DNA of 64,000 bases from Spirochaetia bacterium (GCA_965263295.1 OZ253665.1:1888001-1952000), one strand, 5' to 3'. Shown: positions 1 to 64,000, numbered from the stretch's first letter. The notes: a model not told the origin generated them from the letters alone. Made by a program: numbers and translations.

Positions 1-289
1 AATAAAGAAATAGGAGTTGAATTAAGGCACGAAATCTTTGAGGTAGCTGGCACGTAAAATCTATAGAGTTGAGCCCCCTTTTTAACGAAGAGAATGTCAA
101 GGTGCCCGATTAACAATGCAAGTTGTGGAGATGGCCGAAGAAATAGCCAGCTTCCCCTGGCAGAAATCACGCGCTCAGGAGACAACAAAGCTACAAGCCA
201 GTGGCCCGATATAGTGCTTAGCAGCTTGACTCAATTCATGGTTTAGACATATTCTAACGGTCCGCTAATAATTTAAGCCCATTACAAAT

Positions 290-712
290 ATGGAGGTTAC
301 CGTTGTGTTTTATACATTATTATTGGTAAGCTTATTGCTGTCTTTCATTGTATGTCTGTGCGTAGTATTATGGTTAAGAAAACCGATTGATCGGATATTT
401 CAGCGAATCATCAAAGACCCGGTAAGTTATGCTTGGTCCAAGTTTGTCCACCTTGCCACTTATTCTATCGGTATTGGCAGCGGGGTGAACACTTATAGAC
501 TTGAGCAATATCTCCCGAACAGAGATGGCGAAATACAGAATTTTAATACGGCAAGATGGGCCTTGGAAGTATATAAAACTATAATTAATACTTTGCAAGC
601 GATTAGTTGGCTGTATCTGGTAACTTTTGTTTTTACCTTGCTAGCGTATGCCATCGTACGATCCTATGAGATTAAGCAAGGCAATAATTCTTCTAATAAC
701 GAAGCGCAATAA
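290..712 (+). CDS. Hypothetical membrane protein
   Basis: 140-aa ORF with three hydrophobic segments; TTGACT-N17-TATTCT promoter-like motif upstream. Confidence 0.65.
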   Translation: MEVTVVFYTLLLVSLLLSFIVCLCVVLWLRKPIDRIFQRIIKDPVSYAWSKFVHLATYSIGIGSGVNTYRLEQYLPNRDGEIQNFNTARWALEVYKTIINTLQAISWLYLVTFVFTLLAYAIVRSYEIKQGNNSSNNEAQ

Positions 713-778
713 ATGCTTATCCTCAGCCTGGCACAAATCATAGAGAGAGGCCGGGATATTGAGGGCCCCTCTTTTCTC

Positions 779-2737
779 TCAGCCTTTCAGCAGATTAATT
801 TTGCCGCCAGCTGCCAGTACTTTACGCTCAAATTCGCTGGCCTGTAGCGTGGTCTTGACGATGCCAGCTTCATGGCCACCTTCATTAAGCTGTAGCAGAA
901 GTTCTTCAGCTCCGCCCAGTACCTGCTCGCGCAGGCGGGGCACGCCCAAGAGACAGCCCTCTTGTATGCGTTCATAATCCTGTAGATCGGCAAATACTAA
1001 TGGCAGTATACCGTTATTGATCAGGTTGGCGCGATGTATGCGGGCAAAGCTTTTGGTCAATACCACTTTGACTCCCAGGTACAGTGGTGCCAGGGCCGCG
1101 TGTTCGCGGCTCGAACCTTGGCCATAATTTTCTCCACCGACAATTATACTGCCGCCGTACTCTTCGTTGGCGGCTTTGGCATTTGGGGCAAAGTTCGGGT
1201 CGCAGGGGCGTAGACAATGCTCTGCAAGGAATGGAATATTGGAACGGTAGGGTAGCAGGCTGGCGTTAGAAGGCATTATGTGGTCGGTGGTAATGTGGTC
1301 GCCAAGCTTGATTACGACCGGGATGCTGCCCCCCTTGCGGCTGAAGCTCTCGCCGAGCGGCTCCCCCAAGGGAAAAGGCTGAATGTTTGGCCCCCGCACT
1401 ACTTCCCGATCACTTTTCGCCGGGTCGGGAGCCACCAACAAATTGTCATTCTGGCGAAATCTCTCTGGCCAGGGGATATTCCAGTCCATTTGCAACTCGC
1501 GCGGATCAGATATACAGCCTTGTATCGCACTGTAAGCGGCAGTCTCTGGGCTAGCCAGATAGACGTAGGAGTTCTTGGTCCCACTGCGGCCGCTAAAATT
1601 GCGATTAAAGGTGCGCAGCGACACGCCTTCCGACGGCGGAGCCTGCCCCATGCCAATACATGGCCCGCAACCGGTTTCGAGGATACGGGCACCGGCATCT
1701 AAAATATCATTGAGTGCGCCATTCGCGGTGATCATCGAGAGGACCTGTTTTGAACCGGGGGAAATGGTCAGGCTGACATGGGGGTGAACACAACGCCCCT
1801 TCAGGATAGTTGCGACCCTCATCAAATCCAGATACGAACTGTTAGTGCAACTGCCAATGCAGACCTGGTCCACTTTAGTGCCAACCAGGTTGCTCACTCT
1901 CACCACATTGTCCGGGCTGTGTGGCTTGGCCACGCGCGGCTCCAGAGTGCTCAGATCAATCGTGATATCCAGGTCGTAAACCGCCCCCTCGTCGGCACAC
2001 AGAGCCTGCCAGACAGCCGTGCGCCCTTGACGCTCCAGGTAGTCTTTAGTCTGCTCATCACTGGGAAACAATGAAGTTGTAGCCCCCAATTCCGCACCCA
2101 TGTTGGCAATTGTGGAACGTTCGGGAACACTAAGGTGGCGGACACCGCTACCGCAATACTCAATTACCCGGCCGACGCCTCCCTTGACGCTAAGCTGACG
2201 CAGTACTTCCAGGATGACATCCTTGGCAGCGACACCACCCCGCAGGCGACCTTGCAATTCAACGCCTACGACAGCCGGCATATTGATGGCATAGGGCTGG
2301 CCCCCCATGGCCATCGCCACGTCCTGACCGCCGGCTCCAATGGCAAGCATACCTAAACCGCCAGCGGTTGGAGTGTGGCTGTCCGAACCGATCAGAGTCT
2401 TGCCTGGCGCGCCAAAACGTTCCAAGTGCACTTGGTGGCAAATGCCATTGCCCGGTTTGGAAACCCAAATCTGGTGTTTTTCGGCCACGCTTTGGATGTA
2501 GCGATGGTCGTCGGCACTCTCAAAACCTGCCTGCAGCATATTGTGATCAATATAGGCCACCGACAGATCGGCACGAGTTTTGCCGACCCCCAAGGCTTCC
2601 AGCTGCAAATAAGCCATAGTGCCGGTAGAATCTTGAGTCAAAGTCTGATCAATGCGTATCGCTATTGGCTCTCCAGCTGCCGGCAACTCGCCTGCTCCCA
2701 CCAAGTGGGCTGCAAGGATTTTTTGAGTCAGGTTCAT
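779..2737 (-). CDS. Aconitate hydratase (single-chain aconitase family)
   Basis: Motifs GNGICHQVH, GSDSHT, IGSCTNS, CGPCIG and C-terminal swivel GENYGQGSSREHA. Confidence 0.92.
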   Translation of the reverse strand: MNLTQKILAAHLVGAGELPAAGEPIAIRIDQTLTQDSTGTMAYLQLEALGVGKTRADLSVAYIDHNMLQAGFESADDHRYIQSVAEKHQIWVSKPGNGICHQVHLERFGAPGKTLIGSDSHTPTAGGLGMLAIGAGGQDVAMAMGGQPYAINMPAVVGVELQGRLRGGVAAKDVILEVLRQLSVKGGVGRVIEYCGSGVRHLSVPERSTIANMGAELGATTSLFPSDEQTKDYLERQGRTAVWQALCADEGAVYDLDITIDLSTLEPRVAKPHSPDNVVRVSNLVGTKVDQVCIGSCTNSSYLDLMRVATILKGRCVHPHVSLTISPGSKQVLSMITANGALNDILDAGARILETGCGPCIGMGQAPPSEGVSLRTFNRNFSGRSGTKNSYVYLASPETAAYSAIQGCISDPRELQMDWNIPWPERFRQNDNLLVAPDPAKSDREVVRGPNIQPFPLGEPLGESFSRKGGSIPVVIKLGDHITTDHIMPSNASLLPYRSNIPFLAEHCLRPCDPNFAPNAKAANEEYGGSIIVGGENYGQGSSREHAALAPLYLGVKVVLTKSFARIHRANLINNGILPLVFADLQDYERIQEGCLLGVPRLREQVLGGAEELLLQLNEGGHEAGIVKTTLQASEFERKVLAAGGKINLLKG

Positions 2738-2807
2738 AAGCTTCCTTCAAAGGTTTTTATTTGGGGCTAAATTGATTCATGGCGCATTACAGCGCGAAGT
2801 ACAGGAG

Positions 2808-4175
2808 CTATCCGTTTTGCAAAAGCTGCAATTGTAATTGGGCTTCCAGTTCTTCGTCGGCAATTGAGGTGACGCGGCCTCCTTCATATTGCTGGTCGAC
2901 CCAGGCCTTGATGGCTAGTACCACGGGCGAAGTTTTGCCACATTGGGACTGCGGTAGCTCCGGGTGCTGCTGTTGTAACCAGTGCGCTATGCCGCTGGCC
3001 CCGGAAGTGTTGGAAATCGCCACGGAAACGGGCCGGTTCAACAGGTTCTCCGTATCGAAAATATTGTAAATTTCTTCATTCTTGAGAATGCCATCGGCAT
3101 GGATTCCCGCGCGGGTAATATTGAAGTCGGAGCCGACAAAAGGTGTACGCGCTGGTATTCTATAATTCAGTTCTCGTTCATAGTACTGAGCAATTTCGGT
3201 GATAACCGCAATGTCCATGCCATCTCCAGTGCCACGCAACTGGGCATATTCGAAGACCATGGCCTCCAGAGGACAATTGCCGGTACGCTCGCCAATGCCC
3301 AACAGCGAACAATTGACCGCTGACGCGCCGTAGAGCCAGGCCGCACTGGCGTTGGAGACGGCGCGATAGAAGTCGTTGTGGCCGTGCCATTCCAGCTGTG
3401 CGCTAGGGAATCCGGCATGATGCAGCAGGCCGTAAATGATGCCCCCGACACTGCGCGGAATGGCCACACCCGGAGTGCTGACGCCGTAGCCCATGGTGTC
3501 ACAAACCCTTAGTTTAACAGGGGTCCCCGCCTGTTCTGAGAGCTTGCGCAATTCAATGGCAAAGGGAATGACAAAGCCGTAGATATCGGCGCGGGTAATA
3601 TCTTCAAAGTGACATCGCACTTTGATGCCTGTTTCAAGAGCCGCTTTAACTATGCTGAGGTAATGCTCCATTGCCTGACCGCGCTTCATCTTCAATTTTT
3701 GGAAAATATGGTAATCAGAGCACGAAACCAAAATTCCGGTCTCTTGAATCTGCATATCTTTGACCAACTGGAAGTCCTTTTGAGAAGCGCGGATCCAACT
3801 GGTGATTTGTGGGAATTCATAGCCCAAGGCCCGACAGGCTTCGACAGCGGCGCGGTCTCGCTCGCTGTAAAGAAAAAACTCCGACTGGCGGATCAGCCCC
3901 TTGGGGCCACCCAAGCGGTGCAGGAATTTATACAGCTGGACAATTTGTTCCACTGTATACGGTGTGCGAGACTGCTGACCGTCGCGGAAGGTGGTATCTG
4001 TAATCCAGATATCATCCGGCATGTGAATAGGGACCACACGGTGGTTGAAGGCAATGCGCGGGACTTCAGTATATGGAAAGTGCTCGCGGTACAATTGGGG
4101 CTCGTCGATATCCTGCAAGGCATATTCAAAATTTTTGGCTTCAAGCAGGTTACTTCGCTTAGTCAATTCTAGCAT
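2808..4175 (-). CDS. Re-citrate synthase-like DRE-TIM metallolyase (isopropylmalate/homocitrate synthase superfamily)
   Basis: DTTFRDGQQ, HGHND, GIGERTGN and AGIHADG motifs; no LeuA regulatory domain; directly upstream of aconitase. Confidence 0.8.
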   Translation of the reverse strand: MLELTKRSNLLEAKNFEYALQDIDEPQLYREHFPYTEVPRIAFNHRVVPIHMPDDIWITDTTFRDGQQSRTPYTVEQIVQLYKFLHRLGGPKGLIRQSEFFLYSERDRAAVEACRALGYEFPQITSWIRASQKDFQLVKDMQIQETGILVSCSDYHIFQKLKMKRGQAMEHYLSIVKAALETGIKVRCHFEDITRADIYGFVIPFAIELRKLSEQAGTPVKLRVCDTMGYGVSTPGVAIPRSVGGIIYGLLHHAGFPSAQLEWHGHNDFYRAVSNASAAWLYGASAVNCSLLGIGERTGNCPLEAMVFEYAQLRGTGDGMDIAVITEIAQYYERELNYRIPARTPFVGSDFNITRAGIHADGILKNEEIYNIFDTENLLNRPVSVAISNTSGASGIAHWLQQQHPELPQSQCGKTSPVVLAIKAWVDQQYEGGRVTSIADEELEAQLQLQLLQNG

Positions 4176-4360
4176 TAGTAAGGCTCCTTTTAAGGCACTG
4201 AGACTGGCGGCTTCACTATATCCTTACAGGCCAGGCCAAGGGAAACTGGCCACGGGAAACAGACAAAGGGAGAAACAAAATTTCTTTACTACAAATTATC
4301 GGAGCGCATTAGACGACATAAAAGAAGAGCAAGTTTATTTTATACCTGTTGTCACATAGC

Positions 4361-4390
4361 CGTAAGCGGGGCCTTTAGGCCCCGCTTACG
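4361..4390. terminator. Hairpin downstream of ferritin
   Basis: CGTAAGCGGGGCCT-TT-AGGCCCCGCTTACG inverted repeat. Confidence 0.6.
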
Positions 4391-4411
4391 AGATTACAAA
4401 ATTTACGGGGT

Positions 4412-4930
4412 CTAGTCTCCTGACTCCGCTGAGCGTTCCAACAAGCGCTCATCAATAGCCAGCAGGGCGGCCACGTTGTCGCCGGCCATTTCCAAGCGAT
4501 CGACAATATCGTCCACAGAAGATTCTTCCTTGCGTTGCTCTGCCAAGAACCACTGCATGAACTCAAAAGTTCCAAAGTCTTTCTCTTCAAAAGCTTGCCC
4601 GACAATCGCATTGATGCGCCTGGTAATAACTTGCTCGTGTTCAAAAGCTTTCTGGAAGCATTCAAGCAGGCTGCCCGGCTGGACCTCAGGTTTTTGGACC
4701 GCTTCCACCAAGGCTTTGCCATGCTTCTCTACAATGTACTCAAAGACTCGCATACCGTGTTCATGCTCTTGGATGAATTGCTGGTGGAACCAGTGGGCTG
4801 CACCATGCCATTTCATTTCATGGCAAGACGCAGACAAGGCTAGATTAGTATAGGCCGAGTTCATTTCAAAGTTAAAATGCTCGTTTAAGCTCGCAAACAT
4901 TTCTTTGCTGACTAATGAGTTATGTCCCAT
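4412..4930 (-). CDS. ftnA: Non-heme ferritin
   Basis: Ferroxidase-type motifs (E..S.Y, EHEH, FEHEQ, FMQWFLAEQ.KEE); RBS GAGGAG. Confidence 0.88.
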   Translation of the reverse strand: MGHNSLVSKEMFASLNEHFNFEMNSAYTNLALSASCHEMKWHGAAHWFHQQFIQEHEHGMRVFEYIVEKHGKALVEAVQKPEVQPGSLLECFQKAFEHEQVITRRINAIVGQAFEEKDFGTFEFMQWFLAEQRKEESSVDDIVDRLEMAGDNVAALLAIDERLLERSAESGD

Positions 4931-5012
4931 AGATGTCTCCTCATTGATATTTTATAATATCAATATTATACACAAAACACACAACTAATACAAGTTCATC
5001 TAATATTTTTAT

Positions 5013-5052
5013 GCCCTGGGGATATAATTATATATAATTATATCCCCAGGGC
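5013..5052. repeat. Perfect 40-bp palindrome downstream of 5S rRNA
   Basis: GCCCTGGGGATATAATTATA|TATAATTATATCCCCAGGGC. Confidence 0.9.
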
Positions 5053-5078
5053 GACTCTGCCCTTAGAATACAAAAAAA

Positions 5079-5188
5079 GCCGGCAACGACCTACTCTCCC
5101 AGCTCTCGCTAGTACCATCGGCGCTGAAGAGCTTAACTACTGAGTTCGGAATGGTTTCAGGTGTTTCCTCTTCGCTATCGTCACCGGC
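5079..5188 (-). rRNA. rrf: 5S rRNA
   Basis: Reverse complement has CCATTCCGAACTCAGTAGTTAAGC and GATGGTACT...GAGAGTAGGTCGTTGCCGG; ends pair. Confidence 0.95.
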
Positions 5189-5240
5189 ATTATCATACAA
5201 AACTATAACGCTCAAATCACGCCAAGGATGGGCAATAATA

Positions 5241-8187
<2,947 letters not shown>

Positions 8188-8212
8188 TATTATTACTCAT
8201 CCTTCGCTTTGC

Positions 8213-8279
8213 TGTCAAAGAGCGCCCCCTCTCGCTGGAGGGTGAAGCGTAATTTAATGATCTCATCCTCAACTGTCAA
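8213..8279 (-). promoter_or_regulatory. Sigma70 promoter plus boxA antiterminator for the 23S-5S unit
   Basis: Minus strand TTGACA(8279-8274)-N17-TAAATT(8256-8251), then GCTCTTTGACA boxA-like motif (8223-8213). Confidence 0.8.
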
Positions 8280-8311
8280 GCTCATAGCAACACAAAATCT
8301 TAATTTTTTTC

Positions 8312-9547
8312 TCATCCTTGCTGCTGGCGCGACAAAATGCTGGGCACGCGATTCTGACGCAGGCGATAGGCGTCGGGCATCCGCGAGCCCAACAGCGGAC
8401 GCAGATACATGCGGAAAGCATCGGTTATATTAGTGCCGCTCTCGCTAATGAACTCATCAGGCATGGTCCTGGTCTTGCCCGCCACATCCCGCAGGTTGCT
8501 GAGCTGATAGTCGACGGAATAGAAACCCGTGCGATGGATGGTCACAGAACCGTCGGCATCTCCCCACATGGCATACTGAACCGCCTTTTCGCCCACCTCG
8601 CGCGCCTCGCGCTGGTCGACGTCCGAGACACAGCCCACAAAACAGCGCTGCATGTAGCCAAAGGTATCCGCGCGCACGCGCTTGTAAGGTAGCTTGGCCT
8701 TGATTTCGCCACACAAGAGGTCGGCCAAGGCCCCTGTGCCCGAAAGCTGCACGTTGCCGTGGGCATCGCGCTCCACCTCCTTGACCAGATTGAGCGCCAT
8801 AGGCACACCATTGGAATCGTGAATGCCTTCAGAGAGGGCGATCACACAACGCCCATATTTTTCCATGGTCGCCTTCACATCCGCGAGGAACGAAGCGATC
8901 GAAAAAGAGCGCTCCGGCATGTAGATCAGGTGCGGACCGTCATCGGGAAACTTTTTGCCCAAGGCGGAGGCGGCCGTCAGGAATCCCGCGTGGCGTCCCA
9001 TCACCACCCCTAGATAGACGCCGGGCAGCGCCCAGTTGTCCAGATTCGCCCCCATGAAGGCTTGCGCGACAAAGCGCGCCGCCGAAGGGAATCCGGGACA
9101 ATGATCGTTGACCATCAGATCGTTGTCAATCGTCTTGGGGATGTGGATACAGCGCAGGGGATACTTCGCTGCCTGGGCCTGCTCAGAAACGATGCGCACG
9201 GTATCCGAACTATCGTTGCCACCAATATAAAAGAAATAGCCAATCTGGTGCGCCTGAAGGACGCGAAAAATCTCCTGGCAGTATTTCAGGTCGGGCTTGT
9301 CGCGAATGGAGCCCAAGGCCGAAGAAGGAGTCTGCGCCACCATCTCCAGATTGTGGGTGGTCTCCTGAGTCAGGTCAAAAAATTCCTCATCGACGATGCC
9401 CCGCACGCCGTGAAACGCGCCATATACCTTTTCGACGGCGCTGAATTTACGCGATTCCAAAACCACGCCAACCATGGATTGGTTAATTACGGCGGTGGGG
9501 CCACCGCCCTGGGCCACCAGAATTTTGCCACTGTTCAAATTGTCCAT
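8312..9547 (-). CDS. pfkA: 6-phosphofructokinase (PfkA family, possibly PPi-dependent)
   Basis: GGGPTAVIN, IGGNDS, PKTIDND, MGRHAG motifs; start at ATG 9547 after AAGGAGG. Confidence 0.88.
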   Translation of the reverse strand: MDNLNSGKILVAQGGGPTAVINQSMVGVVLESRKFSAVEKVYGAFHGVRGIVDEEFFDLTQETTHNLEMVAQTPSSALGSIRDKPDLKYCQEIFRVLQAHQIGYFFYIGGNDSSDTVRIVSEQAQAAKYPLRCIHIPKTIDNDLMVNDHCPGFPSAARFVAQAFMGANLDNWALPGVYLGVVMGRHAGFLTAASALGKKFPDDGPHLIYMPERSFSIASFLADVKATMEKYGRCVIALSEGIHDSNGVPMALNLVKEVERDAHGNVQLSGTGALADLLCGEIKAKLPYKRVRADTFGYMQRCFVGCVSDVDQREAREVGEKAVQYAMWGDADGSVTIHRTGFYSVDYQLSNLRDVAGKTRTMPDEFISESGTNITDAFRMYLRPLLGSRMPDAYRLRQNRVPSILSRQQQG

Positions 9548-10178
9548 ATGAAGACCTCCTTCATCCTCCGGCACAAAGAGCCCGTAATAGCCGCACATTC
9601 TTGTTTATTCCGGTTATTCACTGCCAGCTGCTCCCCGCAGCGCCCTTTGTCCCGTTTCTTTATTTAAATCTGCCAGTCTGCCGGCTAGCAAACTGAAGCC
9701 ACTAGCTCATAGCCTCGGTATCATAACCGCTTGCCGCCCACGCAGCAAGGCAAACCGAGGCAACACAGACTTTGAAGATTCCACGTCGGCGATGACAAAA
9801 ATTCTATTTCTTCCTGATTGACTCAAGCTGCTAAGCATTACAACAACACGCTGAGCCGGATTATCGCAGTCTGCATGAATGGATATTTTAAGCCGGTTAT
9901 AAATAGAAAATAATGAAAAATAACAATTTTTATTTAAAAAAATATTGATTAAAATATAGATTTTTAGTAAATTATACTTATCAGTGGTTAATACCACAAG
10001 CAAATTTCAAATGACAATTCAAAATGGTATTTCATCGAAAATCGAAACTCAAAATGCATTGCAAACAATGTGGAATAAATATCGTTGGTATTTTGCCTGC
10101 CCGGTTTTTGCGTCGGATTTTTGCCCTTTGGGATATCTACTTCGGGGATATCTATTTTGAATTTAAGGGGGCAAGCTT

Positions 10179-12005
10179 ATGTCGACCAAAAACATTTGGG
10201 GGAAAACAAGAAAGTTCAGCATATATATGCTGACTCTCCTGCTACTTGCAGGCTGTGATGACACTGCAAAACACAAAGGAATCCCCAAGAGTGTTTTTCA
10301 CATTAAACAAAAAGATATCGAAAGCCAGGCTTTTACTAATGCATCAGAGCAGTCGATAGTCTACATTGTCGACAAATTTGAGAAAGACGGCGAGCTTGTC
10401 TACGATAGCCATCAACCTGAAGATAAGCGCATCGTCAACCAAAAGATCTGGGATGGGTGCAAAATTGAGTGGGGCCTGCGCAAAAAAGGCACGTCAAAAA
10501 TATACACGTGTGACAAAGAGCAAGTTACAGAAGAGAATAAAGCCGAATTTACTCTGTCGAAGACAATGCCGTCAGGCTTCCCGGTAGAAGAACTGAACCT
10601 CCAAAAGATATCAGGCATAGAAATCAGCGCCCAATTGATTTTGCCTGATGGTACCTCAATTGTAAACGACAAAACTGATGAGAATTTGCTACCCGATGAA
10701 ATTGCTCAAAAACTAATTGGGGAAACTTTAAAGGCAGAAAGTAAAAAAGGTGATGATGTAGATAAAGGCCAAAAAAGCAAGACCCAAACTGAGACTTCTA
10801 GCAGTAAAGGGTCAGGGGTAGAAGCCACAGATAAAGGTGATGATAAAGGCCAAAAAGGACGGATGGGAACCACAGGAGAATCAAGCGCTACCTCCACTAC
10901 TACTGTGACTGAGGAAGGAGAGTCTGAAGTATTAGAGGAAGCCGAAACAGAAGGAACAGTAGCTAAGGAGATAACAACTACTATTACTACTACTGAAGTT
11001 GAATCTACTGAAACTGCTACTGTTCCTTCTGTTTCATCAAAGCTTGCTCAATATGAAAATACGTTGAAATCTAAATTCAAAGAAACTTTTAGCAAATATT
11101 ATGAAAAGGAAAACCAAGTCCTGTCCCTGGGCACAAAAGCGGAAGAACAGGGTGATGATGTCTTGTATGCCCTGTCTTTCGACAGCATTGATTCTTCACA
11201 AGTCAATAAATTTAAGCACTTGTTTTTGAAAACCATACTGTGGAAAAGCAAAGCCAATGGCATGTTTCAGAAAATCAAGAGTACGCAATCCAATTTTTAC
11301 ATCTCCCTGGGAAAGCAAGATCCTGAAAAACTTGTCCTGCGCGTGAAGGACATAGATAAAATAGACGGGTTAAAAAGCTTTTTCACGGATAAAACTTACC
11401 GCGTGGAAAAAATAGACAACAAAGTCACTTTTACATCGACCAAAGGAGGGAAAAAATTGTCGGCATTCATTGCCCCGCAATCGCGCCCGGTAACGGTAAA
11501 TGATCTGCAGGGCAAGAGATTCTGTAACAATGATTTAATCAAAGGAACTGAAGAAGATGCAAATGATAAAATTCATCGCTTTCTCAAATTTCCACCGAAT
11601 ATGAACCGTAAAGAAGGAAAGGATGCGCAATGGCAGTATGAGCGGACTCATAATAATAAAAATTATAAAGTGCATCAGGATATGGAATGGAAATTTAATC
11701 CAGAGAATGGCCTGTTAGAAATCATTACCATGAAAGCTTTTATATTCATTAAGATTAATAATCAAAATGATAAGAGGCATCGCATTAAAGAAGATGAAAA
11801 CTTGAACTGGATGAAAAATTATGAACAGTTTGAACTGAGTGGGTATCTCAAATGGAGCGAAACGGAAAAAGGCAAATTAGTTTTAGAGGCCGAGGGCCCA
11901 TTGCCAAAAACTTGTCAAGATCCAATGAGCTTCTGGTTCTATAAAGACTTTGGTACACATGAATTCAAAGATAAAGTTATCTTGGAGGAATCAAAATCAA
12001 AATAG
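10179..12005 (+). CDS. Putative lipoprotein with Thr/Glu/Ser low-complexity linker
   Basis: 608 aa; signal ending LLLLAGC; T/E-rich central segment. Confidence 0.75.
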   Translation: MSTKNIWGKTRKFSIYMLTLLLLAGCDDTAKHKGIPKSVFHIKQKDIESQAFTNASEQSIVYIVDKFEKDGELVYDSHQPEDKRIVNQKIWDGCKIEWGLRKKGTSKIYTCDKEQVTEENKAEFTLSKTMPSGFPVEELNLQKISGIEISAQLILPDGTSIVNDKTDENLLPDEIAQKLIGETLKAESKKGDDVDKGQKSKTQTETSSSKGSGVEATDKGDDKGQKGRMGTTGESSATSTTTVTEEGESEVLEEAETEGTVAKEITTTITTTEVESTETATVPSVSSKLAQYENTLKSKFKETFSKYYEKENQVLSLGTKAEEQGDDVLYALSFDSIDSSQVNKFKHLFLKTILWKSKANGMFQKIKSTQSNFYISLGKQDPEKLVLRVKDIDKIDGLKSFFTDKTYRVEKIDNKVTFTSTKGGKKLSAFIAPQSRPVTVNDLQGKRFCNNDLIKGTEEDANDKIHRFLKFPPNMNRKEGKDAQWQYERTHNNKNYKVHQDMEWKFNPENGLLEIITMKAFIFIKINNQNDKRHRIKEDENLNWMKNYEQFELSGYLKWSETEKGKLVLEAEGPLPKTCQDPMSFWFYKDFGTHEFKDKVILEESKSK

Positions 12006-12073
12006 AGAAGAGTGGCCAAAACTCTCTGATAGTTCTTGCTTGATCTTTGGGGCTGTGCCTGTGGCACGCCTCA

Positions 12074-13340
12074 AAGTCCCTGGCCCGCTAACCACGAAAA
12101 ACACCAAAAAAGTACGAAACCACACGAAAAATTCTAAAAAACCGCCCCTCCCGCCTCGACGCCCCCCACAGCTCCCGTTCTCCATCCAGCCCCTATTTTA
12201 ACTTTTCCCTGTCACCCGCAGCTCCCCGTCGTCGTCCCCGCGGCCCCCCTACCTAACTTTCGTGACCTTTCGCTGTCTTCGTGCACTTTCGTGGTTCCCC
12301 TTTCGTGGTCCCCACCAAGTAACCACGAAAAACACCAAAAAAGTACGAAACCACACGAAAAATTCTAAAAAACCGCCCCTCCCGCCTGAACGCCTCCCGC
12401 AGCTCCCGTCACCCATCCAGCCTCATTTTCTACCTTCTCCCTGTCACCCAAAGCTCCCCATGTGCCACCCGCGGCCCCCCCGTCTAAATTTCGTGCCTTT
12501 TCGCTGTCTTCGTGTAATTTCGTGGTTCCCCTTTCGCTGTCTTCGTGCCCTTTCGTGGTTCCTTTCGTGCCCTTCGTGGTTCCCTTCAAAGTTCCCCGGT
12601 CACCCGCAGCTCCCCGTCCTGCCCCCCGCGGCTCCCCCGTCTAGATTTCGTGACCTTTCGCTGTCTTCGTGTAATTTCGTGGTTCCTTTCGTGGTCCCCC
12701 CCCCAAGTAACCACGAAAAACACAAAAAAAGTACGAACAACACCAAAAATCCTAAAAAACCGCCCCTGCTACCTGGACGCCCCTCCTGCCTCCCGTCACC
12801 CTGTTTTCCTGTTTTCCTGTTTTCCTGACTCCCCGGTCACCCCCAGCCCCCGTCATCCATCCAGCCCCTATTTTAACTTTTCCCTGTCACCCGCAGCTCC
12901 CCATGTGCCACCCGCGGCCCCCCTGTCGCCATTTCGTGACCTTTCGCCACCTTTCGTGTAATTTCGTGGTCCCCCTTTCGTGGTCCCCCCAAGTAACCAC
13001 GAAAAACACCAAAAAAGTACGAACAACACCAAAAATTCTAAAACACCGCCCCTGCTACCTGAACGCCCCCCTCCTGCCTCCCGTCATCCATCCAGCCCCT
13101 ATTTTAACTTTTTCCCCCTGCCTCCCTGCCCCCAAAAGGAAAATTTCCGGCTCCCCTATCTAACTTTCGTGCCCTTTCGCCGTCTTCGTGCCTTTTCGTG
13201 GTCCCCCCCACGGCTCCCCTATCTAAATTTCGTGCCTTTTCGCTGTCTTCGTGTAATTTCGTGGTCCCCCTTTCGTGGTCCCCCCCCAAGTAACCACGAA
13301 AAACACAAAAAAAGTACGAACAACACGAAAATTCTAAAAA
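12074..13340 (+). repeat. Array of CACGAA/TTCGTG inverted-arm elements (5 A arms)
   Basis: TAACCACGAAAAACAC.AAAAAAGTACGAA.. arms at 12089, 12320, 12708, 12994, 13291 alternating with TTTCGTG..TTTCG..TTCGTG..TTTCGTGGT arms. Confidence 0.9.
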
Positions 13341-13742
13341 TTAAATAACCAGTCGTGTAATTGATACCTTTGGATATGTTCCAAAATTCACAAGTAATCC
13401 AAGTTTCATGCCGGTTGCTTTTAAATAATTAATCAACTGTGTCTTATGTTCGGGTGCAACAGCCTTGACAGCCTTGAGCTCAACAATAATTTTCCCATAG
13501 CAGATTAAATCCGCCTTATAAGTTTGTTGCAACGATTCACCTTTGTATGCCAAGTTTAGTTTCTTTTGCGAAACAAAGGGAATCCCATTTTTAGTAAGTT
13601 CTTTTTCAAGACATTCCTGATATACAGCTTCCAAAAAACCACACCCCATTTCGCGATACACTGCAAAAATCGCGCCCTGAATTTTATAACATTTGTCTTT
13701 AAAAAGTATTTTTTCTTGTCTCTCTTGCTTGTTGTCGTTCAC
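13341..13742 (-). CDS. GxxExxY protein (PD-(D/E)XK nuclease superfamily)
   Basis: GCGFLEAVYQECL, ADLICYGKIIVELKA, QLINYLKAT..GLLVNFG; GTG start at 13742 chosen after GGAG. Confidence 0.9.
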   Translation of the reverse strand: MNDNKQERQEKILFKDKCYKIQGAIFAVYREMGCGFLEAVYQECLEKELTKNGIPFVSQKKLNLAYKGESLQQTYKADLICYGKIIVELKAVKAVAPEHKTQLINYLKATGMKLGLLVNFGTYPKVSITRLVI

Positions 13743-13754
13743 CTTCTGCTCCAC

Positions 13755-16390
13755 AATCACAAAAGGCAAAAAAACACCGCAAAATACAAAAAATTCTTCC
13801 CCAGCCCCCTTTTTTACCTTTTCCCTGTCACCCACAGCTCCCCGTCCTGCCACCCACGGCTCCCCTGCCTAAATTTCGTGCCCTTTCGCCACTTTTCGTG
13901 CCTTTTCGTGGTTCCCCTTTCGTAGTCCCCCACCAAGTAACCACGAAAAACACCAAAAAAGTACGAAACCACACGAAAAATTCTAAAAAACCGCCCCTGC
14001 TACCTGGACGCCCCTCCTGCCTCCCGTCATCCATCCAGCCCCTATTTTCCTGCCTCCTTGCCACTAAAAGGAAAATTTCCGGCTCCCCTATCTAAATTTC
14101 GTGCCCTTTCGCTGTATTTCGTGCCCTTCGTGGTTCCACCCACAGCTCCCCGTCCTGCCCCCCACGGCTCCCCAGCCTAAATTTCGTGCCTTTTCGCTGT
14201 CTTCGTGTAATTTCGTGGTTCCCCTTTCGTGGTTACTATTTCGTGACCTTTCGCTGTCTTCGTGCCTTTTCGTGGTTCCCCTTTCGTGGTCCCCCCCCCA
14301 AGTAACCACGAAAAACACCAAAAAAATACGAACAACACCAAAAATTCTAAAAAACCGCCCCTGCTGCCTAAACGCCCCCCGCGCCTCCCGTCACCCTGTT
14401 TTCCTGTTTTCCTGTTTTCCTGACTCCCCGGTCACCCCCAGCCCCCGTCATCCATCCAGCCCCTTTTCTAACTTTTTACCTGCCTCCTTGCCACTCAAAG
14501 GAAAATTTCCGGCTCCCCAGCCTAAATTTCGTGACATTTCGCCACCTTTCGTGCATTTTCGTGGTTCCCTTTAAAGTTCCCCGGTCACCCCCAGCCCCCG
14601 TCATCCATCCAGCCCCTATTTTAACTTTTCCCTGTCACCCGCAGCTCCCCATCCTGCCACCCACGGCTCCCCTGCCTAAATTTCGTGACATTTCGCCACC
14701 TTTCGTGTAATTTCGTGGTCCCCCTTTCGTGGTCCCCCCCAAGTAACCACGAAAAACACTAAAAAGTACGAACAACACCAAAAATCCTAAAACACCGCCC
14801 CTGCTGCCTGAACGCCCCTCCTGCCTCCCGTCATCCATCCAGCCCCTTTTTTAACTTTTCCCCTGTCACCCGCAGCTCCCCGTCCTGCCCCCCGCGGCTC
14901 CCCTGCCGCCATTTCGTGATTTTTCGCTGTCTTCGTGCCTTTTCGTGGTTCCCCTTTCGCTGTCTTCGTGCCCTTTCGTGGTTCCCCTTTCGTGGTTCCC
15001 CCAAGTAACCACGAAAAACACCAAAAAAGTACGAACAACACCAAAAATTCTAAAACACCGCCCCTGCTACCTGAACGCCCCCTCCCGCCTCCCGTCACCC
15101 TGTTTTCCTGTTTTCCTGTTTTCCTGACTCCCCGGTCACCCCCAGCCCCCGTCATCCATCCAGCCCCTATTTTAACTTTTTCCCTGTCACCCACAGCTCC
15201 CCATGTGCCACCCGCGGCCCCCCTGTCGCCATTTCGTGACCTTTCGCCACCTTTCGTGTAATTTCGTGGTCCCCCTTTCGCTGTCTTCGTGTAATTTCGT
15301 GGTCCCCCTTTCGTGGTCCCCCCAAGTAACCACGAAAAACACCCAAAAAGTACGAACAACACCAAAAATTCTAAAAAACCGCCCCTCCCGCCTGGACGCC
15401 CCTCCTGCCTCCCGTCACCCTGTTTTCCTGTTTTCCTGTTTTCCTGACTCCCCGGTCACCCCCAGCCCCCGTCATCCATCCAGCCCCTTTTCTAACTTTT
15501 CCCCTGTCACCCAAAGCTCCCCATGTGCCACCCGCGGCTCCCCAGCCTAACTTTCGTGACCTTTCGCTGTCTTCGTGTAATTTCGTGGTCCCCACAGCCC
15601 CCGTCATCCATCCAGCCCCTATTTTAACTTTTCCCCTGTCACCCGCAGCTCCCCATCCTGCCACCCACGGCTCCCCTATCTAGATTTCGTGACCTTTCGT
15701 TATTTTTCGTGCTTTTCGTGGTTCCCCTTTCGCCGTCTTCGTGCCTTTTCGTGGTCCCCGCGGCCCCCCCGTCTAAATTTCGTGCCTTTTCGCTGTCTTC
15801 GTGCCCTTTCGTGGTTCCTTTCGTGCCCTTCGTGGTTCCCTTTAAAGTTCCCCGGCCACCCACAGCTCCCCATCGTCGTCCCCGCGGCCCCCCTACCTAA
15901 CTTTCGTGACTTTTCGCCCTCTTTCGTGCCCTTCGTGGTTCCACCCGCAGCTCCCCGTCGTCGTCCCCGCGGCTCCCCCGTCTAAATTTCGTGCCTTTTC
16001 GCTGTCTTCGTGTAATTTCGTGGTCCCCCTTTCGCGGTCCCCCCCAAGTAACCACGAAAAACACCAAAAAAAGAACGAACAACACCAAAAATTCTAAAAC
16101 ACCGCCCCTGCTACCTGAACGCCCCTCCTGCCTCCCGTCACCCTGTTTTCCTGTTTTCCTGTTTTCCTGTTTTCCTGACTCCCCGGTCACCCCCAGCCCC
16201 CGTCATCCATCCAGCCCCTTTTTTACCTTTTCCCCTGCCACCCACAGCTCCCCCGTCTAGATTTCGTGACCTTTCGTTATTTTTCGTGCTTTTTCGTGGT
16301 TACTATTTCGTGACCTTTCGTTATTTTTCGTGCCCTTTCGTGGTTACTATTTTGTGCCTTTTCGTAGATTTTCGTGTAATTTCGTGGTTT
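13755..16390 (+). repeat. Array of inverted-arm elements (6 A arms) with (CCTGTTTT)3-4 and C-rich modules
   Basis: A arms at 13938, 14303, 14744, 15006, 15327, 16049; many B arms. Confidence 0.9.
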
Positions 16391-16397
16391 GGTTCAA

Positions 16398-16438
16398 CAA
16401 AAAAAACGCCGCCCACTGTCTTCCGACAGGAGGCGGCG
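16398..16438 (-). terminator. Rho-independent terminator of the repeat lipoprotein
   Basis: Minus strand CGCCGCC-TC-CTGTC-GGAA-GACAG-TG-GGCGGCG then T-run. Confidence 0.85.
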
Positions 16439-16480
16439 CGGCGTAGGCGAAAAAGCTAACGCGAAAAGTTAATTACCCAA

Positions 16481-18562
16481 TTACTGAGCAACCGTCAGAG
16501 AAATATTATGGGTTACACTAGATCCCAGATCAACTGTGACCTTCGAATTTGCTACATCAACAGCCAGCTTAGTTTTATCAAAAGCGCCATCAACTTCGCC
16601 TTGTTCTGACCCACTAAGATTTGTATAAGCAGACAAAGCCTTAACTGCGTCCAAAATGGCCTTTTTGGTATCATCATCATCGGCAATTGTTGTGCCCTGA
16701 GCAAGCTCTAGGGTCGCTATTGCTTTAACAAATGTATTTAAGTCAAAAAGATTGCCAGTGCCACCGCCAGCAGCAACCGTCAGAGAAATATTATGGGTTA
16801 CACTAGATCCCAGATCAACTGTGACCTTCGAATTTGCTACATCAACAGCCAGCTTAGTTTTATCAAAAGCGCCATCAACTTCGCCTTGTTCTGACCCACT
16901 AAGATTTGTATAAGCAGACAAAGCCTTAACTGCGTCCAAAATGGCCTTTTTGGTATCATCATCATCGGCAATTGTTGTGCCCTGAGCAAGCTCTAGGGTC
17001 GCTATTGCTTTAACAAATGTATTTAAGTCAAAAAGATTGCCAGTGCCACCGCCAGCAGCAACCGTCAGAGAAATATTATGGGTTACACTAGATCCCAGAT
17101 CAACTGTGACCTTCGAATTTGCTACATCAACAGCCAGCTTAGTTTTATCAAAAGCGCCATCAACTTCGCCTTGTTCTGACCCACTAAGATTTGTATAAGC
17201 AGACAAAGCCTTAACTGCGTCCAAAATGGCCTTTTTGGTATCATCATCATCGGCAATTGTTGTGCCCTTAGCAAGCTCTAGGGTCGCTATTGCTTTAACA
17301 AATGTATTTAAGTCAAAAAGATTGCCAGTGCCACCGCCAGCAGCAACCGTCAGAGAAATATTATGGGTTACACTAGATCCCAGATCAACTGTGACCTTCG
17401 AATTTGCTACATCAACAGCCAGCTTAGTTTTATCAAAAGCGCCATCAACTTCGCCTTGTTCTGACCCACTAAGATTTGTATAAGCAGACAAAGCCTTAAC
17501 TGCGTCCAAAATGGCCTTTTTGGTATCATCATCATCGGCAATTGTTGTGCCCTGAGCAAGCTCTAGGGTCGCTATTGCTTTAACAAATGTATTTAAGTCA
17601 AAAAGATTGCCAGTGCCACCGCCAGCAGCAACCGTCAGAGAAATATTATGGGTTACACTAGATCCCAGATCAACTGTGACCTTCGAATTTGCTACATCAA
17701 CAGCCAGCTTAGTTTTATCAAAAGCGCCATCAACTTCGCCTTGTTCTGACCCACTAAGATTTGTATAAGCAGACAAAGCCTTAACTGCGTCCAAAATGGC
17801 CTTTTTGGTATCATCATCATCGGCAATTGTTGTGCCCTTAGCAAGCTCTAGGGTCGCTATTGCTTTAACAAATGTATTTAAGTCAAAAAGATTGCCAGTG
17901 CCACCGCCAGCAGCAACCGTCAGCTCAATTTTCTTGGATGGAGTCGTAAGTACAACACTGGCAGGAGTTTGCCCTGAAGCTGGAGTAACCTTCAGATTAT
18001 CTTTGGCAAAATATCCATCAAAAGTTGATTTTTCGGTGCCAAGCTTGTCATAGAACAGAACCTTTTTAGCTTTCGCTTTAGCTGCCTCCAAAATGGCAGT
18101 TTTGATATCATCAGTATCGGCAATTTTTGTGTCAGAAGGAAGCTCTAGGCCATCTGCCACAATCTTGTCAAGCAATTCGCGAGCCTCAGGCTGGAGCAAA
18201 TAAAAAGTTCCTTCACCTTTCTTTACTTTAGTATTTTCATCTGCAGCTACTTTGCCGTAAAAGACTGTTAGACCAATGGGCATTGCAGCAGGGTCATTAA
18301 AAGTTAATCCTCCTCCATTTTTATCTGAATTATAGAATAAAGGGGATGAAAGTTCTCCGTCTGTACCAAATAGAGCATTGTAAGTGGCGGTTTCTTTATC
18401 ACCCACCACTGCACCCACATAAGTTTTATCAGTATCATTTGGTAAAACCGTTGGATTCGTAAAGCTGTTGGCGGCAGAGCTTCCGCCGTCATCGCTGTCG
18501 TCGCAGGCGAAGAACGCCAGCCCGACCAGCAACATAGGAATTAAATAGAATATTTTCCGCAT
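16481..18562 (-). CDS. Surface lipoprotein with five 95-aa tandem repeats
   Basis: MRKIFYLIPMLLVGLAFFAC signal after AAGGAG; 693 aa. Confidence 0.85.
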   Translation of the reverse strand: MRKIFYLIPMLLVGLAFFACDDSDDGGSSAANSFTNPTVLPNDTDKTYVGAVVGDKETATYNALFGTDGELSSPLFYNSDKNGGGLTFNDPAAMPIGLTVFYGKVAADENTKVKKGEGTFYLLQPEARELLDKIVADGLELPSDTKIADTDDIKTAILEAAKAKAKKVLFYDKLGTEKSTFDGYFAKDNLKVTPASGQTPASVVLTTPSKKIELTVAAGGGTGNLFDLNTFVKAIATLELAKGTTIADDDDTKKAILDAVKALSAYTNLSGSEQGEVDGAFDKTKLAVDVANSKVTVDLGSSVTHNISLTVAAGGGTGNLFDLNTFVKAIATLELAQGTTIADDDDTKKAILDAVKALSAYTNLSGSEQGEVDGAFDKTKLAVDVANSKVTVDLGSSVTHNISLTVAAGGGTGNLFDLNTFVKAIATLELAKGTTIADDDDTKKAILDAVKALSAYTNLSGSEQGEVDGAFDKTKLAVDVANSKVTVDLGSSVTHNISLTVAAGGGTGNLFDLNTFVKAIATLELAQGTTIADDDDTKKAILDAVKALSAYTNLSGSEQGEVDGAFDKTKLAVDVANSKVTVDLGSSVTHNISLTVAAGGGTGNLFDLNTFVKAIATLELAQGTTIADDDDTKKAILDAVKALSAYTNLSGSEQGEVDGAFDKTKLAVDVANSKVTVDLGSSVTHNISLTVAQ
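16488..17912 (-). repeat. 5 x 285-bp near-identical intragenic repeats
   Basis: Unit starts at 16488, 16773, 17058, 17343, 17628; protein copies differ only at one K/Q site. Confidence 0.92.
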
Positions 18563-19141
18563 AAGAAAACTCCTTGAATGTATATTTTTACCCAAAATAC
18601 AAACTGGGCGCCCAAAAGTCAAGCCTGTATCGCGGTTTTGGCGCAAAAAAATCACTTTTTTCTCCTTTCGTGCCATTTCGCTGGCCAAGTAACCACGAAA
18701 AACACAAAAATTCTAAAACACCGCCCCTCCCTGCCACCCATGGATTACCTGCCTAAATTTCGTGACCTTTCGCTGTCTTCGTGCTTTTCGTGGTCACCTT
18801 TTCGCCACCTTTCGTGCAATTCGTGGTCCCCCTTCAAAGTTCCCCGGTCACCCGCAGCCTAAATTTCGTGACCTTTCGCTGTCTTCGTGCACTTTCGTGG
18901 TTACTATTTCGTGCCTTTTCGTAGATTTTCGTGTAATTTCGTGGTTCCCGTCATCCATCCAGCCCCTATTTTAACTTTTCCCTGTCACCCGCAGCTCCCC
19001 GTCGTCGTCCCCGCGGCCCCCCTACCTAACTTTCGTGATTTTTCGCTGTCTTCGTGTAATTTCGTGGTTACTATTTCGTGCCTTTTCGCTGTCTTCGTGC
19101 TTTTCGTGGTCCCTCTTTCGTGGTCCCTCTTTCGTGGTCCC

Positions 19142-19555
19142 CTAACCAGGTAGAAACTGATAAGCTGCGACAAGTGCGGCGATAGTCACGCCACTACAAC
19201 TGATCATGGCCGTCAGCGACCATCTCATAAAATTATTTATTTGCGCTTGCACCGACTCAAAACGCTTATCCACCTGCTCAAAACGCTTATCCACCTGCTC
19301 AAAACGCTTATCCACCTGCTCAAAACGCCTGTTCATCTGTTCCTGCACTTGCTCAAAGCGATCATTCATATCCTTTCTAAGCGTCAATATTTCACCCCGC
19401 AGATCTTGTTCAAGATGCGTTATGTGGTTCGTCTGTGCTTTAAGCACCAAAACAATGATCTCTTCGCTCTTTAGAGCCTCATTATTGGTTACTTTTTGCA
19501 TGGCTTTTTGGGCATTTTCGTCCAGCCATTGTTCAAAACCCGAATTGTCAAACAT
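19142..19555 (-). CDS. Membrane-anchored coiled-coil protein (DUF1640/CCDC90/Bdr-like), copy 1, 137 aa
   Basis: QVDKRFE heptads, C-terminal hydrophobic helix, GGAGG RBS. Confidence 0.8.
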   Translation of the reverse strand: MFDNSGFEQWLDENAQKAMQKVTNNEALKSEEIIVLVLKAQTNHITHLEQDLRGEILTLRKDMNDRFEQVQEQMNRRFEQVDKRFEQVDKRFEQVDKRFESVQAQINNFMRWSLTAMISCSGVTIAALVAAYQFLPG

Positions 19556-19576
19556 GAAAAAATACCTCCAAACCCA

Positions 19577-19605
19577 ATTCTAAATCTATCCAACATATTT
19601 TGCAA
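19577..19605 (-). promoter_or_regulatory. Cassette-internal sigma70 promoter, repeated before each array copy
   Basis: TTGCAA-N17-TAGAAT about 20 bp upstream of the ATG. Confidence 0.6.
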
Positions 19606-19790
19606 ACCAGATTTTGGTTCCCTCAGAATCCCTGGCCCCGTAACCACGAACAACACCAAAAATTCTAAAACACCGCCCCTCCCGCCTCGACGCCCCCCCC
19701 CTGCCACCCACAGCTCCCCGTCGTCGTCCCCGCGGCTCCCCCAGCCTAAATTTCGTGACCTTTCGCTGTCTTCGTGCTTTTCGTGGTCCC

Positions 19791-20249
19791 CTAACCAGGT
19801 AGAAACTGATAAGCTGCGACAAGTGCGGCGATAGTCACGCCACTACAACTGATCATGGCCGTCAGCGACCATCTCATAAAATTATTTATTTGCGCTTGCA
19901 CCGACTCAAAACGCTTATCCACCTGCTCTTGCGCCTGCTTAAAGCGCATATTCATTTGCTCTTGTGCGCACTCAAAACGCTTATCGACCTGCTCAAAGCG
20001 CTTATCCACCTGCTCAAAACGCCTGTTCATCTGTTCCTGCACTTGCTCAAAGCGATCATTCATATCCTTTCTAAGCGTCAATATTTCACCCCGCAGATCT
20101 TGTTCAAGATGCGTTATGTGGTTCGTCTGTGCTTTAAGCACCAAAACAATGATCTCTTCGCTCTTTAGAGCCTCATTATTGGTTACTTTTTGCATGGCTT
20201 TTTGAGCATTTTCGTCCAGCCATTGTTCAAAACCCGAATTGTCAAACAT
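19791..20249 (-). CDS. Coiled-coil cassette protein copy 2, 152 aa
   Basis: Same as copy 1 with a CAQEQMNMRFKQAQE insert. Confidence 0.8.
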   Translation of the reverse strand: MFDNSGFEQWLDENAQKAMQKVTNNEALKSEEIIVLVLKAQTNHITHLEQDLRGEILTLRKDMNDRFEQVQEQMNRRFEQVDKRFEQVDKRFECAQEQMNMRFKQAQEQVDKRFESVQAQINNFMRWSLTAMISCSGVTIAALVAAYQFLPG

Positions 20250-20741
20250 GAAAAATACCTCCAAACCCAATTCTAAATCTATCCAACATATTTTGCAAAC
20301 CAGATTTTGGTTCCCCCTCAGAATCCCTGGCCCCGTAACCACGAACAACACCAAAAATTCTAAAACACCGCCCCTCCCTGCCACCCATGGATTACCCGTC
20401 TAAATTTCGTGACCTTTCGCTGTCTTCGTGCTTTTCGTGGTCACCTTTTCGCCACCTTTCGTGCAATTCGTGGTCCCCCTTTAAAGTTCCCCGGTCACCC
20501 GCAGCCCCCCATCGTTTCACCCGCGGCTCCCCAGCCTAAATTTCGTGACCTTTCGCTGTCTTCGTGCACTTTCGTGGTCCCCCTTTAAAGTTCCCCGGTC
20601 ACCCGCAGCTCCCCATCGTTTCACCCGCGGCCCCCCTACCTAACTTTCGTGATTTTTCGCTGTCTTCGTGTAATTTCGTGGTTACTATTTCGTGCCTTTT
20701 CGCTGTCTTCGTGCTTTTCGTGGTCCCTCTTTCGTGGTCCC

Positions 20742-21197
20742 CTAACCAGGTAGAAACTGATAAGCTGCGACAAGTGCGGCGATAGTCACGCCACTACAAC
20801 TGATCATGGCCGTCAGCGACCATCTCATAAAACTATTTATTTGCGCTTGCACCGACTCAAAACGCTTATCCACCTGCTCAAAACGCTTATCCACCTGCTC
20901 AAAACGCTTGTCCACCTGCTCAAAACGCTTGTCCACCTGCTCAAAACGCCTGTTCATCTGTTCCTGCACTTGCTCAAAGCGCTTGTCGACTTGCTCAAAG
21001 CGATCATTCATATCCTTTCTAAGCGTCAATATTTCACCCCGCAGATCTTGTTCAAGATGCGTTATGTGGTTCGTCTGTGCTTTAAGCACCAAAACAATGA
21101 TTTCTTCGCTCTTTAGAGCCTCATTATTGGTTACTTTTTGCATGGCTTTTTGAGCATTTTCGTCCAGCCATTGTTCAAAACCCGAATTGTCAAACAT
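20742..21197 (-). CDS. Coiled-coil cassette protein copy 3, 151 aa
   Basis: Five QVDKRFE heptads. Confidence 0.8.
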   Translation of the reverse strand: MFDNSGFEQWLDENAQKAMQKVTNNEALKSEEIIVLVLKAQTNHITHLEQDLRGEILTLRKDMNDRFEQVDKRFEQVQEQMNRRFEQVDKRFEQVDKRFEQVDKRFEQVDKRFESVQAQINSFMRWSLTAMISCSGVTIAALVAAYQFLPG

Positions 21198-21468
21198 GAA
21201 AAAATACCTCCAAACCCAATTCTAAATCTATCCAACATATTTTGCAAACCAGATTTTGGTTCCCTCAGAATCCCTGGCCCCGTAACCACGAACAACACCA
21301 AAAATTCTAAAACACCGCCCCTCCCGCCTGAACGCCCCCCCTGCCACCCATGGATTACCCGTCTAAATTTCGTGACTTTTCGCTGTCTTCGTGCTTTTCG
21401 TGGTCCCCGCGGCTCCCCCTACCTAACTTTCGTGATTTTTCGCTGTCTTCGTGCCCTTTCGTGGTCCC

Positions 21469-21861
21469 CTAACCAGGTAGAAACTGATAAGCTGCGACAA
21501 GTGCGGCGATAGTCACGCCACTACAACTGATCATGGCCGTCAGCGACCATCTCATAAAATTATTTATTTGCGCTTGCACCGACTCAAAACGCTTATCCAC
21601 CTGCTCAAAACGCTTATCCACCTGCTCAAAACGCCTGTTCATCTGTTCCTGCACTTGCTCAAAGCGATCATTCATATCCTTTCTAAGCGTCAATATTTCA
21701 CCCCGCAGATCTTGTTCAAGATGCGTTATGTGGTTCGTCTGTGCTTTAAGCACCAAAACAATGATCTCTTCGCTCTTTAGAGCCTCATTATTGGTTACTT
21801 TTTGCATGGCTTTTTGAGCATTTTCGTCCAGCCATTGTTCAAAACCCGAATTGTCAAACAT
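21469..21861 (-). CDS. Coiled-coil cassette protein copy 4, 130 aa
   Basis: Two QVDKRFE heptads. Confidence 0.8.
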   Translation of the reverse strand: MFDNSGFEQWLDENAQKAMQKVTNNEALKSEEIIVLVLKAQTNHITHLEQDLRGEILTLRKDMNDRFEQVQEQMNRRFEQVDKRFEQVDKRFESVQAQINNFMRWSLTAMISCSGVTIAALVAAYQFLPG

Positions 21862-22086
21862 GAAAAATACCTCCAAACCCAATTCTAAATCTATCCAACA
21901 TATTTTGCAAACCAGATTTTGGTTCCCTCAGAATCCCTGGCCCCGTAACCACGAACAACACCAAAAATTCTAAAACACCGCCCCTCCCGCCTCGACGCCC
22001 CCCCTGCCACCCATGGATTACCTGCCTAAATTTCGTGCCTTTTCGTAGATTTTCGTGTAATTTCGTGGTCCCTCTTTCGTGGTCCC

Positions 22087-22545
22087 CTAACCAGGTAGAA
22101 ACTGATAAGCTGCGACAAGTGCGGCGATAGTCACGCCACTACAACTGATCATGGCCGTCAGCGACCATCTCATAAAATTATTTATTTGCGCTTGCACCGA
22201 CTCAAAACGCTTATCCACCTGCTCTTGCGCCTGCTTAAAGCGCATATTCATTTGCTCTTGTGCGCACTCAAAACGCTTATCGACCTGCTCAAAGCGCTTA
22301 TCCACCTGCTCAAAACGCCTGTTCATCTGTTCCTGCACTTGCTCAAAGCGATCATTCATATCCTTTCTAAGCGTCAATATTTCACCCCGCAGATCTTGTT
22401 CAAGATGCGTTATGTGGTTCGTCTGTGCTTTAAGCACCAAAACAATGATCTCTTCGCTCTTTAGAGCCTCATTATTGGTTACTTTTTGCATGGCTTTTTG
22501 GGCATTTTCGTCCAGCCATTGCTCAAAACCCGAATTGTCAAACAT
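22087..22545 (-). CDS. Coiled-coil cassette protein copy 5, 152 aa
   Basis: Same protein as copy 2. Confidence 0.8.
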   Translation of the reverse strand: MFDNSGFEQWLDENAQKAMQKVTNNEALKSEEIIVLVLKAQTNHITHLEQDLRGEILTLRKDMNDRFEQVQEQMNRRFEQVDKRFEQVDKRFECAQEQMNMRFKQAQEQVDKRFESVQAQINNFMRWSLTAMISCSGVTIAALVAAYQFLPG

Positions 22546-22903
22546 GAAAAATACCTCCAAACCCAATTCTAAATCTATCCAACATATTTTGCAAACCAGA
22601 TTTTGGTTCCCTCAGAATCCCTGGCCCCGTAACCACGAACAACACCAAAAATTCTAAAACACCGCCCCTCCCGCCTCGACGCCCCCACAGCTCCCGTTCT
22701 CCATCCAGCCCCTATTTTAACTTTTCCCTGTCACCCGCAGCTCCCCGTCGTCGTCCCCGCGACCCCCCAGCCTAACTTTCGTGACCTTTCGCTGTCTTCG
22801 TGCCCTTTCGTGGTTACTATTTCGTGACCTTTCGCTGTCTTCGTGCACTTTCGTGGTTACTATTTCGTGACTTTTCGCTGTCTTCGTGTAATTTCGTGGT
22901 CCC

Positions 22904-23359
22904 CTAACCAGGTAGAAACTGATAAGCTGCGACAAGTGCGGCGATAGTCACGCCACTACAACTGATCATGGCCGTCAGCGACCATCTCATAAAACTATTT
23001 ATTTGCGCTTGCACCGACTCAAAACGCTTATCCACCTGCTCAAAACGCTTATCCACCTGCTCAAAACGCTTGTCCACCTGCTCAAAACGCTTGTCCACCT
23101 GCTCAAAACGCCTGTTCATCTGTTCCTGCACTTGCTCAAAGCGCTTGTCGACTTGCTCAAAGCGATCATTCATATCCTTTCTAAGCGTCAATATTTCACC
23201 CCGCAGATCTTGTTCAAGATGCGTTATGTGGTTCGTCTGTGCTTTAAGCACCAAAACAATGATTTCTTCGCTCTTTAGAGCCTCATTATTGGTTACTTTT
23301 TGCATGGCTTTTTGAGCATTTTCGTCCAGCCATTGTTCAAAACCCGAATTGTCAAACAT
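22904..23359 (-). CDS. Coiled-coil cassette protein copy 6, 151 aa
   Basis: Same protein as copy 3. Confidence 0.8.
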   Translation of the reverse strand: MFDNSGFEQWLDENAQKAMQKVTNNEALKSEEIIVLVLKAQTNHITHLEQDLRGEILTLRKDMNDRFEQVDKRFEQVQEQMNRRFEQVDKRFEQVDKRFEQVDKRFEQVDKRFESVQAQINSFMRWSLTAMISCSGVTIAALVAAYQFLPG

Positions 23360-23699
23360 GAAAAAATACCTCCAAACCCAATTCTAAATCTATCCAACAT
23401 ATTTTGCAAACCAGATTTTGGTTCCCCCTCAGAGTCCCTGGCCAAGTAACCACGAACAACACCAAAAATTCTAAAACACCGCCCCTCCCGCCTCGACGCC
23501 CCCCCTGCCTCCCATGGATTACCCGTCTAAATTTCGTGACCTTTCGCTGTCTTCGTGCTTTTCGTGGTCACCTTTTCGCCACCTTTCGTGCCCTTCGTGG
23601 TCCCCGCGGCTCCCCCAGCCTAACTTTCGTGACTTTTCGCTGTCTTCGTGCCCTTTCGTGTTCGTGCCTTTTCGCTGTCTTCGTGCTTTTCGTGGTCCC

Positions 23700-24179
23700 C
23701 TAACCAGGTAGAAACTGATAAGCTGCGACAAGTGCGGCGATAGTCACGCCACTACAACTGATCATGGCCGTCAGCGACCATCTCATAAAATTATTTATTT
23801 GCGCTTGCACCGACTCAAAACGCTTATCCACCTGCTCTTGCGCCTGCTTAAAGCGCATATTCATTTGCTCTTGTGCGCACTCAAAACGCTTATCGACCTG
23901 CTCAAAGCGCTTGTCCACCTGCTCAAAACGCCTGTTCATCTGTTCCTGCACTTGCTCAAAGCGCTTGTCGACTTGCTCAAAGCGATCATTCATATCCTTT
24001 CTAAGCGTCAATATTTCACCCCGCAGATCTTGTTCAAGATGCGTTATGTGGTTCGTCTGTGCTTTAAGCACCAAAACAATGATCTCTTCGCTCTTTAGAG
24101 CCTCATTATTGGTTACTTTTTGCATGGCTTTTTGAGCATTTTCGTCCAGCCATTGCTCAAAACCCGAATTGTCAAACAT
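23700..24179 (-). CDS. Coiled-coil cassette protein copy 7, 159 aa
   Basis: Hybrid of the copy-3 and copy-2 repeat patterns. Confidence 0.8.
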   Translation of the reverse strand: MFDNSGFEQWLDENAQKAMQKVTNNEALKSEEIIVLVLKAQTNHITHLEQDLRGEILTLRKDMNDRFEQVDKRFEQVQEQMNRRFEQVDKRFEQVDKRFECAQEQMNMRFKQAQEQVDKRFESVQAQINNFMRWSLTAMISCSGVTIAALVAAYQFLPG

Positions 24180-24523
24180 GAAAAAATACCTCCAAACCCA
24201 ATTCTAAATATATCCAACATATTTTGCAAACCAGATTTTGGTTCCCTCAGAATCCCTGGCCCCGTAACCACGAACAACACCAAAAATTCTAAAACACCGC
24301 CCCTCCCTGCCACCCATGGATTACCCGTCTAAATTTCGTGACCTTTCGCTGTCTTCGTGCACTTTCGTGGTCCCCCTTCAAAGTTCCCCGGTCACCCGCA
24401 GCCTAAATTTCGTGACCTTTCGCTGTCTTCGTGCACTTTCGTGGTCCCCGCGGCTCCCCAGCCTAACTTTCGTGACCTTTCGTAGACTTTCGTGTAATTT
24501 CGTGGTCCCTCTTTCGTGGTCCC

Positions 24524-24982
24524 CTAACCAGGTAGAAACTGATAAGCTGCGACAAGTGCGGCGATAGTCACGCCACTACAACTGATCATGGCCGTCAGCG
24601 ACCATCTCATAAAATTATTTATTTGCGCTTGCACCGACTCAAAACGCTTATCCACCTGCTCTTGCGCCTGCTTAAAGCGCATATTCATTTGCTCTTGTGC
24701 GCACTCAAAACGCTTATCGACCTGCTCAAAGCGCTTGTCCACCTGCTCAAAACGCCTGTTCATCTGTTCCTGCACTTGCTCAAAGCGATCATTCATATCC
24801 TTTCTAAGCGTCAATATTTCACCCCGCAGATCTTGTTCAAGATGCGTTATGTGGTTCGTCTGTGCTTTAAGCACCAAAACAATGATCTCTTCGCTCTTTA
24901 GAGCCTCATTATTGGTTACTTTTTGCATGGCTTTTTGGGCATTTTCGTCCAGCCATTGTTCAAAACCCGAATTGTCAAACAT
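24524..24982 (-). CDS. Coiled-coil cassette protein copy 8, 152 aa
   Basis: Same protein as copy 2. Confidence 0.8.
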   Translation of the reverse strand: MFDNSGFEQWLDENAQKAMQKVTNNEALKSEEIIVLVLKAQTNHITHLEQDLRGEILTLRKDMNDRFEQVQEQMNRRFEQVDKRFEQVDKRFECAQEQMNMRFKQAQEQVDKRFESVQAQINNFMRWSLTAMISCSGVTIAALVAAYQFLPG

Positions 24983-25595
24983 GAAAAAATACCTCCAAAC
25001 CCAATTCTAAATCTATCCAACATATTTTGCAAACCAGATTTTGGTTCCCTCAGAATCCCTGGCCCCGTAACCACGAACAACACCAAAAATTCTAAAACAC
25101 CGCCCCTGCTGCCTCGACGCCCCCCCACGCCTCCCGTGTGTGGGGGGGCATGAAGAATGAAAAAGCAGGAATTGAGCAGAAAAGTTGCAGGATGCCTTGT
25201 ATTTAGGGCTTTCAAAGGGTGGATGTGGGGCGTTTAAGTTTGAAAAAAATTGCAGGTTTTTGCTGTTTTCTTGGAGAAATTTGTAAAAAACTTGCAGAAA
25301 TTTGCAGCCGTTTTTACTGATTTTCCGGGTGCGGTTTCGGCTTTCTGTGGCGACCGACCGAGAGTGCCCCGGCCAGCTTTTGCCAAATGACAGACTTTGC
25401 GGGCGGTGCTAGCGATATCGAAATGCGTGGAGTACGATGAGTGCGGCAGCCATAAATACTTGGTCGCTGATTTCATGGCCAGAGCTGCGCTCGTAGATAG
25501 CCCAGACTGCGACGGCTGTAAACATTATTGCGGTGCCCATGGGGTTCGTTCTCTGTTTTTAAATGCCATAGGCTACGCTATGGCTTTGGGTTGTG

Positions 25596-25748
25596 CTAAA
25601 ACGGAGAAACCAACAGCGTGATTAGATGCGAAGCATTTTCTTCGTGGCGTTTGGCATTGCCGATACGGATTACGCGATAACCACTATTTTCAAGTAGTGT
25701 CGCAAGCTTGAGCAGTTCGCTGGGTTCCTTGCTATTTTCGTTATTCAT
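25596..25748 (-). CDS. Small hypothetical phage protein (50 aa, MNNENSKEPSELL...)
   Basis: AAGGAG RBS and ATG at 25748; read by hand, below the ORF-track cutoff. Confidence 0.45.
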   Translation of the reverse strand: MNNENSKEPSELLKLATLLENSGYRVIRIGNAKRHEENASHLITLLVSPF

Positions 25749-25782
25749 ATATACTCCTTGCCAGATGTTCTTGAGATGATCT

Positions 25783-25923
25783 TCAAAATGCTTTAGTACA
25801 GTGGCAGTTCCAGTCAGCGGGAGGCAGGAACGTGCCCCAGGGCCTATCTGTTGGTTTAAGCTGGTTTGCCTTATTTTCTCCTGGCTCTTGTTTCTCCGAG
25901 AGCTTAATCTCTGTGTTTTGCAT
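25783..25923 (-). CDS. 46-aa protein with MuF-like PPxxWNCxC motif
   Basis: AAGGAG RBS, MQNTEIK...DRPWGTFLPPADWNCHC. Confidence 0.45.
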   Translation of the reverse strand: MQNTEIKLSEKQEPGENKANQLKPTDRPWGTFLPPADWNCHCTKAF

Positions 25924-25940
25924 AAATTTCTCCTTGCCGC

Positions 25941-25969
25941 TTGTCAGGGCGGGCTTTGTGTGATACATT
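25941..25969 (+). promoter_or_regulatory. Sigma70 promoter for the tRNA-like RNA
   Basis: TTGTCA-N17-TACATT with extended -10 TG. Confidence 0.5.
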
Positions 25970-25975
25970 GGCTAT

Positions 25976-26064
25976 ATAAGCCCTGTGGTAAGTACGCTAG
26001 TTGGTAAGCGGGCCCAATCAACGATGGCTAGATGCCGTTCAAATCGGACCGTCACGGGGTTTAT
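25976..26064 (+). ncRNA. tRNA-like small RNA or decayed tRNA
   Basis: D arm CGCT-AGTTGGTA-AGCG, T loop CCG-TTCAAAT-CGG, 13-bp closing stem, then T-run. Confidence 0.5.
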
Positions 26065-26975
26065 TTTTTATATAATGCATTGCCAACTGATTCCTCCGTT
26101 TCCCCTAGTCTGACCTTGGTAAAGCTTACCAGTTGTAGTGGCCGCCCGTTGTTCTGGCGAAATACCACACGGGCCTCGTGATGCCTGTTTAGTTTATAGG
26201 TAAATAGCCATTCGCCGCCGTCACGGTAAATTGCGTCTGGGTTCGCCAGGTGGCGCGGCATGGCGCCGATTTCCTTGATTGTCAGGTCTCGGTCGGGGTT
26301 AAAGTCGCCTTTCTTTCCTCCGCGTCCCCGACTGCCGTGGCGCAGGGCTTTGTCGCTCGCCATAAGCTTGGGGTCGAAGTCCATGACGTCCATAACTTGC
26401 TGCGCGAGTGTGGCCATGTGCACGGGAATTTCGGTGGTGCCGTGCTTTTCCTCGATCACCGTGCGGCTGTATTTTTGCCATGCTCCATGGCTCATCTGTA
26501 CTTTGGCCATCTCGTCGCGGTAGTTTTGCATTACGCCGCGCAGGGCGCCGGCCTTGCGCAGGCCCTTGTAGGTTTTCCAGTTGGGTGCCAGGGCTTCCTT
26601 GGCTGGGTTATAGGCCCAGGCGGGGTCAAGCTGTGGTGCTCCTTCTTGTGGCGTGGGCAGGGTCTTTTTGGCGCCCTTTGCCCATTCTGCGTCGGCTTGC
26701 TCCTGGGTTAGTGGGCTGCGATAACAGGCGCAGCGCCAGCCGTTGGGCGGGCAGATTACATCCCAGGCCGGGTCGTCGGCTTTGAGGATCATGTTATGCC
26801 AGGCTGCGTGGCTCTGACGTTTGTTTTTTCTTTGCCGCTGCTTGTATTGCCAATAGGGATAGATGTGTTGCACGCTCCACAGCTTGCGGGTCTGGCCGGC
26901 ACTGTAGGCGGTGAGCTGGTTTTGCTCGTAGATGATGCGGATGCGCCAGTTGATGTAGTTCTGGGCCGGCAGTTT
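26061..26975 (-). pseudogene. 5'-truncated MuF/SPP1-gp7 head morphogenesis protein with C-terminal putative nuclease (PBECR-like) domain
   Basis: RIIYEQNQLTAYSAG, RQSHAAWH, DDPAW...PPNGWRCAC; C-terminal LRH...LTIKEIGAMPRHLANPDAIYRD. Confidence 0.7.
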
Positions 26976-28091
26976 GTGCTGGCGATTCCCAAGGCTTACG
27001 CCTTTGCCGTGGCCAACTGGGCCGTGATCGGCCCCATGATCGCGATCACCGTGGGAATAGCCGCCGTCATCGCCATTGGCGTGCTGCTGATAAAACATTG
27101 GGACACAGTCAAAGCCTTTGGCGCCAAGGTATGGAATGGGATTGTTTACGGGGTACAAACCGCAATTACCTGGTTCAGCAACTTGCTGAATAACCCATTC
27201 TTTGCGGGTGTCGGGGTTTTATTCGCTCCCTGGATAACTATACCGGCTTTGGTTGTCAAAATAATCATGGCCCACTGGGAGCCGATCAAGGCGTTTTTTG
27301 CGGCCGTCTGGGATGGGATCACGTTGGGCGCGCGGGCCGCCTGGGCTTTTGTTGTGGGTGTTTTTAGTCCCGTTGGCAATGCCATTGTCGCCGCATGGCA
27401 GCCCGCAAAGGCTTTTTTCATTGGGATGTGGGATGCCGTATTGTTTGCACTGCACGGCGTCGGGGCTTTCTTTAACGGGGTTTTTGCGGCTATCGCGGGC
27501 AGGCTTATTGCCGTGTGGCAGCCCGCCAAGGCGTTCTTTGTGGGCATGTGGGATGCGGTATTGCTTGTGCTGCACAGCGTCGGGGGCTTTTTTAGCGGGA
27601 CTTTCGCGGCTATCGCGCAGGGGATTATTACGGCCTGGCAGCCGGTAAAGGCCTTCTTTGCCGCATTGTTTGAGCCCATTAATAAGGTGGTGAGCAGCGC
27701 CAGTTCCGCCTGGAAATGGCTTGTGGGCGGCAATACCGAAGGAGCAGGCGGCGGCCAAGCCGTGCCTGACAATGTCAAGAAATTTGGCGCTGGGGGCTAT
27801 ACTGGTCCGGGCGGGGCCAGTCAGGTGGCGGGCGTGGTGCACGCGGGCGAATATGTGTTCTCGCAAAGTGCGGTGGACACGATCGGGCTGGGCAACCTCG
27901 ATTATCTACACAAACATCCGGGGCCGATTCAATTCGCCCAGGGAATTGGCGCGGCGGAAGGCCCCGCGCCGAGCGGCGGTGGCAACGGGAACATATCCAT
28001 TCACATCGAAAACTTGACAGTCAATGCAGACGAGATTGAGGAAATCGGCGACTTTGTGCGCTTGCTGATGCGGGCCGGGGGTGCGGCGTGA
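26976..28091 (+). pseudogene. C-terminal part of a phage tail tape-measure protein
   Basis: Periodic W..VKAFF..W repeats and FGAGGYTGPGG...AGVVHAGEYVF motif; no native start. Confidence 0.78.
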
Positions 28092-28696
28092 TCTTGAGTT
28101 CAATGCCCGAAGAAAAGGCCCTATTGCTCAACGATGTCGTGGTGCCGGGCATAGAGGTCTCGTGCTCCTTTGACGGGAGGGCGCAGGTTGACCGCTCCCG
28201 GTGGAAAGACGGCGGGCGTGATTTTACCCTGAATGGCTTTGACCCGGTGGAGTTTTCTGTAAACCTTAAAATTGTGGATGAACAGGCCCCAGGTCAAGTA
28301 ACAGATCAGTCAACGAGTCACGGCGGCAAGAGTCGGGAAGACCTGCTCGCCGAGGTCATCGCCCTGTTTCGCAAGACCGAGAACGGCGGCCAGCCGGTGC
28401 AATACGAGATACTGCTGCCGGAGGCAAGGGCCTGGGGCATCAAGCGCTGTTATCTTCTGAGTATGAGCAGCGCTCGCGGCAGCAAGCTGGTCTACGATGT
28501 GAGCCTCAAGTTTGTGGAGTTCAACCCTGAGATTGACAGGATCACCAAGCAGCAGAAGAAAAAACAGGCGGCCAAAAGCGCGCCAAAGCCTCCCTCAAGC
28601 GGCGATGCGGCCACGACCGCCGAGCGGAAACAGTTTGACGAGCATGCGGAGATATGGAGGCGCCATGATCCAAGTCTGCGCCAGGATATTTATTAG
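28088..28696 (+). CDS. Phage tail-associated protein following tape measure
   Basis: GTGA overlap with the tape-measure stop; 202 aa. Confidence 0.55.
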   Translation: MILSSMPEEKALLLNDVVVPGIEVSCSFDGRAQVDRSRWKDGGRDFTLNGFDPVEFSVNLKIVDEQAPGQVTDQSTSHGGKSREDLLAEVIALFRKTENGGQPVQYEILLPEARAWGIKRCYLLSMSSARGSKLVYDVSLKFVEFNPEIDRITKQQKKKQAAKSAPKPPSSGDAATTAERKQFDEHAEIWRRHDPSLRQDIY

Positions 28697-28718
28697 CCTT
28701 TAAATATTGGAGGATACA

Positions 28719-29819
28719 ATGGAAGTGCGAATATTACGGGATGGCGAGGATACGGGTTATAAGTACCTGAGCTGCCGCCTATCGGCCACCGTGGATTTGG
28801 TTAGCCAGCGCTGCGATCTCTACCTGAGCCGCGAGGCTGATTTTGCCGTAGGTCAGGAGCTAGGCATTGAGGGAGGCGGCGTGCGGCTGTTTAGCGCCCC
28901 GGTGGTGAAGGTGGGGCCAGGGCGGCACAACCAGTTGCGCATTATAGCCTTTGCGGCGCTGGATGAGGTGGTGCACGTGAATTACCACCAGGAGGATGCG
29001 GCCAATATCCTTTCGGACATAATTGAGAAGCACAACTACAAGAGCACGGACAAGCGCATGGACTTTGCGTTAAGGGGTGAGCGCATGAGCCTGCTGCACC
29101 ACTGGCTCGACACTGTGGCTCCAGACAAAGAAGCCTTTATGGACGCCGAAGGGGTCTTACAGGTGGGGCTGGAGCCAGGCAGTACGGTGCATTTGGGCAA
29201 GCTGATAGAGGAACACGGAGACTGGCAGGAATACCGCGCCGTGCCGGTGCTTTTGGGCTGGGTATCGGGTCAGGGCATCGTAAGGGGTCTAGAGTACGCG
29301 CTCAAGCCGACGCGGGAGCGCCTGCGCATCTGGTGGGGTGAATTAAAGGAGAGTGCAAAAGACTTTTCTGTTAAAAGTAGCCTGAAAAAAGCCTTTGAGG
29401 CGACCAAGGACGCTATTTTAGGGCCAGGAAGTATCGGAAACTTTAGCAACAAGACAATTTATGCTATTATGAACGACAGGGTTGGCGGCCATCCGCTAGA
29501 AAGCCTGGTGCGCCCAGTCCCTTCGGGCACGATCTTGCAAGGCTATATAGACGGCGTGGTTGATGTGGAAGGTTATCAAGTTTATAAGATGAATGAAAAT
29601 ACCAATTTAACTTTTGATGGTGATTTTCAGGTTCTGCAGCCCGATGACAAAGTAGAGATACATTTGAAGAATATAAAAGTTATAATGGGGGAGAATAACG
29701 ATGGATATGGCCTATACCGTGACATGCTAAGGAGCAGTAACTTTCAGCATGTCTACACTGGCCAGTTGTCAATAGCCATGTATAGTTGGTGGTCTGCAGC
29801 TCAAAAACACGGGGGATAG
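28719..29819 (+). CDS. Phage tail/baseplate hub-like protein fused to an unrelated AT-richer C-terminus
   Basis: GGAGG RBS; gene order; composition shift at ~29340. Confidence 0.5.
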   Translation: MEVRILRDGEDTGYKYLSCRLSATVDLVSQRCDLYLSREADFAVGQELGIEGGGVRLFSAPVVKVGPGRHNQLRIIAFAALDEVVHVNYHQEDAANILSDIIEKHNYKSTDKRMDFALRGERMSLLHHWLDTVAPDKEAFMDAEGVLQVGLEPGSTVHLGKLIEEHGDWQEYRAVPVLLGWVSGQGIVRGLEYALKPTRERLRIWWGELKESAKDFSVKSSLKKAFEATKDAILGPGSIGNFSNKTIYAIMNDRVGGHPLESLVRPVPSGTILQGYIDGVVDVEGYQVYKMNENTNLTFDGDFQVLQPDDKVEIHLKNIKVIMGENNDGYGLYRDMLRSSNFQHVYTGQLSIAMYSWWSAAQKHGG

Positions 29820-29821
29820 TA

Positions 29822-30049
29822 ATGCTTAAAATCCATAAAAAAAATATTTTACAATTATCGTATGTTTACTGGTTAGGACTATATCCGTTCATTCTATTAT
29901 TGGCATTCGAATGGGTTCCTATTGTGCTGCTAGCGGTTGTTATAACCGTTCTTTTGGTTTTTAATAGAAAGTATATCAAGGTCTTAGCTATAAAAACAAA
30001 CTTGATAATGCTTGTATTTTGGCTGTTAATTATAGTTATCTTTGGCTAG
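29822..30049 (+). CDS. Small AT-rich membrane protein (75 aa)
   Basis: Almost entirely hydrophobic; starts 2 nt after the previous stop. Confidence 0.5.
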   Translation: MLKIHKKNILQLSYVYWLGLYPFILLLAFEWVPIVLLAVVITVLLVFNRKYIKVLAIKTNLIMLVFWLLIIVIFG

Positions 30050-30082
30050 TGACTATAGTTACCTAAGGCTTCTTAATATATT

Positions 30083-30430
30083 ATGCCTCCCGATGATACC
30101 CTAGCCCCACTGTACCGCAGCTGGCTCAATTCCGCGATGCCCAAACGCCAGGGGCCAGAGCTGGGCAAGGTGCAAAGCAGTACCTGCAGTGCCCAGGAAT
30201 ACACCTGCGCCGTAAAGCTGCTGGAGCCAGATAGCCTGGCCGAAACTGGAACCGAGCTAAGCGGCGTCAGCATCAACCCGCTGTGGGCCGACTCGCACGG
30301 GTCGGGTATCTATGTCCCACCAGAAAACGGCCAGATTGTGGTGATTGGCTACCTGGGCATGGATCGCAGTCATCCCTTTGTCTCGGCAATCTGGGGTGGC
30401 CAGACCCCCAATTTGCGCCCCAGCTGCCCC
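30083..30430 (+). pseudogene. Baseplate spike (gpV/Gp45-like) N-terminus truncated by a repeat element
   Basis: GSGIYVPPENGQIVVIGYLGMDRSHPFV OB-fold-like motif; reads into a B arm. Confidence 0.65.
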
Positions 30431-30432
30431 GC

Positions 30433-31832
30433 TGCGGCTCCCCTGCCTAAATTTCGTGACCTTTCGTTATTTTTCGTGCCCTTTCGTGGTCCCCCTTTAA
30501 AAGTCTCTGGCCGAGTAACCACGAAAAACACCAAAAAAGTACGAAACAACACGAAAAATTCTAAAACACCGCGCCTGCTGCCTGGACGCCCTTCTTGGCT
30601 GCCGTCCCCTTTTTTAACCGTTTTCCTGCCCTCCACAGCTCCCGTTGCCCATTCGGCCCCCTTTTCTGCTTTCCCCTGGCGCCCACAGATCCCCCGTCTA
30701 GATTTCGTGCCTTTTCGCCCTATTTCGTGCCCTTTCGTGGTCCCCCTTTCGCCACCTTTCGTGCAATTCGTGGTCCCCATCGTTCCACCCACGGCCCCCC
30801 CCGTCTAGATTTCGTGCCTTTTCGCCCTATTTCGTGCCCTTTCGTGGTCCCCCTTTCGCCACCTTTCGTGCTTTTCGTGGTTCCCTTTCACAGTCCCTGG
30901 CCGAGTAACCACGAACAACACAAAAAAAAGTACGAAACGACACGAAAATTCTAAAACACCGCGCCTGCTGCCTGGACGCCCTTCTTGGCTGCCGTCCCCT
31001 TTTTTAACCGTTTTCCTGCCCTCCACAGCTCCCGTTGCCCATTCGGCCCCCTTTTCTGCTTTCCCCTGGCGCCCACAGATCCCCCGTCTAGATTTCGTGC
31101 CTTTTCGCCCTATTTCGTGCCCTTTCGTGGTCCCCCTTTCGCCCTCTTTCGTGCAATTCGTGGTTCCCTTTCACAGTCCCTGGCCGAGTAACCACGAAAT
31201 ACACTAAAAAATACGAACGACACGAAAAATCCTAAAACACCGCCCCTGCTACCTGAACGCCCCCCCACGCCTCCCGTCATCCTTTTTCCTGCCCCCCCCC
31301 TGCCACCCACAGCTCCCCCGTCTAAATTTCGTGACCTTTCGCTGTCTTCGTGCTTTTCGTGGTCACCTTTTCGCCCTCTTTCGTGCACTTTCGTGGTTCC
31401 CCCTTTAAAGTTCCCCTGTCACCCACAGCCCCCCATCGTTTCACCCGCGGCTCCCCAGCCTAACTTTCGTGACCTTTCGCTGTCTTCGTGCTTTTCGTGG
31501 TCACCTTTTCGCCCTCTTTCGTGCACTTTCGTGGTTCCCCCTTTAAAGTTCCCCTGTCACCCACAGCCCCCCATCGTTTCACCCGCGGCTCCCCAGCCTA
31601 ACTTTCGTGACCTTTCGCTGTCTTCGTGCTTTTCGTGGTCACCTTTTCGCCCTCTTTCGTGCACTTTCGTGGTTCCCCCTTTAAAGTTCCCCTGTCACCC
31701 ACAGCCCCCCATCGTTTCACCCGCGGCTCCCCAGCCTAACTTTCGTGACCTTTCGCTGTCTTCGTGCCCTTTCGTGGTTACTATTTCGTGCCTTTTCGCC
31801 ACTTTTCGTGTAATTTCGTGGTTCCTTTCGTG
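30433..31832 (+). repeat. Array of inverted-arm elements, including 3 x 138-bp exact tandem units (31327-31740)
   Basis: A arms near 30516, 30906, 31189; unit starts 31327, 31465, 31603. Confidence 0.9.
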
Positions 31833-31837
31833 ATCCC

Positions 31838-31879
31838 ACAAAAAAAACGCCGCCCACTGTCTTTCGACAGGAGGCGGCG
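31838..31879 (-). terminator. Terminator nearly identical to that at 16398
   Basis: CGCCGCC-TC-CTGTC-GAAA-GACAG-TG-GGCGGCG plus T-run. Confidence 0.85.
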
Positions 31880-31921
31880 CGGCGTAGGCAAAAAGGCTAA
31901 CGCGAAAAGTTAATTACCCAA

Positions 31922-34849
31922 TTAAGGCTTGGGAGCAACCGTCAGATTAATTGTCTTGGCTGGATTCGCAAGTGCGACACTGGCAGATTTTCCACCTGTA
32001 GCTGGAGTAACCGTCAGATTACCTTTATCAAAAGCAGTCTCAACTTTGCTTTTTTCATCCGTTTTAAGGTCCTTATAAGCCTGAAGCTCCTGAACTGCGG
32101 CCCAAATGGCATCTTTAGTAGAATCATTCTCAGCGGGCGGTGCTGTGCCAATAGGAAGCTCTAGCGATGACAAATTATCATCAATAAATTTACCTAAGTC
32201 AAAAGGCTTGCGAGCAACCGTCAGCTCAATTTTCTTGGCTGGAGTCTTAAGTGCAACACTGGCAGGATCTTGCCCTGAAGCTGGAGTAACCGTCAGATTA
32301 TCTGCGGCAAACGCGGAGACAATTAGGGCCTTTTTTTCTGTACTAAGCTTTTTATATTCAGACAAAGCCTTAACTGCGTCCAAAATGGCGTTTTTGGTAT
32401 TGGTATCATCTGCGATTTGTGCGCCACTAGCAAGCTCTAGCGTTGACAAATTATTATCAATAAATTTACTTACAAACTGCAAAATATCACTAGAGGGAAT
32501 TGATTCTGGCTTAAACCCTGTCAAAGTAATTTCTTTAGGCTCTCCATGATTTTTAATGGTGACTTTTAAAGTTCCCGCATCGTCATCAGCATCGCTAAAC
32601 TCAATGTCACTATCAGGCAAAGCGCTTAAACCATCAATAGCTTTAATGGCTGCTATAATTTCACTATGATCAACATCAGATGCCTTCTTAGTCGAGTCAA
32701 CAGTATAACCTGCTATTGAATCTGTGGACAAATCTTGCACTACGGCTGTCAATTTTTCTTCCGAAGGAGCTTCAGGCTCAGGCTCTGCCTTTGTAGTTTG
32801 GAACTTTGTCAAAGTAATTTCTTTAGGCTCTCCATGATTTTTAATGGTGACTTTTAAAGTTCCCGCATCGTCATCAGCATCGCTAAACTCAATGTCACTA
32901 TCAGGCAAAGCGCTTAAACCATCAATAGCTTTAATGGCTGCTATAATTTCACTATGATCAACATCAGATGCCTTCTTAGTCGAGTCAACAGTATAACCTG
33001 CTATTGAATCTGTGGACAAATCTTGCACTACGGCTGTCAATTTTTCTTCCGAAGGAGCTTCAGGCTCAGGCTCTGCCTTTGTAGTTTGGAACTTTGTCAA
33101 AGTAATTTCTTTAGGCTCTCCATGATTTTTAATGGTGACTTTTAAAGTTCCCGCATCGTCATCAGCATCGCTAAACTCAATGTCACTATCAGGCAAAGCG
33201 CTTAAACCATCAATAGCTTTAATGGCTGCTATAATTTCACTATGATCAACATCAGATGCCTTCTTAGTCGAGTCAACAGTATAACCTGCTATTGAATCTG
33301 TGGACAAATCTTGCACTACGGCTGTCAATTTTTCTTCCGAAGGAGCTTCAGGCTCAGGCTCTGCCTTTGTAGTTTGGAACTTTGTCAAAGTAATTTCTTT
33401 AGGCTCTCCATGATTTTTAATGGTGACTTTTAAAGTTCCCGCATCGTCATCAGCATCGCTAAACTCAATGTCACTATCAGGCAAAGCGCTTAAACCATCA
33501 ATAGCTTTAATGGCTGCTATAATTTCACTATGATCAACATCAGATGCCTTCTTAGTCGAGTCAACAGTATAACCTGCTATTGAATCTGTGGACAAATCTT
33601 GCACTACGGCTGTCAATTTTTCTTCCGAAGGAGCTTCAGGCTCAGGCTCTGCCTTTGTAGTTTGGAACTTTGTCAAAGTAATTTCTTTAGGCTCTCCATG
33701 ATTTTTAATGGTGACTGTTAAAGTACCCGCCGTGTCATCGAAATTCAAATCAATATCATCATCAAGCAAATACTTTAAATCACCAAGAGCTTTAATGTCA
33801 TTTTTATCTACCGTACTTGGGAGCTTTTTCTTGTCAAGTTCCTTAAAATTCTCTAAATCCGATAAAAATGTATCATAATAGTCAGTTATTTGAACGTTGC
33901 CGTCTACTTTTAGCTTCAGCTTTAAAACAAAAGATTTTTCTGGTTTTACATCGTGCCCCGCATGAGAGAATGGGCAGTCGTGCTTCTGCTTTTCAACTTT
34001 TGCACCTTCTGCACCAAAAGATTTTCTGCCGTAAGTTTTAATGAAGCTTAACTTTCGCCTCCTAGTAAATTCCGATGACGATTCTTCCGTATTTTCCCAA
34101 AAAGCTCCTTTTTTAGTATAAGGGAATTTACCTACTAGGTTCTTCGATATGTCTAGTGTAGTAAGATTATTATTAGAGCAGTCCAGGTATGCCAGACGTC
34201 TAAAATATTGAATGCCTTCCAGCGATTTTATCTTCCTATCTGACACATCTATTTTTAATAAATTACGCACGTCGAATGTAAATGTGTTCATCTCATGCTT
34301 GTCATTAAATGTATCAGCCGGTAAGACCTCATTTTCAGTTAAATATTTATATAATTCCTCGGAAATTTTGACATAGTTTGTCAAGGGTAGTTCAAAAGAA
34401 TAATCCATAGTCAGTGTAAAAGTCTTTGGTTTCGCCCAGTCATACCCGGTCAAGGTCCTCATGTCGTGAGCGGAAATTGGGATTTCAATTTTTTGGGGTC
34501 GGGGGCCTGAGTCCTCAAAATTATAAACTGACTTTAAAATCTTCTTAAATTGTTCCTTACAAATTTCCTTATCATCAGGTGATAAAGACTTACCAGCTGG
34601 CGCTTTTTGAGCTTCCGCTTGAGCTTCCGCAAAAAATTTGTCTACAATCTTATCTATGTCAATATCGTGATCGCCAAAATGAATTGTTAAAGACTCTGGC
34701 ACACTCTCCATGAAAGTCGACCGGGCAGTCGGCTTAGGATCGTCAAAATCTTCGACCTGGCAAGAGAATATTAGCCCGGCCAGAAGAATTGATATATATA
34801 TATATATATATATATCAGTATTTAGAAAAAATTTTCTTGATAGTTTCAT
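31922..34849 (-). CDS. Large modular surface lipoprotein: LRR-like segment, four 96-aa repeats, two C-terminal domains shared with 16481..18562
   Basis: Signal ...ILLAGLIFSC; SLEGIQYFRRLAYLDCSNNNLTTLDISKN; GAGG RBS before ATG 34849. Confidence 0.85.
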   Translation of the reverse strand: MKLSRKFFLNTDIYIYIYISILLAGLIFSCQVEDFDDPKPTARSTFMESVPESLTIHFGDHDIDIDKIVDKFFAEAQAEAQKAPAGKSLSPDDKEICKEQFKKILKSVYNFEDSGPRPQKIEIPISAHDMRTLTGYDWAKPKTFTLTMDYSFELPLTNYVKISEELYKYLTENEVLPADTFNDKHEMNTFTFDVRNLLKIDVSDRKIKSLEGIQYFRRLAYLDCSNNNLTTLDISKNLVGKFPYTKKGAFWENTEESSSEFTRRRKLSFIKTYGRKSFGAEGAKVEKQKHDCPFSHAGHDVKPEKSFVLKLKLKVDGNVQITDYYDTFLSDLENFKELDKKKLPSTVDKNDIKALGDLKYLLDDDIDLNFDDTAGTLTVTIKNHGEPKEITLTKFQTTKAEPEPEAPSEEKLTAVVQDLSTDSIAGYTVDSTKKASDVDHSEIIAAIKAIDGLSALPDSDIEFSDADDDAGTLKVTIKNHGEPKEITLTKFQTTKAEPEPEAPSEEKLTAVVQDLSTDSIAGYTVDSTKKASDVDHSEIIAAIKAIDGLSALPDSDIEFSDADDDAGTLKVTIKNHGEPKEITLTKFQTTKAEPEPEAPSEEKLTAVVQDLSTDSIAGYTVDSTKKASDVDHSEIIAAIKAIDGLSALPDSDIEFSDADDDAGTLKVTIKNHGEPKEITLTKFQTTKAEPEPEAPSEEKLTAVVQDLSTDSIAGYTVDSTKKASDVDHSEIIAAIKAIDGLSALPDSDIEFSDADDDAGTLKVTIKNHGEPKEITLTGFKPESIPSSDILQFVSKFIDNNLSTLELASGAQIADDTNTKNAILDAVKALSEYKKLSTEKKALIVSAFAADNLTVTPASGQDPASVALKTPAKKIELTVARKPFDLGKFIDDNLSSLELPIGTAPPAENDSTKDAIWAAVQELQAYKDLKTDEKSKVETAFDKGNLTVTPATGGKSASVALANPAKTINLTVAPKP
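32520..33715 (-). repeat. 4 x 288-bp identical intragenic repeats
   Basis: Marker GTAATTTCTTTAGG at 32526, 32814, 33102, 33390, 33678. Confidence 0.92.
34792..34815. repeat. (AT)12 tract inside the signal-peptide coding region
   Basis: Encodes ..DIYIYIYIS..; currently in frame. Confidence 0.9.
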
Positions 34850-35174
34850 TGTGAAATTCCTCAAAATTAAATTAAAAAATTAATTACTTAAACGTAACAG
34901 CCTAAACGACTTCGGGCTGATTCCCAGAGTCGTTCCTAGGTGTAAAAAAAATTGCCGCTGTGGCAAACAGGTTCCCAAAATGTATTTTTAACCAATAATA
35001 ACCTCCTTGTGTCATCGCGTCAGATCGCTGCACAAAAATCTATGATACACATACAATAATTCTATTCGGTGATAAAATCAATCATCTTGAGATAAAAATG
35101 ATTAATTTTATTAGGATAATTGACTCTCTGCCCTCTATGTTGTAACTTAGTAATTACATCTCAGGAGGAGCACA

Positions 35175-35423
35175 ATGAGAGCAACACTGACCAAAATAGG
35201 CAATTCCAAGGGCGTCATCATTCCGGCCCAGTTTTTGAAAGAGTGCCAGTTTGATGGCGCGGTTTTAATCGACGTACGTAACAATACCATCGTGATTTCC
35301 AAACCCGATCAGCCACGTAGCGGTTGGAGCGAGGCGTTTGCCAAAACTTCTATGAACGAGGGTGCATTGCTATTTGATGATACGTTAGCCAACGATTTTG
35401 ATGACACTGAGTGGTCGTGGTGA
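35175..35423 (+). CDS. mazE: AbrB/MazE-family antitoxin
   Basis: KIGNSKGVIIP motif, PRSGWSEAF and EWSW tail; AGGAGG RBS. Confidence 0.88.
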   Translation: MRATLTKIGNSKGVIIPAQFLKECQFDGAVLIDVRNNTIVISKPDQPRSGWSEAFAKTSMNEGALLFDDTLANDFDDTEWSW

Positions 35424-35737
35424 ACCGCTTTGATGTTTATCTGGTTTCGCTTGATCCGACCAAAGGTTCAGAAATCAAAAAGTCTCGTCCCTGTGTCGTC
35501 ATTTCCCCTGACGAGGTGAATCAGGTGCTCAACACGGTGATCATCGCGCCGATGACTTCCACCATTCGGCATTACCCGACGCGTGTGCAGGTCACCTTTA
35601 AAAACAAAAAGGGCGAGATTGCGCTTGATCAAATTCGCACCGTTGACAAACAACGGCTCTATAAAAAGCTTGGCAACATACACCCCAACTCAGCCTCAAA
35701 GGTTGCTAACCTCTTGACCGAGATGTTCAGCTTCTAA
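35417..35737 (+). CDS. mazF: PemK/MazF-family toxin
   Basis: LDPTKGSEIKKSRPCVVIS, DQIRTVDKQRL; overlaps the antitoxin stop. Confidence 0.9.
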   Translation: MVNRFDVYLVSLDPTKGSEIKKSRPCVVISPDEVNQVLNTVIIAPMTSTIRHYPTRVQVTFKNKKGEIALDQIRTVDKQRLYKKLGNIHPNSASKVANLLTEMFSF

Positions 35738-35794
35738 AGTTGCAAAGCTCACTTCTTGATCGGCGTGATAGGTGTTTTGGCCAGTCATCTCCTG

Positions 35795-36190
35795 CTACCC
35801 GCGGCTCCCCCGTCTAAATTTCGTGCCCTTTCGTAGACTTTCGTGTAATTTCGTGGTTACTCTTTCGTGGTCCCCCCCAAGTAACCACGAAAAACACAAA
35901 AAAAATACGAACAACACGAAAAATTCTAAAACACCGCCCCTGCTGCCTGGACGCCCTTCTTGGCTGCCGTCCCCTTATTTTAACCGTTTTCCTGCCCTCC
36001 ACAGCTCCCGTTGTCCATCCAGCCCCTATTTTAACTTTTCCCTGTCACCCACAGCTCCCCATCGTTCCACCCACGGCCCCCCTACCTAAATTTCGTGCCT
36101 TTTCGTAGATTTTCGTGCCTTTTCGTGGTTGCTATTTCGTGACATTTCGCCGTCTTCGTGCCTTTTCGTGGTCCCCCTTTCGTGGTCCCC
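35795..36190 (+). repeat. Inverted-arm elements (B-A...B)
   Basis: A arm at 35882. Confidence 0.88.
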
Positions 36191-36301
36191 TGTGGAAATA
36201 TTCATGGCAAACATTTTTTATCAAAAATTCTATGGGTATATGGATATTTTTATAAAAAAAGGTATATAATTAATTTATATTTTTATGACAAGGATCATTT
36301 C

Positions 36302-37600
36302 ATGAAAAGATATTTCATTATTCTGTTGTCTGCCTCTGTGGCAATTCTGTTCCTGGCTGCTTGCAGCAAGGCAAATCAGGACAGTGGTACCGTAAGCTTA
36401 AAAGCTTACTTCCAAGGAGATCCGGCGAATCCTCAATCTAGGGGGACTAATGCGGCCATTGAAGCTTTTCTCAGTGCAAATCCACAGACAAAGCTGGATA
36501 TTGAATATGGCAGTGGCGAAGCATTCCATCAGAAATTTCAGGCGATGGCCGTTTCAAATACTATGCCGGACTTGTTCACAGTTTATATTGGCAAGCGCAG
36601 TGCTTATATTACCGAGACGGAAAAAGTCTTAGATCTGCGCCCATACCTTAGCGATGATTTCAAGCGTGGCTTCACGGAGGAAATCTGGCAAGCCCAGGGG
36701 AAAAATGGAGAGATTTATACAATTGCGCCTTCTTTAGCTGTAACGCACACCATGTTTGCCAACAAAGATCTTTTAGACGAATTGGATCTGCGTTTTCCCG
36801 CGACGTACGACGAGCTTCTGCAGCAGATTGAGACCATACGGCAGGCGGGATATTATCCCATTTCACTTGGAAATAAAGATCAATGGCCAGTTAATTCATG
36901 GTTGCTAAGTGTTTTAGTAGATCGAATCGGCGGGAAGGAATGGTTTGCCAAGGCAATGGACGGAACGGCGTCTTTTGAGGATCCGCCCTTTCTTCACGCC
37001 CTAGAAATTATTAATGAGATGGCACAGAAAAAGGCCTTTTCGCCCGGAATAAACCAAATGTCGAACAGTGAAGCCGACCAAGAATTCTACCAAAAGAAAT
37101 CCGTCTACTTAATTGATGCGGCATGGCGGGTTTCCGGGATGGTCAACTCCTTGAGTGCCGAAGACCAGGACCAGGTATCCTTGGGCGTATTTCCCGCTTT
37201 GGAAAACGAGGTTCACCCCGGCTCAAGCACGGCAGTGCCCTCTGAAGGTTATGGAATCAGTGCCAGCTTGAAAGGAACAGAGCGGGCAGATGCCGCCTGG
37301 GAATTTATTGCATTTTTTAATGGCAGGCCCGGCGCAGAGCTGCGGCTCCAGCACGGGGAGATCCCAACGTATTTAATAAATGCGGATGAAGCGGATATCC
37401 CGGAACTTCAGAAGCGTCTGGCCCATTTTATCGCCAATACGGAATACGGTTATGTCATTGATGCCAAAATGGATCCTGCTGGCATGACAAACTTTAATCG
37501 CAATTTGCAATCTATGCTTTTCGGAAATATTAGTGCCAGGGAAGTGGCCCAACAATATGAGGCGTGGGTGAGCGCAAATGATTCGAATCGAGGCAATTGA
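36302..37600 (+). CDS. Carbohydrate ABC transporter substrate-binding lipoprotein
   Basis: LFLAAC lipobox; MPDLF, P.TYDELL motifs. Confidence 0.88.
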   Translation: MKRYFIILLSASVAILFLAACSKANQDSGTVSLKAYFQGDPANPQSRGTNAAIEAFLSANPQTKLDIEYGSGEAFHQKFQAMAVSNTMPDLFTVYIGKRSAYITETEKVLDLRPYLSDDFKRGFTEEIWQAQGKNGEIYTIAPSLAVTHTMFANKDLLDELDLRFPATYDELLQQIETIRQAGYYPISLGNKDQWPVNSWLLSVLVDRIGGKEWFAKAMDGTASFEDPPFLHALEIINEMAQKKAFSPGINQMSNSEADQEFYQKKSVYLIDAAWRVSGMVNSLSAEDQDQVSLGVFPALENEVHPGSSTAVPSEGYGISASLKGTERADAAWEFIAFFNGRPGAELRLQHGEIPTYLINADEADIPELQKRLAHFIANTEYGYVIDAKMDPAGMTNFNRNLQSMLFGNISAREVAQQYEAWVSANDSNRGN

Positions 37601-37705
37601 GAGTCATTTATTCTCCCACTTTAATTCTCCTTGTATTCTCCCCTTTTGGCAAAACAATTTAAGTGCTTACATTTTCCTACGACAAACTGCCTATAGATTA
37701 AAGAT

Positions 37706-38593
37706 ATGTATTCACACCGCGAAAAGATCACAAGTTACTACGTATTAATAGGCGTTCCCTTATTGATATACAGCTTTTTTGTCTTATTTCCAATAATTGT
37801 GAGTTTTATTTTAGGATTCTCAACATGGAGGTACCACCAGTTTCAGTCCTTTGCCGGGCTGACAAATTATTTAAAGATTGTGCAAGATCCCCAATTCTAT
37901 TGGGCGCTCTGGCACAATCTGCAAATTGCGCTGGTTTCGGTCTTCGGCCAGATTCCCCTGGCCCTCTTCCTGGCTTATAGTATTCACCGCAAAATGATCA
38001 AAGGTGGTAATTTCTTTGTCGTAATGATCTTTTTGCCCATCACCATTTCTTCCGTGGTTGTCGCACTGTTGTGGAATCGGGTTTTTTCTCCGGTCGGGAT
38101 TTTTACCGATCTCGTTCGTTCAGTCAGCAGTAATCCCGACTACGTTGTCAGGATATCCGAAAACAAGCAACTGGCTATGATACCGGTTTTATTTGTCATC
38201 CTGTGGATGCATACCAGTCTCTACTTGGTCATTTTCATTGCCAACCTTCAGAGGATACCAAATTCTTTTTTTGAGGCCGCAGTAATGGACGGCGCAACCG
38301 AACCATATATTTTTCGCAAAATTGTGGTGCCGATTTTTGCTAATACCTTATTTACCTGCTCGATATTAGCCATTGCCGGCAGCTTAAAAAGTTTTGATCT
38401 GATATTTGCCATGACAGGGGGGGGGCCGGTAGACTACACGAGTGTCCTGGCTACGTATATGTATGACAAATCCTTTACTGGTGGCGATCTAGGCCTGGGC
38501 AGCGCAATCTCGACAGTTTCGGCGCTTTTGAGCATCTTCATTATACTGGGATTACGCCATGTCTATCAGGCTTTTGCGAGAAAATACGGATAA
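37706..38593 (+). CDS. Carbohydrate ABC transporter permease
   Basis: EAAVMDGA loop, FDLIFAMTGGGP. Confidence 0.9.
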   Translation: MYSHREKITSYYVLIGVPLLIYSFFVLFPIIVSFILGFSTWRYHQFQSFAGLTNYLKIVQDPQFYWALWHNLQIALVSVFGQIPLALFLAYSIHRKMIKGGNFFVVMIFLPITISSVVVALLWNRVFSPVGIFTDLVRSVSSNPDYVVRISENKQLAMIPVLFVILWMHTSLYLVIFIANLQRIPNSFFEAAVMDGATEPYIFRKIVVPIFANTLFTCSILAIAGSLKSFDLIFAMTGGGPVDYTSVLATYMYDKSFTGGDLGLGSAISTVSALLSIFIILGLRHVYQAFARKYG

Positions 38594-38600
38594 AACTGGG

Positions 38601-39440
38601 ATGAAAAAGACTGATATCGCCACTTCATTCTGGATATACTCAGCATATATTATTTCAATATGCTTTGTCGTTATAACTGTCTTTCCCATCGCCTGGATGG
38701 TAATATCCTCTTTCAAGACGCAGTCGGAGATAATGCTCGCGCCGCTATCTCCACCCAAAAATCCTACATTCCAAAATTATTCTGCTGCTTGGGGGCTTGG
38801 AGATATGGGAAGGAAATTTTTTAACAGTATAATTTATACCGTATTTTCCACCATATTTACCGTAATATTTTCTCTATCGTCGGGCTTCGCACTGGCAAAA
38901 TTCCCCTACCGCAGTCGAAAGATATACTACGGCATGTTCACAACAGGGCTTTTAATAACAGTAAACTCCGTTGTCATTCCGTTGTTCATTATGGAAAATG
39001 CTCTAGGCTTATACAATCATTACTTGGGTGTCATTTTACCATACATAGCATTCGCGCTCCCTACATCTGTACTGATTGCCACTTCTTACCTGCGGGCCCT
39101 GCCCGACACGATTATTGAAGCTGCACGCATTGACGGCGCGGATTATCTGCAGATTTTCTTATTTATTGTAATTCCCATGTGCGTCCCCGTCATTACAACG
39201 ATAGCCATTTTATCATTCCTTCAGGACTGGAATGAATTCCTGCTGGCATTCATACTCACTACGGGAGAGTCTTTAAAAAGTCTGCCTGTGGCAGTAAATT
39301 CATTTGCCGGCAGATTAGTTGTCAATTATGGACTACAGCTTGCCGCACTGACCTTGGCGACATTGCCGATGATCATATTTTATTTATTCTTCAATAAATA
39401 TTTGATTGCGAGCTTTGCCCAAGGTGGAATAAAGGAATAG
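38601..39440 (+). CDS. Carbohydrate ABC transporter permease
   Basis: EAARIDGA loop, WNEFLLA. Confidence 0.9.
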   Translation: MKKTDIATSFWIYSAYIISICFVVITVFPIAWMVISSFKTQSEIMLAPLSPPKNPTFQNYSAAWGLGDMGRKFFNSIIYTVFSTIFTVIFSLSSGFALAKFPYRSRKIYYGMFTTGLLITVNSVVIPLFIMENALGLYNHYLGVILPYIAFALPTSVLIATSYLRALPDTIIEAARIDGADYLQIFLFIVIPMCVPVITTIAILSFLQDWNEFLLAFILTTGESLKSLPVAVNSFAGRLVVNYGLQLAALTLATLPMIIFYLFFNKYLIASFAQGGIKE

Positions 39441-39447
39441 AAACCTC

Positions 39448-40929
39448 ATGAGGATAGCCATTGCCGGACTTGGCACCGAAACCAATACCTTTAACCGTTT
39501 TAGCATTGGGCGCGAAGAATTTTACGAGTATGCGGGCACGCAAATCCTCGATCTGTGGAACAAACAGAAGGCGCAGAGCTCAATCTGTGGCATCGTTGAC
39601 TTCTGCCAGCAAAATAATATCGAATTGGTGCCCTTGTATTACGCCAGAACTTTACCGGCGGGGCCGGTTCAACGAGACGCATACATCAGTATGCGCAAAG
39701 AAATCTGCTGCAGGCTGGCAAAGGAGATCCAGGCGCAACATATCGATGCAATTTGCCTTGCCATGCACGGCTCTATGCGCGTGGGACTTTTGGAGCATAA
39801 CTCTGGACAAGATTCTTATGGGCAAGGTGCTTACGACGATCCGGAAGCAGATTTAATGGCCCATATTCATGCCATCTGCCCCGAATTGCCCATCCACCTG
39901 GCCATGGACATGCACGCGACCATCAGTGACACAATGCTGTTTCACGCTGCGGCAATCAGCTTGTACAAGACCGCTCCCCATGTAGATATGCTGGAAATTG
40001 GCCGGCTGTGTGCTTCCATTGCCCAACAGAGTTACCAAAGTGCGAGGCGGACCTGCATCGCTGCGGTTCGCGTTCCCCTAATTCTCTCTGGTGAACTCTC
40101 TATGACTACGCAGCAGCCGATGCAAGGGCTCGTCGAGTATTTGCGCCATCTAGAAAATTCGCCCGAAGTGCTCTCGGCCTCTCTTGCCCTCGGATTTCCC
40201 TGGGCAGATTCTCCATATTTGGGTGCCACGGCGCTGGTGACAGCCTATGAAGAAGATCTGCTGCCAGCCCAAAAGAAATGCGGCATCTTGGCACAAAAGC
40301 TCTGGCAGCAGAGGCAGAATTTCCGCTTTGGTATGGCGATTGCCAGTGAAGCGGAAGCCATCGCGCTGATCCGTGCGAACCAAGACCCCAAACCTCTACT
40401 GCTCTCTGACGTCGGCGACAATGCGACGGCGGGAGCCTCGGAAGATACCGTGGATTTTCTGGCCAAACTGATTGCGGCAGAACTGCCCCCCTGTTTTTTT
40501 GCGCTGATTTACGACTCCGCCTCCTATGAGACAATTACACAAGCTGGCGTGGGTGGCCGTGTAGATCTAGAATTGGGGCGCTTCTTTGCGCAGCATAATG
40601 GCTTGAAACTGACGGCGAGGGTGCTGCGTTTCTTTACATACCGAGCTCGCAATGCCGCAATTGTGCGCGTTGGCCATTTCGATATCGCGGTTGGCCAACA
40701 GCGCATGCCCGTTGCCGACATCAGCATTCTGGACGCCGCCGGCATTGAGTATTCAAATTATCGCGCACTCATCATAAAATGTGGCTATCACGGCGAAGAC
40801 TTGCGTGCCATTGCTTCGCAAAATATTTTAGTTCTGAGTCGGGGAGATACCGACCCCATTCTGGAGCGCCTGCCCTACCAGCGGGTTCCCCGGCCGATGT
40901 ACCCCTTGGACAAAGATATGGTCTGGTAG
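39448..40929 (+). CDS. MlrC/M81-family metallopeptidase
   Basis: ETNTF, MHGSM, DMHA, YKTAPHVD, DVGDNATAGA. Confidence 0.85.
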   Translation: MRIAIAGLGTETNTFNRFSIGREEFYEYAGTQILDLWNKQKAQSSICGIVDFCQQNNIELVPLYYARTLPAGPVQRDAYISMRKEICCRLAKEIQAQHIDAICLAMHGSMRVGLLEHNSGQDSYGQGAYDDPEADLMAHIHAICPELPIHLAMDMHATISDTMLFHAAAISLYKTAPHVDMLEIGRLCASIAQQSYQSARRTCIAAVRVPLILSGELSMTTQQPMQGLVEYLRHLENSPEVLSASLALGFPWADSPYLGATALVTAYEEDLLPAQKKCGILAQKLWQQRQNFRFGMAIASEAEAIALIRANQDPKPLLLSDVGDNATAGASEDTVDFLAKLIAAELPPCFFALIYDSASYETITQAGVGGRVDLELGRFFAQHNGLKLTARVLRFFTYRARNAAIVRVGHFDIAVGQQRMPVADISILDAAGIEYSNYRALIIKCGYHGEDLRAIASQNILVLSRGDTDPILERLPYQRVPRPMYPLDKDMVW

Positions 40930-41179
40930 ATATTGAGGTACAAAAAAGAATTATCAACTTTCCTTTTTTTCTTCCCAAGAATCACAGGCTTCATCTGAAC
41001 AAAATTTGTTCCCAGCCCAAAAGAAACGCGGCATCTTGGCAACAAAGCTCGGCAGCAAAGGCATGATTTCTGCCGGTCCGTGAGCTGCTGTCTCGCGGAC
41101 CGCCGTCTTTTTAGTTTTTAATTCCTTGTTTCAGTCTGTGAGCGCCTCGGCCCGACCCTTGCTGAATGTAACCCTTATA

Positions 41180-41557
41180 TCAAAGGCTAATCACATAATC
41201 CGGAGGATTGGGCGCGAGTGCTTTATACAATTGCGGGAAACAGCCAGCCTGAACACCCTCGACAGTGCCCTTGGCGGTCACTTCACCTTTGCCGCATTGT
41301 TCAAATTCTCCTTCAGCCATATTACGGCGCACGGCACACTGATCACACATCATCAGAAGGATGTTCTGTTGCTTTGCCAATGTGGCGAGTCGCTCACCGA
41401 CAGGATCGCCCTGACGCAGGCAAAATATATTATCATCAAAGAAAAACATGCCAACAACTTCGGCACCATGCCGATTTTCCTCAAGCTGTGGTAATATCAT
41501 TGTCGCAAGTTTAAATGTCGCAGACATGTTGTTTGTAAAGACATAGGCTACTTTCAT
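41180..41557 (-). CDS. DsrE-related (SaoD-like) sulfur-relay protein
   Basis: GMFFFDDN, CDQCAVRR, GCFPQLY. Confidence 0.7.
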   Translation of the reverse strand: MKVAYVFTNNMSATFKLATMILPQLEENRHGAEVVGMFFFDDNIFCLRQGDPVGERLATLAKQQNILLMMCDQCAVRRNMAEGEFEQCGKGEVTAKGTVEGVQAGCFPQLYKALAPNPPDYVISL

Positions 41558-41723
41558 CTTACTTCTCCTAAAAGTCTCGTGGACAGCTAGATAAAATTAT
41601 CAGTGCTTAATAAAACTCAATGTGCGATCTTTGTCAAGGTAATAATTGGTGGATTTAAGTTTTTTTTAATACAGATACCTAAAAAATGTATACTTATGAA
41701 ATCGTTGAGCCTTTCCCCTTTAA

Positions 41724-41962
41724 TAGTCCCTGGCCAAGTAACCACGAAGAACACAAAAAAAATACGAACGACACGAAAAATTCTAAAATACCGCGCCTCC
41801 CTCCTGAACGCCTCCCGCAGCTCCCGTCATCCTTCCGTCCCCCCTTTTCTGCTTTCCCCTGGCGCCCACAGCTCCCCGTCGTGCCACCCATGGGCTTACC
41901 TGTCTAGATTTCGTGACTTTTCGCAACCTTTCGTGTTTTTCGTGGTTCCCTTTTCGTGGTCC
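41724..41962 (+). repeat. Inverted-arm element A...B
   Basis: AGTCCCTGGCCAAGTAACCACGAA ... TTTCGTGGTCC. Confidence 0.88.
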
Positions 41963-42301
41963 CTAACTGGCAAAAAACTGATTTATGGCCACAACGGCAG
42001 CGATAGTCACGCCACTACAACTGATCATGGCCGTCAGCGACCATCTCATAAAACTATTTATTTGCGCTTGCACCGACTCAAAACGCTTATCCACCTGTTC
42101 AAAGCGATTATTCATATCCTTTCTAAGCGTCAATATTTCACCTCGCAGATCCTGTTCAAGATGTGTTATGTGGTTTGTCTGTGCTTTAAGCACCAAAACA
42201 ATGATCTCTTCGCTCTTTAGAGCCTCATTATTGGTTACTTTTTGCATGGCTTTTTTGGCATTTTCGTCCAGCCATTGTTCAAAACTCGAATTGTCAAACA
42301 T
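41963..42301 (-). CDS. Dispersed, diverged ninth coiled-coil cassette protein (112 aa)
   Basis: Nearly identical N-terminus, one QVDKRFE heptad, different last residues. Confidence 0.8.
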   Translation of the reverse strand: MFDNSSFEQWLDENAKKAMQKVTNNEALKSEEIIVLVLKAQTNHITHLEQDLRGEILTLRKDMNNRFEQVDKRFESVQAQINSFMRWSLTAMISCSGVTIAAVVAINQFFAS

Positions 42302-42370
42302 GAAAAAATACCTCCAGCCCGATTCTAAACATACCCAACATATTTTACAAGCCATATTTTGGTTCCCTCA

Positions 42371-42575
42371 GAGTCTCTGGCCAAGTAACCACGAAATACA
42401 CAAAAAAAAATACGAACAACACGAAAAATTCTAAAACGCCGCGCCTGCTGCCTCCCTGGCGCCCAAAGCTCCCCCGTTTAGATTTCGTGCCCTTTCGCTG
42501 TCTTCGTGCTCTTTCGTGGTTCCCTTTCAACGTTCCCCTGTCACCCACAGCTCCCCCGTCTACATTTTGTGCCTT
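42371..42575 (+). repeat. Inverted-arm element A...B
   Basis: A arm at ~42386. Confidence 0.85.
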
Positions 42576-42705
42576 CTTGAAAAAAAAGACGGTCGCTTGA
42601 TTTTGTGCAGAAATGGTCTTAAAATAATTGCCAATTATATATTAATTTGCTATATTAATGTATAAATCTTTAAAATTTCGCATGGTATAAAGGAGAAAAA
42701 GAACA

Positions 42706-44359
42706 ATGAGTAGTAAACTTGCCCTTTTAAGCTACCTCAAGCTACCTCAAGCTACCTCAAGCTACCTCAAGCTACCTGGCGCTTGTAGCTTTTGCTCTCG
42801 TATTTGTGTTTTCGTCATGTGACGATCCAGTAAGCGACAAAAAGTTACCCCAAAAAAATGAATCCAGTGCCATTATGATTGCAGCGCTGAGGGATATGCT
42901 TGTTGAATTCCGCGAGCAACTTGTTGCATCGGGCCTTATGGAAAAAGAGGACGTCAATGAATTAGAGACATTAAACGGTTTAGAGTTAAAGAACAAGTTG
43001 GTTTCAACAGGCATCCTAGAAGAAACTGACGTCACCGCCCTTAACGGGTCAGGTAAAAAGGCATCCAGTAAAAAGGAATCCGGTGCAAAGGGCTCTAGTG
43101 CAAAAGGATCCAGTGCAAAGGAATCCGGTGCAGAAGGCTCCGGTGCACAGGCATCTAGTACAAAAGGCTCCGGTGCAGAGGAAAGCTCATTTGCCATTAC
43201 GCTTACAAAGCTGAAGGATATACTGGTTGAACACGATATCATAGAAAAAGATGACTTCGCTGGATTAAACGATTCAGAGTTAAAGAAAAAGTTGATTGAA
43301 AAAGAAATCCTGGAAGAAGCTGACGTCATAACCTTGCGCAATGAGCCCATTTCTCTGGATTTTTTAGAAGAGCTTAAAAAATTTGTTGAAAAAGCCTTTG
43401 CATATGCAATTTCAGATGACGAATCAAGGTCAATTTTTGCTGACGAAGATGGTAATCAAGTGACCGATTATGTTGGCAAAAATAATGATGTTGCCGCTGC
43501 AATTTTATATGACGAACATGGTAGAGGGGACATTCATCATGGTGGCAGAGGGACAGCTGAATTCGAAAAATATTATTCGAATTCAGAGGCAATTGGTGAC
43601 AGTATGAAAAAATCTATGAAAAACCTCCATGCTTATCTCCAAAAAATAGGGGAAAAGTCGGATAAATCTTCAAAATATCGACATCTTGCAGAAAATGAGG
43701 ATTTTATATTTTTAAAAGATGTAATAGATAAATTGTATATTAATATACTTAAATACGAACCGAGCACAGAAGAATATAGACAGGAAATGAAACGAGATAA
43801 GTACTTAAAAATTAGTTATCTGTATCATGAAGAGTACGAAAAAATTAGTTATCTGTATCACGAACCAAAAGAGTATGTCTATGCGGACCCGTTGGTAGGA
43901 CATGATTTATCAAACGAAAATAATGAGGATAAAGCGGTAGAAATTCTTCTCAAAGCCGCTGCAGGAGCAGGGTTTGAAATTTTGGATGGAATGTTAGAGT
44001 TTACCGAAAATAATAAATCTTTAATAAACGACCACTTATCGTATAATTTAATGACATTTAAATTGAAGAAATTTAAGAGAGTATCAGATCCTATAACAAT
44101 AGTATGTAAAAAAGATGAGGAATGTAAACCGGCAATAATAATTGAGGTAGGTGGGGAATTTAAACGGAAAACATATGTGGAAGATGAGATAGATGGGGAA
44201 CCTGAAATCAAACCGTATATGACAGATGTGGAAATTAAGAAAGCAAGGGAACTGGTGCGTTCTAACGGGGAAAAAGTAAAGGGTTTTGCGGAAGATATCC
44301 TAAATTCTTTACCAGAGGATTGGAAAAACGAATTTCGCGACAAATATGATGTGATATAA
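42706..44359 (+). CDS. Phase-variable lipoprotein paralog 1, frameshifted (OFF) by 4 x 10-bp repeats
   Basis: AAGGAG + ATG 42706; (GCTACCTCAA)4; the LALVAFALVFVFSSC frame is offset by 1 nt. Confidence 0.8.
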
Positions 44360-44594
44360 TTGGTATTTGTCCGTGGGACTCTTTAATTAATAAAGAAGCA
44401 CCAATAGGTAAAAGGCATTCCTTTGCCTATTGGTGGAATTTTTCTGCACCAATAATCGTTTTTGGTTATATATTTTTAGTACAATGAAGACGCAGATCGG
44501 CGTCTTACATTGAACAAAAGGAAGGAACTTCAGACGATGGGAAGAAGAATACGTTTATAAAAAAGAGTCATTTCTGGCATTCTCAGGAGCCCGT

Positions 44595-44901
44595 ATAAAA
44601 AATCCTAGTTAGCGGCTTTGAGCCCTTCGGAGGTGATAAAATCAATCCTGCGCTGGAAGCGGTCAGGCTCCTGGATGGCCGTCCATTGGATGGCGGCGAG
44701 GTTGTGATCTGCCAAGTACCGGTCGTTCGTTATAAATCTGTCGAAGTGGTAAAAAGGGCAATCGAAACCGAAAAACCAGATGCCGTTATCACGGTGGGTC
44801 AGGCGACTAATGGTTCTAGCCCAAGCATGGAGTTAGAGCAGATTGTTAAGGGATTACTGATTGCCGCTCAAAGCATTATTGATAATCAAAAAGACATTTA
44901 A
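44595..44901 (+). pseudogene. pcp: Pyroglutamyl-peptidase I remnant
   Basis: [18 protein letters not shown]...VITVGQA joined directly to PSMELEQI; start codon lost and catalytic core missing. Confidence 0.8.
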
Positions 44902-44904
44902 CAA

Positions 44905-46782
44905 TTACTGGCTGCAGTATTCAACCTCGCGCACAGAATTGAGGATATCCTGCTCTAGGCGACGAATTTCCGCCTGAGCTCGCTTTGCAGCTTCAGCGAC
45001 AGACCAGAAGACTTTAGGTTCGCCTTTGGCCGCTTTTTGCGAGCGCAAGCAAAATTCAAGGCCACCATTTTCCAGAGAACGCTTGCCGATTGTCAGGCGA
45101 ATCGGAATGCCGATCAGATCGGCATCCTTAAACTTGAAACCGGGGCTTTCCTCGCGATCGTCAAAGAGCACTTCCAGCCCTGCTGCCAGAAGGCTGTGGT
45201 AGACTTGCCCGGCCACATCCAGAACCTGCGGCTCTTTTTTGCCCGCCAAAGAAAGCAAATGGACTTGGTAAGGCGCGACACTGATTGGCCAAAGCAAACC
45301 GTCGGCATCATTATGTTGCTCGGCGATACAAGCAGCCAAGCGCCCGACACCTATGCCGTAAGAACCCATAAGGACCGGTTTTGGCCTGCCACTCTGATCG
45401 GTAAAAGAGCAGCCCATGGCCTCACTATAAAAAGTCCCAAGCTGAAAAATATTGCCAATTTCGACAGCTTTCGTACTTTGCAGCGGCGCAGCACAACGCA
45501 CGCACTGATGCCCCGCCGCCGCCGCACATAAATCACCGATGTAATCGGCCTCAAAGTCCCGGCCATAATTAAGCCCGCGCAAATGATAACCCTCTTTGTT
45601 GGCTCCCACAATCCAGTTATTGCCCTGAGTAATCAATTCATCGACAACCACAATGGGGCCTTTCAAGTCCGTCGAGTTTCTCGATTTCCTTAAATTCCTC
45701 AAATTTCTCAAATTTAACGGAGAGGCATAACCAGGAACGGCGCCAACGGCGCGGATTTCTTCATCCTCCGCCGGACGAAGTTCTTTGGCCCCCAGAATAG
45801 CCGCCAGCTTGGTTTCATTTAAGGTCATATCACCGGGCAAAGCCGCCGCCACCAGTCTACAATCATCTTCAGTCACTTTGGGCTTTGCGCCTGAATCTGC
45901 GCCTGACTCCGTTTCTACGGCGGCAAAACTAGCCACGAAAAAAACCATTTTGGCACACTCGCTGGCGCTTACTCCCAGAAAGGCCGAGACTTCGGCAATC
46001 GTCTTGCAGTTGGGCGTCGCGACTTGCTCTAGTGCGGCCGGCTCAGAAGGGGTCAACACCGGTTTGCGAAACTGGGCGATCTGGCGATTGGCACTGTAGT
46101 TGCACAAGGGACAAAATAAAACCGTATCCTCGCCAACCCCGCTGGCATACATAAATTCATGGGCAATACGGCCTCCCATCACGCCAGTGTCAGCAAGCAC
46201 AGCCATGGCGGGCAAGGCACAGCGGTCAAAAATGCGGAAATAAGCCCGGTAGTGCTTCTGATACTGCTCTTCAAGGCCTTCCCAGCTAGTGTCCAGCGAA
46301 TAACTATCCTTCATTACAAATTCACGCACGCGAATCAAACCCGCGCGCGGGCGCGGGTCATCGCGCCATTTGGTTTGCAGATGATACACGAGGCGAGGCA
46401 AGTCACGGTAACTGTGAATGCACTGTCGCGCCAAGTCGGCAAGCGCTTCTTCGTGAGTCATCGCAAGCGCCATATCGTGCCCCTTGCGATCGACAAAGCG
46501 CCCCATTTCGGCGCCAATCTTGTTCCAGCGTCCGCTCTGCCGCCACAAGTCGGCCGGTTGGGCCACCGGCATGCAAACTTCCTGGGCGCCGATGGCTTCC
46601 ATTTCTTCACGCAAAATAGTCGATATTTTTTGCATCACACGCAGGCCCAATGGCAAATAGCTAAAAATACCTGCCGCAACCTGGTGGATATATCCGGCGC
46701 GCAACAATAGTTCATGGCTGCGAACGCCCGCGCCCGCAGGAACTTCCTTGCGCGTCTGGCCAATTAGTTGCGACATTTTCAT
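44905..46782 (-). CDS. proS: Proline--tRNA ligase with editing domain
   Basis: RPRAGLIRVREFVMKDSYS, EIGNIFQLG, MGSYGIGVGR, KFKDADLIGIP. Confidence 0.95.
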   Translation of the reverse strand: MKMSQLIGQTRKEVPAGAGVRSHELLLRAGYIHQVAAGIFSYLPLGLRVMQKISTILREEMEAIGAQEVCMPVAQPADLWRQSGRWNKIGAEMGRFVDRKGHDMALAMTHEEALADLARQCIHSYRDLPRLVYHLQTKWRDDPRPRAGLIRVREFVMKDSYSLDTSWEGLEEQYQKHYRAYFRIFDRCALPAMAVLADTGVMGGRIAHEFMYASGVGEDTVLFCPLCNYSANRQIAQFRKPVLTPSEPAALEQVATPNCKTIAEVSAFLGVSASECAKMVFFVASFAAVETESGADSGAKPKVTEDDCRLVAAALPGDMTLNETKLAAILGAKELRPAEDEEIRAVGAVPGYASPLNLRNLRNLRKSRNSTDLKGPIVVVDELITQGNNWIVGANKEGYHLRGLNYGRDFEADYIGDLCAAAAGHQCVRCAAPLQSTKAVEIGNIFQLGTFYSEAMGCSFTDQSGRPKPVLMGSYGIGVGRLAACIAEQHNDADGLLWPISVAPYQVHLLSLAGKKEPQVLDVAGQVYHSLLAAGLEVLFDDREESPGFKFKDADLIGIPIRLTIGKRSLENGGLEFCLRSQKAAKGEPKVFWSVAEAAKRAQAEIRRLEQDILNSVREVEYCSQ

Positions 46783-46995
46783 GGCGCCGTATTATGCGTA
46801 TTTCAAAGCCGTGAGTAAAGGGATAAAATCAAGTTCCACAAGACTTAGGCAAACCACCCAAGTTCGCGAGTGGAAGCGAGTGCCCCGCCCGCACGCGGGC
46901 CCAAATTAAAATTTAATGGAGGAGTTAATGCACTGCCAGTCGCGCTTGAATTTAATTCTTGCCATCCTGATGGCCGTTTTCGACGCAGTTAGAGC

Positions 46996-47679
46996 TTAAC
47001 GCTGTAAAGCTTCCTGCAAGAATACGATCTCGGCCTTTTGGACGGTGGCGCTAACATCGCGCGGTGGATCCTGGGCCACATCTAAAGCTGTGCGCCCTTG
47101 CTTGTCCCGCACATTGATTTGAGCTCCGGAATCTATTAATAAGCGGCTTTGTGGCAGAGCCTCAGAGCCGGCAGCCCAATGCAACGGAGTACTACCTAAA
47201 TTGTTTGCTTTATTCACATCGGCTCCAGCGGCGAGCAAAGTACTCAAAACCCGTGCATTATTGTTAAAACCTGCGGCCATATGAATGGGACGACTGCCCA
47301 TTTGATTTTCAGACTCAAGCCCGGCTCCTTGCTGCAGCAGAAAATCCAAGACTTCGGGACGATTAAAACCCGCGGCTAAAAACAGTGGAGTGCGACCATT
47401 GCTATCGCGCACATCAATATTGCCATCGCGTTCCAGTATATGCCTAGACAAAGCCACCGAGCCCCAGCCCGCCGCGTAATGCAGGTCGCTCAAAGTATCA
47501 AATTGCAGGTAATCCTTCAGCAGGGAACGCCGGGCGGCTTGCTTGGCTCTCTCTAATTCGGCTTCCCAGTCGGGAACAGATTGAAGCTTTGTTGCACTTT
47601 CTGTCACTTTAGTACTCGCACATGAAAAAAACAACAAGAGCGTTAAGCAGCAAAGCCAGATATTTATTTTGTATTCCAA
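46996..47679 (-). CDS. Ankyrin-repeat lipoprotein
   Basis: LLLFFSC; GRTPLFLAA, GSRPIHMAA, GSTPLHWAA repeats. Confidence 0.85.
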   Translation of the reverse strand: MEYKINIWLCCLTLLLFFSCASTKVTESATKLQSVPDWEAELERAKQAARRSLLKDYLQFDTLSDLHYAAGWGSVALSRHILERDGNIDVRDSNGRTPLFLAAGFNRPEVLDFLLQQGAGLESENQMGSRPIHMAAGFNNNARVLSTLLAAGADVNKANNLGSTPLHWAAGSEALPQSRLLIDSGAQINVRDKQGRTALDVAQDPPRDVSATVQKAEIVFLQEALQR

Positions 47680-47785
47680 TATTTTGTCCTCCGATTATCC
47701 ATTTTACATTAAGCAACCACAGCTTTAGCGGGCAATTTTAACGGATAACTTGCACTTTCAACCCGGCCTTTGTACATTTCTCTCA

Positions 47786-48961
47786 ATGGCTTACAAAAGT
47801 ATCCGCTTTTACAATTTTCGCAATCTGGCCGACCGCGAGATAGAGCTCAATGGCAAGATTTTCTATCTAATCGGCGAAAATGGCGCAGGCAAAAGCTCTT
47901 TCCTGGAAGCTCTGTACTTGTTAAGCTACGGCTCCTCATTTCGCGAAAAAAACCTAGAGCACTGCTTGCGCGAAAATTCCTCACCCTTGGCCATCAGCGG
48001 CAAGCTAGAGCAGCGAGGCCAGCCATACAAAATCCAGCTGCATTATAGCAGAGAAAGCTCAAAAAAAGCACCAGGGCAGAAGCAAATTAGCCTGGACGGC
48101 AAGCGCCTACAAGATCGCAAAGAACTATTGCAGCTCGCCCCAAGCATTATATTTTCCAGCAGTGACATTACTTATATCAAGGGTAGCCCCAGAGACAAGC
48201 GCCAGTTTATCGACCAAACGATCAGCCTGATCGACCCTACATACATCGACTTGGTGCGCAACTATACGCGCAACTTATTACAGCGCAACTGGATACTCAA
48301 AGACAGGCAGCCGAACCTCTTGCCAACCTATACTCTGCAGATGGCCGAAATGGGCCTAGAGATACAACGCCGCCGCACATTGAATATAGCCCGGCTCTCG
48401 GAAATATTTTCCAAGCTTTTCCATCATGTCTCCAACTTTGATACCCCCGTAACGATAGATTACCAGCCATCGTGGCCACATTTTTTAGTCGAATTAAATG
48501 CCGATAAAGCCCTGCAACACTGCCTTGAATACATAGAGCAACGCCAGCAACGTGATATTTTATCAGGTTCAAGCCAGAATGGCCCCCATCGCGACCAAAT
48601 TCAATTTAATTTTTCCAAAGGAGATCTTGAAAATAAAACAAGAGATAACTCAACTGCCGAGTTCGCCAAAGACTTTACCAAATGGGCTTCTTCGGGCCAA
48701 CTGCGCCTGGCGGCCCTCGCTCTAAAAAGCGCTCAAGCCAATTATCTGCAACAGAATGCCGATTCTCCCGGCGTTTTGTTATTAGACGATGTCCTCCTAG
48801 AGATGGACAGTACCCGCCGCAAATTATTTCTGGCGAGCCTTCCGCCCCACCGACAGGCTTTCTTTACCTTGTTGCCCAACGAAGATTACCAAAGTTATCC
48901 CTTTTCTCAGTACCAGGTTTTCCAAATACAGAAGGGCCAAGTTAGTTCCTTTGTTACATAA
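47786..48961 (+). CDS. recF: DNA replication/repair protein RecF
   Basis: NFRNL, GENGAGKS, GPHRD, ASSGQ, LLLDDVLLEMD. Confidence 0.92.
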   Translation: MAYKSIRFYNFRNLADREIELNGKIFYLIGENGAGKSSFLEALYLLSYGSSFREKNLEHCLRENSSPLAISGKLEQRGQPYKIQLHYSRESSKKAPGQKQISLDGKRLQDRKELLQLAPSIIFSSSDITYIKGSPRDKRQFIDQTISLIDPTYIDLVRNYTRNLLQRNWILKDRQPNLLPTYTLQMAEMGLEIQRRRTLNIARLSEIFSKLFHHVSNFDTPVTIDYQPSWPHFLVELNADKALQHCLEYIEQRQQRDILSGSSQNGPHRDQIQFNFSKGDLENKTRDNSTAEFAKDFTKWASSGQLRLAALALKSAQANYLQQNADSPGVLLLDDVLLEMDSTRRKLFLASLPPHRQAFFTLLPNEDYQSYPFSQYQVFQIQKGQVSSFVT

Positions 48962-48992
48962 AAAAGGCATATAGTTATTGACTTAATTAATA

Positions 48993-49270
48993 TCACGAAA
49001 GGGGGACCACGAAAAGGCACGAAGACGGCGAAAGAGTAACCACGAAAGGGGGACCACGAAATTACACGAAAACAGCGAAATGTCACGAAAGTTAGGTAGG
49101 GGAGCCGCGGGTGGAACATGGGGAGCTTTGGGCGCCAGGGGAAAGAAGAAAATGAGGCTGGATGGATGACGGGAGGCGTGGGGGCGTCCAGGCGGATGGG
49201 CGCGGTGTTTTAGAATTTTCGTGTTGTTCGTATTTTTTTTTGGTGTTTTTCGTGGTTACTTTGCCAGAGA
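48993..49270 (-). repeat. Inverted-arm element in opposite orientation
   Basis: Reverse complement of the A arm (..TTTTCGTGGTTACTTTGCCAGAGA) and of B arms. Confidence 0.88.
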
Positions 49271-49276
49271 ATAACT

Positions 49277-49349
49277 TCGGGGTGGAGGGACTTGAACCCC
49301 CGATCTTCTGCTCCCAAAGCAGACGCCTTAGCCACTAGGCCACACCCCG
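49277..49349 (-). tRNA. tRNA-Pro (TGG), CCA not encoded
   Basis: CGGGGTG acceptor, TCTGC-TTTGGGA-GCAGA anticodon arm, GGTTCAAGTCC T arm; TTGACA promoter upstream. Confidence 0.95.
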
Positions 49350-49614
49350 ATTGGCTAGGATATTAACGAATTCTGGGGCTTTGTCAATCAGAGGCGAGTT
49401 CCCTTTGCTTGTTGTCGTTAATTCAGTTTTAGAGTCCCTGGCCGAGTAACAACGAAGAACTCACTGGTTTTAATTATCGCAGCCGTCTTGAAAAAAGACG
49501 GGTGCTTGATTTTGTGCAGAAATGGTCTTAAAATAATTGCCAATTATATATTAATTTGCTATATTAATGTATAAATCTTTAAAATTTCGCATGGTATAAA
49601 GGAGAAAAAGAACA

Positions 49615-51257
49615 ATGAGTAGTAAACTTGCCCTTTTAAGCTACCTCAAGCTACCTCAAGCTACCTCAAGCTACCTCAAGCTACCTCAAGCTACCTCAAG
49701 CTACCTCAAGCTACCTCAAGCTACCTCAAGCTACCTCAAGCTACCTCAAGCTACCTCAAGCTACCTCAAGCTACCTCAAGCTACCTGGCGCTTGTAGCTT
49801 TTGCTCTCGTATTTGTGTTTTCGTCATGTGACGATCCAGTAAGCGACAAAAAGTTACCCCAAAAAAATGAATCCAGTGCCATTACGGTTGCAGCGCTGAG
49901 GGATATGCTTGTTGAATTCCGCGAGCAACTTGTTGCATCGAAACTTATGACAAAAGAGGACGTCAATGAATTAGAGACATTAAACGGTTTAGAGTTAAAG
50001 AACAAGTTGGTTTCAACAGGCATCCTAGAAGAAACTGACGTCACCGCCCTTAACGGGTCAGGTAAAAAGGCATCCAGTAAAAAGGAATCCGGTGCAGAAG
50101 GATCCAGTGCACAGGCATCCAGTAAAAAGGAATCCAGTAAAAAGGAATCCAGTGAGAAGGAATCCGGTGCAGAAGGCTCCGGTGCAAAAGAAAGCGCATT
50201 TGCCATTACGCTTACAAAGCTGAAGGATATACTTGTTGACAACAAGATCATAGAAGAAGCTGAAGTCGCTGGATTAGACGATTCAGGTTTAAAGGAAAAG
50301 TTGCTTGAAAAGGAAATCCTGGAAGAAGCTGACGTCATAACCTTGCGCAAGCCAGAGTCGACGAAGGAACCTATTTCTCTGGATTTTTTAGAAGAGCTTA
50401 AAAAATTTGTTGAAAAAGTCTCTGCATATTCAATTTCAGATGGCAAATCAAGGTCAATTTTCGATGACGAAGACGGTAAAGAGATATACGATTATGTAAT
50501 CGGAGAGAGAGACGTAACGCCGAAATCGCAAGCACATCTTGCCGTAAGAAGAAGAATTGTTAATGATGCTAAAAATACCATAAAGAATTCTACTACTACA
50601 TTGAAAAAAATAGATCATAAATTGGCCAATTCTCCGAAATATCAAATTTTAGCAACAGATGAAAATTTTATAGGACTGAAAGATTTAGTTGATAAAGTGT
50701 ATAGTGATATACTTAAAAGCGAAACTCAAGATCAAGAAGGTCCAACTTATCCCGATGAAGTTTTTGAACCGTATAAATATTCTGACCCCTTGATTGAATA
50801 CAATCTTTCACAAGAGGAAAATGAGGATAAAGCGGTAGAAATTCTTCTCAAAGCCACTGCAGGAGCAGGGTTTGAATTTTTGGATGAAGTGTTAGAGATT
50901 ACCGAAAATAATAAATCTTTAATAAACGACCACTTATCGTATAATTTAATGACATTTAAATTGAAGAAATTTAAGAGAGTATCAGATCCTATAACAATAG
51001 TATGTAAAAAAGATGAGGAATGTAAACCGGCAATATTAATTGAGGTAGATGGGAAATTTAAACGGAAAACATATGAGGAAGATGAGATAGATGGGGAACC
51101 TGAAATCAAACCGTATATGACAGATGTGGAAATTAAGAAAGCAAGGGAACTGGTGCGTTCTAACGGGGAAAAAGTAAAGGGTTTTGCGGAAGATATCCTA
51201 AATTCTTTACCAGAGGATTGGAAAAACGAATTTCGCGACAAATATGATGTGATATAA
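49615..51257 (+). CDS. Phase-variable lipoprotein paralog 2, frameshifted (OFF) by 14 x 10-bp repeats
   Basis: ATG 49615; (GCTACCTCAA)14; mature frame offset by 2 nt. Confidence 0.8.
49640..49786 (+). repeat. Decanucleotide tandem repeat (GCTACCTCAA)14 plus partial copy
   Basis: Direct count. Confidence 0.92.
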
Positions 51258-51372
51258 GCGTCGGTTCATTGAATAAAATATTGCCAGCGGGTTCGCCGGC
51301 CGATGTATGCCATTGTATCCTTTTATATCCCTTGGGCTACGGTCTGGTGAATCTGGAGACAGGAGAAGATAA

Positions 51373-52125
51373 ATGCTGATCGAAGTTTGTTGCGGGTCCG
51401 TCGATGATGCCATTTGTTCACAAGAGGCTGGCGCCCAGCGGGTTGAACTGAATTCCTCAATGTTCCTCGGTGGAATCACACCGAGCCTGGGGGCGCTCAT
51501 CGAGGCGAAGCAATCCCTGCACATTCCTGTGGTTGCAATGATACGGCCGCGGAATGGCGGATTCTGTTACACAGACAGCGAATTCAAAGTGATGCAGCAC
51601 GATGCCAAAGCTTTTATCGACGCGGGAGCCGACGGCATTATTTTTGGAATTTTAGAGCCAGATGGCGGCATAGATCGACGACGGAACCGCATTTTGGCGG
51701 AGCTTGGTCAAAAGGCTGGTATTGACGTGGCCTTTCACCGGGCATTTGATGTCGTGCCCGACTGGCGAGCGGCCCTGGAAGAGCTCATAGCGCTGGGCAT
51801 TCAGCGGATTTTGACCACGGGGCAACGCGCCCGGATTGAAGATGGCGCGCATACGGTTCGGCAAATCGTTCAGCAGGCGGACGGGCGCATTGAAATCCTG
51901 CCTGGGGGAATGCGCCCCGACAACATTTGCCCGCTTTCGACTTACATGGGCACAAATCAGGCCCATATTGCCTCTTTTACGGCTCAGCGCGATACGTCCT
52001 GCCAGCACAATCAGGAGCTGTATTTTGGCGGCGCCCTGTATCCGCCCGAAATGCGCTTTGACACAATTGATCCGGGTTTTATCGCGGCGACACTGGCCGA
52101 GCTAAAAAACTTGCAGAAAGATTGA
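51373..52125 (+). CDS. cutC: Copper homeostasis protein CutC
   Basis: EVCC, GGITPS, MIRPRNGGFCY, FHRAFD, RILTTG. Confidence 0.92.
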   Translation: MLIEVCCGSVDDAICSQEAGAQRVELNSSMFLGGITPSLGALIEAKQSLHIPVVAMIRPRNGGFCYTDSEFKVMQHDAKAFIDAGADGIIFGILEPDGGIDRRRNRILAELGQKAGIDVAFHRAFDVVPDWRAALEELIALGIQRILTTGQRARIEDGAHTVRQIVQQADGRIEILPGGMRPDNICPLSTYMGTNQAHIASFTAQRDTSCQHNQELYFGGALYPPEMRFDTIDPGFIAATLAELKNLQKD

Positions 52126-52170
52126 CATGCCTCAACATTGCCATTTGACGGTCATTGACGGCCGTTGACA

Positions 52171-53241
52171 TTATTCCTGACATTTGGGGCAATAATATGT
52201 CGCCCGCTGACCCTGCACGACTTTGGCGATTTTCCCTGCACAGTCTGGCCTCGGGCAGGGTTCCCCTTCCTTCCCGTAGGCGTGAAGTTCCCGCTGAAAA
52301 TACCCCGGCCGGCCCTGCACGCTGCGGAAATCTTTTAGCGTGGTGCCGCCGGCGGCTATTGCCGCGCCCATTGTCTGCTTTACGGCCAGGGCCAGGCTCG
52401 CCGCCTGCAGGCGACTCAATTGGCCGCTCTCTTTAAAAGGAGACAACTTGGCCAGCCAAAGGCTTTCCGAACAATAAATATTGCCTACGCCACACACCGC
52501 CTTCCCGGCCAGCAGCCAGGGTTTTAATTGGCCGCGCAAGTTGCGCGAGGCCTGGTACAAGTGCGCGCCCAAATCCTCAACCACGGCCGCCGGCTCCAGG
52601 GCCAAGCTGAGCGGAGCCGCATATTCTGAAAGGGGTTCGGGGCCGAGCTTTGCCAAACCGGGCCTATTTTTAAAATCATCGCGTTGCCCTAGGCAGTTTT
52701 CCCAGCTCCAAAAACCAAAGCGGCGGGCGTCATTGTACAACAGGTAATAATTCTGGATATTTGCCCCTCCTTGCCCATGCCGTCGCAACTGCAAGTACAG
52801 GTGGTCGTGCTTGGCCAGCTCGCTGGGCGCGTGATTGCGGACCCGCAATATCCCGCTCATCCCTAAGTGCACAATAATGCGCGTCAAGCTCAGGGGCAGA
52901 ACCGGCTGCGGGCCGAGCTTTTTTATTTGCCGCACCCAGTAGTCCATCCTGAACCTTGGCTCGCTACCGAAGTACAGCAGCAAATACTTGCCCCGCCGTT
53001 CCACACTGAGCAAATAATGGCCTTGTAGTTTTTGCAGTTCGGCGATGGGCACAGGGTAACGCAGCTTTTTACGGCCAAAGTACCAGCCTTGCAGCCGGAG
53101 AAAAGACCGGGGCAAAGACTGAGCTAAATCTTGGGTTGAACTTTGCTCCACGGCGCTCGCCGGGCCGCCGGCATTGGGCTCGTCTGCCAGCGCGGCCAAA
53201 AGACTGCAGCGGATAGTTTCGACTTCTGGTAATTCAGGCAT
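52171..53241 (-). CDS. mutM: Formamidopyrimidine-DNA glycosylase
   Basis: MPELPEVET, RRGKYL, HLGMSG, GVGNIY, C-terminal zinc finger. Confidence 0.93.
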   Translation of the reverse strand: MPELPEVETIRCSLLAALADEPNAGGPASAVEQSSTQDLAQSLPRSFLRLQGWYFGRKKLRYPVPIAELQKLQGHYLLSVERRGKYLLLYFGSEPRFRMDYWVRQIKKLGPQPVLPLSLTRIIVHLGMSGILRVRNHAPSELAKHDHLYLQLRRHGQGGANIQNYYLLYNDARRFGFWSWENCLGQRDDFKNRPGLAKLGPEPLSEYAAPLSLALEPAAVVEDLGAHLYQASRNLRGQLKPWLLAGKAVCGVGNIYCSESLWLAKLSPFKESGQLSRLQAASLALAVKQTMGAAIAAGGTTLKDFRSVQGRPGYFQRELHAYGKEGEPCPRPDCAGKIAKVVQGQRATYYCPKCQE

Positions 53242-53287
53242 GGGTATTCATGGGTATTGGGGGTATTTTTCGCGCGAGGTTTTTCGA

Positions 53288-54439
53288 TTACAGCTTGGTA
53301 TCCGCTAATTTGGTGCCCACTAAAATGGCGCGCGCGGCACGTTCGGCGCTCGCCTCCAATGCCTCGCGACTTTCGCGCAAGGCCGTTTCCAGCGGCATCA
53401 CCCGATCTACCGTGGGGAACAGGGCGTCAATACCGCAGTCAAAAACCGCATGGGCCTGCGCGCCCAGCTCACCGACAATCGCGACGACACTTTTATCTTG
53501 TCGCTTCGCCCATTGAGCCACGCCGACGGGAACTTTACCGTAAACCGACTGGCCATCCAAGCGGCCTTCGCCGGTGAGCACCAAATCCGCCTGAGCCACA
53601 ATCTTGTCAAACTCGATAATGCGCAGAACCGTCTCAATGCCAGAAAGCAGCTTGGCACCGCAAAAACTCAGCAGGCCAAAGCCGAGACCGCCCGCCGCTC
53701 CGGCCCCAGCTTCATTTTGGTGGTCGCAAGCCAAGTCGCGCTTCACCACAGCCGCCAGATGCGCCAGGTTGGCGTCCAGCGTTTCCACCATTTGCGGGCT
53801 AGCTCCTTTCTGCGGCCCATAAACGGCCGAGGCGCCGCGCTCGCCGAGCAGGGGGTTGCTCACGTCGCAGGCGACCAGGATCTCCGTTTCCTGCAAGCGC
53901 GGGTCCGCAGCGCTGGCGTCAATGCGGTCCAGCTCGGCGAGGCTGCCGCCACCGCCCCCGATTTCGCGCGAGTCTTTGTCCAGGAAGCGCAGCCCCAGGG
54001 CCCGCGCCATGCCGACGCCGCCATCGTTAGTGGCGCTGCCGCCGATGCCCAGCATGATTTGGCGGGCTCCCGCATCCAAGGCCGCGCGCAGCAACTCTCC
54101 CGTGCCGTAGGTGTCGGCGCGCAGCGGATCGCGCTCCGCGGCTGCGAGCAAGGGCAGGCCAGAAGCCGCCGCCATTTCGATTACGGCCTTGTCGTTTGGC
54201 AAGTGCCCCCAGAAAGCCTCAACCGCCTGGCCCAGCGGCCCGCGCACCGCCAGCTTTTGCAAGTCGCCGCCGGCGGCCTGCAGCACGGCCGCAACCGTGC
54301 CTTCTCCGCCGTCGGCCACCGCCACAATCTGATAAGTGGCCGCGGGAAAGACTTTGGTAAAACCAGATTGTATGGCCCGCCCGACTTCCCAGCTGGTATT
54401 GGTGCCTTTAAATGAATCCGCCGCGATCAGTATGTGCAT
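53288..54439 (-). CDS. glxK: Glycerate kinase (GlxK/GarK family)
   Basis: DSFKG, ADGGEGT, GIGGSATNDGG, GAAGGLG, TGEGRLD. Confidence 0.92.
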   Translation of the reverse strand: MHILIAADSFKGTNTSWEVGRAIQSGFTKVFPAATYQIVAVADGGEGTVAAVLQAAGGDLQKLAVRGPLGQAVEAFWGHLPNDKAVIEMAAASGLPLLAAAERDPLRADTYGTGELLRAALDAGARQIMLGIGGSATNDGGVGMARALGLRFLDKDSREIGGGGGSLAELDRIDASAADPRLQETEILVACDVSNPLLGERGASAVYGPQKGASPQMVETLDANLAHLAAVVKRDLACDHQNEAGAGAAGGLGFGLLSFCGAKLLSGIETVLRIIEFDKIVAQADLVLTGEGRLDGQSVYGKVPVGVAQWAKRQDKSVVAIVGELGAQAHAVFDCGIDALFPTVDRVMPLETALRESREALEASAERAARAILVGTKLADTKL

Positions 54440-54849
54440 GTTTTTCTCCTGCCTGCCAGGCCGCAACCTTGGCCGTGTCTAGTTTATATTTAGTTTCGGC
54501 CATGATATACAAAAAGTTTTCCCATGCCTTTTTATATCGTCGTTTTTTTTGCCCGCAAAGCCACCTTTAAGGCCATTGAAGCCTCCCGCCCAAGGTTGCG
54601 GGGCAAGGTTGCGGGGCTTGGCGCTCCCTCCCGGCCCGCAAAAAAATTCCCTGTCCTCAAAATTTCCCGCCCCATTTTTAATTTTTATTTGACAACTTTT
54701 AAAAATGGGTTATAATATTAGTATGTCAATTGATTTTAAAAAATGCTGCGTTGTTCTCATTTCTTTAGATGAGCGGTGCGCGGGAAAGCTGGCTTGAAAC
54801 AAGGTCTTGCGAAAGGCGCGGCAAAATTTCAAAAAAGAAGTTCATGTTT

Positions 54850-55167
54850 ATGAGACTTGTAAAACAATTATTAATTGCCTGCCTGGTGCTCGGCATTCTG
54901 GCGGCGCCGGCCTGGGCCGAAAATAACGCCCGCAATCACTATTTTTGTCGCGATGAGTTCCCCGGTGAAGTCTGCGATGCCCAAGAGGAACCGGATGCCA
55001 GCCCCGAATGCTATAAAGCTATCGGCAAGGGCGCTTATGAGGGTGCCAAAATTGGTTCCGATGTGGGCGCCGCTGTGGGGGCCATGTCAAAGGAATGCCG
55101 CGATTGCGACGATGATGACGGCGACCCCCCTGAAGCAATCTTGATGATTGGCCGCCGGCGGAGCTAA
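54850..55167 (+). CDS. Small secreted Cys-rich protein with a Gly-zipper-like segment
   Basis: Signal peptide ending APAWA; GAYEGAKIGSDVGAAVGA; start uncertain. Confidence 0.55.
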   Translation: MRLVKQLLIACLVLGILAAPAWAENNARNHYFCRDEFPGEVCDAQEEPDASPECYKAIGKGAYEGAKIGSDVGAAVGAMSKECRDCDDDDGDPPEAILMIGRRRS

Positions 55168-55715
55168 TGAGGCTCTTGCCTCCCTGGTTTCGCGAGTATC
55201 GCGAGCTTAGGCAAGCGTTGTCGAAGGGGCAAAAGGTCCCTTTCGACTTTCCCGCAGCGCTTGCCTTGGCTAAATTTGCGGCTCTGGTTTGTGTGGTCTG
55301 CGACTCTATGATGTTGCTTTGGGACTTGCTTTTTCTCGGCTCGGTGCCTGCGGATATCGGGGCGGACGGGGGAGCCGGTTCCCAGCTGGAGCAATTCTTG
55401 ATCCGGTCCTTGTATGGTTTCTTGGTTGTGTATGCTTCATCGTTCTTCTTTACGTTCGTTTACCTCAGACATATTCTGGCCGCGGACGGGCGCGACTCGC
55501 CCTGGACTCTGGGGCTGCGGGCATTGGTATTTGCTTGCGATTTTACATTTTGTTTATGGCTGCTACGGCTTATATTCGGAGATACTTTTTCCATCCAAGG
55601 CGTTCTATTAGTTTTAGCCCTGTCTTTTTGGATGGGGCTAGCGATTGTCCGGCGCGTTAATGCGCTCAGATTGGAAGAGCGAGCGAAAGAAAAGTTAAAA
55701 GAGACAAACGGCTAA
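55167..55715 (+). CDS. Four-TM membrane protein, paralog A
   Basis: TAATG coupling to the upstream gene; hydrophobic helices. Confidence 0.65.
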   Translation: MRLLPPWFREYRELRQALSKGQKVPFDFPAALALAKFAALVCVVCDSMMLLWDLLFLGSVPADIGADGGAGSQLEQFLIRSLYGFLVVYASSFFFTFVYLRHILAADGRDSPWTLGLRALVFACDFTFCLWLLRLIFGDTFSIQGVLLVLALSFWMGLAIVRRVNALRLEERAKEKLKETNG

Positions 55716-55870
55716 GTGCGCCATGTAAAAGAACGGCAAGACGGGGGCAACGAGCAATACAGGAAAAACAAGGGAAGAAGCCATGGAAATCAACACCCAC
55801 GAATACATTGATCGCGCGCTTTGCGGCGAGCCCCTGAAGCAATCTTGATGATTGGCCGCCGACGGAGATT

Positions 55871-56422
55871 ATGAGGCTCGTGCCTCCCTCTGTTCGCAAG
55901 CGCAAGCTTGACGAGTTTTGGCAAGCGTTGAGGAAGGGGCAAAAGGTCCCTTTCAGCGTTCCCGCAGCGCTTGCCTTGGCTAGATTTGTCGCTCTGCTTG
56001 CTGTGTGCGTGCCTGTGATCAAGGGGCTTCTCTTGCTGCTTCTGGACTCGGAAACTGTGGAGATCGGAGTCAATGGAGAGCCCGACTTTCAGTTGAAGCA
56101 ATTCTTGATCCAGACTTGGTATTGCTTTTTGATTCTTTATGCTTTAGGGCTTTTTATGTTTTTCTACCTAAGGTATATTCTGGCCGCGGACGGGCGCGAC
56201 TCGCCCTGGAGCCTGGGTCTGCGGGCATTGGTATTTGCTTGCTTTACCGTATTTTGTTTATGGCTGCTTTCACTTACACACGGAAGGAATATTTTTTCCA
56301 GCCGAGATTTTCTGTTAGATCTAACGGTATGTTTTTGTGTGGGTTGCTGGTTTATCCCGCGCATTAATGCGCTCAGATTGAAAGAGCAGGCGAAAGAAAA
56401 GTCAAAAGAGACAAACGGCTAA
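55871..56422 (+). CDS. Four-TM membrane protein, paralog B
   Basis: Diverged tandem duplicate of 55167..55715. Confidence 0.65.
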   Translation: MRLVPPSVRKRKLDEFWQALRKGQKVPFSVPAALALARFVALLAVCVPVIKGLLLLLLDSETVEIGVNGEPDFQLKQFLIQTWYCFLILYALGLFMFFYLRYILAADGRDSPWSLGLRALVFACFTVFCLWLLSLTHGRNIFSSRDFLLDLTVCFCVGCWFIPRINALRLKEQAKEKSKETNG

Positions 56423-56489
56423 GTGCGTCATGTAAAAAGAACGGCAAGACGGGGCAACGAGCAATACAGGAAAAACAAGGAAGGAAGCC

Positions 56490-56912
56490 ATGGAAATCAA
56501 CACCCACGAATACATTGATCGTGCGCTCTGCGGCGAGCCGGTCATGGTTGCGCAAGGGAGCAGCGAGGTTCGCCTGGAATGCAGCCGGCGCATGGCCGCC
56601 GACGGCAGCGGCCTGGTCCACGGCGGCTTCATCTTCGGGGCGGCCGACTACGCGGCCATGCTGGCCGTCAACCAGCCCAACGTGGTGCTCGGCGCGGCGG
56701 AGACACACTTTTTGAAGCCATCCCGCATCGGGGATGTGCTGCTCGCCAGGGCGCAAGACCAGAGCCCCCAAGACCGCAAGCATCTCGTGCGGGTAGAAGT
56801 CTCGTGCGGCGAAGATGTCGTCTTTACGGGAACATTTACCTGCTTGGTCCCCAGGGAACACGTTCTGGCCAAGGTCGTGAAGCCGGTGCCCACAGAAAAA
56901 AACGGGACTTAG
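56490..56912 (+). CDS. PaaI-family hotdog thioesterase
   Basis: GLVHGGFIFGAADYAAMLAVN. Confidence 0.85.
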   Translation: MEINTHEYIDRALCGEPVMVAQGSSEVRLECSRRMAADGSGLVHGGFIFGAADYAAMLAVNQPNVVLGAAETHFLKPSRIGDVLLARAQDQSPQDRKHLVRVEVSCGEDVVFTGTFTCLVPREHVLAKVVKPVPTEKNGT

Positions 56913-56989
56913 GGCGATGCCCGGCTGTGAAGCCAGACTGTGGAGCCAGACTGTGGAGAATAGCAATTTTCTTCACAGTCTAGACGGCT

Positions 56990-57508
56990 TTAAAACTCTT
57001 CTTTTAATTGTTTTACCCACTCTGTTACTCTGTGTTCTGTCTTATCCGGTTGATTGTCTTCGTCTAGTGGCAGGCCGACAAACATACCATCTATTTCCGC
57101 GGTAGATTGTGCGTAATCGTATCCCTGCTTTGGCCATTTGCCAATAAAATTCACCCCCTTGGCAGAAAGTTCATTGTAAATGATACCAATGGCATCGACA
57201 AAAGTATCCGGATAGCCGGCCTGATCGCCGGTGCCAAACAGAGCCACTTTCTTGCCGGAAAAATCCGCCTGTTTTAACTTGTCCAGAAACTCAGCCCAGT
57301 CGTCCTGAATCTCACCTTCGCCCCAGGTGGAAGAGCCCAGAAGCAAGAAATCCTTGTCATTAATTGAATCTACCGAGCTCTCCCCTACGTTATATGCGTC
57401 GACATTTTCGTCCCCGACTTCTTCCGCCACGAGCTTTTGCAGTTGCTGAGCGATGGTTTCTGTATTTCCAAGGGTTGACCCGTAGAAAATTCCAACCTTT
57501 GTAAACAT
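56990..57508 (-). CDS. fldA: Long-chain flavodoxin
   Basis: GIFYGSTLGNTE, STWGEGEIQDDW, FGTGDQAGY, GLPLDEDNQ. Confidence 0.93.
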   Translation of the reverse strand: MFTKVGIFYGSTLGNTETIAQQLQKLVAEEVGDENVDAYNVGESSVDSINDKDFLLLGSSTWGEGEIQDDWAEFLDKLKQADFSGKKVALFGTGDQAGYPDTFVDAIGIIYNELSAKGVNFIGKWPKQGYDYAQSTAEIDGMFVGLPLDEDNQPDKTEHRVTEWVKQLKEEF

Positions 57509-57568
57509 ATTTTACCTCCATTTAAAAATATTTTTTTTAAAATTTATTATTTTTCTAATCTCCATTTT

Positions 57569-57587
57569 AGAAATAATTATCATTATT
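57569..57587 (-). promoter_or_regulatory. Fur-box-like site upstream of flavodoxin
   Basis: AATAATGATAATTATTTCT, 14/19 match to GATAATGATAATCATTATC; region is AT-rich. Confidence 0.5.
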
Positions 57588-57777
57588 ATGTTAAGCATTA
57601 GCGACAAAGTCAAGACAACTGATTTAATTTTGCGTATTCCCAAGGTAAATTGGGATAAATTGGGGCAGATTTGGGTAAATTTTCACTTTCACTGCAAAGT
57701 CACAATTTTATAAATTTTTGTTGACAACCCTTATTACCCCGTGCGAAAATATTAGCTTAAACGATCAGGAGGCTCGG

Positions 57778-58455
57778 ATGAAGTATTTTTTAGATAGTGC
57801 AAAACTGGATGAAATTAAATTTGCTTATGACAACTGGGGCATTGATGGAATAACGACAAATCCCAAACATATCCAGGCCAGCGGACAACCCTTGACGAAG
57901 GTTTTGGACAGCCTCGCCAGCTGGGCGGCCAATAATAAGCTGGAAGGCTGGTCCAAGTTTCCGATTTCCATTGAAACTGATCCCCATGAAGAAAATTCAG
58001 AAAAACTGGTTTCCGCCGGCAAGGACTTGGCCAAAATCTCACCGAATTATGTGATTAAGATTGCCTGCACTGAATCGGGTCTAATCGCGGCTCGCAAGTT
58101 GGAGCAACTTGGTATTCGCACAAATGTTACTCTGGTGTTTTCTCCGTCTCAGGCGCTTATGGTCGCAAAAATAGGTGCGCTTTTCGTTTCGCCTTTTGTC
58201 GGCTGGAAAGAGGCAAATGGCGAAGATTGTGGCGATTACATCAAAAGAATTACCGACATCTATAAAAACTACAGTTTTAAAACAGAAATCATCGTTGCGG
58301 CTCTGCGCTCTGCCAAGCAGATCGCCGAAGTGGCCGGATACGGAGCGCATATCACCACTTGCGGGATGCAGGTTTATCGGGACAGTTTCTACCATCCATT
58401 TACCGATTTTGGCCTCAATGTCTTTCGCAAAGCTTGGGATGCGACAGAAAAATAG
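57778..58455 (+). CDS. Transaldolase/fructose-6-phosphate aldolase family protein
   Basis: FLDSA, GITTNP, VIKI, NVTLVFS, VSPFVG; AGGAGG RBS. Confidence 0.88.
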   Translation: MKYFLDSAKLDEIKFAYDNWGIDGITTNPKHIQASGQPLTKVLDSLASWAANNKLEGWSKFPISIETDPHEENSEKLVSAGKDLAKISPNYVIKIACTESGLIAARKLEQLGIRTNVTLVFSPSQALMVAKIGALFVSPFVGWKEANGEDCGDYIKRITDIYKNYSFKTEIIVAALRSAKQIAEVAGYGAHITTCGMQVYRDSFYHPFTDFGLNVFRKAWDATEK

Positions 58456-58509
58456 GGCAGAGAAACAACCACGGGAAAAATATCATTGGGGTCGAAAGAG
58501 GGCAGCATC

Positions 58510-59643
58510 ATGAATATATTGCGCTATGGGATTATCGGCTGCGGCATGATGGGGCGCGAGCACATCCAGAATCTGGCTTTGATAGATAATACCGAGGTCA
58601 CGGCGCTGTATGAGCCCGACAAGGAGCAGCAGAGGCTTTCGCGGGAAATGGTGCCGAAGGCAAAGGTCCACGACAGTTTGGCGAGTATCCTCAAGGACAG
58701 CAACGTGGATGCCTTTGTCATCGCTTCTCCCAATTTTACTCATGTGGTGATTCTGCAAGAAATTATCAGGAATGATAGCCGGCCGATTCTGGTGGAAAAG
58801 CCGGTATGCACGACGGAGGCAGACTGCTTTCGGCTGCTGGAAATGTGCGCCAATTACCGCGCGCCTATATGGGTGGCGATGGAATATCGTTATATGCCGG
58901 TCTCTCAGCGCCTGCTTGCAAAGGTAGGTGAGGAGAAACTGCTCGGCAATGTCTGCTCGATTTCTATCCGGGAGCACCGTTTTCCTTTTTTAAAAAAAGT
59001 GGGGGACTGGAATCGCTTTAATGCCAATACCGGAGGCACTCTGGTAGAAAAATGCTGTCATTTTTTCGACCTGATTCGACTGCTCAGCCAGGATGAAGTG
59101 GTGCAGGTTTACGCATCGGGGGCCATGGATGTCAATTTCAAGAATGAGCGCTACGCGGGGAAAATTCCCGACATTTTGGACAATACTTTTGTCATCATGG
59201 AGCTGAAGTCTGGCCGCAGGGCTTTTCTGGATCTGTGCATGTTCTGCGACGGTTCCTATTTTCAGGAGGATATTTGCATTGTCGGCGAAAAGGGCAAACT
59301 GGAAGGGCGGATTCCGGGCCCAGAGCGGCTTTGGGCCGTCGACAGCCTGGATGAACTGGGGGCCTCAACTGGATTTGAAGGTAAAACGAGGCCTTCGGAG
59401 TTGATCTACAGTCCGCGCGCGCCAAAAGGCCCCGTCACGGAACTGATTGAAACGGACGAACGCTTGCAGCAGGCCGGCGATCATCACGGCGGCACATTTT
59501 TTCAGCACAAATATTTTTACGAGGCGGTGACCCAAGGCCGCGAGGTTGAAGTGACGCTAGAGGATGGCGTACAGGCGGTCATGATTGGTCTGGCCGCGCA
59601 GGAATCAATTGCGACGAAATCAGCGGTAACGCTGAAGTTATAA
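58510..59643 (+). CDS. Gfo/Idh/MocA oxidoreductase
   Basis: GIIGCGMMG, LVEKP, GGTLVEKCCHFFDL. Confidence 0.9.
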   Translation: MNILRYGIIGCGMMGREHIQNLALIDNTEVTALYEPDKEQQRLSREMVPKAKVHDSLASILKDSNVDAFVIASPNFTHVVILQEIIRNDSRPILVEKPVCTTEADCFRLLEMCANYRAPIWVAMEYRYMPVSQRLLAKVGEEKLLGNVCSISIREHRFPFLKKVGDWNRFNANTGGTLVEKCCHFFDLIRLLSQDEVVQVYASGAMDVNFKNERYAGKIPDILDNTFVIMELKSGRRAFLDLCMFCDGSYFQEDICIVGEKGKLEGRIPGPERLWAVDSLDELGASTGFEGKTRPSELIYSPRAPKGPVTELIETDERLQQAGDHHGGTFFQHKYFYEAVTQGREVEVTLEDGVQAVMIGLAAQESIATKSAVTLKL

Positions 59644-59676
59644 AACAGTATGAAACGGTAAAGGAGTGCCAAGTTT

Positions 59677-60831
59677 ATGAAAACTTACTTTTTAATATTA
59701 TTATCAATACTAGTGGTCAGTTGTGGGATACAGAAAAAATCCCCGGCTGGCGCGGCAGACGCAGATGGCGCCACGACAGGTGCCCCGTCTGCAAAGAAGA
59801 GTCCGGCGGCGGCAAAAGCTTATGATTACAGCACGACGCCGGCAAATGCGGAGTACGTATTTATTGCATCGCACGATGGCAACCTGGAGGACTATAAGCA
59901 CAAGGCCTTAATTCTCCTCAAGAATACCGTAGAGGCCAATTCAAATGGCCGAATTGGCGTCAAGATTTTCCCCAACGGTCAGTTGGCCAACTCTGTAAAC
60001 GAAAGAATTGATGGACTTGTCCAAGGAAGTGTCGACATCGTCAACACAACCGGTGATGTCAGTGCGTATTGGGAGCCCCTTTCTGTCTTTGACCTGCCGT
60101 ATATGGTCACGGATGATCGGCTGGTTGAAGCGGTTTTTAACGACCCGGAATTTGTCAGCGGTCTGCGAGAAGGGGCCCTGGCCGCGATGAAAAATGCGCG
60201 TTTAATGGTCATTACCAACAGTGGACGCTGGAGAAACTTTGCGACGACCAAAAAACCGGTCAACAATGTCAATGATCTAGCCGGCCTAAAAATCCGCACG
60301 GTACCTTCCAAAGTTCAGCAGCAACTGGTCTCTGCATTGGGGGCTTCTCCGACCAGCATGAACTGGGGAGATCTCTACACGGCCCTGTCCACGGGCGTCG
60401 TTGACGGCACAAAGAATGGCATGGTGGATATTGTAAGCGCCAAGCTGAACGAGAGCCTGAAGTATATCATACTTGACGGGCATGCTTATATGTCGGGCTT
60501 CTGGTGGTTAAATAACGAGAAATTCCAATCTATGCCCACGGACTTGAAGGAGATTATGGTCGATGGCTTTGATGCGTTGAGCTGGTTCATCCGTGAATAC
60601 AATAAATACTCCGAGGCCAGCGCATTTGAAACTTTTAAGGCGACAGGTGGGACGATTTACCGCCCGACGGAAGAAGAATTAGGTCAGTTTAAGGAAAAAG
60701 CGGTCGCCGTAGAACAGTGGTTCAAGGAAAACGTAACAGAAGAGACGCTAGAATGGCTAGACCAGTACAAGGCCGAAATCGCCAGACAGCAAGAAGCTTT
60801 GGCTAGAGTCCGCAGCTTGGAGTTAAGTTAG
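59677..60831 (+). CDS. dctP: TRAP transporter substrate-binding lipoprotein DctP, copy 1
   Basis: FPNGQL, FDLPY, GLKIRT, LYTALSTGVVDG. Confidence 0.9.
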   Translation: MKTYFLILLSILVVSCGIQKKSPAGAADADGATTGAPSAKKSPAAAKAYDYSTTPANAEYVFIASHDGNLEDYKHKALILLKNTVEANSNGRIGVKIFPNGQLANSVNERIDGLVQGSVDIVNTTGDVSAYWEPLSVFDLPYMVTDDRLVEAVFNDPEFVSGLREGALAAMKNARLMVITNSGRWRNFATTKKPVNNVNDLAGLKIRTVPSKVQQQLVSALGASPTSMNWGDLYTALSTGVVDGTKNGMVDIVSAKLNESLKYIILDGHAYMSGFWWLNNEKFQSMPTDLKEIMVDGFDALSWFIREYNKYSEASAFETFKATGGTIYRPTEEELGQFKEKAVAVEQWFKENVTEETLEWLDQYKAEIARQQEALARVRSLELS

Positions 60832-60922
60832 GTATCTGGTTGAAATCTGTGGGAGGCCGCCAATTCTGAATTAGAGTCATAAGCCTTTTTTAGATTATTA
60901 CAGAATCGTTTGGCATAAAAAA

Positions 60923-60978
60923 TATTATTTGGCATTACCGTCTGGCCATTTTGGGCCAGACGGTAATGCCAAATAATA
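60923..60978. terminator. 25-bp perfect hairpin between the dctP copies
   Basis: TATTATTTGGCATTACCGTCTGGCC / GGCCAGACGGTAATGCCAAATAATA. Confidence 0.7.
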
Positions 60979-61177
60979 TAGAGGTTTTTGTCTTTCAAAG
61001 TATAGATGCGATCTAAAACAGATTTAAAAATCCGCAACTTCTGCAATTCATTTACGGGGAAGCAAAATCAATGAGGTAAAAGAGCAGAAAATCGTCATAG
61101 TTTCTGATGCTGTAACGAAATCAGCGGTAACGCTGCAGTTATAAAAGCAGATAAAACTATAAAGGAATGCCAAGTTT

Positions 61178-62302
61178 GTGAAAACTTACTTTTTAATATT
61201 ATTGTCAATGCTAGCGGTCAGTTGTGGGATACAGAAAAAATCCCCGGCTGGCGAAGCAGGCGCAGATGGTGCCACGACAGGCGCCCCGTCTGCAAAGAAG
61301 AGCTCGACGCCGGCAAATGCAGAATATGTATTCATTGCATCGCACGTAGGCAACCTAGAGAACTATAATCACAAAGCCTTAATTCTCCTCAAAAATACCG
61401 TAGAGGCCAATTCAAATGGCCGAATTGGCGTCAAGATTTTTCCCAACGGTCAGTTGGCCAACTCTGTGAACGAAATAATTGATGGCCTTGTTCAAGGGAG
61501 TGTCGACATCGTCAACACAACCGGCGATGTCAGCGCGTATTGGGAGCCCCTTTCTGTCTTTGACCTGCCGTATATGGTGACAGATGATCGGCTGGTTGAA
61601 GCGGTTTTTAACGACCCGGAATTTGTCAGCGATCTGCGGGAGGGGGCCCTGGCCGCGATGAAAAATGCGCGTTTAATGGTCATTACCAACAGTGGACGCT
61701 GGAGAAACTTTGCGACGACCAAGAAACCGGTCAACAATGTCAGTGATTTAGCCGGCCTAAAAATCCGCACGGTACCTTCCAAGGTTCAGCAGCAACTGGT
61801 CTCTGCATTGGGGGCTTCTCCGACCGGCATGAACTGGGGAGACCTCTACACGGCCCTGTCCACGGGCGTCGTTGACGGCACAAAAAATGGCGTGGTGGAT
61901 ATTGTAAGCGCCAAGCTGAACGAGAGCCTGAAATATATCATACTTGACGGGCATGCTTATATGTCGGGATTTTGGTGGGTAAATAACGAGAAATTCCAAT
62001 CTATGCCCACGGACTTGAAGGAGATCATGGTCGATGGCTTTGATGCGTTTAACTGGTTTATCCGCGAATATAATAAGTACTCCGAGGCCAGCGCATTTGA
62101 AACTTTTAAGGCGACAGGTGGGACAATTTACCGCCCGACGGAAGAAGAATTAGGCCAGTTTAAGGAAAAAGCGGTCGCCGTAGAACAGTGGTTCAAGGAA
62201 AACGCGACAGCAGAGACACTGGAATGGCTAGGTAAGTACAAGGCCGAAATCGCCAAACAGCAAGAAGCTCTGGCTAGGGTCCGGAGCCTGGAGTTAAAGT
62301 AG
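61178..62302 (+). CDS. dctP: TRAP DctP, copy 2
   Basis: Near-identical tandem paralog; GTG start. Confidence 0.9.
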   Translation: MKTYFLILLSMLAVSCGIQKKSPAGEAGADGATTGAPSAKKSSTPANAEYVFIASHVGNLENYNHKALILLKNTVEANSNGRIGVKIFPNGQLANSVNEIIDGLVQGSVDIVNTTGDVSAYWEPLSVFDLPYMVTDDRLVEAVFNDPEFVSDLREGALAAMKNARLMVITNSGRWRNFATTKKPVNNVSDLAGLKIRTVPSKVQQQLVSALGASPTGMNWGDLYTALSTGVVDGTKNGVVDIVSAKLNESLKYIILDGHAYMSGFWWVNNEKFQSMPTDLKEIMVDGFDAFNWFIREYNKYSEASAFETFKATGGTIYRPTEEELGQFKEKAVAVEQWFKENATAETLEWLGKYKAEIAKQQEALARVRSLELK

Positions 62303-62440
62303 TTAGCTGGTTGAAATCCGTGGGAGGCCGCCAATTCGAAATACCATATCAGTTTTTGTCGTTTAAAGTATGAAACAGATTTAAAAATCCGCAACTTCTG
62401 CAATTCATTTACAGGAAAACAAAATCAATGAGGTAAAAGA

Positions 62441-62968
62441 GTGGAAAATCGTCATAGTTTTCTGATGCCGTTAGTCATTTTGACAAAAATTACAAATATC
62501 GCACACAGGTTCTTGAGTTTTCTGGGCTTACATCTTGGTGCAATCTTTATGATCCTGATGACAATAGCTGTATTATTTCAGGTTGTTATACGCTACGTTT
62601 TTTCGAATCCAGTCTCCTGGATTGAAGAAATGTGCATTTACTCCATGTTTTTTTTAACTTTTCTTTTGGCACCCTATATCTTGTTGAATAAGCTTCATAT
62701 CAGCATGACACTGTTATATGATCGCATCAATAAACAAGAACTGGTTTTTGTCGTCGACATATTACTAAATGCTGTAGCTATATATGGCATTTGTACTCTT
62801 ATTCCCAGTATATTTGAAGTTGTATACAACAATTTAAACGTCACCACGACTCAAATGCCATTGACAAAGGGGCAAATCTATATGATCGTGCCCATTTCAT
62901 TCATCTTGATGATAACCATACCTCTTGAGCAGATTTTACTCTGCCTAATCAAGCTTTTAAATAAATGA
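62441..62968 (+). CDS. dctQ: TRAP small permease
   Basis: QVVIRYVF, SWIEE, HISM motifs. Confidence 0.85.
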   Translation: MENRHSFLMPLVILTKITNIAHRFLSFLGLHLGAIFMILMTIAVLFQVVIRYVFSNPVSWIEEMCIYSMFFLTFLLAPYILLNKLHISMTLLYDRINKQELVFVVDILLNAVAIYGICTLIPSIFEVVYNNLNVTTTQMPLTKGQIYMIVPISFILMITIPLEQILLCLIKLLNK

Positions 62969-62978
62969 GCGATCGAAA

Positions 62979-64000
62979 ATGTCATCACTTATCATATTAA
63001 TATTTATTTTGCTTATGTTCACAGGCTTACCTGTGTTCTTTTCCCTTATTGTGGCTTCAGCTGTAACGATTTTTATATCTGGTGGCGAGCAATTCTTTCC
63101 GATATTTGTCAATAAATTCATTGGTGGCTTGCAAAGTTTTACCCTCTTGGCCCTGCCATTTTTTATATTGGCGGGAAACATCATGGGGCGCGGGGGGATA
63201 ACCTCCAGGATTATTGACTTTTCCAAGTCGATGGTCGGGCATAAAAGGGGAGGTTTAGGTCACGTTGTCGTCCTGTCTTCGACGATCTATTCGGCCCTGA
63301 CAGGTTCGGCCGTTGCAGCCACCTCGGCCATCGGCAGTATGCTGATTCCCAAAATGACAGATGAAGGCTATACAAAGTCATATGCGGCTGCAATTACTTC
63401 AGCAGCGACAGTCTTGGGGCCGATAATCCCCCCTAGTGGTATTATGATCATCTATGCCTTCACAATGAATACCTCAATCGCGTCCATGTTTATTGCGGCC
63501 ATTATTCCAGGTATTTTGTTTTGCGTTTGCTTGATGATTATGAATTACGTCCAATGCCTGAAAAAGGGATTCCTTTTTACCACCCCCAAAGCCTCGAGAA
63601 AAGAACAGTTTGTCAGCTTTAAAAATGCATTTTGGGCATTATTATCTCCAATTATAATTTTAGGTGGCATCTATGGCGGCATCTTTACGCCTACGGAAGC
63701 CGCTGCGGTAGCCGCCGGTTATGCCGCTTTTTCAGCTATCATTATATACCGATCTTTGTCTTTGCAGGGCTTGATTGAAGCCATTAAAGAATCTGTAATC
63801 AGTTCTGCCGCAATTCTACTGCTGATTGCAGCTGCCTCTGGTTTTGGCAGCATGATCAGCCTTACCCCGATATCCAGCCAGATCAGCCATTTATTGTTTT
63901 ATATTACGGAAAATCCTTATGTCATGCTCGCCATTGTCAATGTTCTATTGCTCATTATTGGCATGTTTCTCGATGCCGGCCCCGCGATCTTGATATTCGC
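62979..64000 (+). CDS. dctM: TRAP large permease (runs off the window end)
   Basis: Translated by hand: LLALPFFILAGNIM, GGLGHV, GSAVA, GPIIPPS, FTPTEAAAVA. Confidence 0.9.
   Translation, partial: MSSLIILIFILLMFTGLPVFFSLIVASAVTIFISGGEQFFPIFVNKFIGGLQSFTLLALPFFILAGNIMGRGGITSRIIDFSKSMVGHKRGGLGHVVVLSSTIYSALTGSAVAATSAIGSMLIPKMTDEGYTKSYAAAITSAATVLGPIIPPSGIMIIYAFTMNTSIASMFIAAIIPGILFCVCLMIMNYVQCLKKGFLFTTPKASRKEQFVSFKNAFWALLSPIIILGGIYGGIFTPTEAAAVAAGYAAFSAIIIYRSLSLQGLIEAIKESVISSAAILLLIAAASGFGSMISLTPISSQISHLLFYITENPYVMLAIVNVLLLIIGMFLDAGPAILIF

What the first reader, a model, noticed from the sequence alone, without database searches (positions are those of the whole stretch)
12074..16390. Candidate new mobile/recombination system: GxxExxY nuclease enclosed by the same inverted arms that recur about 28 times
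Seen: arm A (e.g. 13291 TAACCACGAAAAACACAAAAAAAGTACGAACAACACGAAAATTCTA) has four CACG-like boxes spaced 9/11/9 bp. Arm B (e.g. 13223-13265) has four inverted TTCG(TG) boxes spaced 10/9/10 bp. Both span 29 bp, roughly one box per helical turn. The GxxExxY stop codon (13341) directly abuts an A arm, and the gene's first codons (13710-13742, TTTTCTTGTCTCTCTTGCTTGTTGTCGTTC) read as a decayed B arm, so the gene sits inside an A...B pair. Most other pairs hold only non-coding C-rich filler. Known: GxxExxY proteins are PD-(D/E)XK-fold proteins with no established function that I know of. Inference: an autonomous element plus MITE/REPIN-like non-autonomous copies, mobilised or cut by a non-DDE, non-HUH nuclease that binds the boxed arms.
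Basis: partly seen in the sequence, partly recalled or inferred. Interest (0 to 1): 0.88.

Follow-up and report, generated by a model that had tools for sequence, protein, structure and literature searches.

The report
Nuclease-linked repeats overrunning a spirochaete genome
A small nuclease gene of unknown function sits among mirror-image DNA repeats that it probably recognises; in this bacterium the repeats have multiplied into patchwork arrays and mark the points where surface-protein genes were copied around the chromosome.

Summary
Observation confirmed. One intact GxxExxY gene (13341-13742, minus strand) lies in a 4.3-kb mosaic array of 11 A and 21 B arms. The genome holds 181 strict arm matches in 67 regions (21.9 kb). 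The gene-arm link holds elsewhere: 58 of 80 close homologues from many phyla carry arms on both sides. At least 15 arms occur in 9 of 47 class genomes with the gene and 0 of 154 without. Residue 22 tracks one box base: Arg with CACGGA in 7 of 7; no Arg in 68 CACGAA loci. The transposon/MITE reading is not supported: ends are ragged, there are no target duplications, and one junction uses microhomology. Duplications of neighbouring genes break inside the elements (33 of 34 pairs). Best reading: a box-recognising nuclease cuts near the arms and host repair amplifies and disperses them. It works like Ssn-NTS or RAYT-BIME but with a PD-(D/E)XK fold. Binding and cutting are untested. I found no paper on it; this scan noted the gene-arm partnership before (126 findings, at least 117 genomes). 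The genome-wide spread and gene shuffling are what this locus adds.

The parts
13341..13742 (-). GxxExxY PD-(D/E)XK nuclease gene, 133 aa, GTG start, D78/E88/K90 intact, single copy in the genome
12074..13340 (+). Left part of the mosaic array: four A-filler-B units plus the A arm abutting the gene's stop
13292..13336 (+). A arm (four boxes, 9/11/9) next to the stop codon; the gene's 3' arm
13229..13264 (+). Example B arm (10/9/10); the B-spacer-A junction 13222-13340 folds as a long hairpin (z -3.5 plus strand, -5.9 minus strand)
13710..13742 (-). Decayed 5' arm inside the first 11 codons; all three boxes lost, intact in homologues
13749..13752 (-). GGAG ribosome-binding site in the spacer between the two decayed arms
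   Evidence: sequence
13754..13797 (+). Decayed A-type arm upstream of the gene
13798..16392 (+). Right part of the mosaic array: six A arms (13939, 14304, 14745, 15007, 15328, 16050) and 14 B arms with modular C-rich filler
9510..12305 (+). 2.8-kb segment (608-aa lipoprotein-like gene 10179-12005 plus the first array unit) duplicated at 99.75% at G000 1976778-1979570; homology ends just after the first B arm, and that copy has only one unit
16481..18688 (-). 735-aa repeat-rich lipoprotein-like gene bracketed by elements; its 3' flank is shared with two other element-bracketed genes
18660..25137 (+). Eight tandem coiled-coil genes (minus strand), each separated by an element; a ninth copy at about 42000
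30415..31840 (+). Second array; it truncates a prophage-like gene at a microhomology
35788..36190 (+). Dispersed element
41713..42575 (+). Two elements bracketing a coiled-coil gene copy
48994..49261 (-). Dispersed element in opposite orientation, next to a tRNA

Best explanation
A selfish nuclease-repeat partnership. (1, shown) The GxxExxY cassette with CACGAA arms moves between phyla, mostly inside type I/III restriction-modification operons, and reached this spirochaete lineage. (2, strongly inferred) The protein reads the boxes directly; residue 22 contacts the fifth base. (3, inferred) It nicks or cuts near the box arrays, most likely when they are single-stranded or extruded as the B-A hairpin. 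(4, inferred) It does not join DNA itself. Host repair (template switching, microhomology or homologous recombination between arms) turns the breaks into mosaic tandem amplification, new dispersed copies and duplications of neighbouring genes. (5, shown) In this genome the result is 67 gene-less or gene-flanking regions whose arms coincide with duplication breakpoints of surface-protein and other multicopy genes.
For: Arms on both sides within 120 nt in 58 of 80 closest homologues versus 54 of 4000 random windows. Class survey: at least 15 arm matches in 9 of 47 genomes with PF13366 and 0 of 154 without (read off the tables; Fisher p 1e-6, kin not independent). Congeners: G001 20 and G002 11 matches with the gene, G003 0 without. 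Box type needs 11 changes on the protein tree versus a mean of 23 shuffled, minimum 20. Residue 22 is Arg in 7 of 7 CACGGA loci at four places on the tree and Gln in 66, His or Asn in 2, of 68 CACGAA loci; Gln-A and Arg-G is the usual base-reading code (recalled). Catalytic D78 and K90 invariant, E88 nearly so, in 55 sequences. Model pLDDT 91.8, nearest fold Cas4/RecB-like. Of 34 element pairs sharing a flank class outside the coiled-coil array, 1 shares both flanks (hand count). Element ends mostly lie within about 40 nt of a box. Other class genomes with the gene show tandem arrays at arms, including repeated copies of the GxxExxY 5' end in L164. G-rich strand is the leading strand in 53 of 67 regions, 23 of 32 after grouping, p 0.02.
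Against: No binding or cleavage data. 38 of 47 gene-bearing class genomes have fewer than 15 arms of this type (many carry other boxes or none), and 25 of 121 homologue loci had no assignable box. A distant clade with Val or hydrophobic residue 22 also has CACGAA arms (L016, L164), so the code is clade-limited; tree support was not assessed. Any dispersed repeat can be a RecA breakpoint, and the filler is 43-fold enriched in G-quadruplex-like runs, which could drive instability without a nuclease. Two cargo families are multicopy in G003, which has no arms and no gene. The strand bias could follow ordinary GC skew. Expression of the gene is unknown.
Confidence: 0.6

Rival explanations
1. The protein binds its boxes (for example to repress its own gene or guard the cassette), but the spread of arms here is passive: RecA recombination, slippage at G-quadruplex-prone filler and hitch-hiking on gene families that amplify anyway.
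For: Cargo families are multicopy without arms in G003. 76 G4-like motifs in 21.9 kb of elements. One junction uses plain microhomology. In homologues the 5' arm overlaps the start codon, as an operator would.
Against: High arm counts were seen only in genomes with the gene (0 of 154 without). Arrays with unrelated fillers arose at the same kind of arm in other lineages. Catalytic residues are kept. In L054 a fusion to a methylase 5' end crosses over within the short arm.
Confidence: 0.22
2. A true transposase with terminal inverted repeats and MITE-like non-autonomous copies.
For: A...B is the commonest unit: 72 of 118 mapped ends start at an A box or finish at a B box. Homologous cassettes are compact and sit at varied operon junctions.
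Against: No fixed termini. Shared flank k-mers equal shuffled pairs for k 5-8 (21 vs 20.8, 9 vs 7.0, 3 vs 2.2, 1 vs 1.1 of 67; boundaries are fuzzy). Single gene copy with decayed 5' arms. A 133-aa PD-(D/E)XK domain has no known strand-transfer chemistry (recalled).
Confidence: 0.1
3. Another enzyme spreads the arms: the DUF8196-like coiled-coil nuclease whose copies all touch elements, or an unseen transposase.
For: All 6 DUF8196-like matches in G000 lie next to an element.
Against: G003 has 9 such matches and 0 arms; copies in G001 and G002 lack arms. No Y1 transposase; the one GIY-YIG match lies in a 687-aa frame; two tyrosine recombinases lie far from elements. A whole-genome search for DDE families was not run.
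Confidence: 0.06
4. The array is an assembly artefact.
For: No laid record spans the array.
Against: Identical arm-gene-filler contig in two samples; 11 different units, longest internal exact repeat 98 nt; similar arrays in other genomes.
Confidence: 0.02

Closest known systems
Ssn nucleases with NTS/SRM repeats (Chenal et al. 2025, PMC11893778; abstract and sections 7, 8, 12 read)
   Same: Small single-domain nuclease gene flanked by cognate inverted repeats; repeats expand to hundreds of copies and cluster next to membrane-protein genes; nuclease-repeat pairs co-vary.
   Different: Ssn is GIY-YIG and its repeat is a 20-50-nt hairpin. Here the fold is PD-(D/E)XK and the arms are arrays of 3-4 boxes at 9-11-bp spacing that pair only with the opposite arm. 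Ssn activity is shown; this one is not.
REPtron / BIME and TIRtron systems (PMC3333891, PMC3733652; passages read)
   Same: One gene per genome bordered by its repeats; inverted pairs with modular linkers, mosaic tandem arrays, local amplification, capture of neighbouring genes.
   Different: Those enzymes are HUH Y1 transposases that cut and rejoin through a phosphotyrosine. None is in this genome, and the arms are not short tagged palindromes.
MITEs and IS elements
   Same: Inverted arms around a gene or around filler.
   Different: No fixed ends, no target duplications, no DDE enzyme seen next to the arms.
Cas4 / RecB-like nucleases (SSO0001, PDB 4ic1)
   Same: Best Foldseek match (E 1.1e-4, TM 0.55); similar catalytic core.
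   Different: Only 133 aa; no CRISPR context here. VIA-align Z 7-8 ties it with several restriction-like folds, so the subfamily is not settled.

Membership tests
GxxExxY / PDDEXK_3 | Profile match above curated cut-off | tested here: met
   PF13366 146.5 bits; TIGR04256 148.8 bits
GxxExxY / PDDEXK_3 | Intact D...ExK catalytic residues | tested here: met
   D78, E88, K90 present and conserved in 55 sequences
Ssn-NTS/SRM | GIY-YIG nuclease domain | tested here: not met
   Protein is PF13366; the genome's one GIY-YIG match is in a 687-aa frame elsewhere
Ssn-NTS/SRM | Gene flanked on both sides by a cognate repeat across phyla | tested here: met
   58 of 80 homologues
Ssn-NTS/SRM | High repeat counts go with the gene | tested here: met
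   9 of 47 versus 0 of 154 genomes
Ssn-NTS/SRM | Site-specific cleavage of single-stranded DNA | not testable with these tools
   Needs purified protein
RAYT-REP/BIME | HUH Y1 transposase | tested here: not met
   PF01797 has no match in G000, 92.6% complete
RAYT-REP/BIME | Inverted pairs with modular linkers in mosaic tandem arrays, between genes | tested here: met
RAYT-REP/BIME | Short self-palindromic unit with a terminal tetranucleotide tag | tested here: not met
   Arms are direct box arrays that pair only B with A; judged from the sequence, no tag search run
MITE / IS | Fixed terminal inverted repeats | tested here: not met
   Ends scatter 0-119 nt from the outer box and fall at either arm type
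MITE / IS | Target-site duplication | tested here: not met
   Observed equals shuffled for k 5-8; fuzzy boundaries weaken the test
MITE / IS | Cognate DDE transposase with the same ends | tested here: inconclusive
   None among 85 element-adjacent genes; no whole-genome DDE search
MITE / IS | Clean empty site in a relative | tested here: inconclusive
   Congeners are about 70-75% identical and rearranged

The most novel reading that the evidence does not exclude
GxxExxY proteins are a widespread family of compact sequence-specific nucleases with a simple readable code (residue 22 to box base). In this host-associated-looking spirochaete the system has become a genome-shuffling engine: nuclease cuts at arms duplicate, disperse and recombine surface-protein genes, and loss of the boxes over the gene's own start released its expression and drove the expansion.
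Probability: 0.25. Interest if true: 0.85.

Novelty: new variant of a known kind. Interest (0 to 1): 0.68.

Why it matters
PDDEXK_3/GxxExxY is a common family listed as 'Unknown' function (PMC3424549, table row). A cognate DNA target and a testable residue-base code make its function directly assayable. It would be a third nuclease fold, after HUH and GIY-YIG, to pair with its own dispersed repeats, which bears on how such repeats arise and spread. This genome shows the extreme: 0.9% of the chromosome is arm elements, placed at duplication breakpoints of surface-protein genes. A 133-aa site-specific nuclease could also be a tool.

Tried and rejected
Empty-site search in three congeners: too diverged and rearranged. 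Expression: no RNA holder listed. Contig joints across the array cannot be read as strain variants because other genomic copies map there. Target duplications: none above shuffle. Orientation of flanking genes: 17/17/17/16 across the four classes, no clear preference. Rfam: only 23S, 5S and a tRNA in the window. PDB by sequence: one weak match, E 1.7. A residue for the CACGAA/CGCGAA difference: the top columns may only mark one part of the tree, so none is claimed. Selective decay of the 5' arm: its identity to homologues (20-22 of 30) is about that of the coding body (66-76%), so loss of all boxes may be chance; the decayed junction folds more weakly (-26.3 versus -42 kcal/mol). DUF8196-like nuclease as partner: rejected. 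A homodimer prediction was never run, so oligomeric state is open. Literature: 'GxxExxY' is in 3 papers and the four family identifiers in 5, 4 listed; the two I read in passage (10.1101/2021.01.26.428298, PMC3424549) do not mention repeats; PMC12085832 and PMC9756366 were seen as listings only. Searches found no description of this partnership. The library lacks most subscription papers, and I read no supplements; the Ssn paper's gene-motif tables could bear on novelty.

Full report
Observation. The quoted arms, spacings and abutting stop codon are in the sequence. The interval holds 11 A and 21 B strict arms; 27 plus-strand A starts lie in the whole window; 300 Markov simulations gave none. 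The gene is 13341-13742 on the minus strand, PF13366 and TIGR04256, single copy. Its first 11 codons are a decayed arm, intact in six colinear homologues, and a second decayed arm lies just upstream of the ribosome-binding site. A 562-nt contig joining arm, gene and filler is identical in runs X2 and X3, two samples of one study; no record spans the array. The host is a spirochaete, judged from FlaA and Borrelia_P83 matches.

Anatomy. Each unit runs A arm, modular C-rich filler, one or more B arms, extra boxes, short spacer. All 11 units differ, and they tile into exact matches of about 23 nt on average to elements elsewhere, a patchwork. The B-spacer-A junction folds as a long hairpin (z -3.5 to -5.9). 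Genome-wide there are 60 A and 121 B strict matches in 67 regions totalling 21.9 kb. They lie between my called ORFs; five touch ORF ends, and one truncates a prophage-like gene. The four-box A arm is found 46 times in G000 and not in G001, G002, G003 or G157, so this expansion is lineage-specific.

Link to the protein. The 80 best homologues (62-81% identical; 80 kept of 303 found) come from many phyla. 58 of 80 have arms on both sides, against 54 of 4000 random windows; a stricter orientation-fixed test gave 26 of 80 against 14 of 4000. Of 67 downstream genes scanned (68 of 80 loci had one; one was left out), 42 are type I/III restriction-modification subunits by my count. In 201 class genomes, at least 15 arm matches occur in 9 of 47 with the gene and 0 of 154 without; at 10 or more it is 11 of 47 against 4 of 154. 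Most gene-bearing genomes therefore lack many arms of this type. On a tree of 121 proteins the box type changes 11 times against 23 shuffled; 25 loci had no assignable box. In the close clade residue 22 is Arg in all 7 CACGGA loci, at four places on the tree, and never Arg in 68 CACGAA loci. A distant clade has CACGAA arms without Gln22, and branch support was not checked.

Protein. The model is confident (pLDDT 91.8). Best Foldseek match is Cas4 SSO0001 (E 1.1e-4); VIA-align ties several restriction-like folds at Z 7-8. D78, K90, Q102 and Y106 are invariant and E88 nearly so; that QxxxY marks RecB-type nucleases is recalled. There is no separate DNA-binding domain.

How copies spread. Ends are ragged: of 59 mapped regions, 29 begin at an A box and 30 at a B box, 43 finish at B and 16 at A, mostly within 40 nt of a box (seven internal array copies and one box-less region dropped). 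No target duplications. 53 of 134 element flanks are shared with another element, against 0-2 for random intergenic sites. Outside the coiled-coil array, 34 pairs share a flank class and only 1 shares both, so duplications end inside elements (hand count). Examples: the 2.8-kb segment ending in the array's first unit recurs at 99.75% with a single unit; DUF8196-like and PKD-domain genes recur bracketed by elements. Not every duplicate end lies in an element: the far end of the 2.8-kb segment and some paralogue ends do not. Element neighbours have a paralogue of at least 70% identity in 24 of 94 cases, against 36 of 1647 other ORFs, coiled-coil array excluded. The prophage junction uses a short microhomology with filler. 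Other class genomes with the gene show tandem arrays at arms with unrelated fillers, tandem genes, and repeated GxxExxY 5' ends. Against a causal role: the coiled-coil and DUF8196-like families are multicopy in G003, which has neither arms nor gene, and the filler is rich in G4-like runs (3.5 against 0.08 per kb).

Other enzymes. No Y1 transposase, no small GIY-YIG gene, two tyrosine recombinases away from elements, no transposase among 85 of the 102 element neighbours scanned; five more proteins were scanned. No whole-genome DDE search was run.

Mechanism. Most likely (0.6) the protein recognises the boxes and cuts nearby, probably on single-stranded or hairpin DNA, and host repair makes the mosaics, tandem arrays and gene duplications. 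Recognition is well supported by co-variation; cutting and its causal role are inferred. Rivals: passive spread with a binding protein (0.22), true transposase with MITEs (0.1), another enzyme (0.06), artefact (0.02).

Comparison. It works like Ssn-NTS (PMC11893778; abstract and three sections read) and REPtron-BIME (PMC3333891, PMC3733652; passages read), but fails membership in both on the enzyme fold and on repeat structure. PMC3424549 lists the family's function as unknown with multiple transfers. Seven searches found no description of GxxExxY with flanking arms; supplements were not read. This scan holds 126 earlier findings with these words; none matched my added words on paralogues and recombination or on spirochaete genome-wide repeats, and none is from this genome.

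Verdict. Real, apparently unpublished, a new variant of a known kind. Interest 0.68.

Noticed in passing
L054 3870-4560: A type III methylase gene carries an in-frame arm near its start; its 5' 130 nt are duplicated on both sides of the GxxExxY gene, which is fused in frame through the arm. A second arm pair lies in frame near the methylase's end.
   Followed up: partly
L167 (G084) 2828-11305: Four tandem type III methylase genes, three with the in-frame arm and one without.
   Followed up: no
L166 (G185) 477-9306: Tandem paralogues of a 234-281-aa unknown protein separated by arms.
   Followed up: no
L163 (G157) 800-2750: B arms expanded into long runs of a 9-bp box unit within a tandem array.
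   Followed up: no
window 42729-42778 and 49638-49787: Ten-base tandem repeats of different length upstream of two paralogous lipoprotein-like genes (42806-44359, 49815-51257); possible phase variation.
   Followed up: no
window 26061-30438: Prophage-like remnant (Mu-like by my recall of the translations); 3.5 kb recur at 95.9% at G000 726107-729585, where the last gene is intact.
   Followed up: partly
window 5078-8186: 23S and 5S rRNA genes on the minus strand.
   Followed up: yes
window 16487-17926 and 32514-33677: Near-perfect internal repeats (285 and 288 nt) in two lipoprotein-like genes.
   Followed up: no
G000 683002-683631 and five other sites: DUF8196-like coiled-coil plus nuclease family, multicopy in all four genus members searched (3-13 matches); one copy with its two elements sits between an ABC transporter and an HlyD gene.
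   Followed up: partly
L006, L032-L034, L039, L041, L046: A GxxExxY subclade without box arms; several have a different upstream inverted motif.
   Followed up: no
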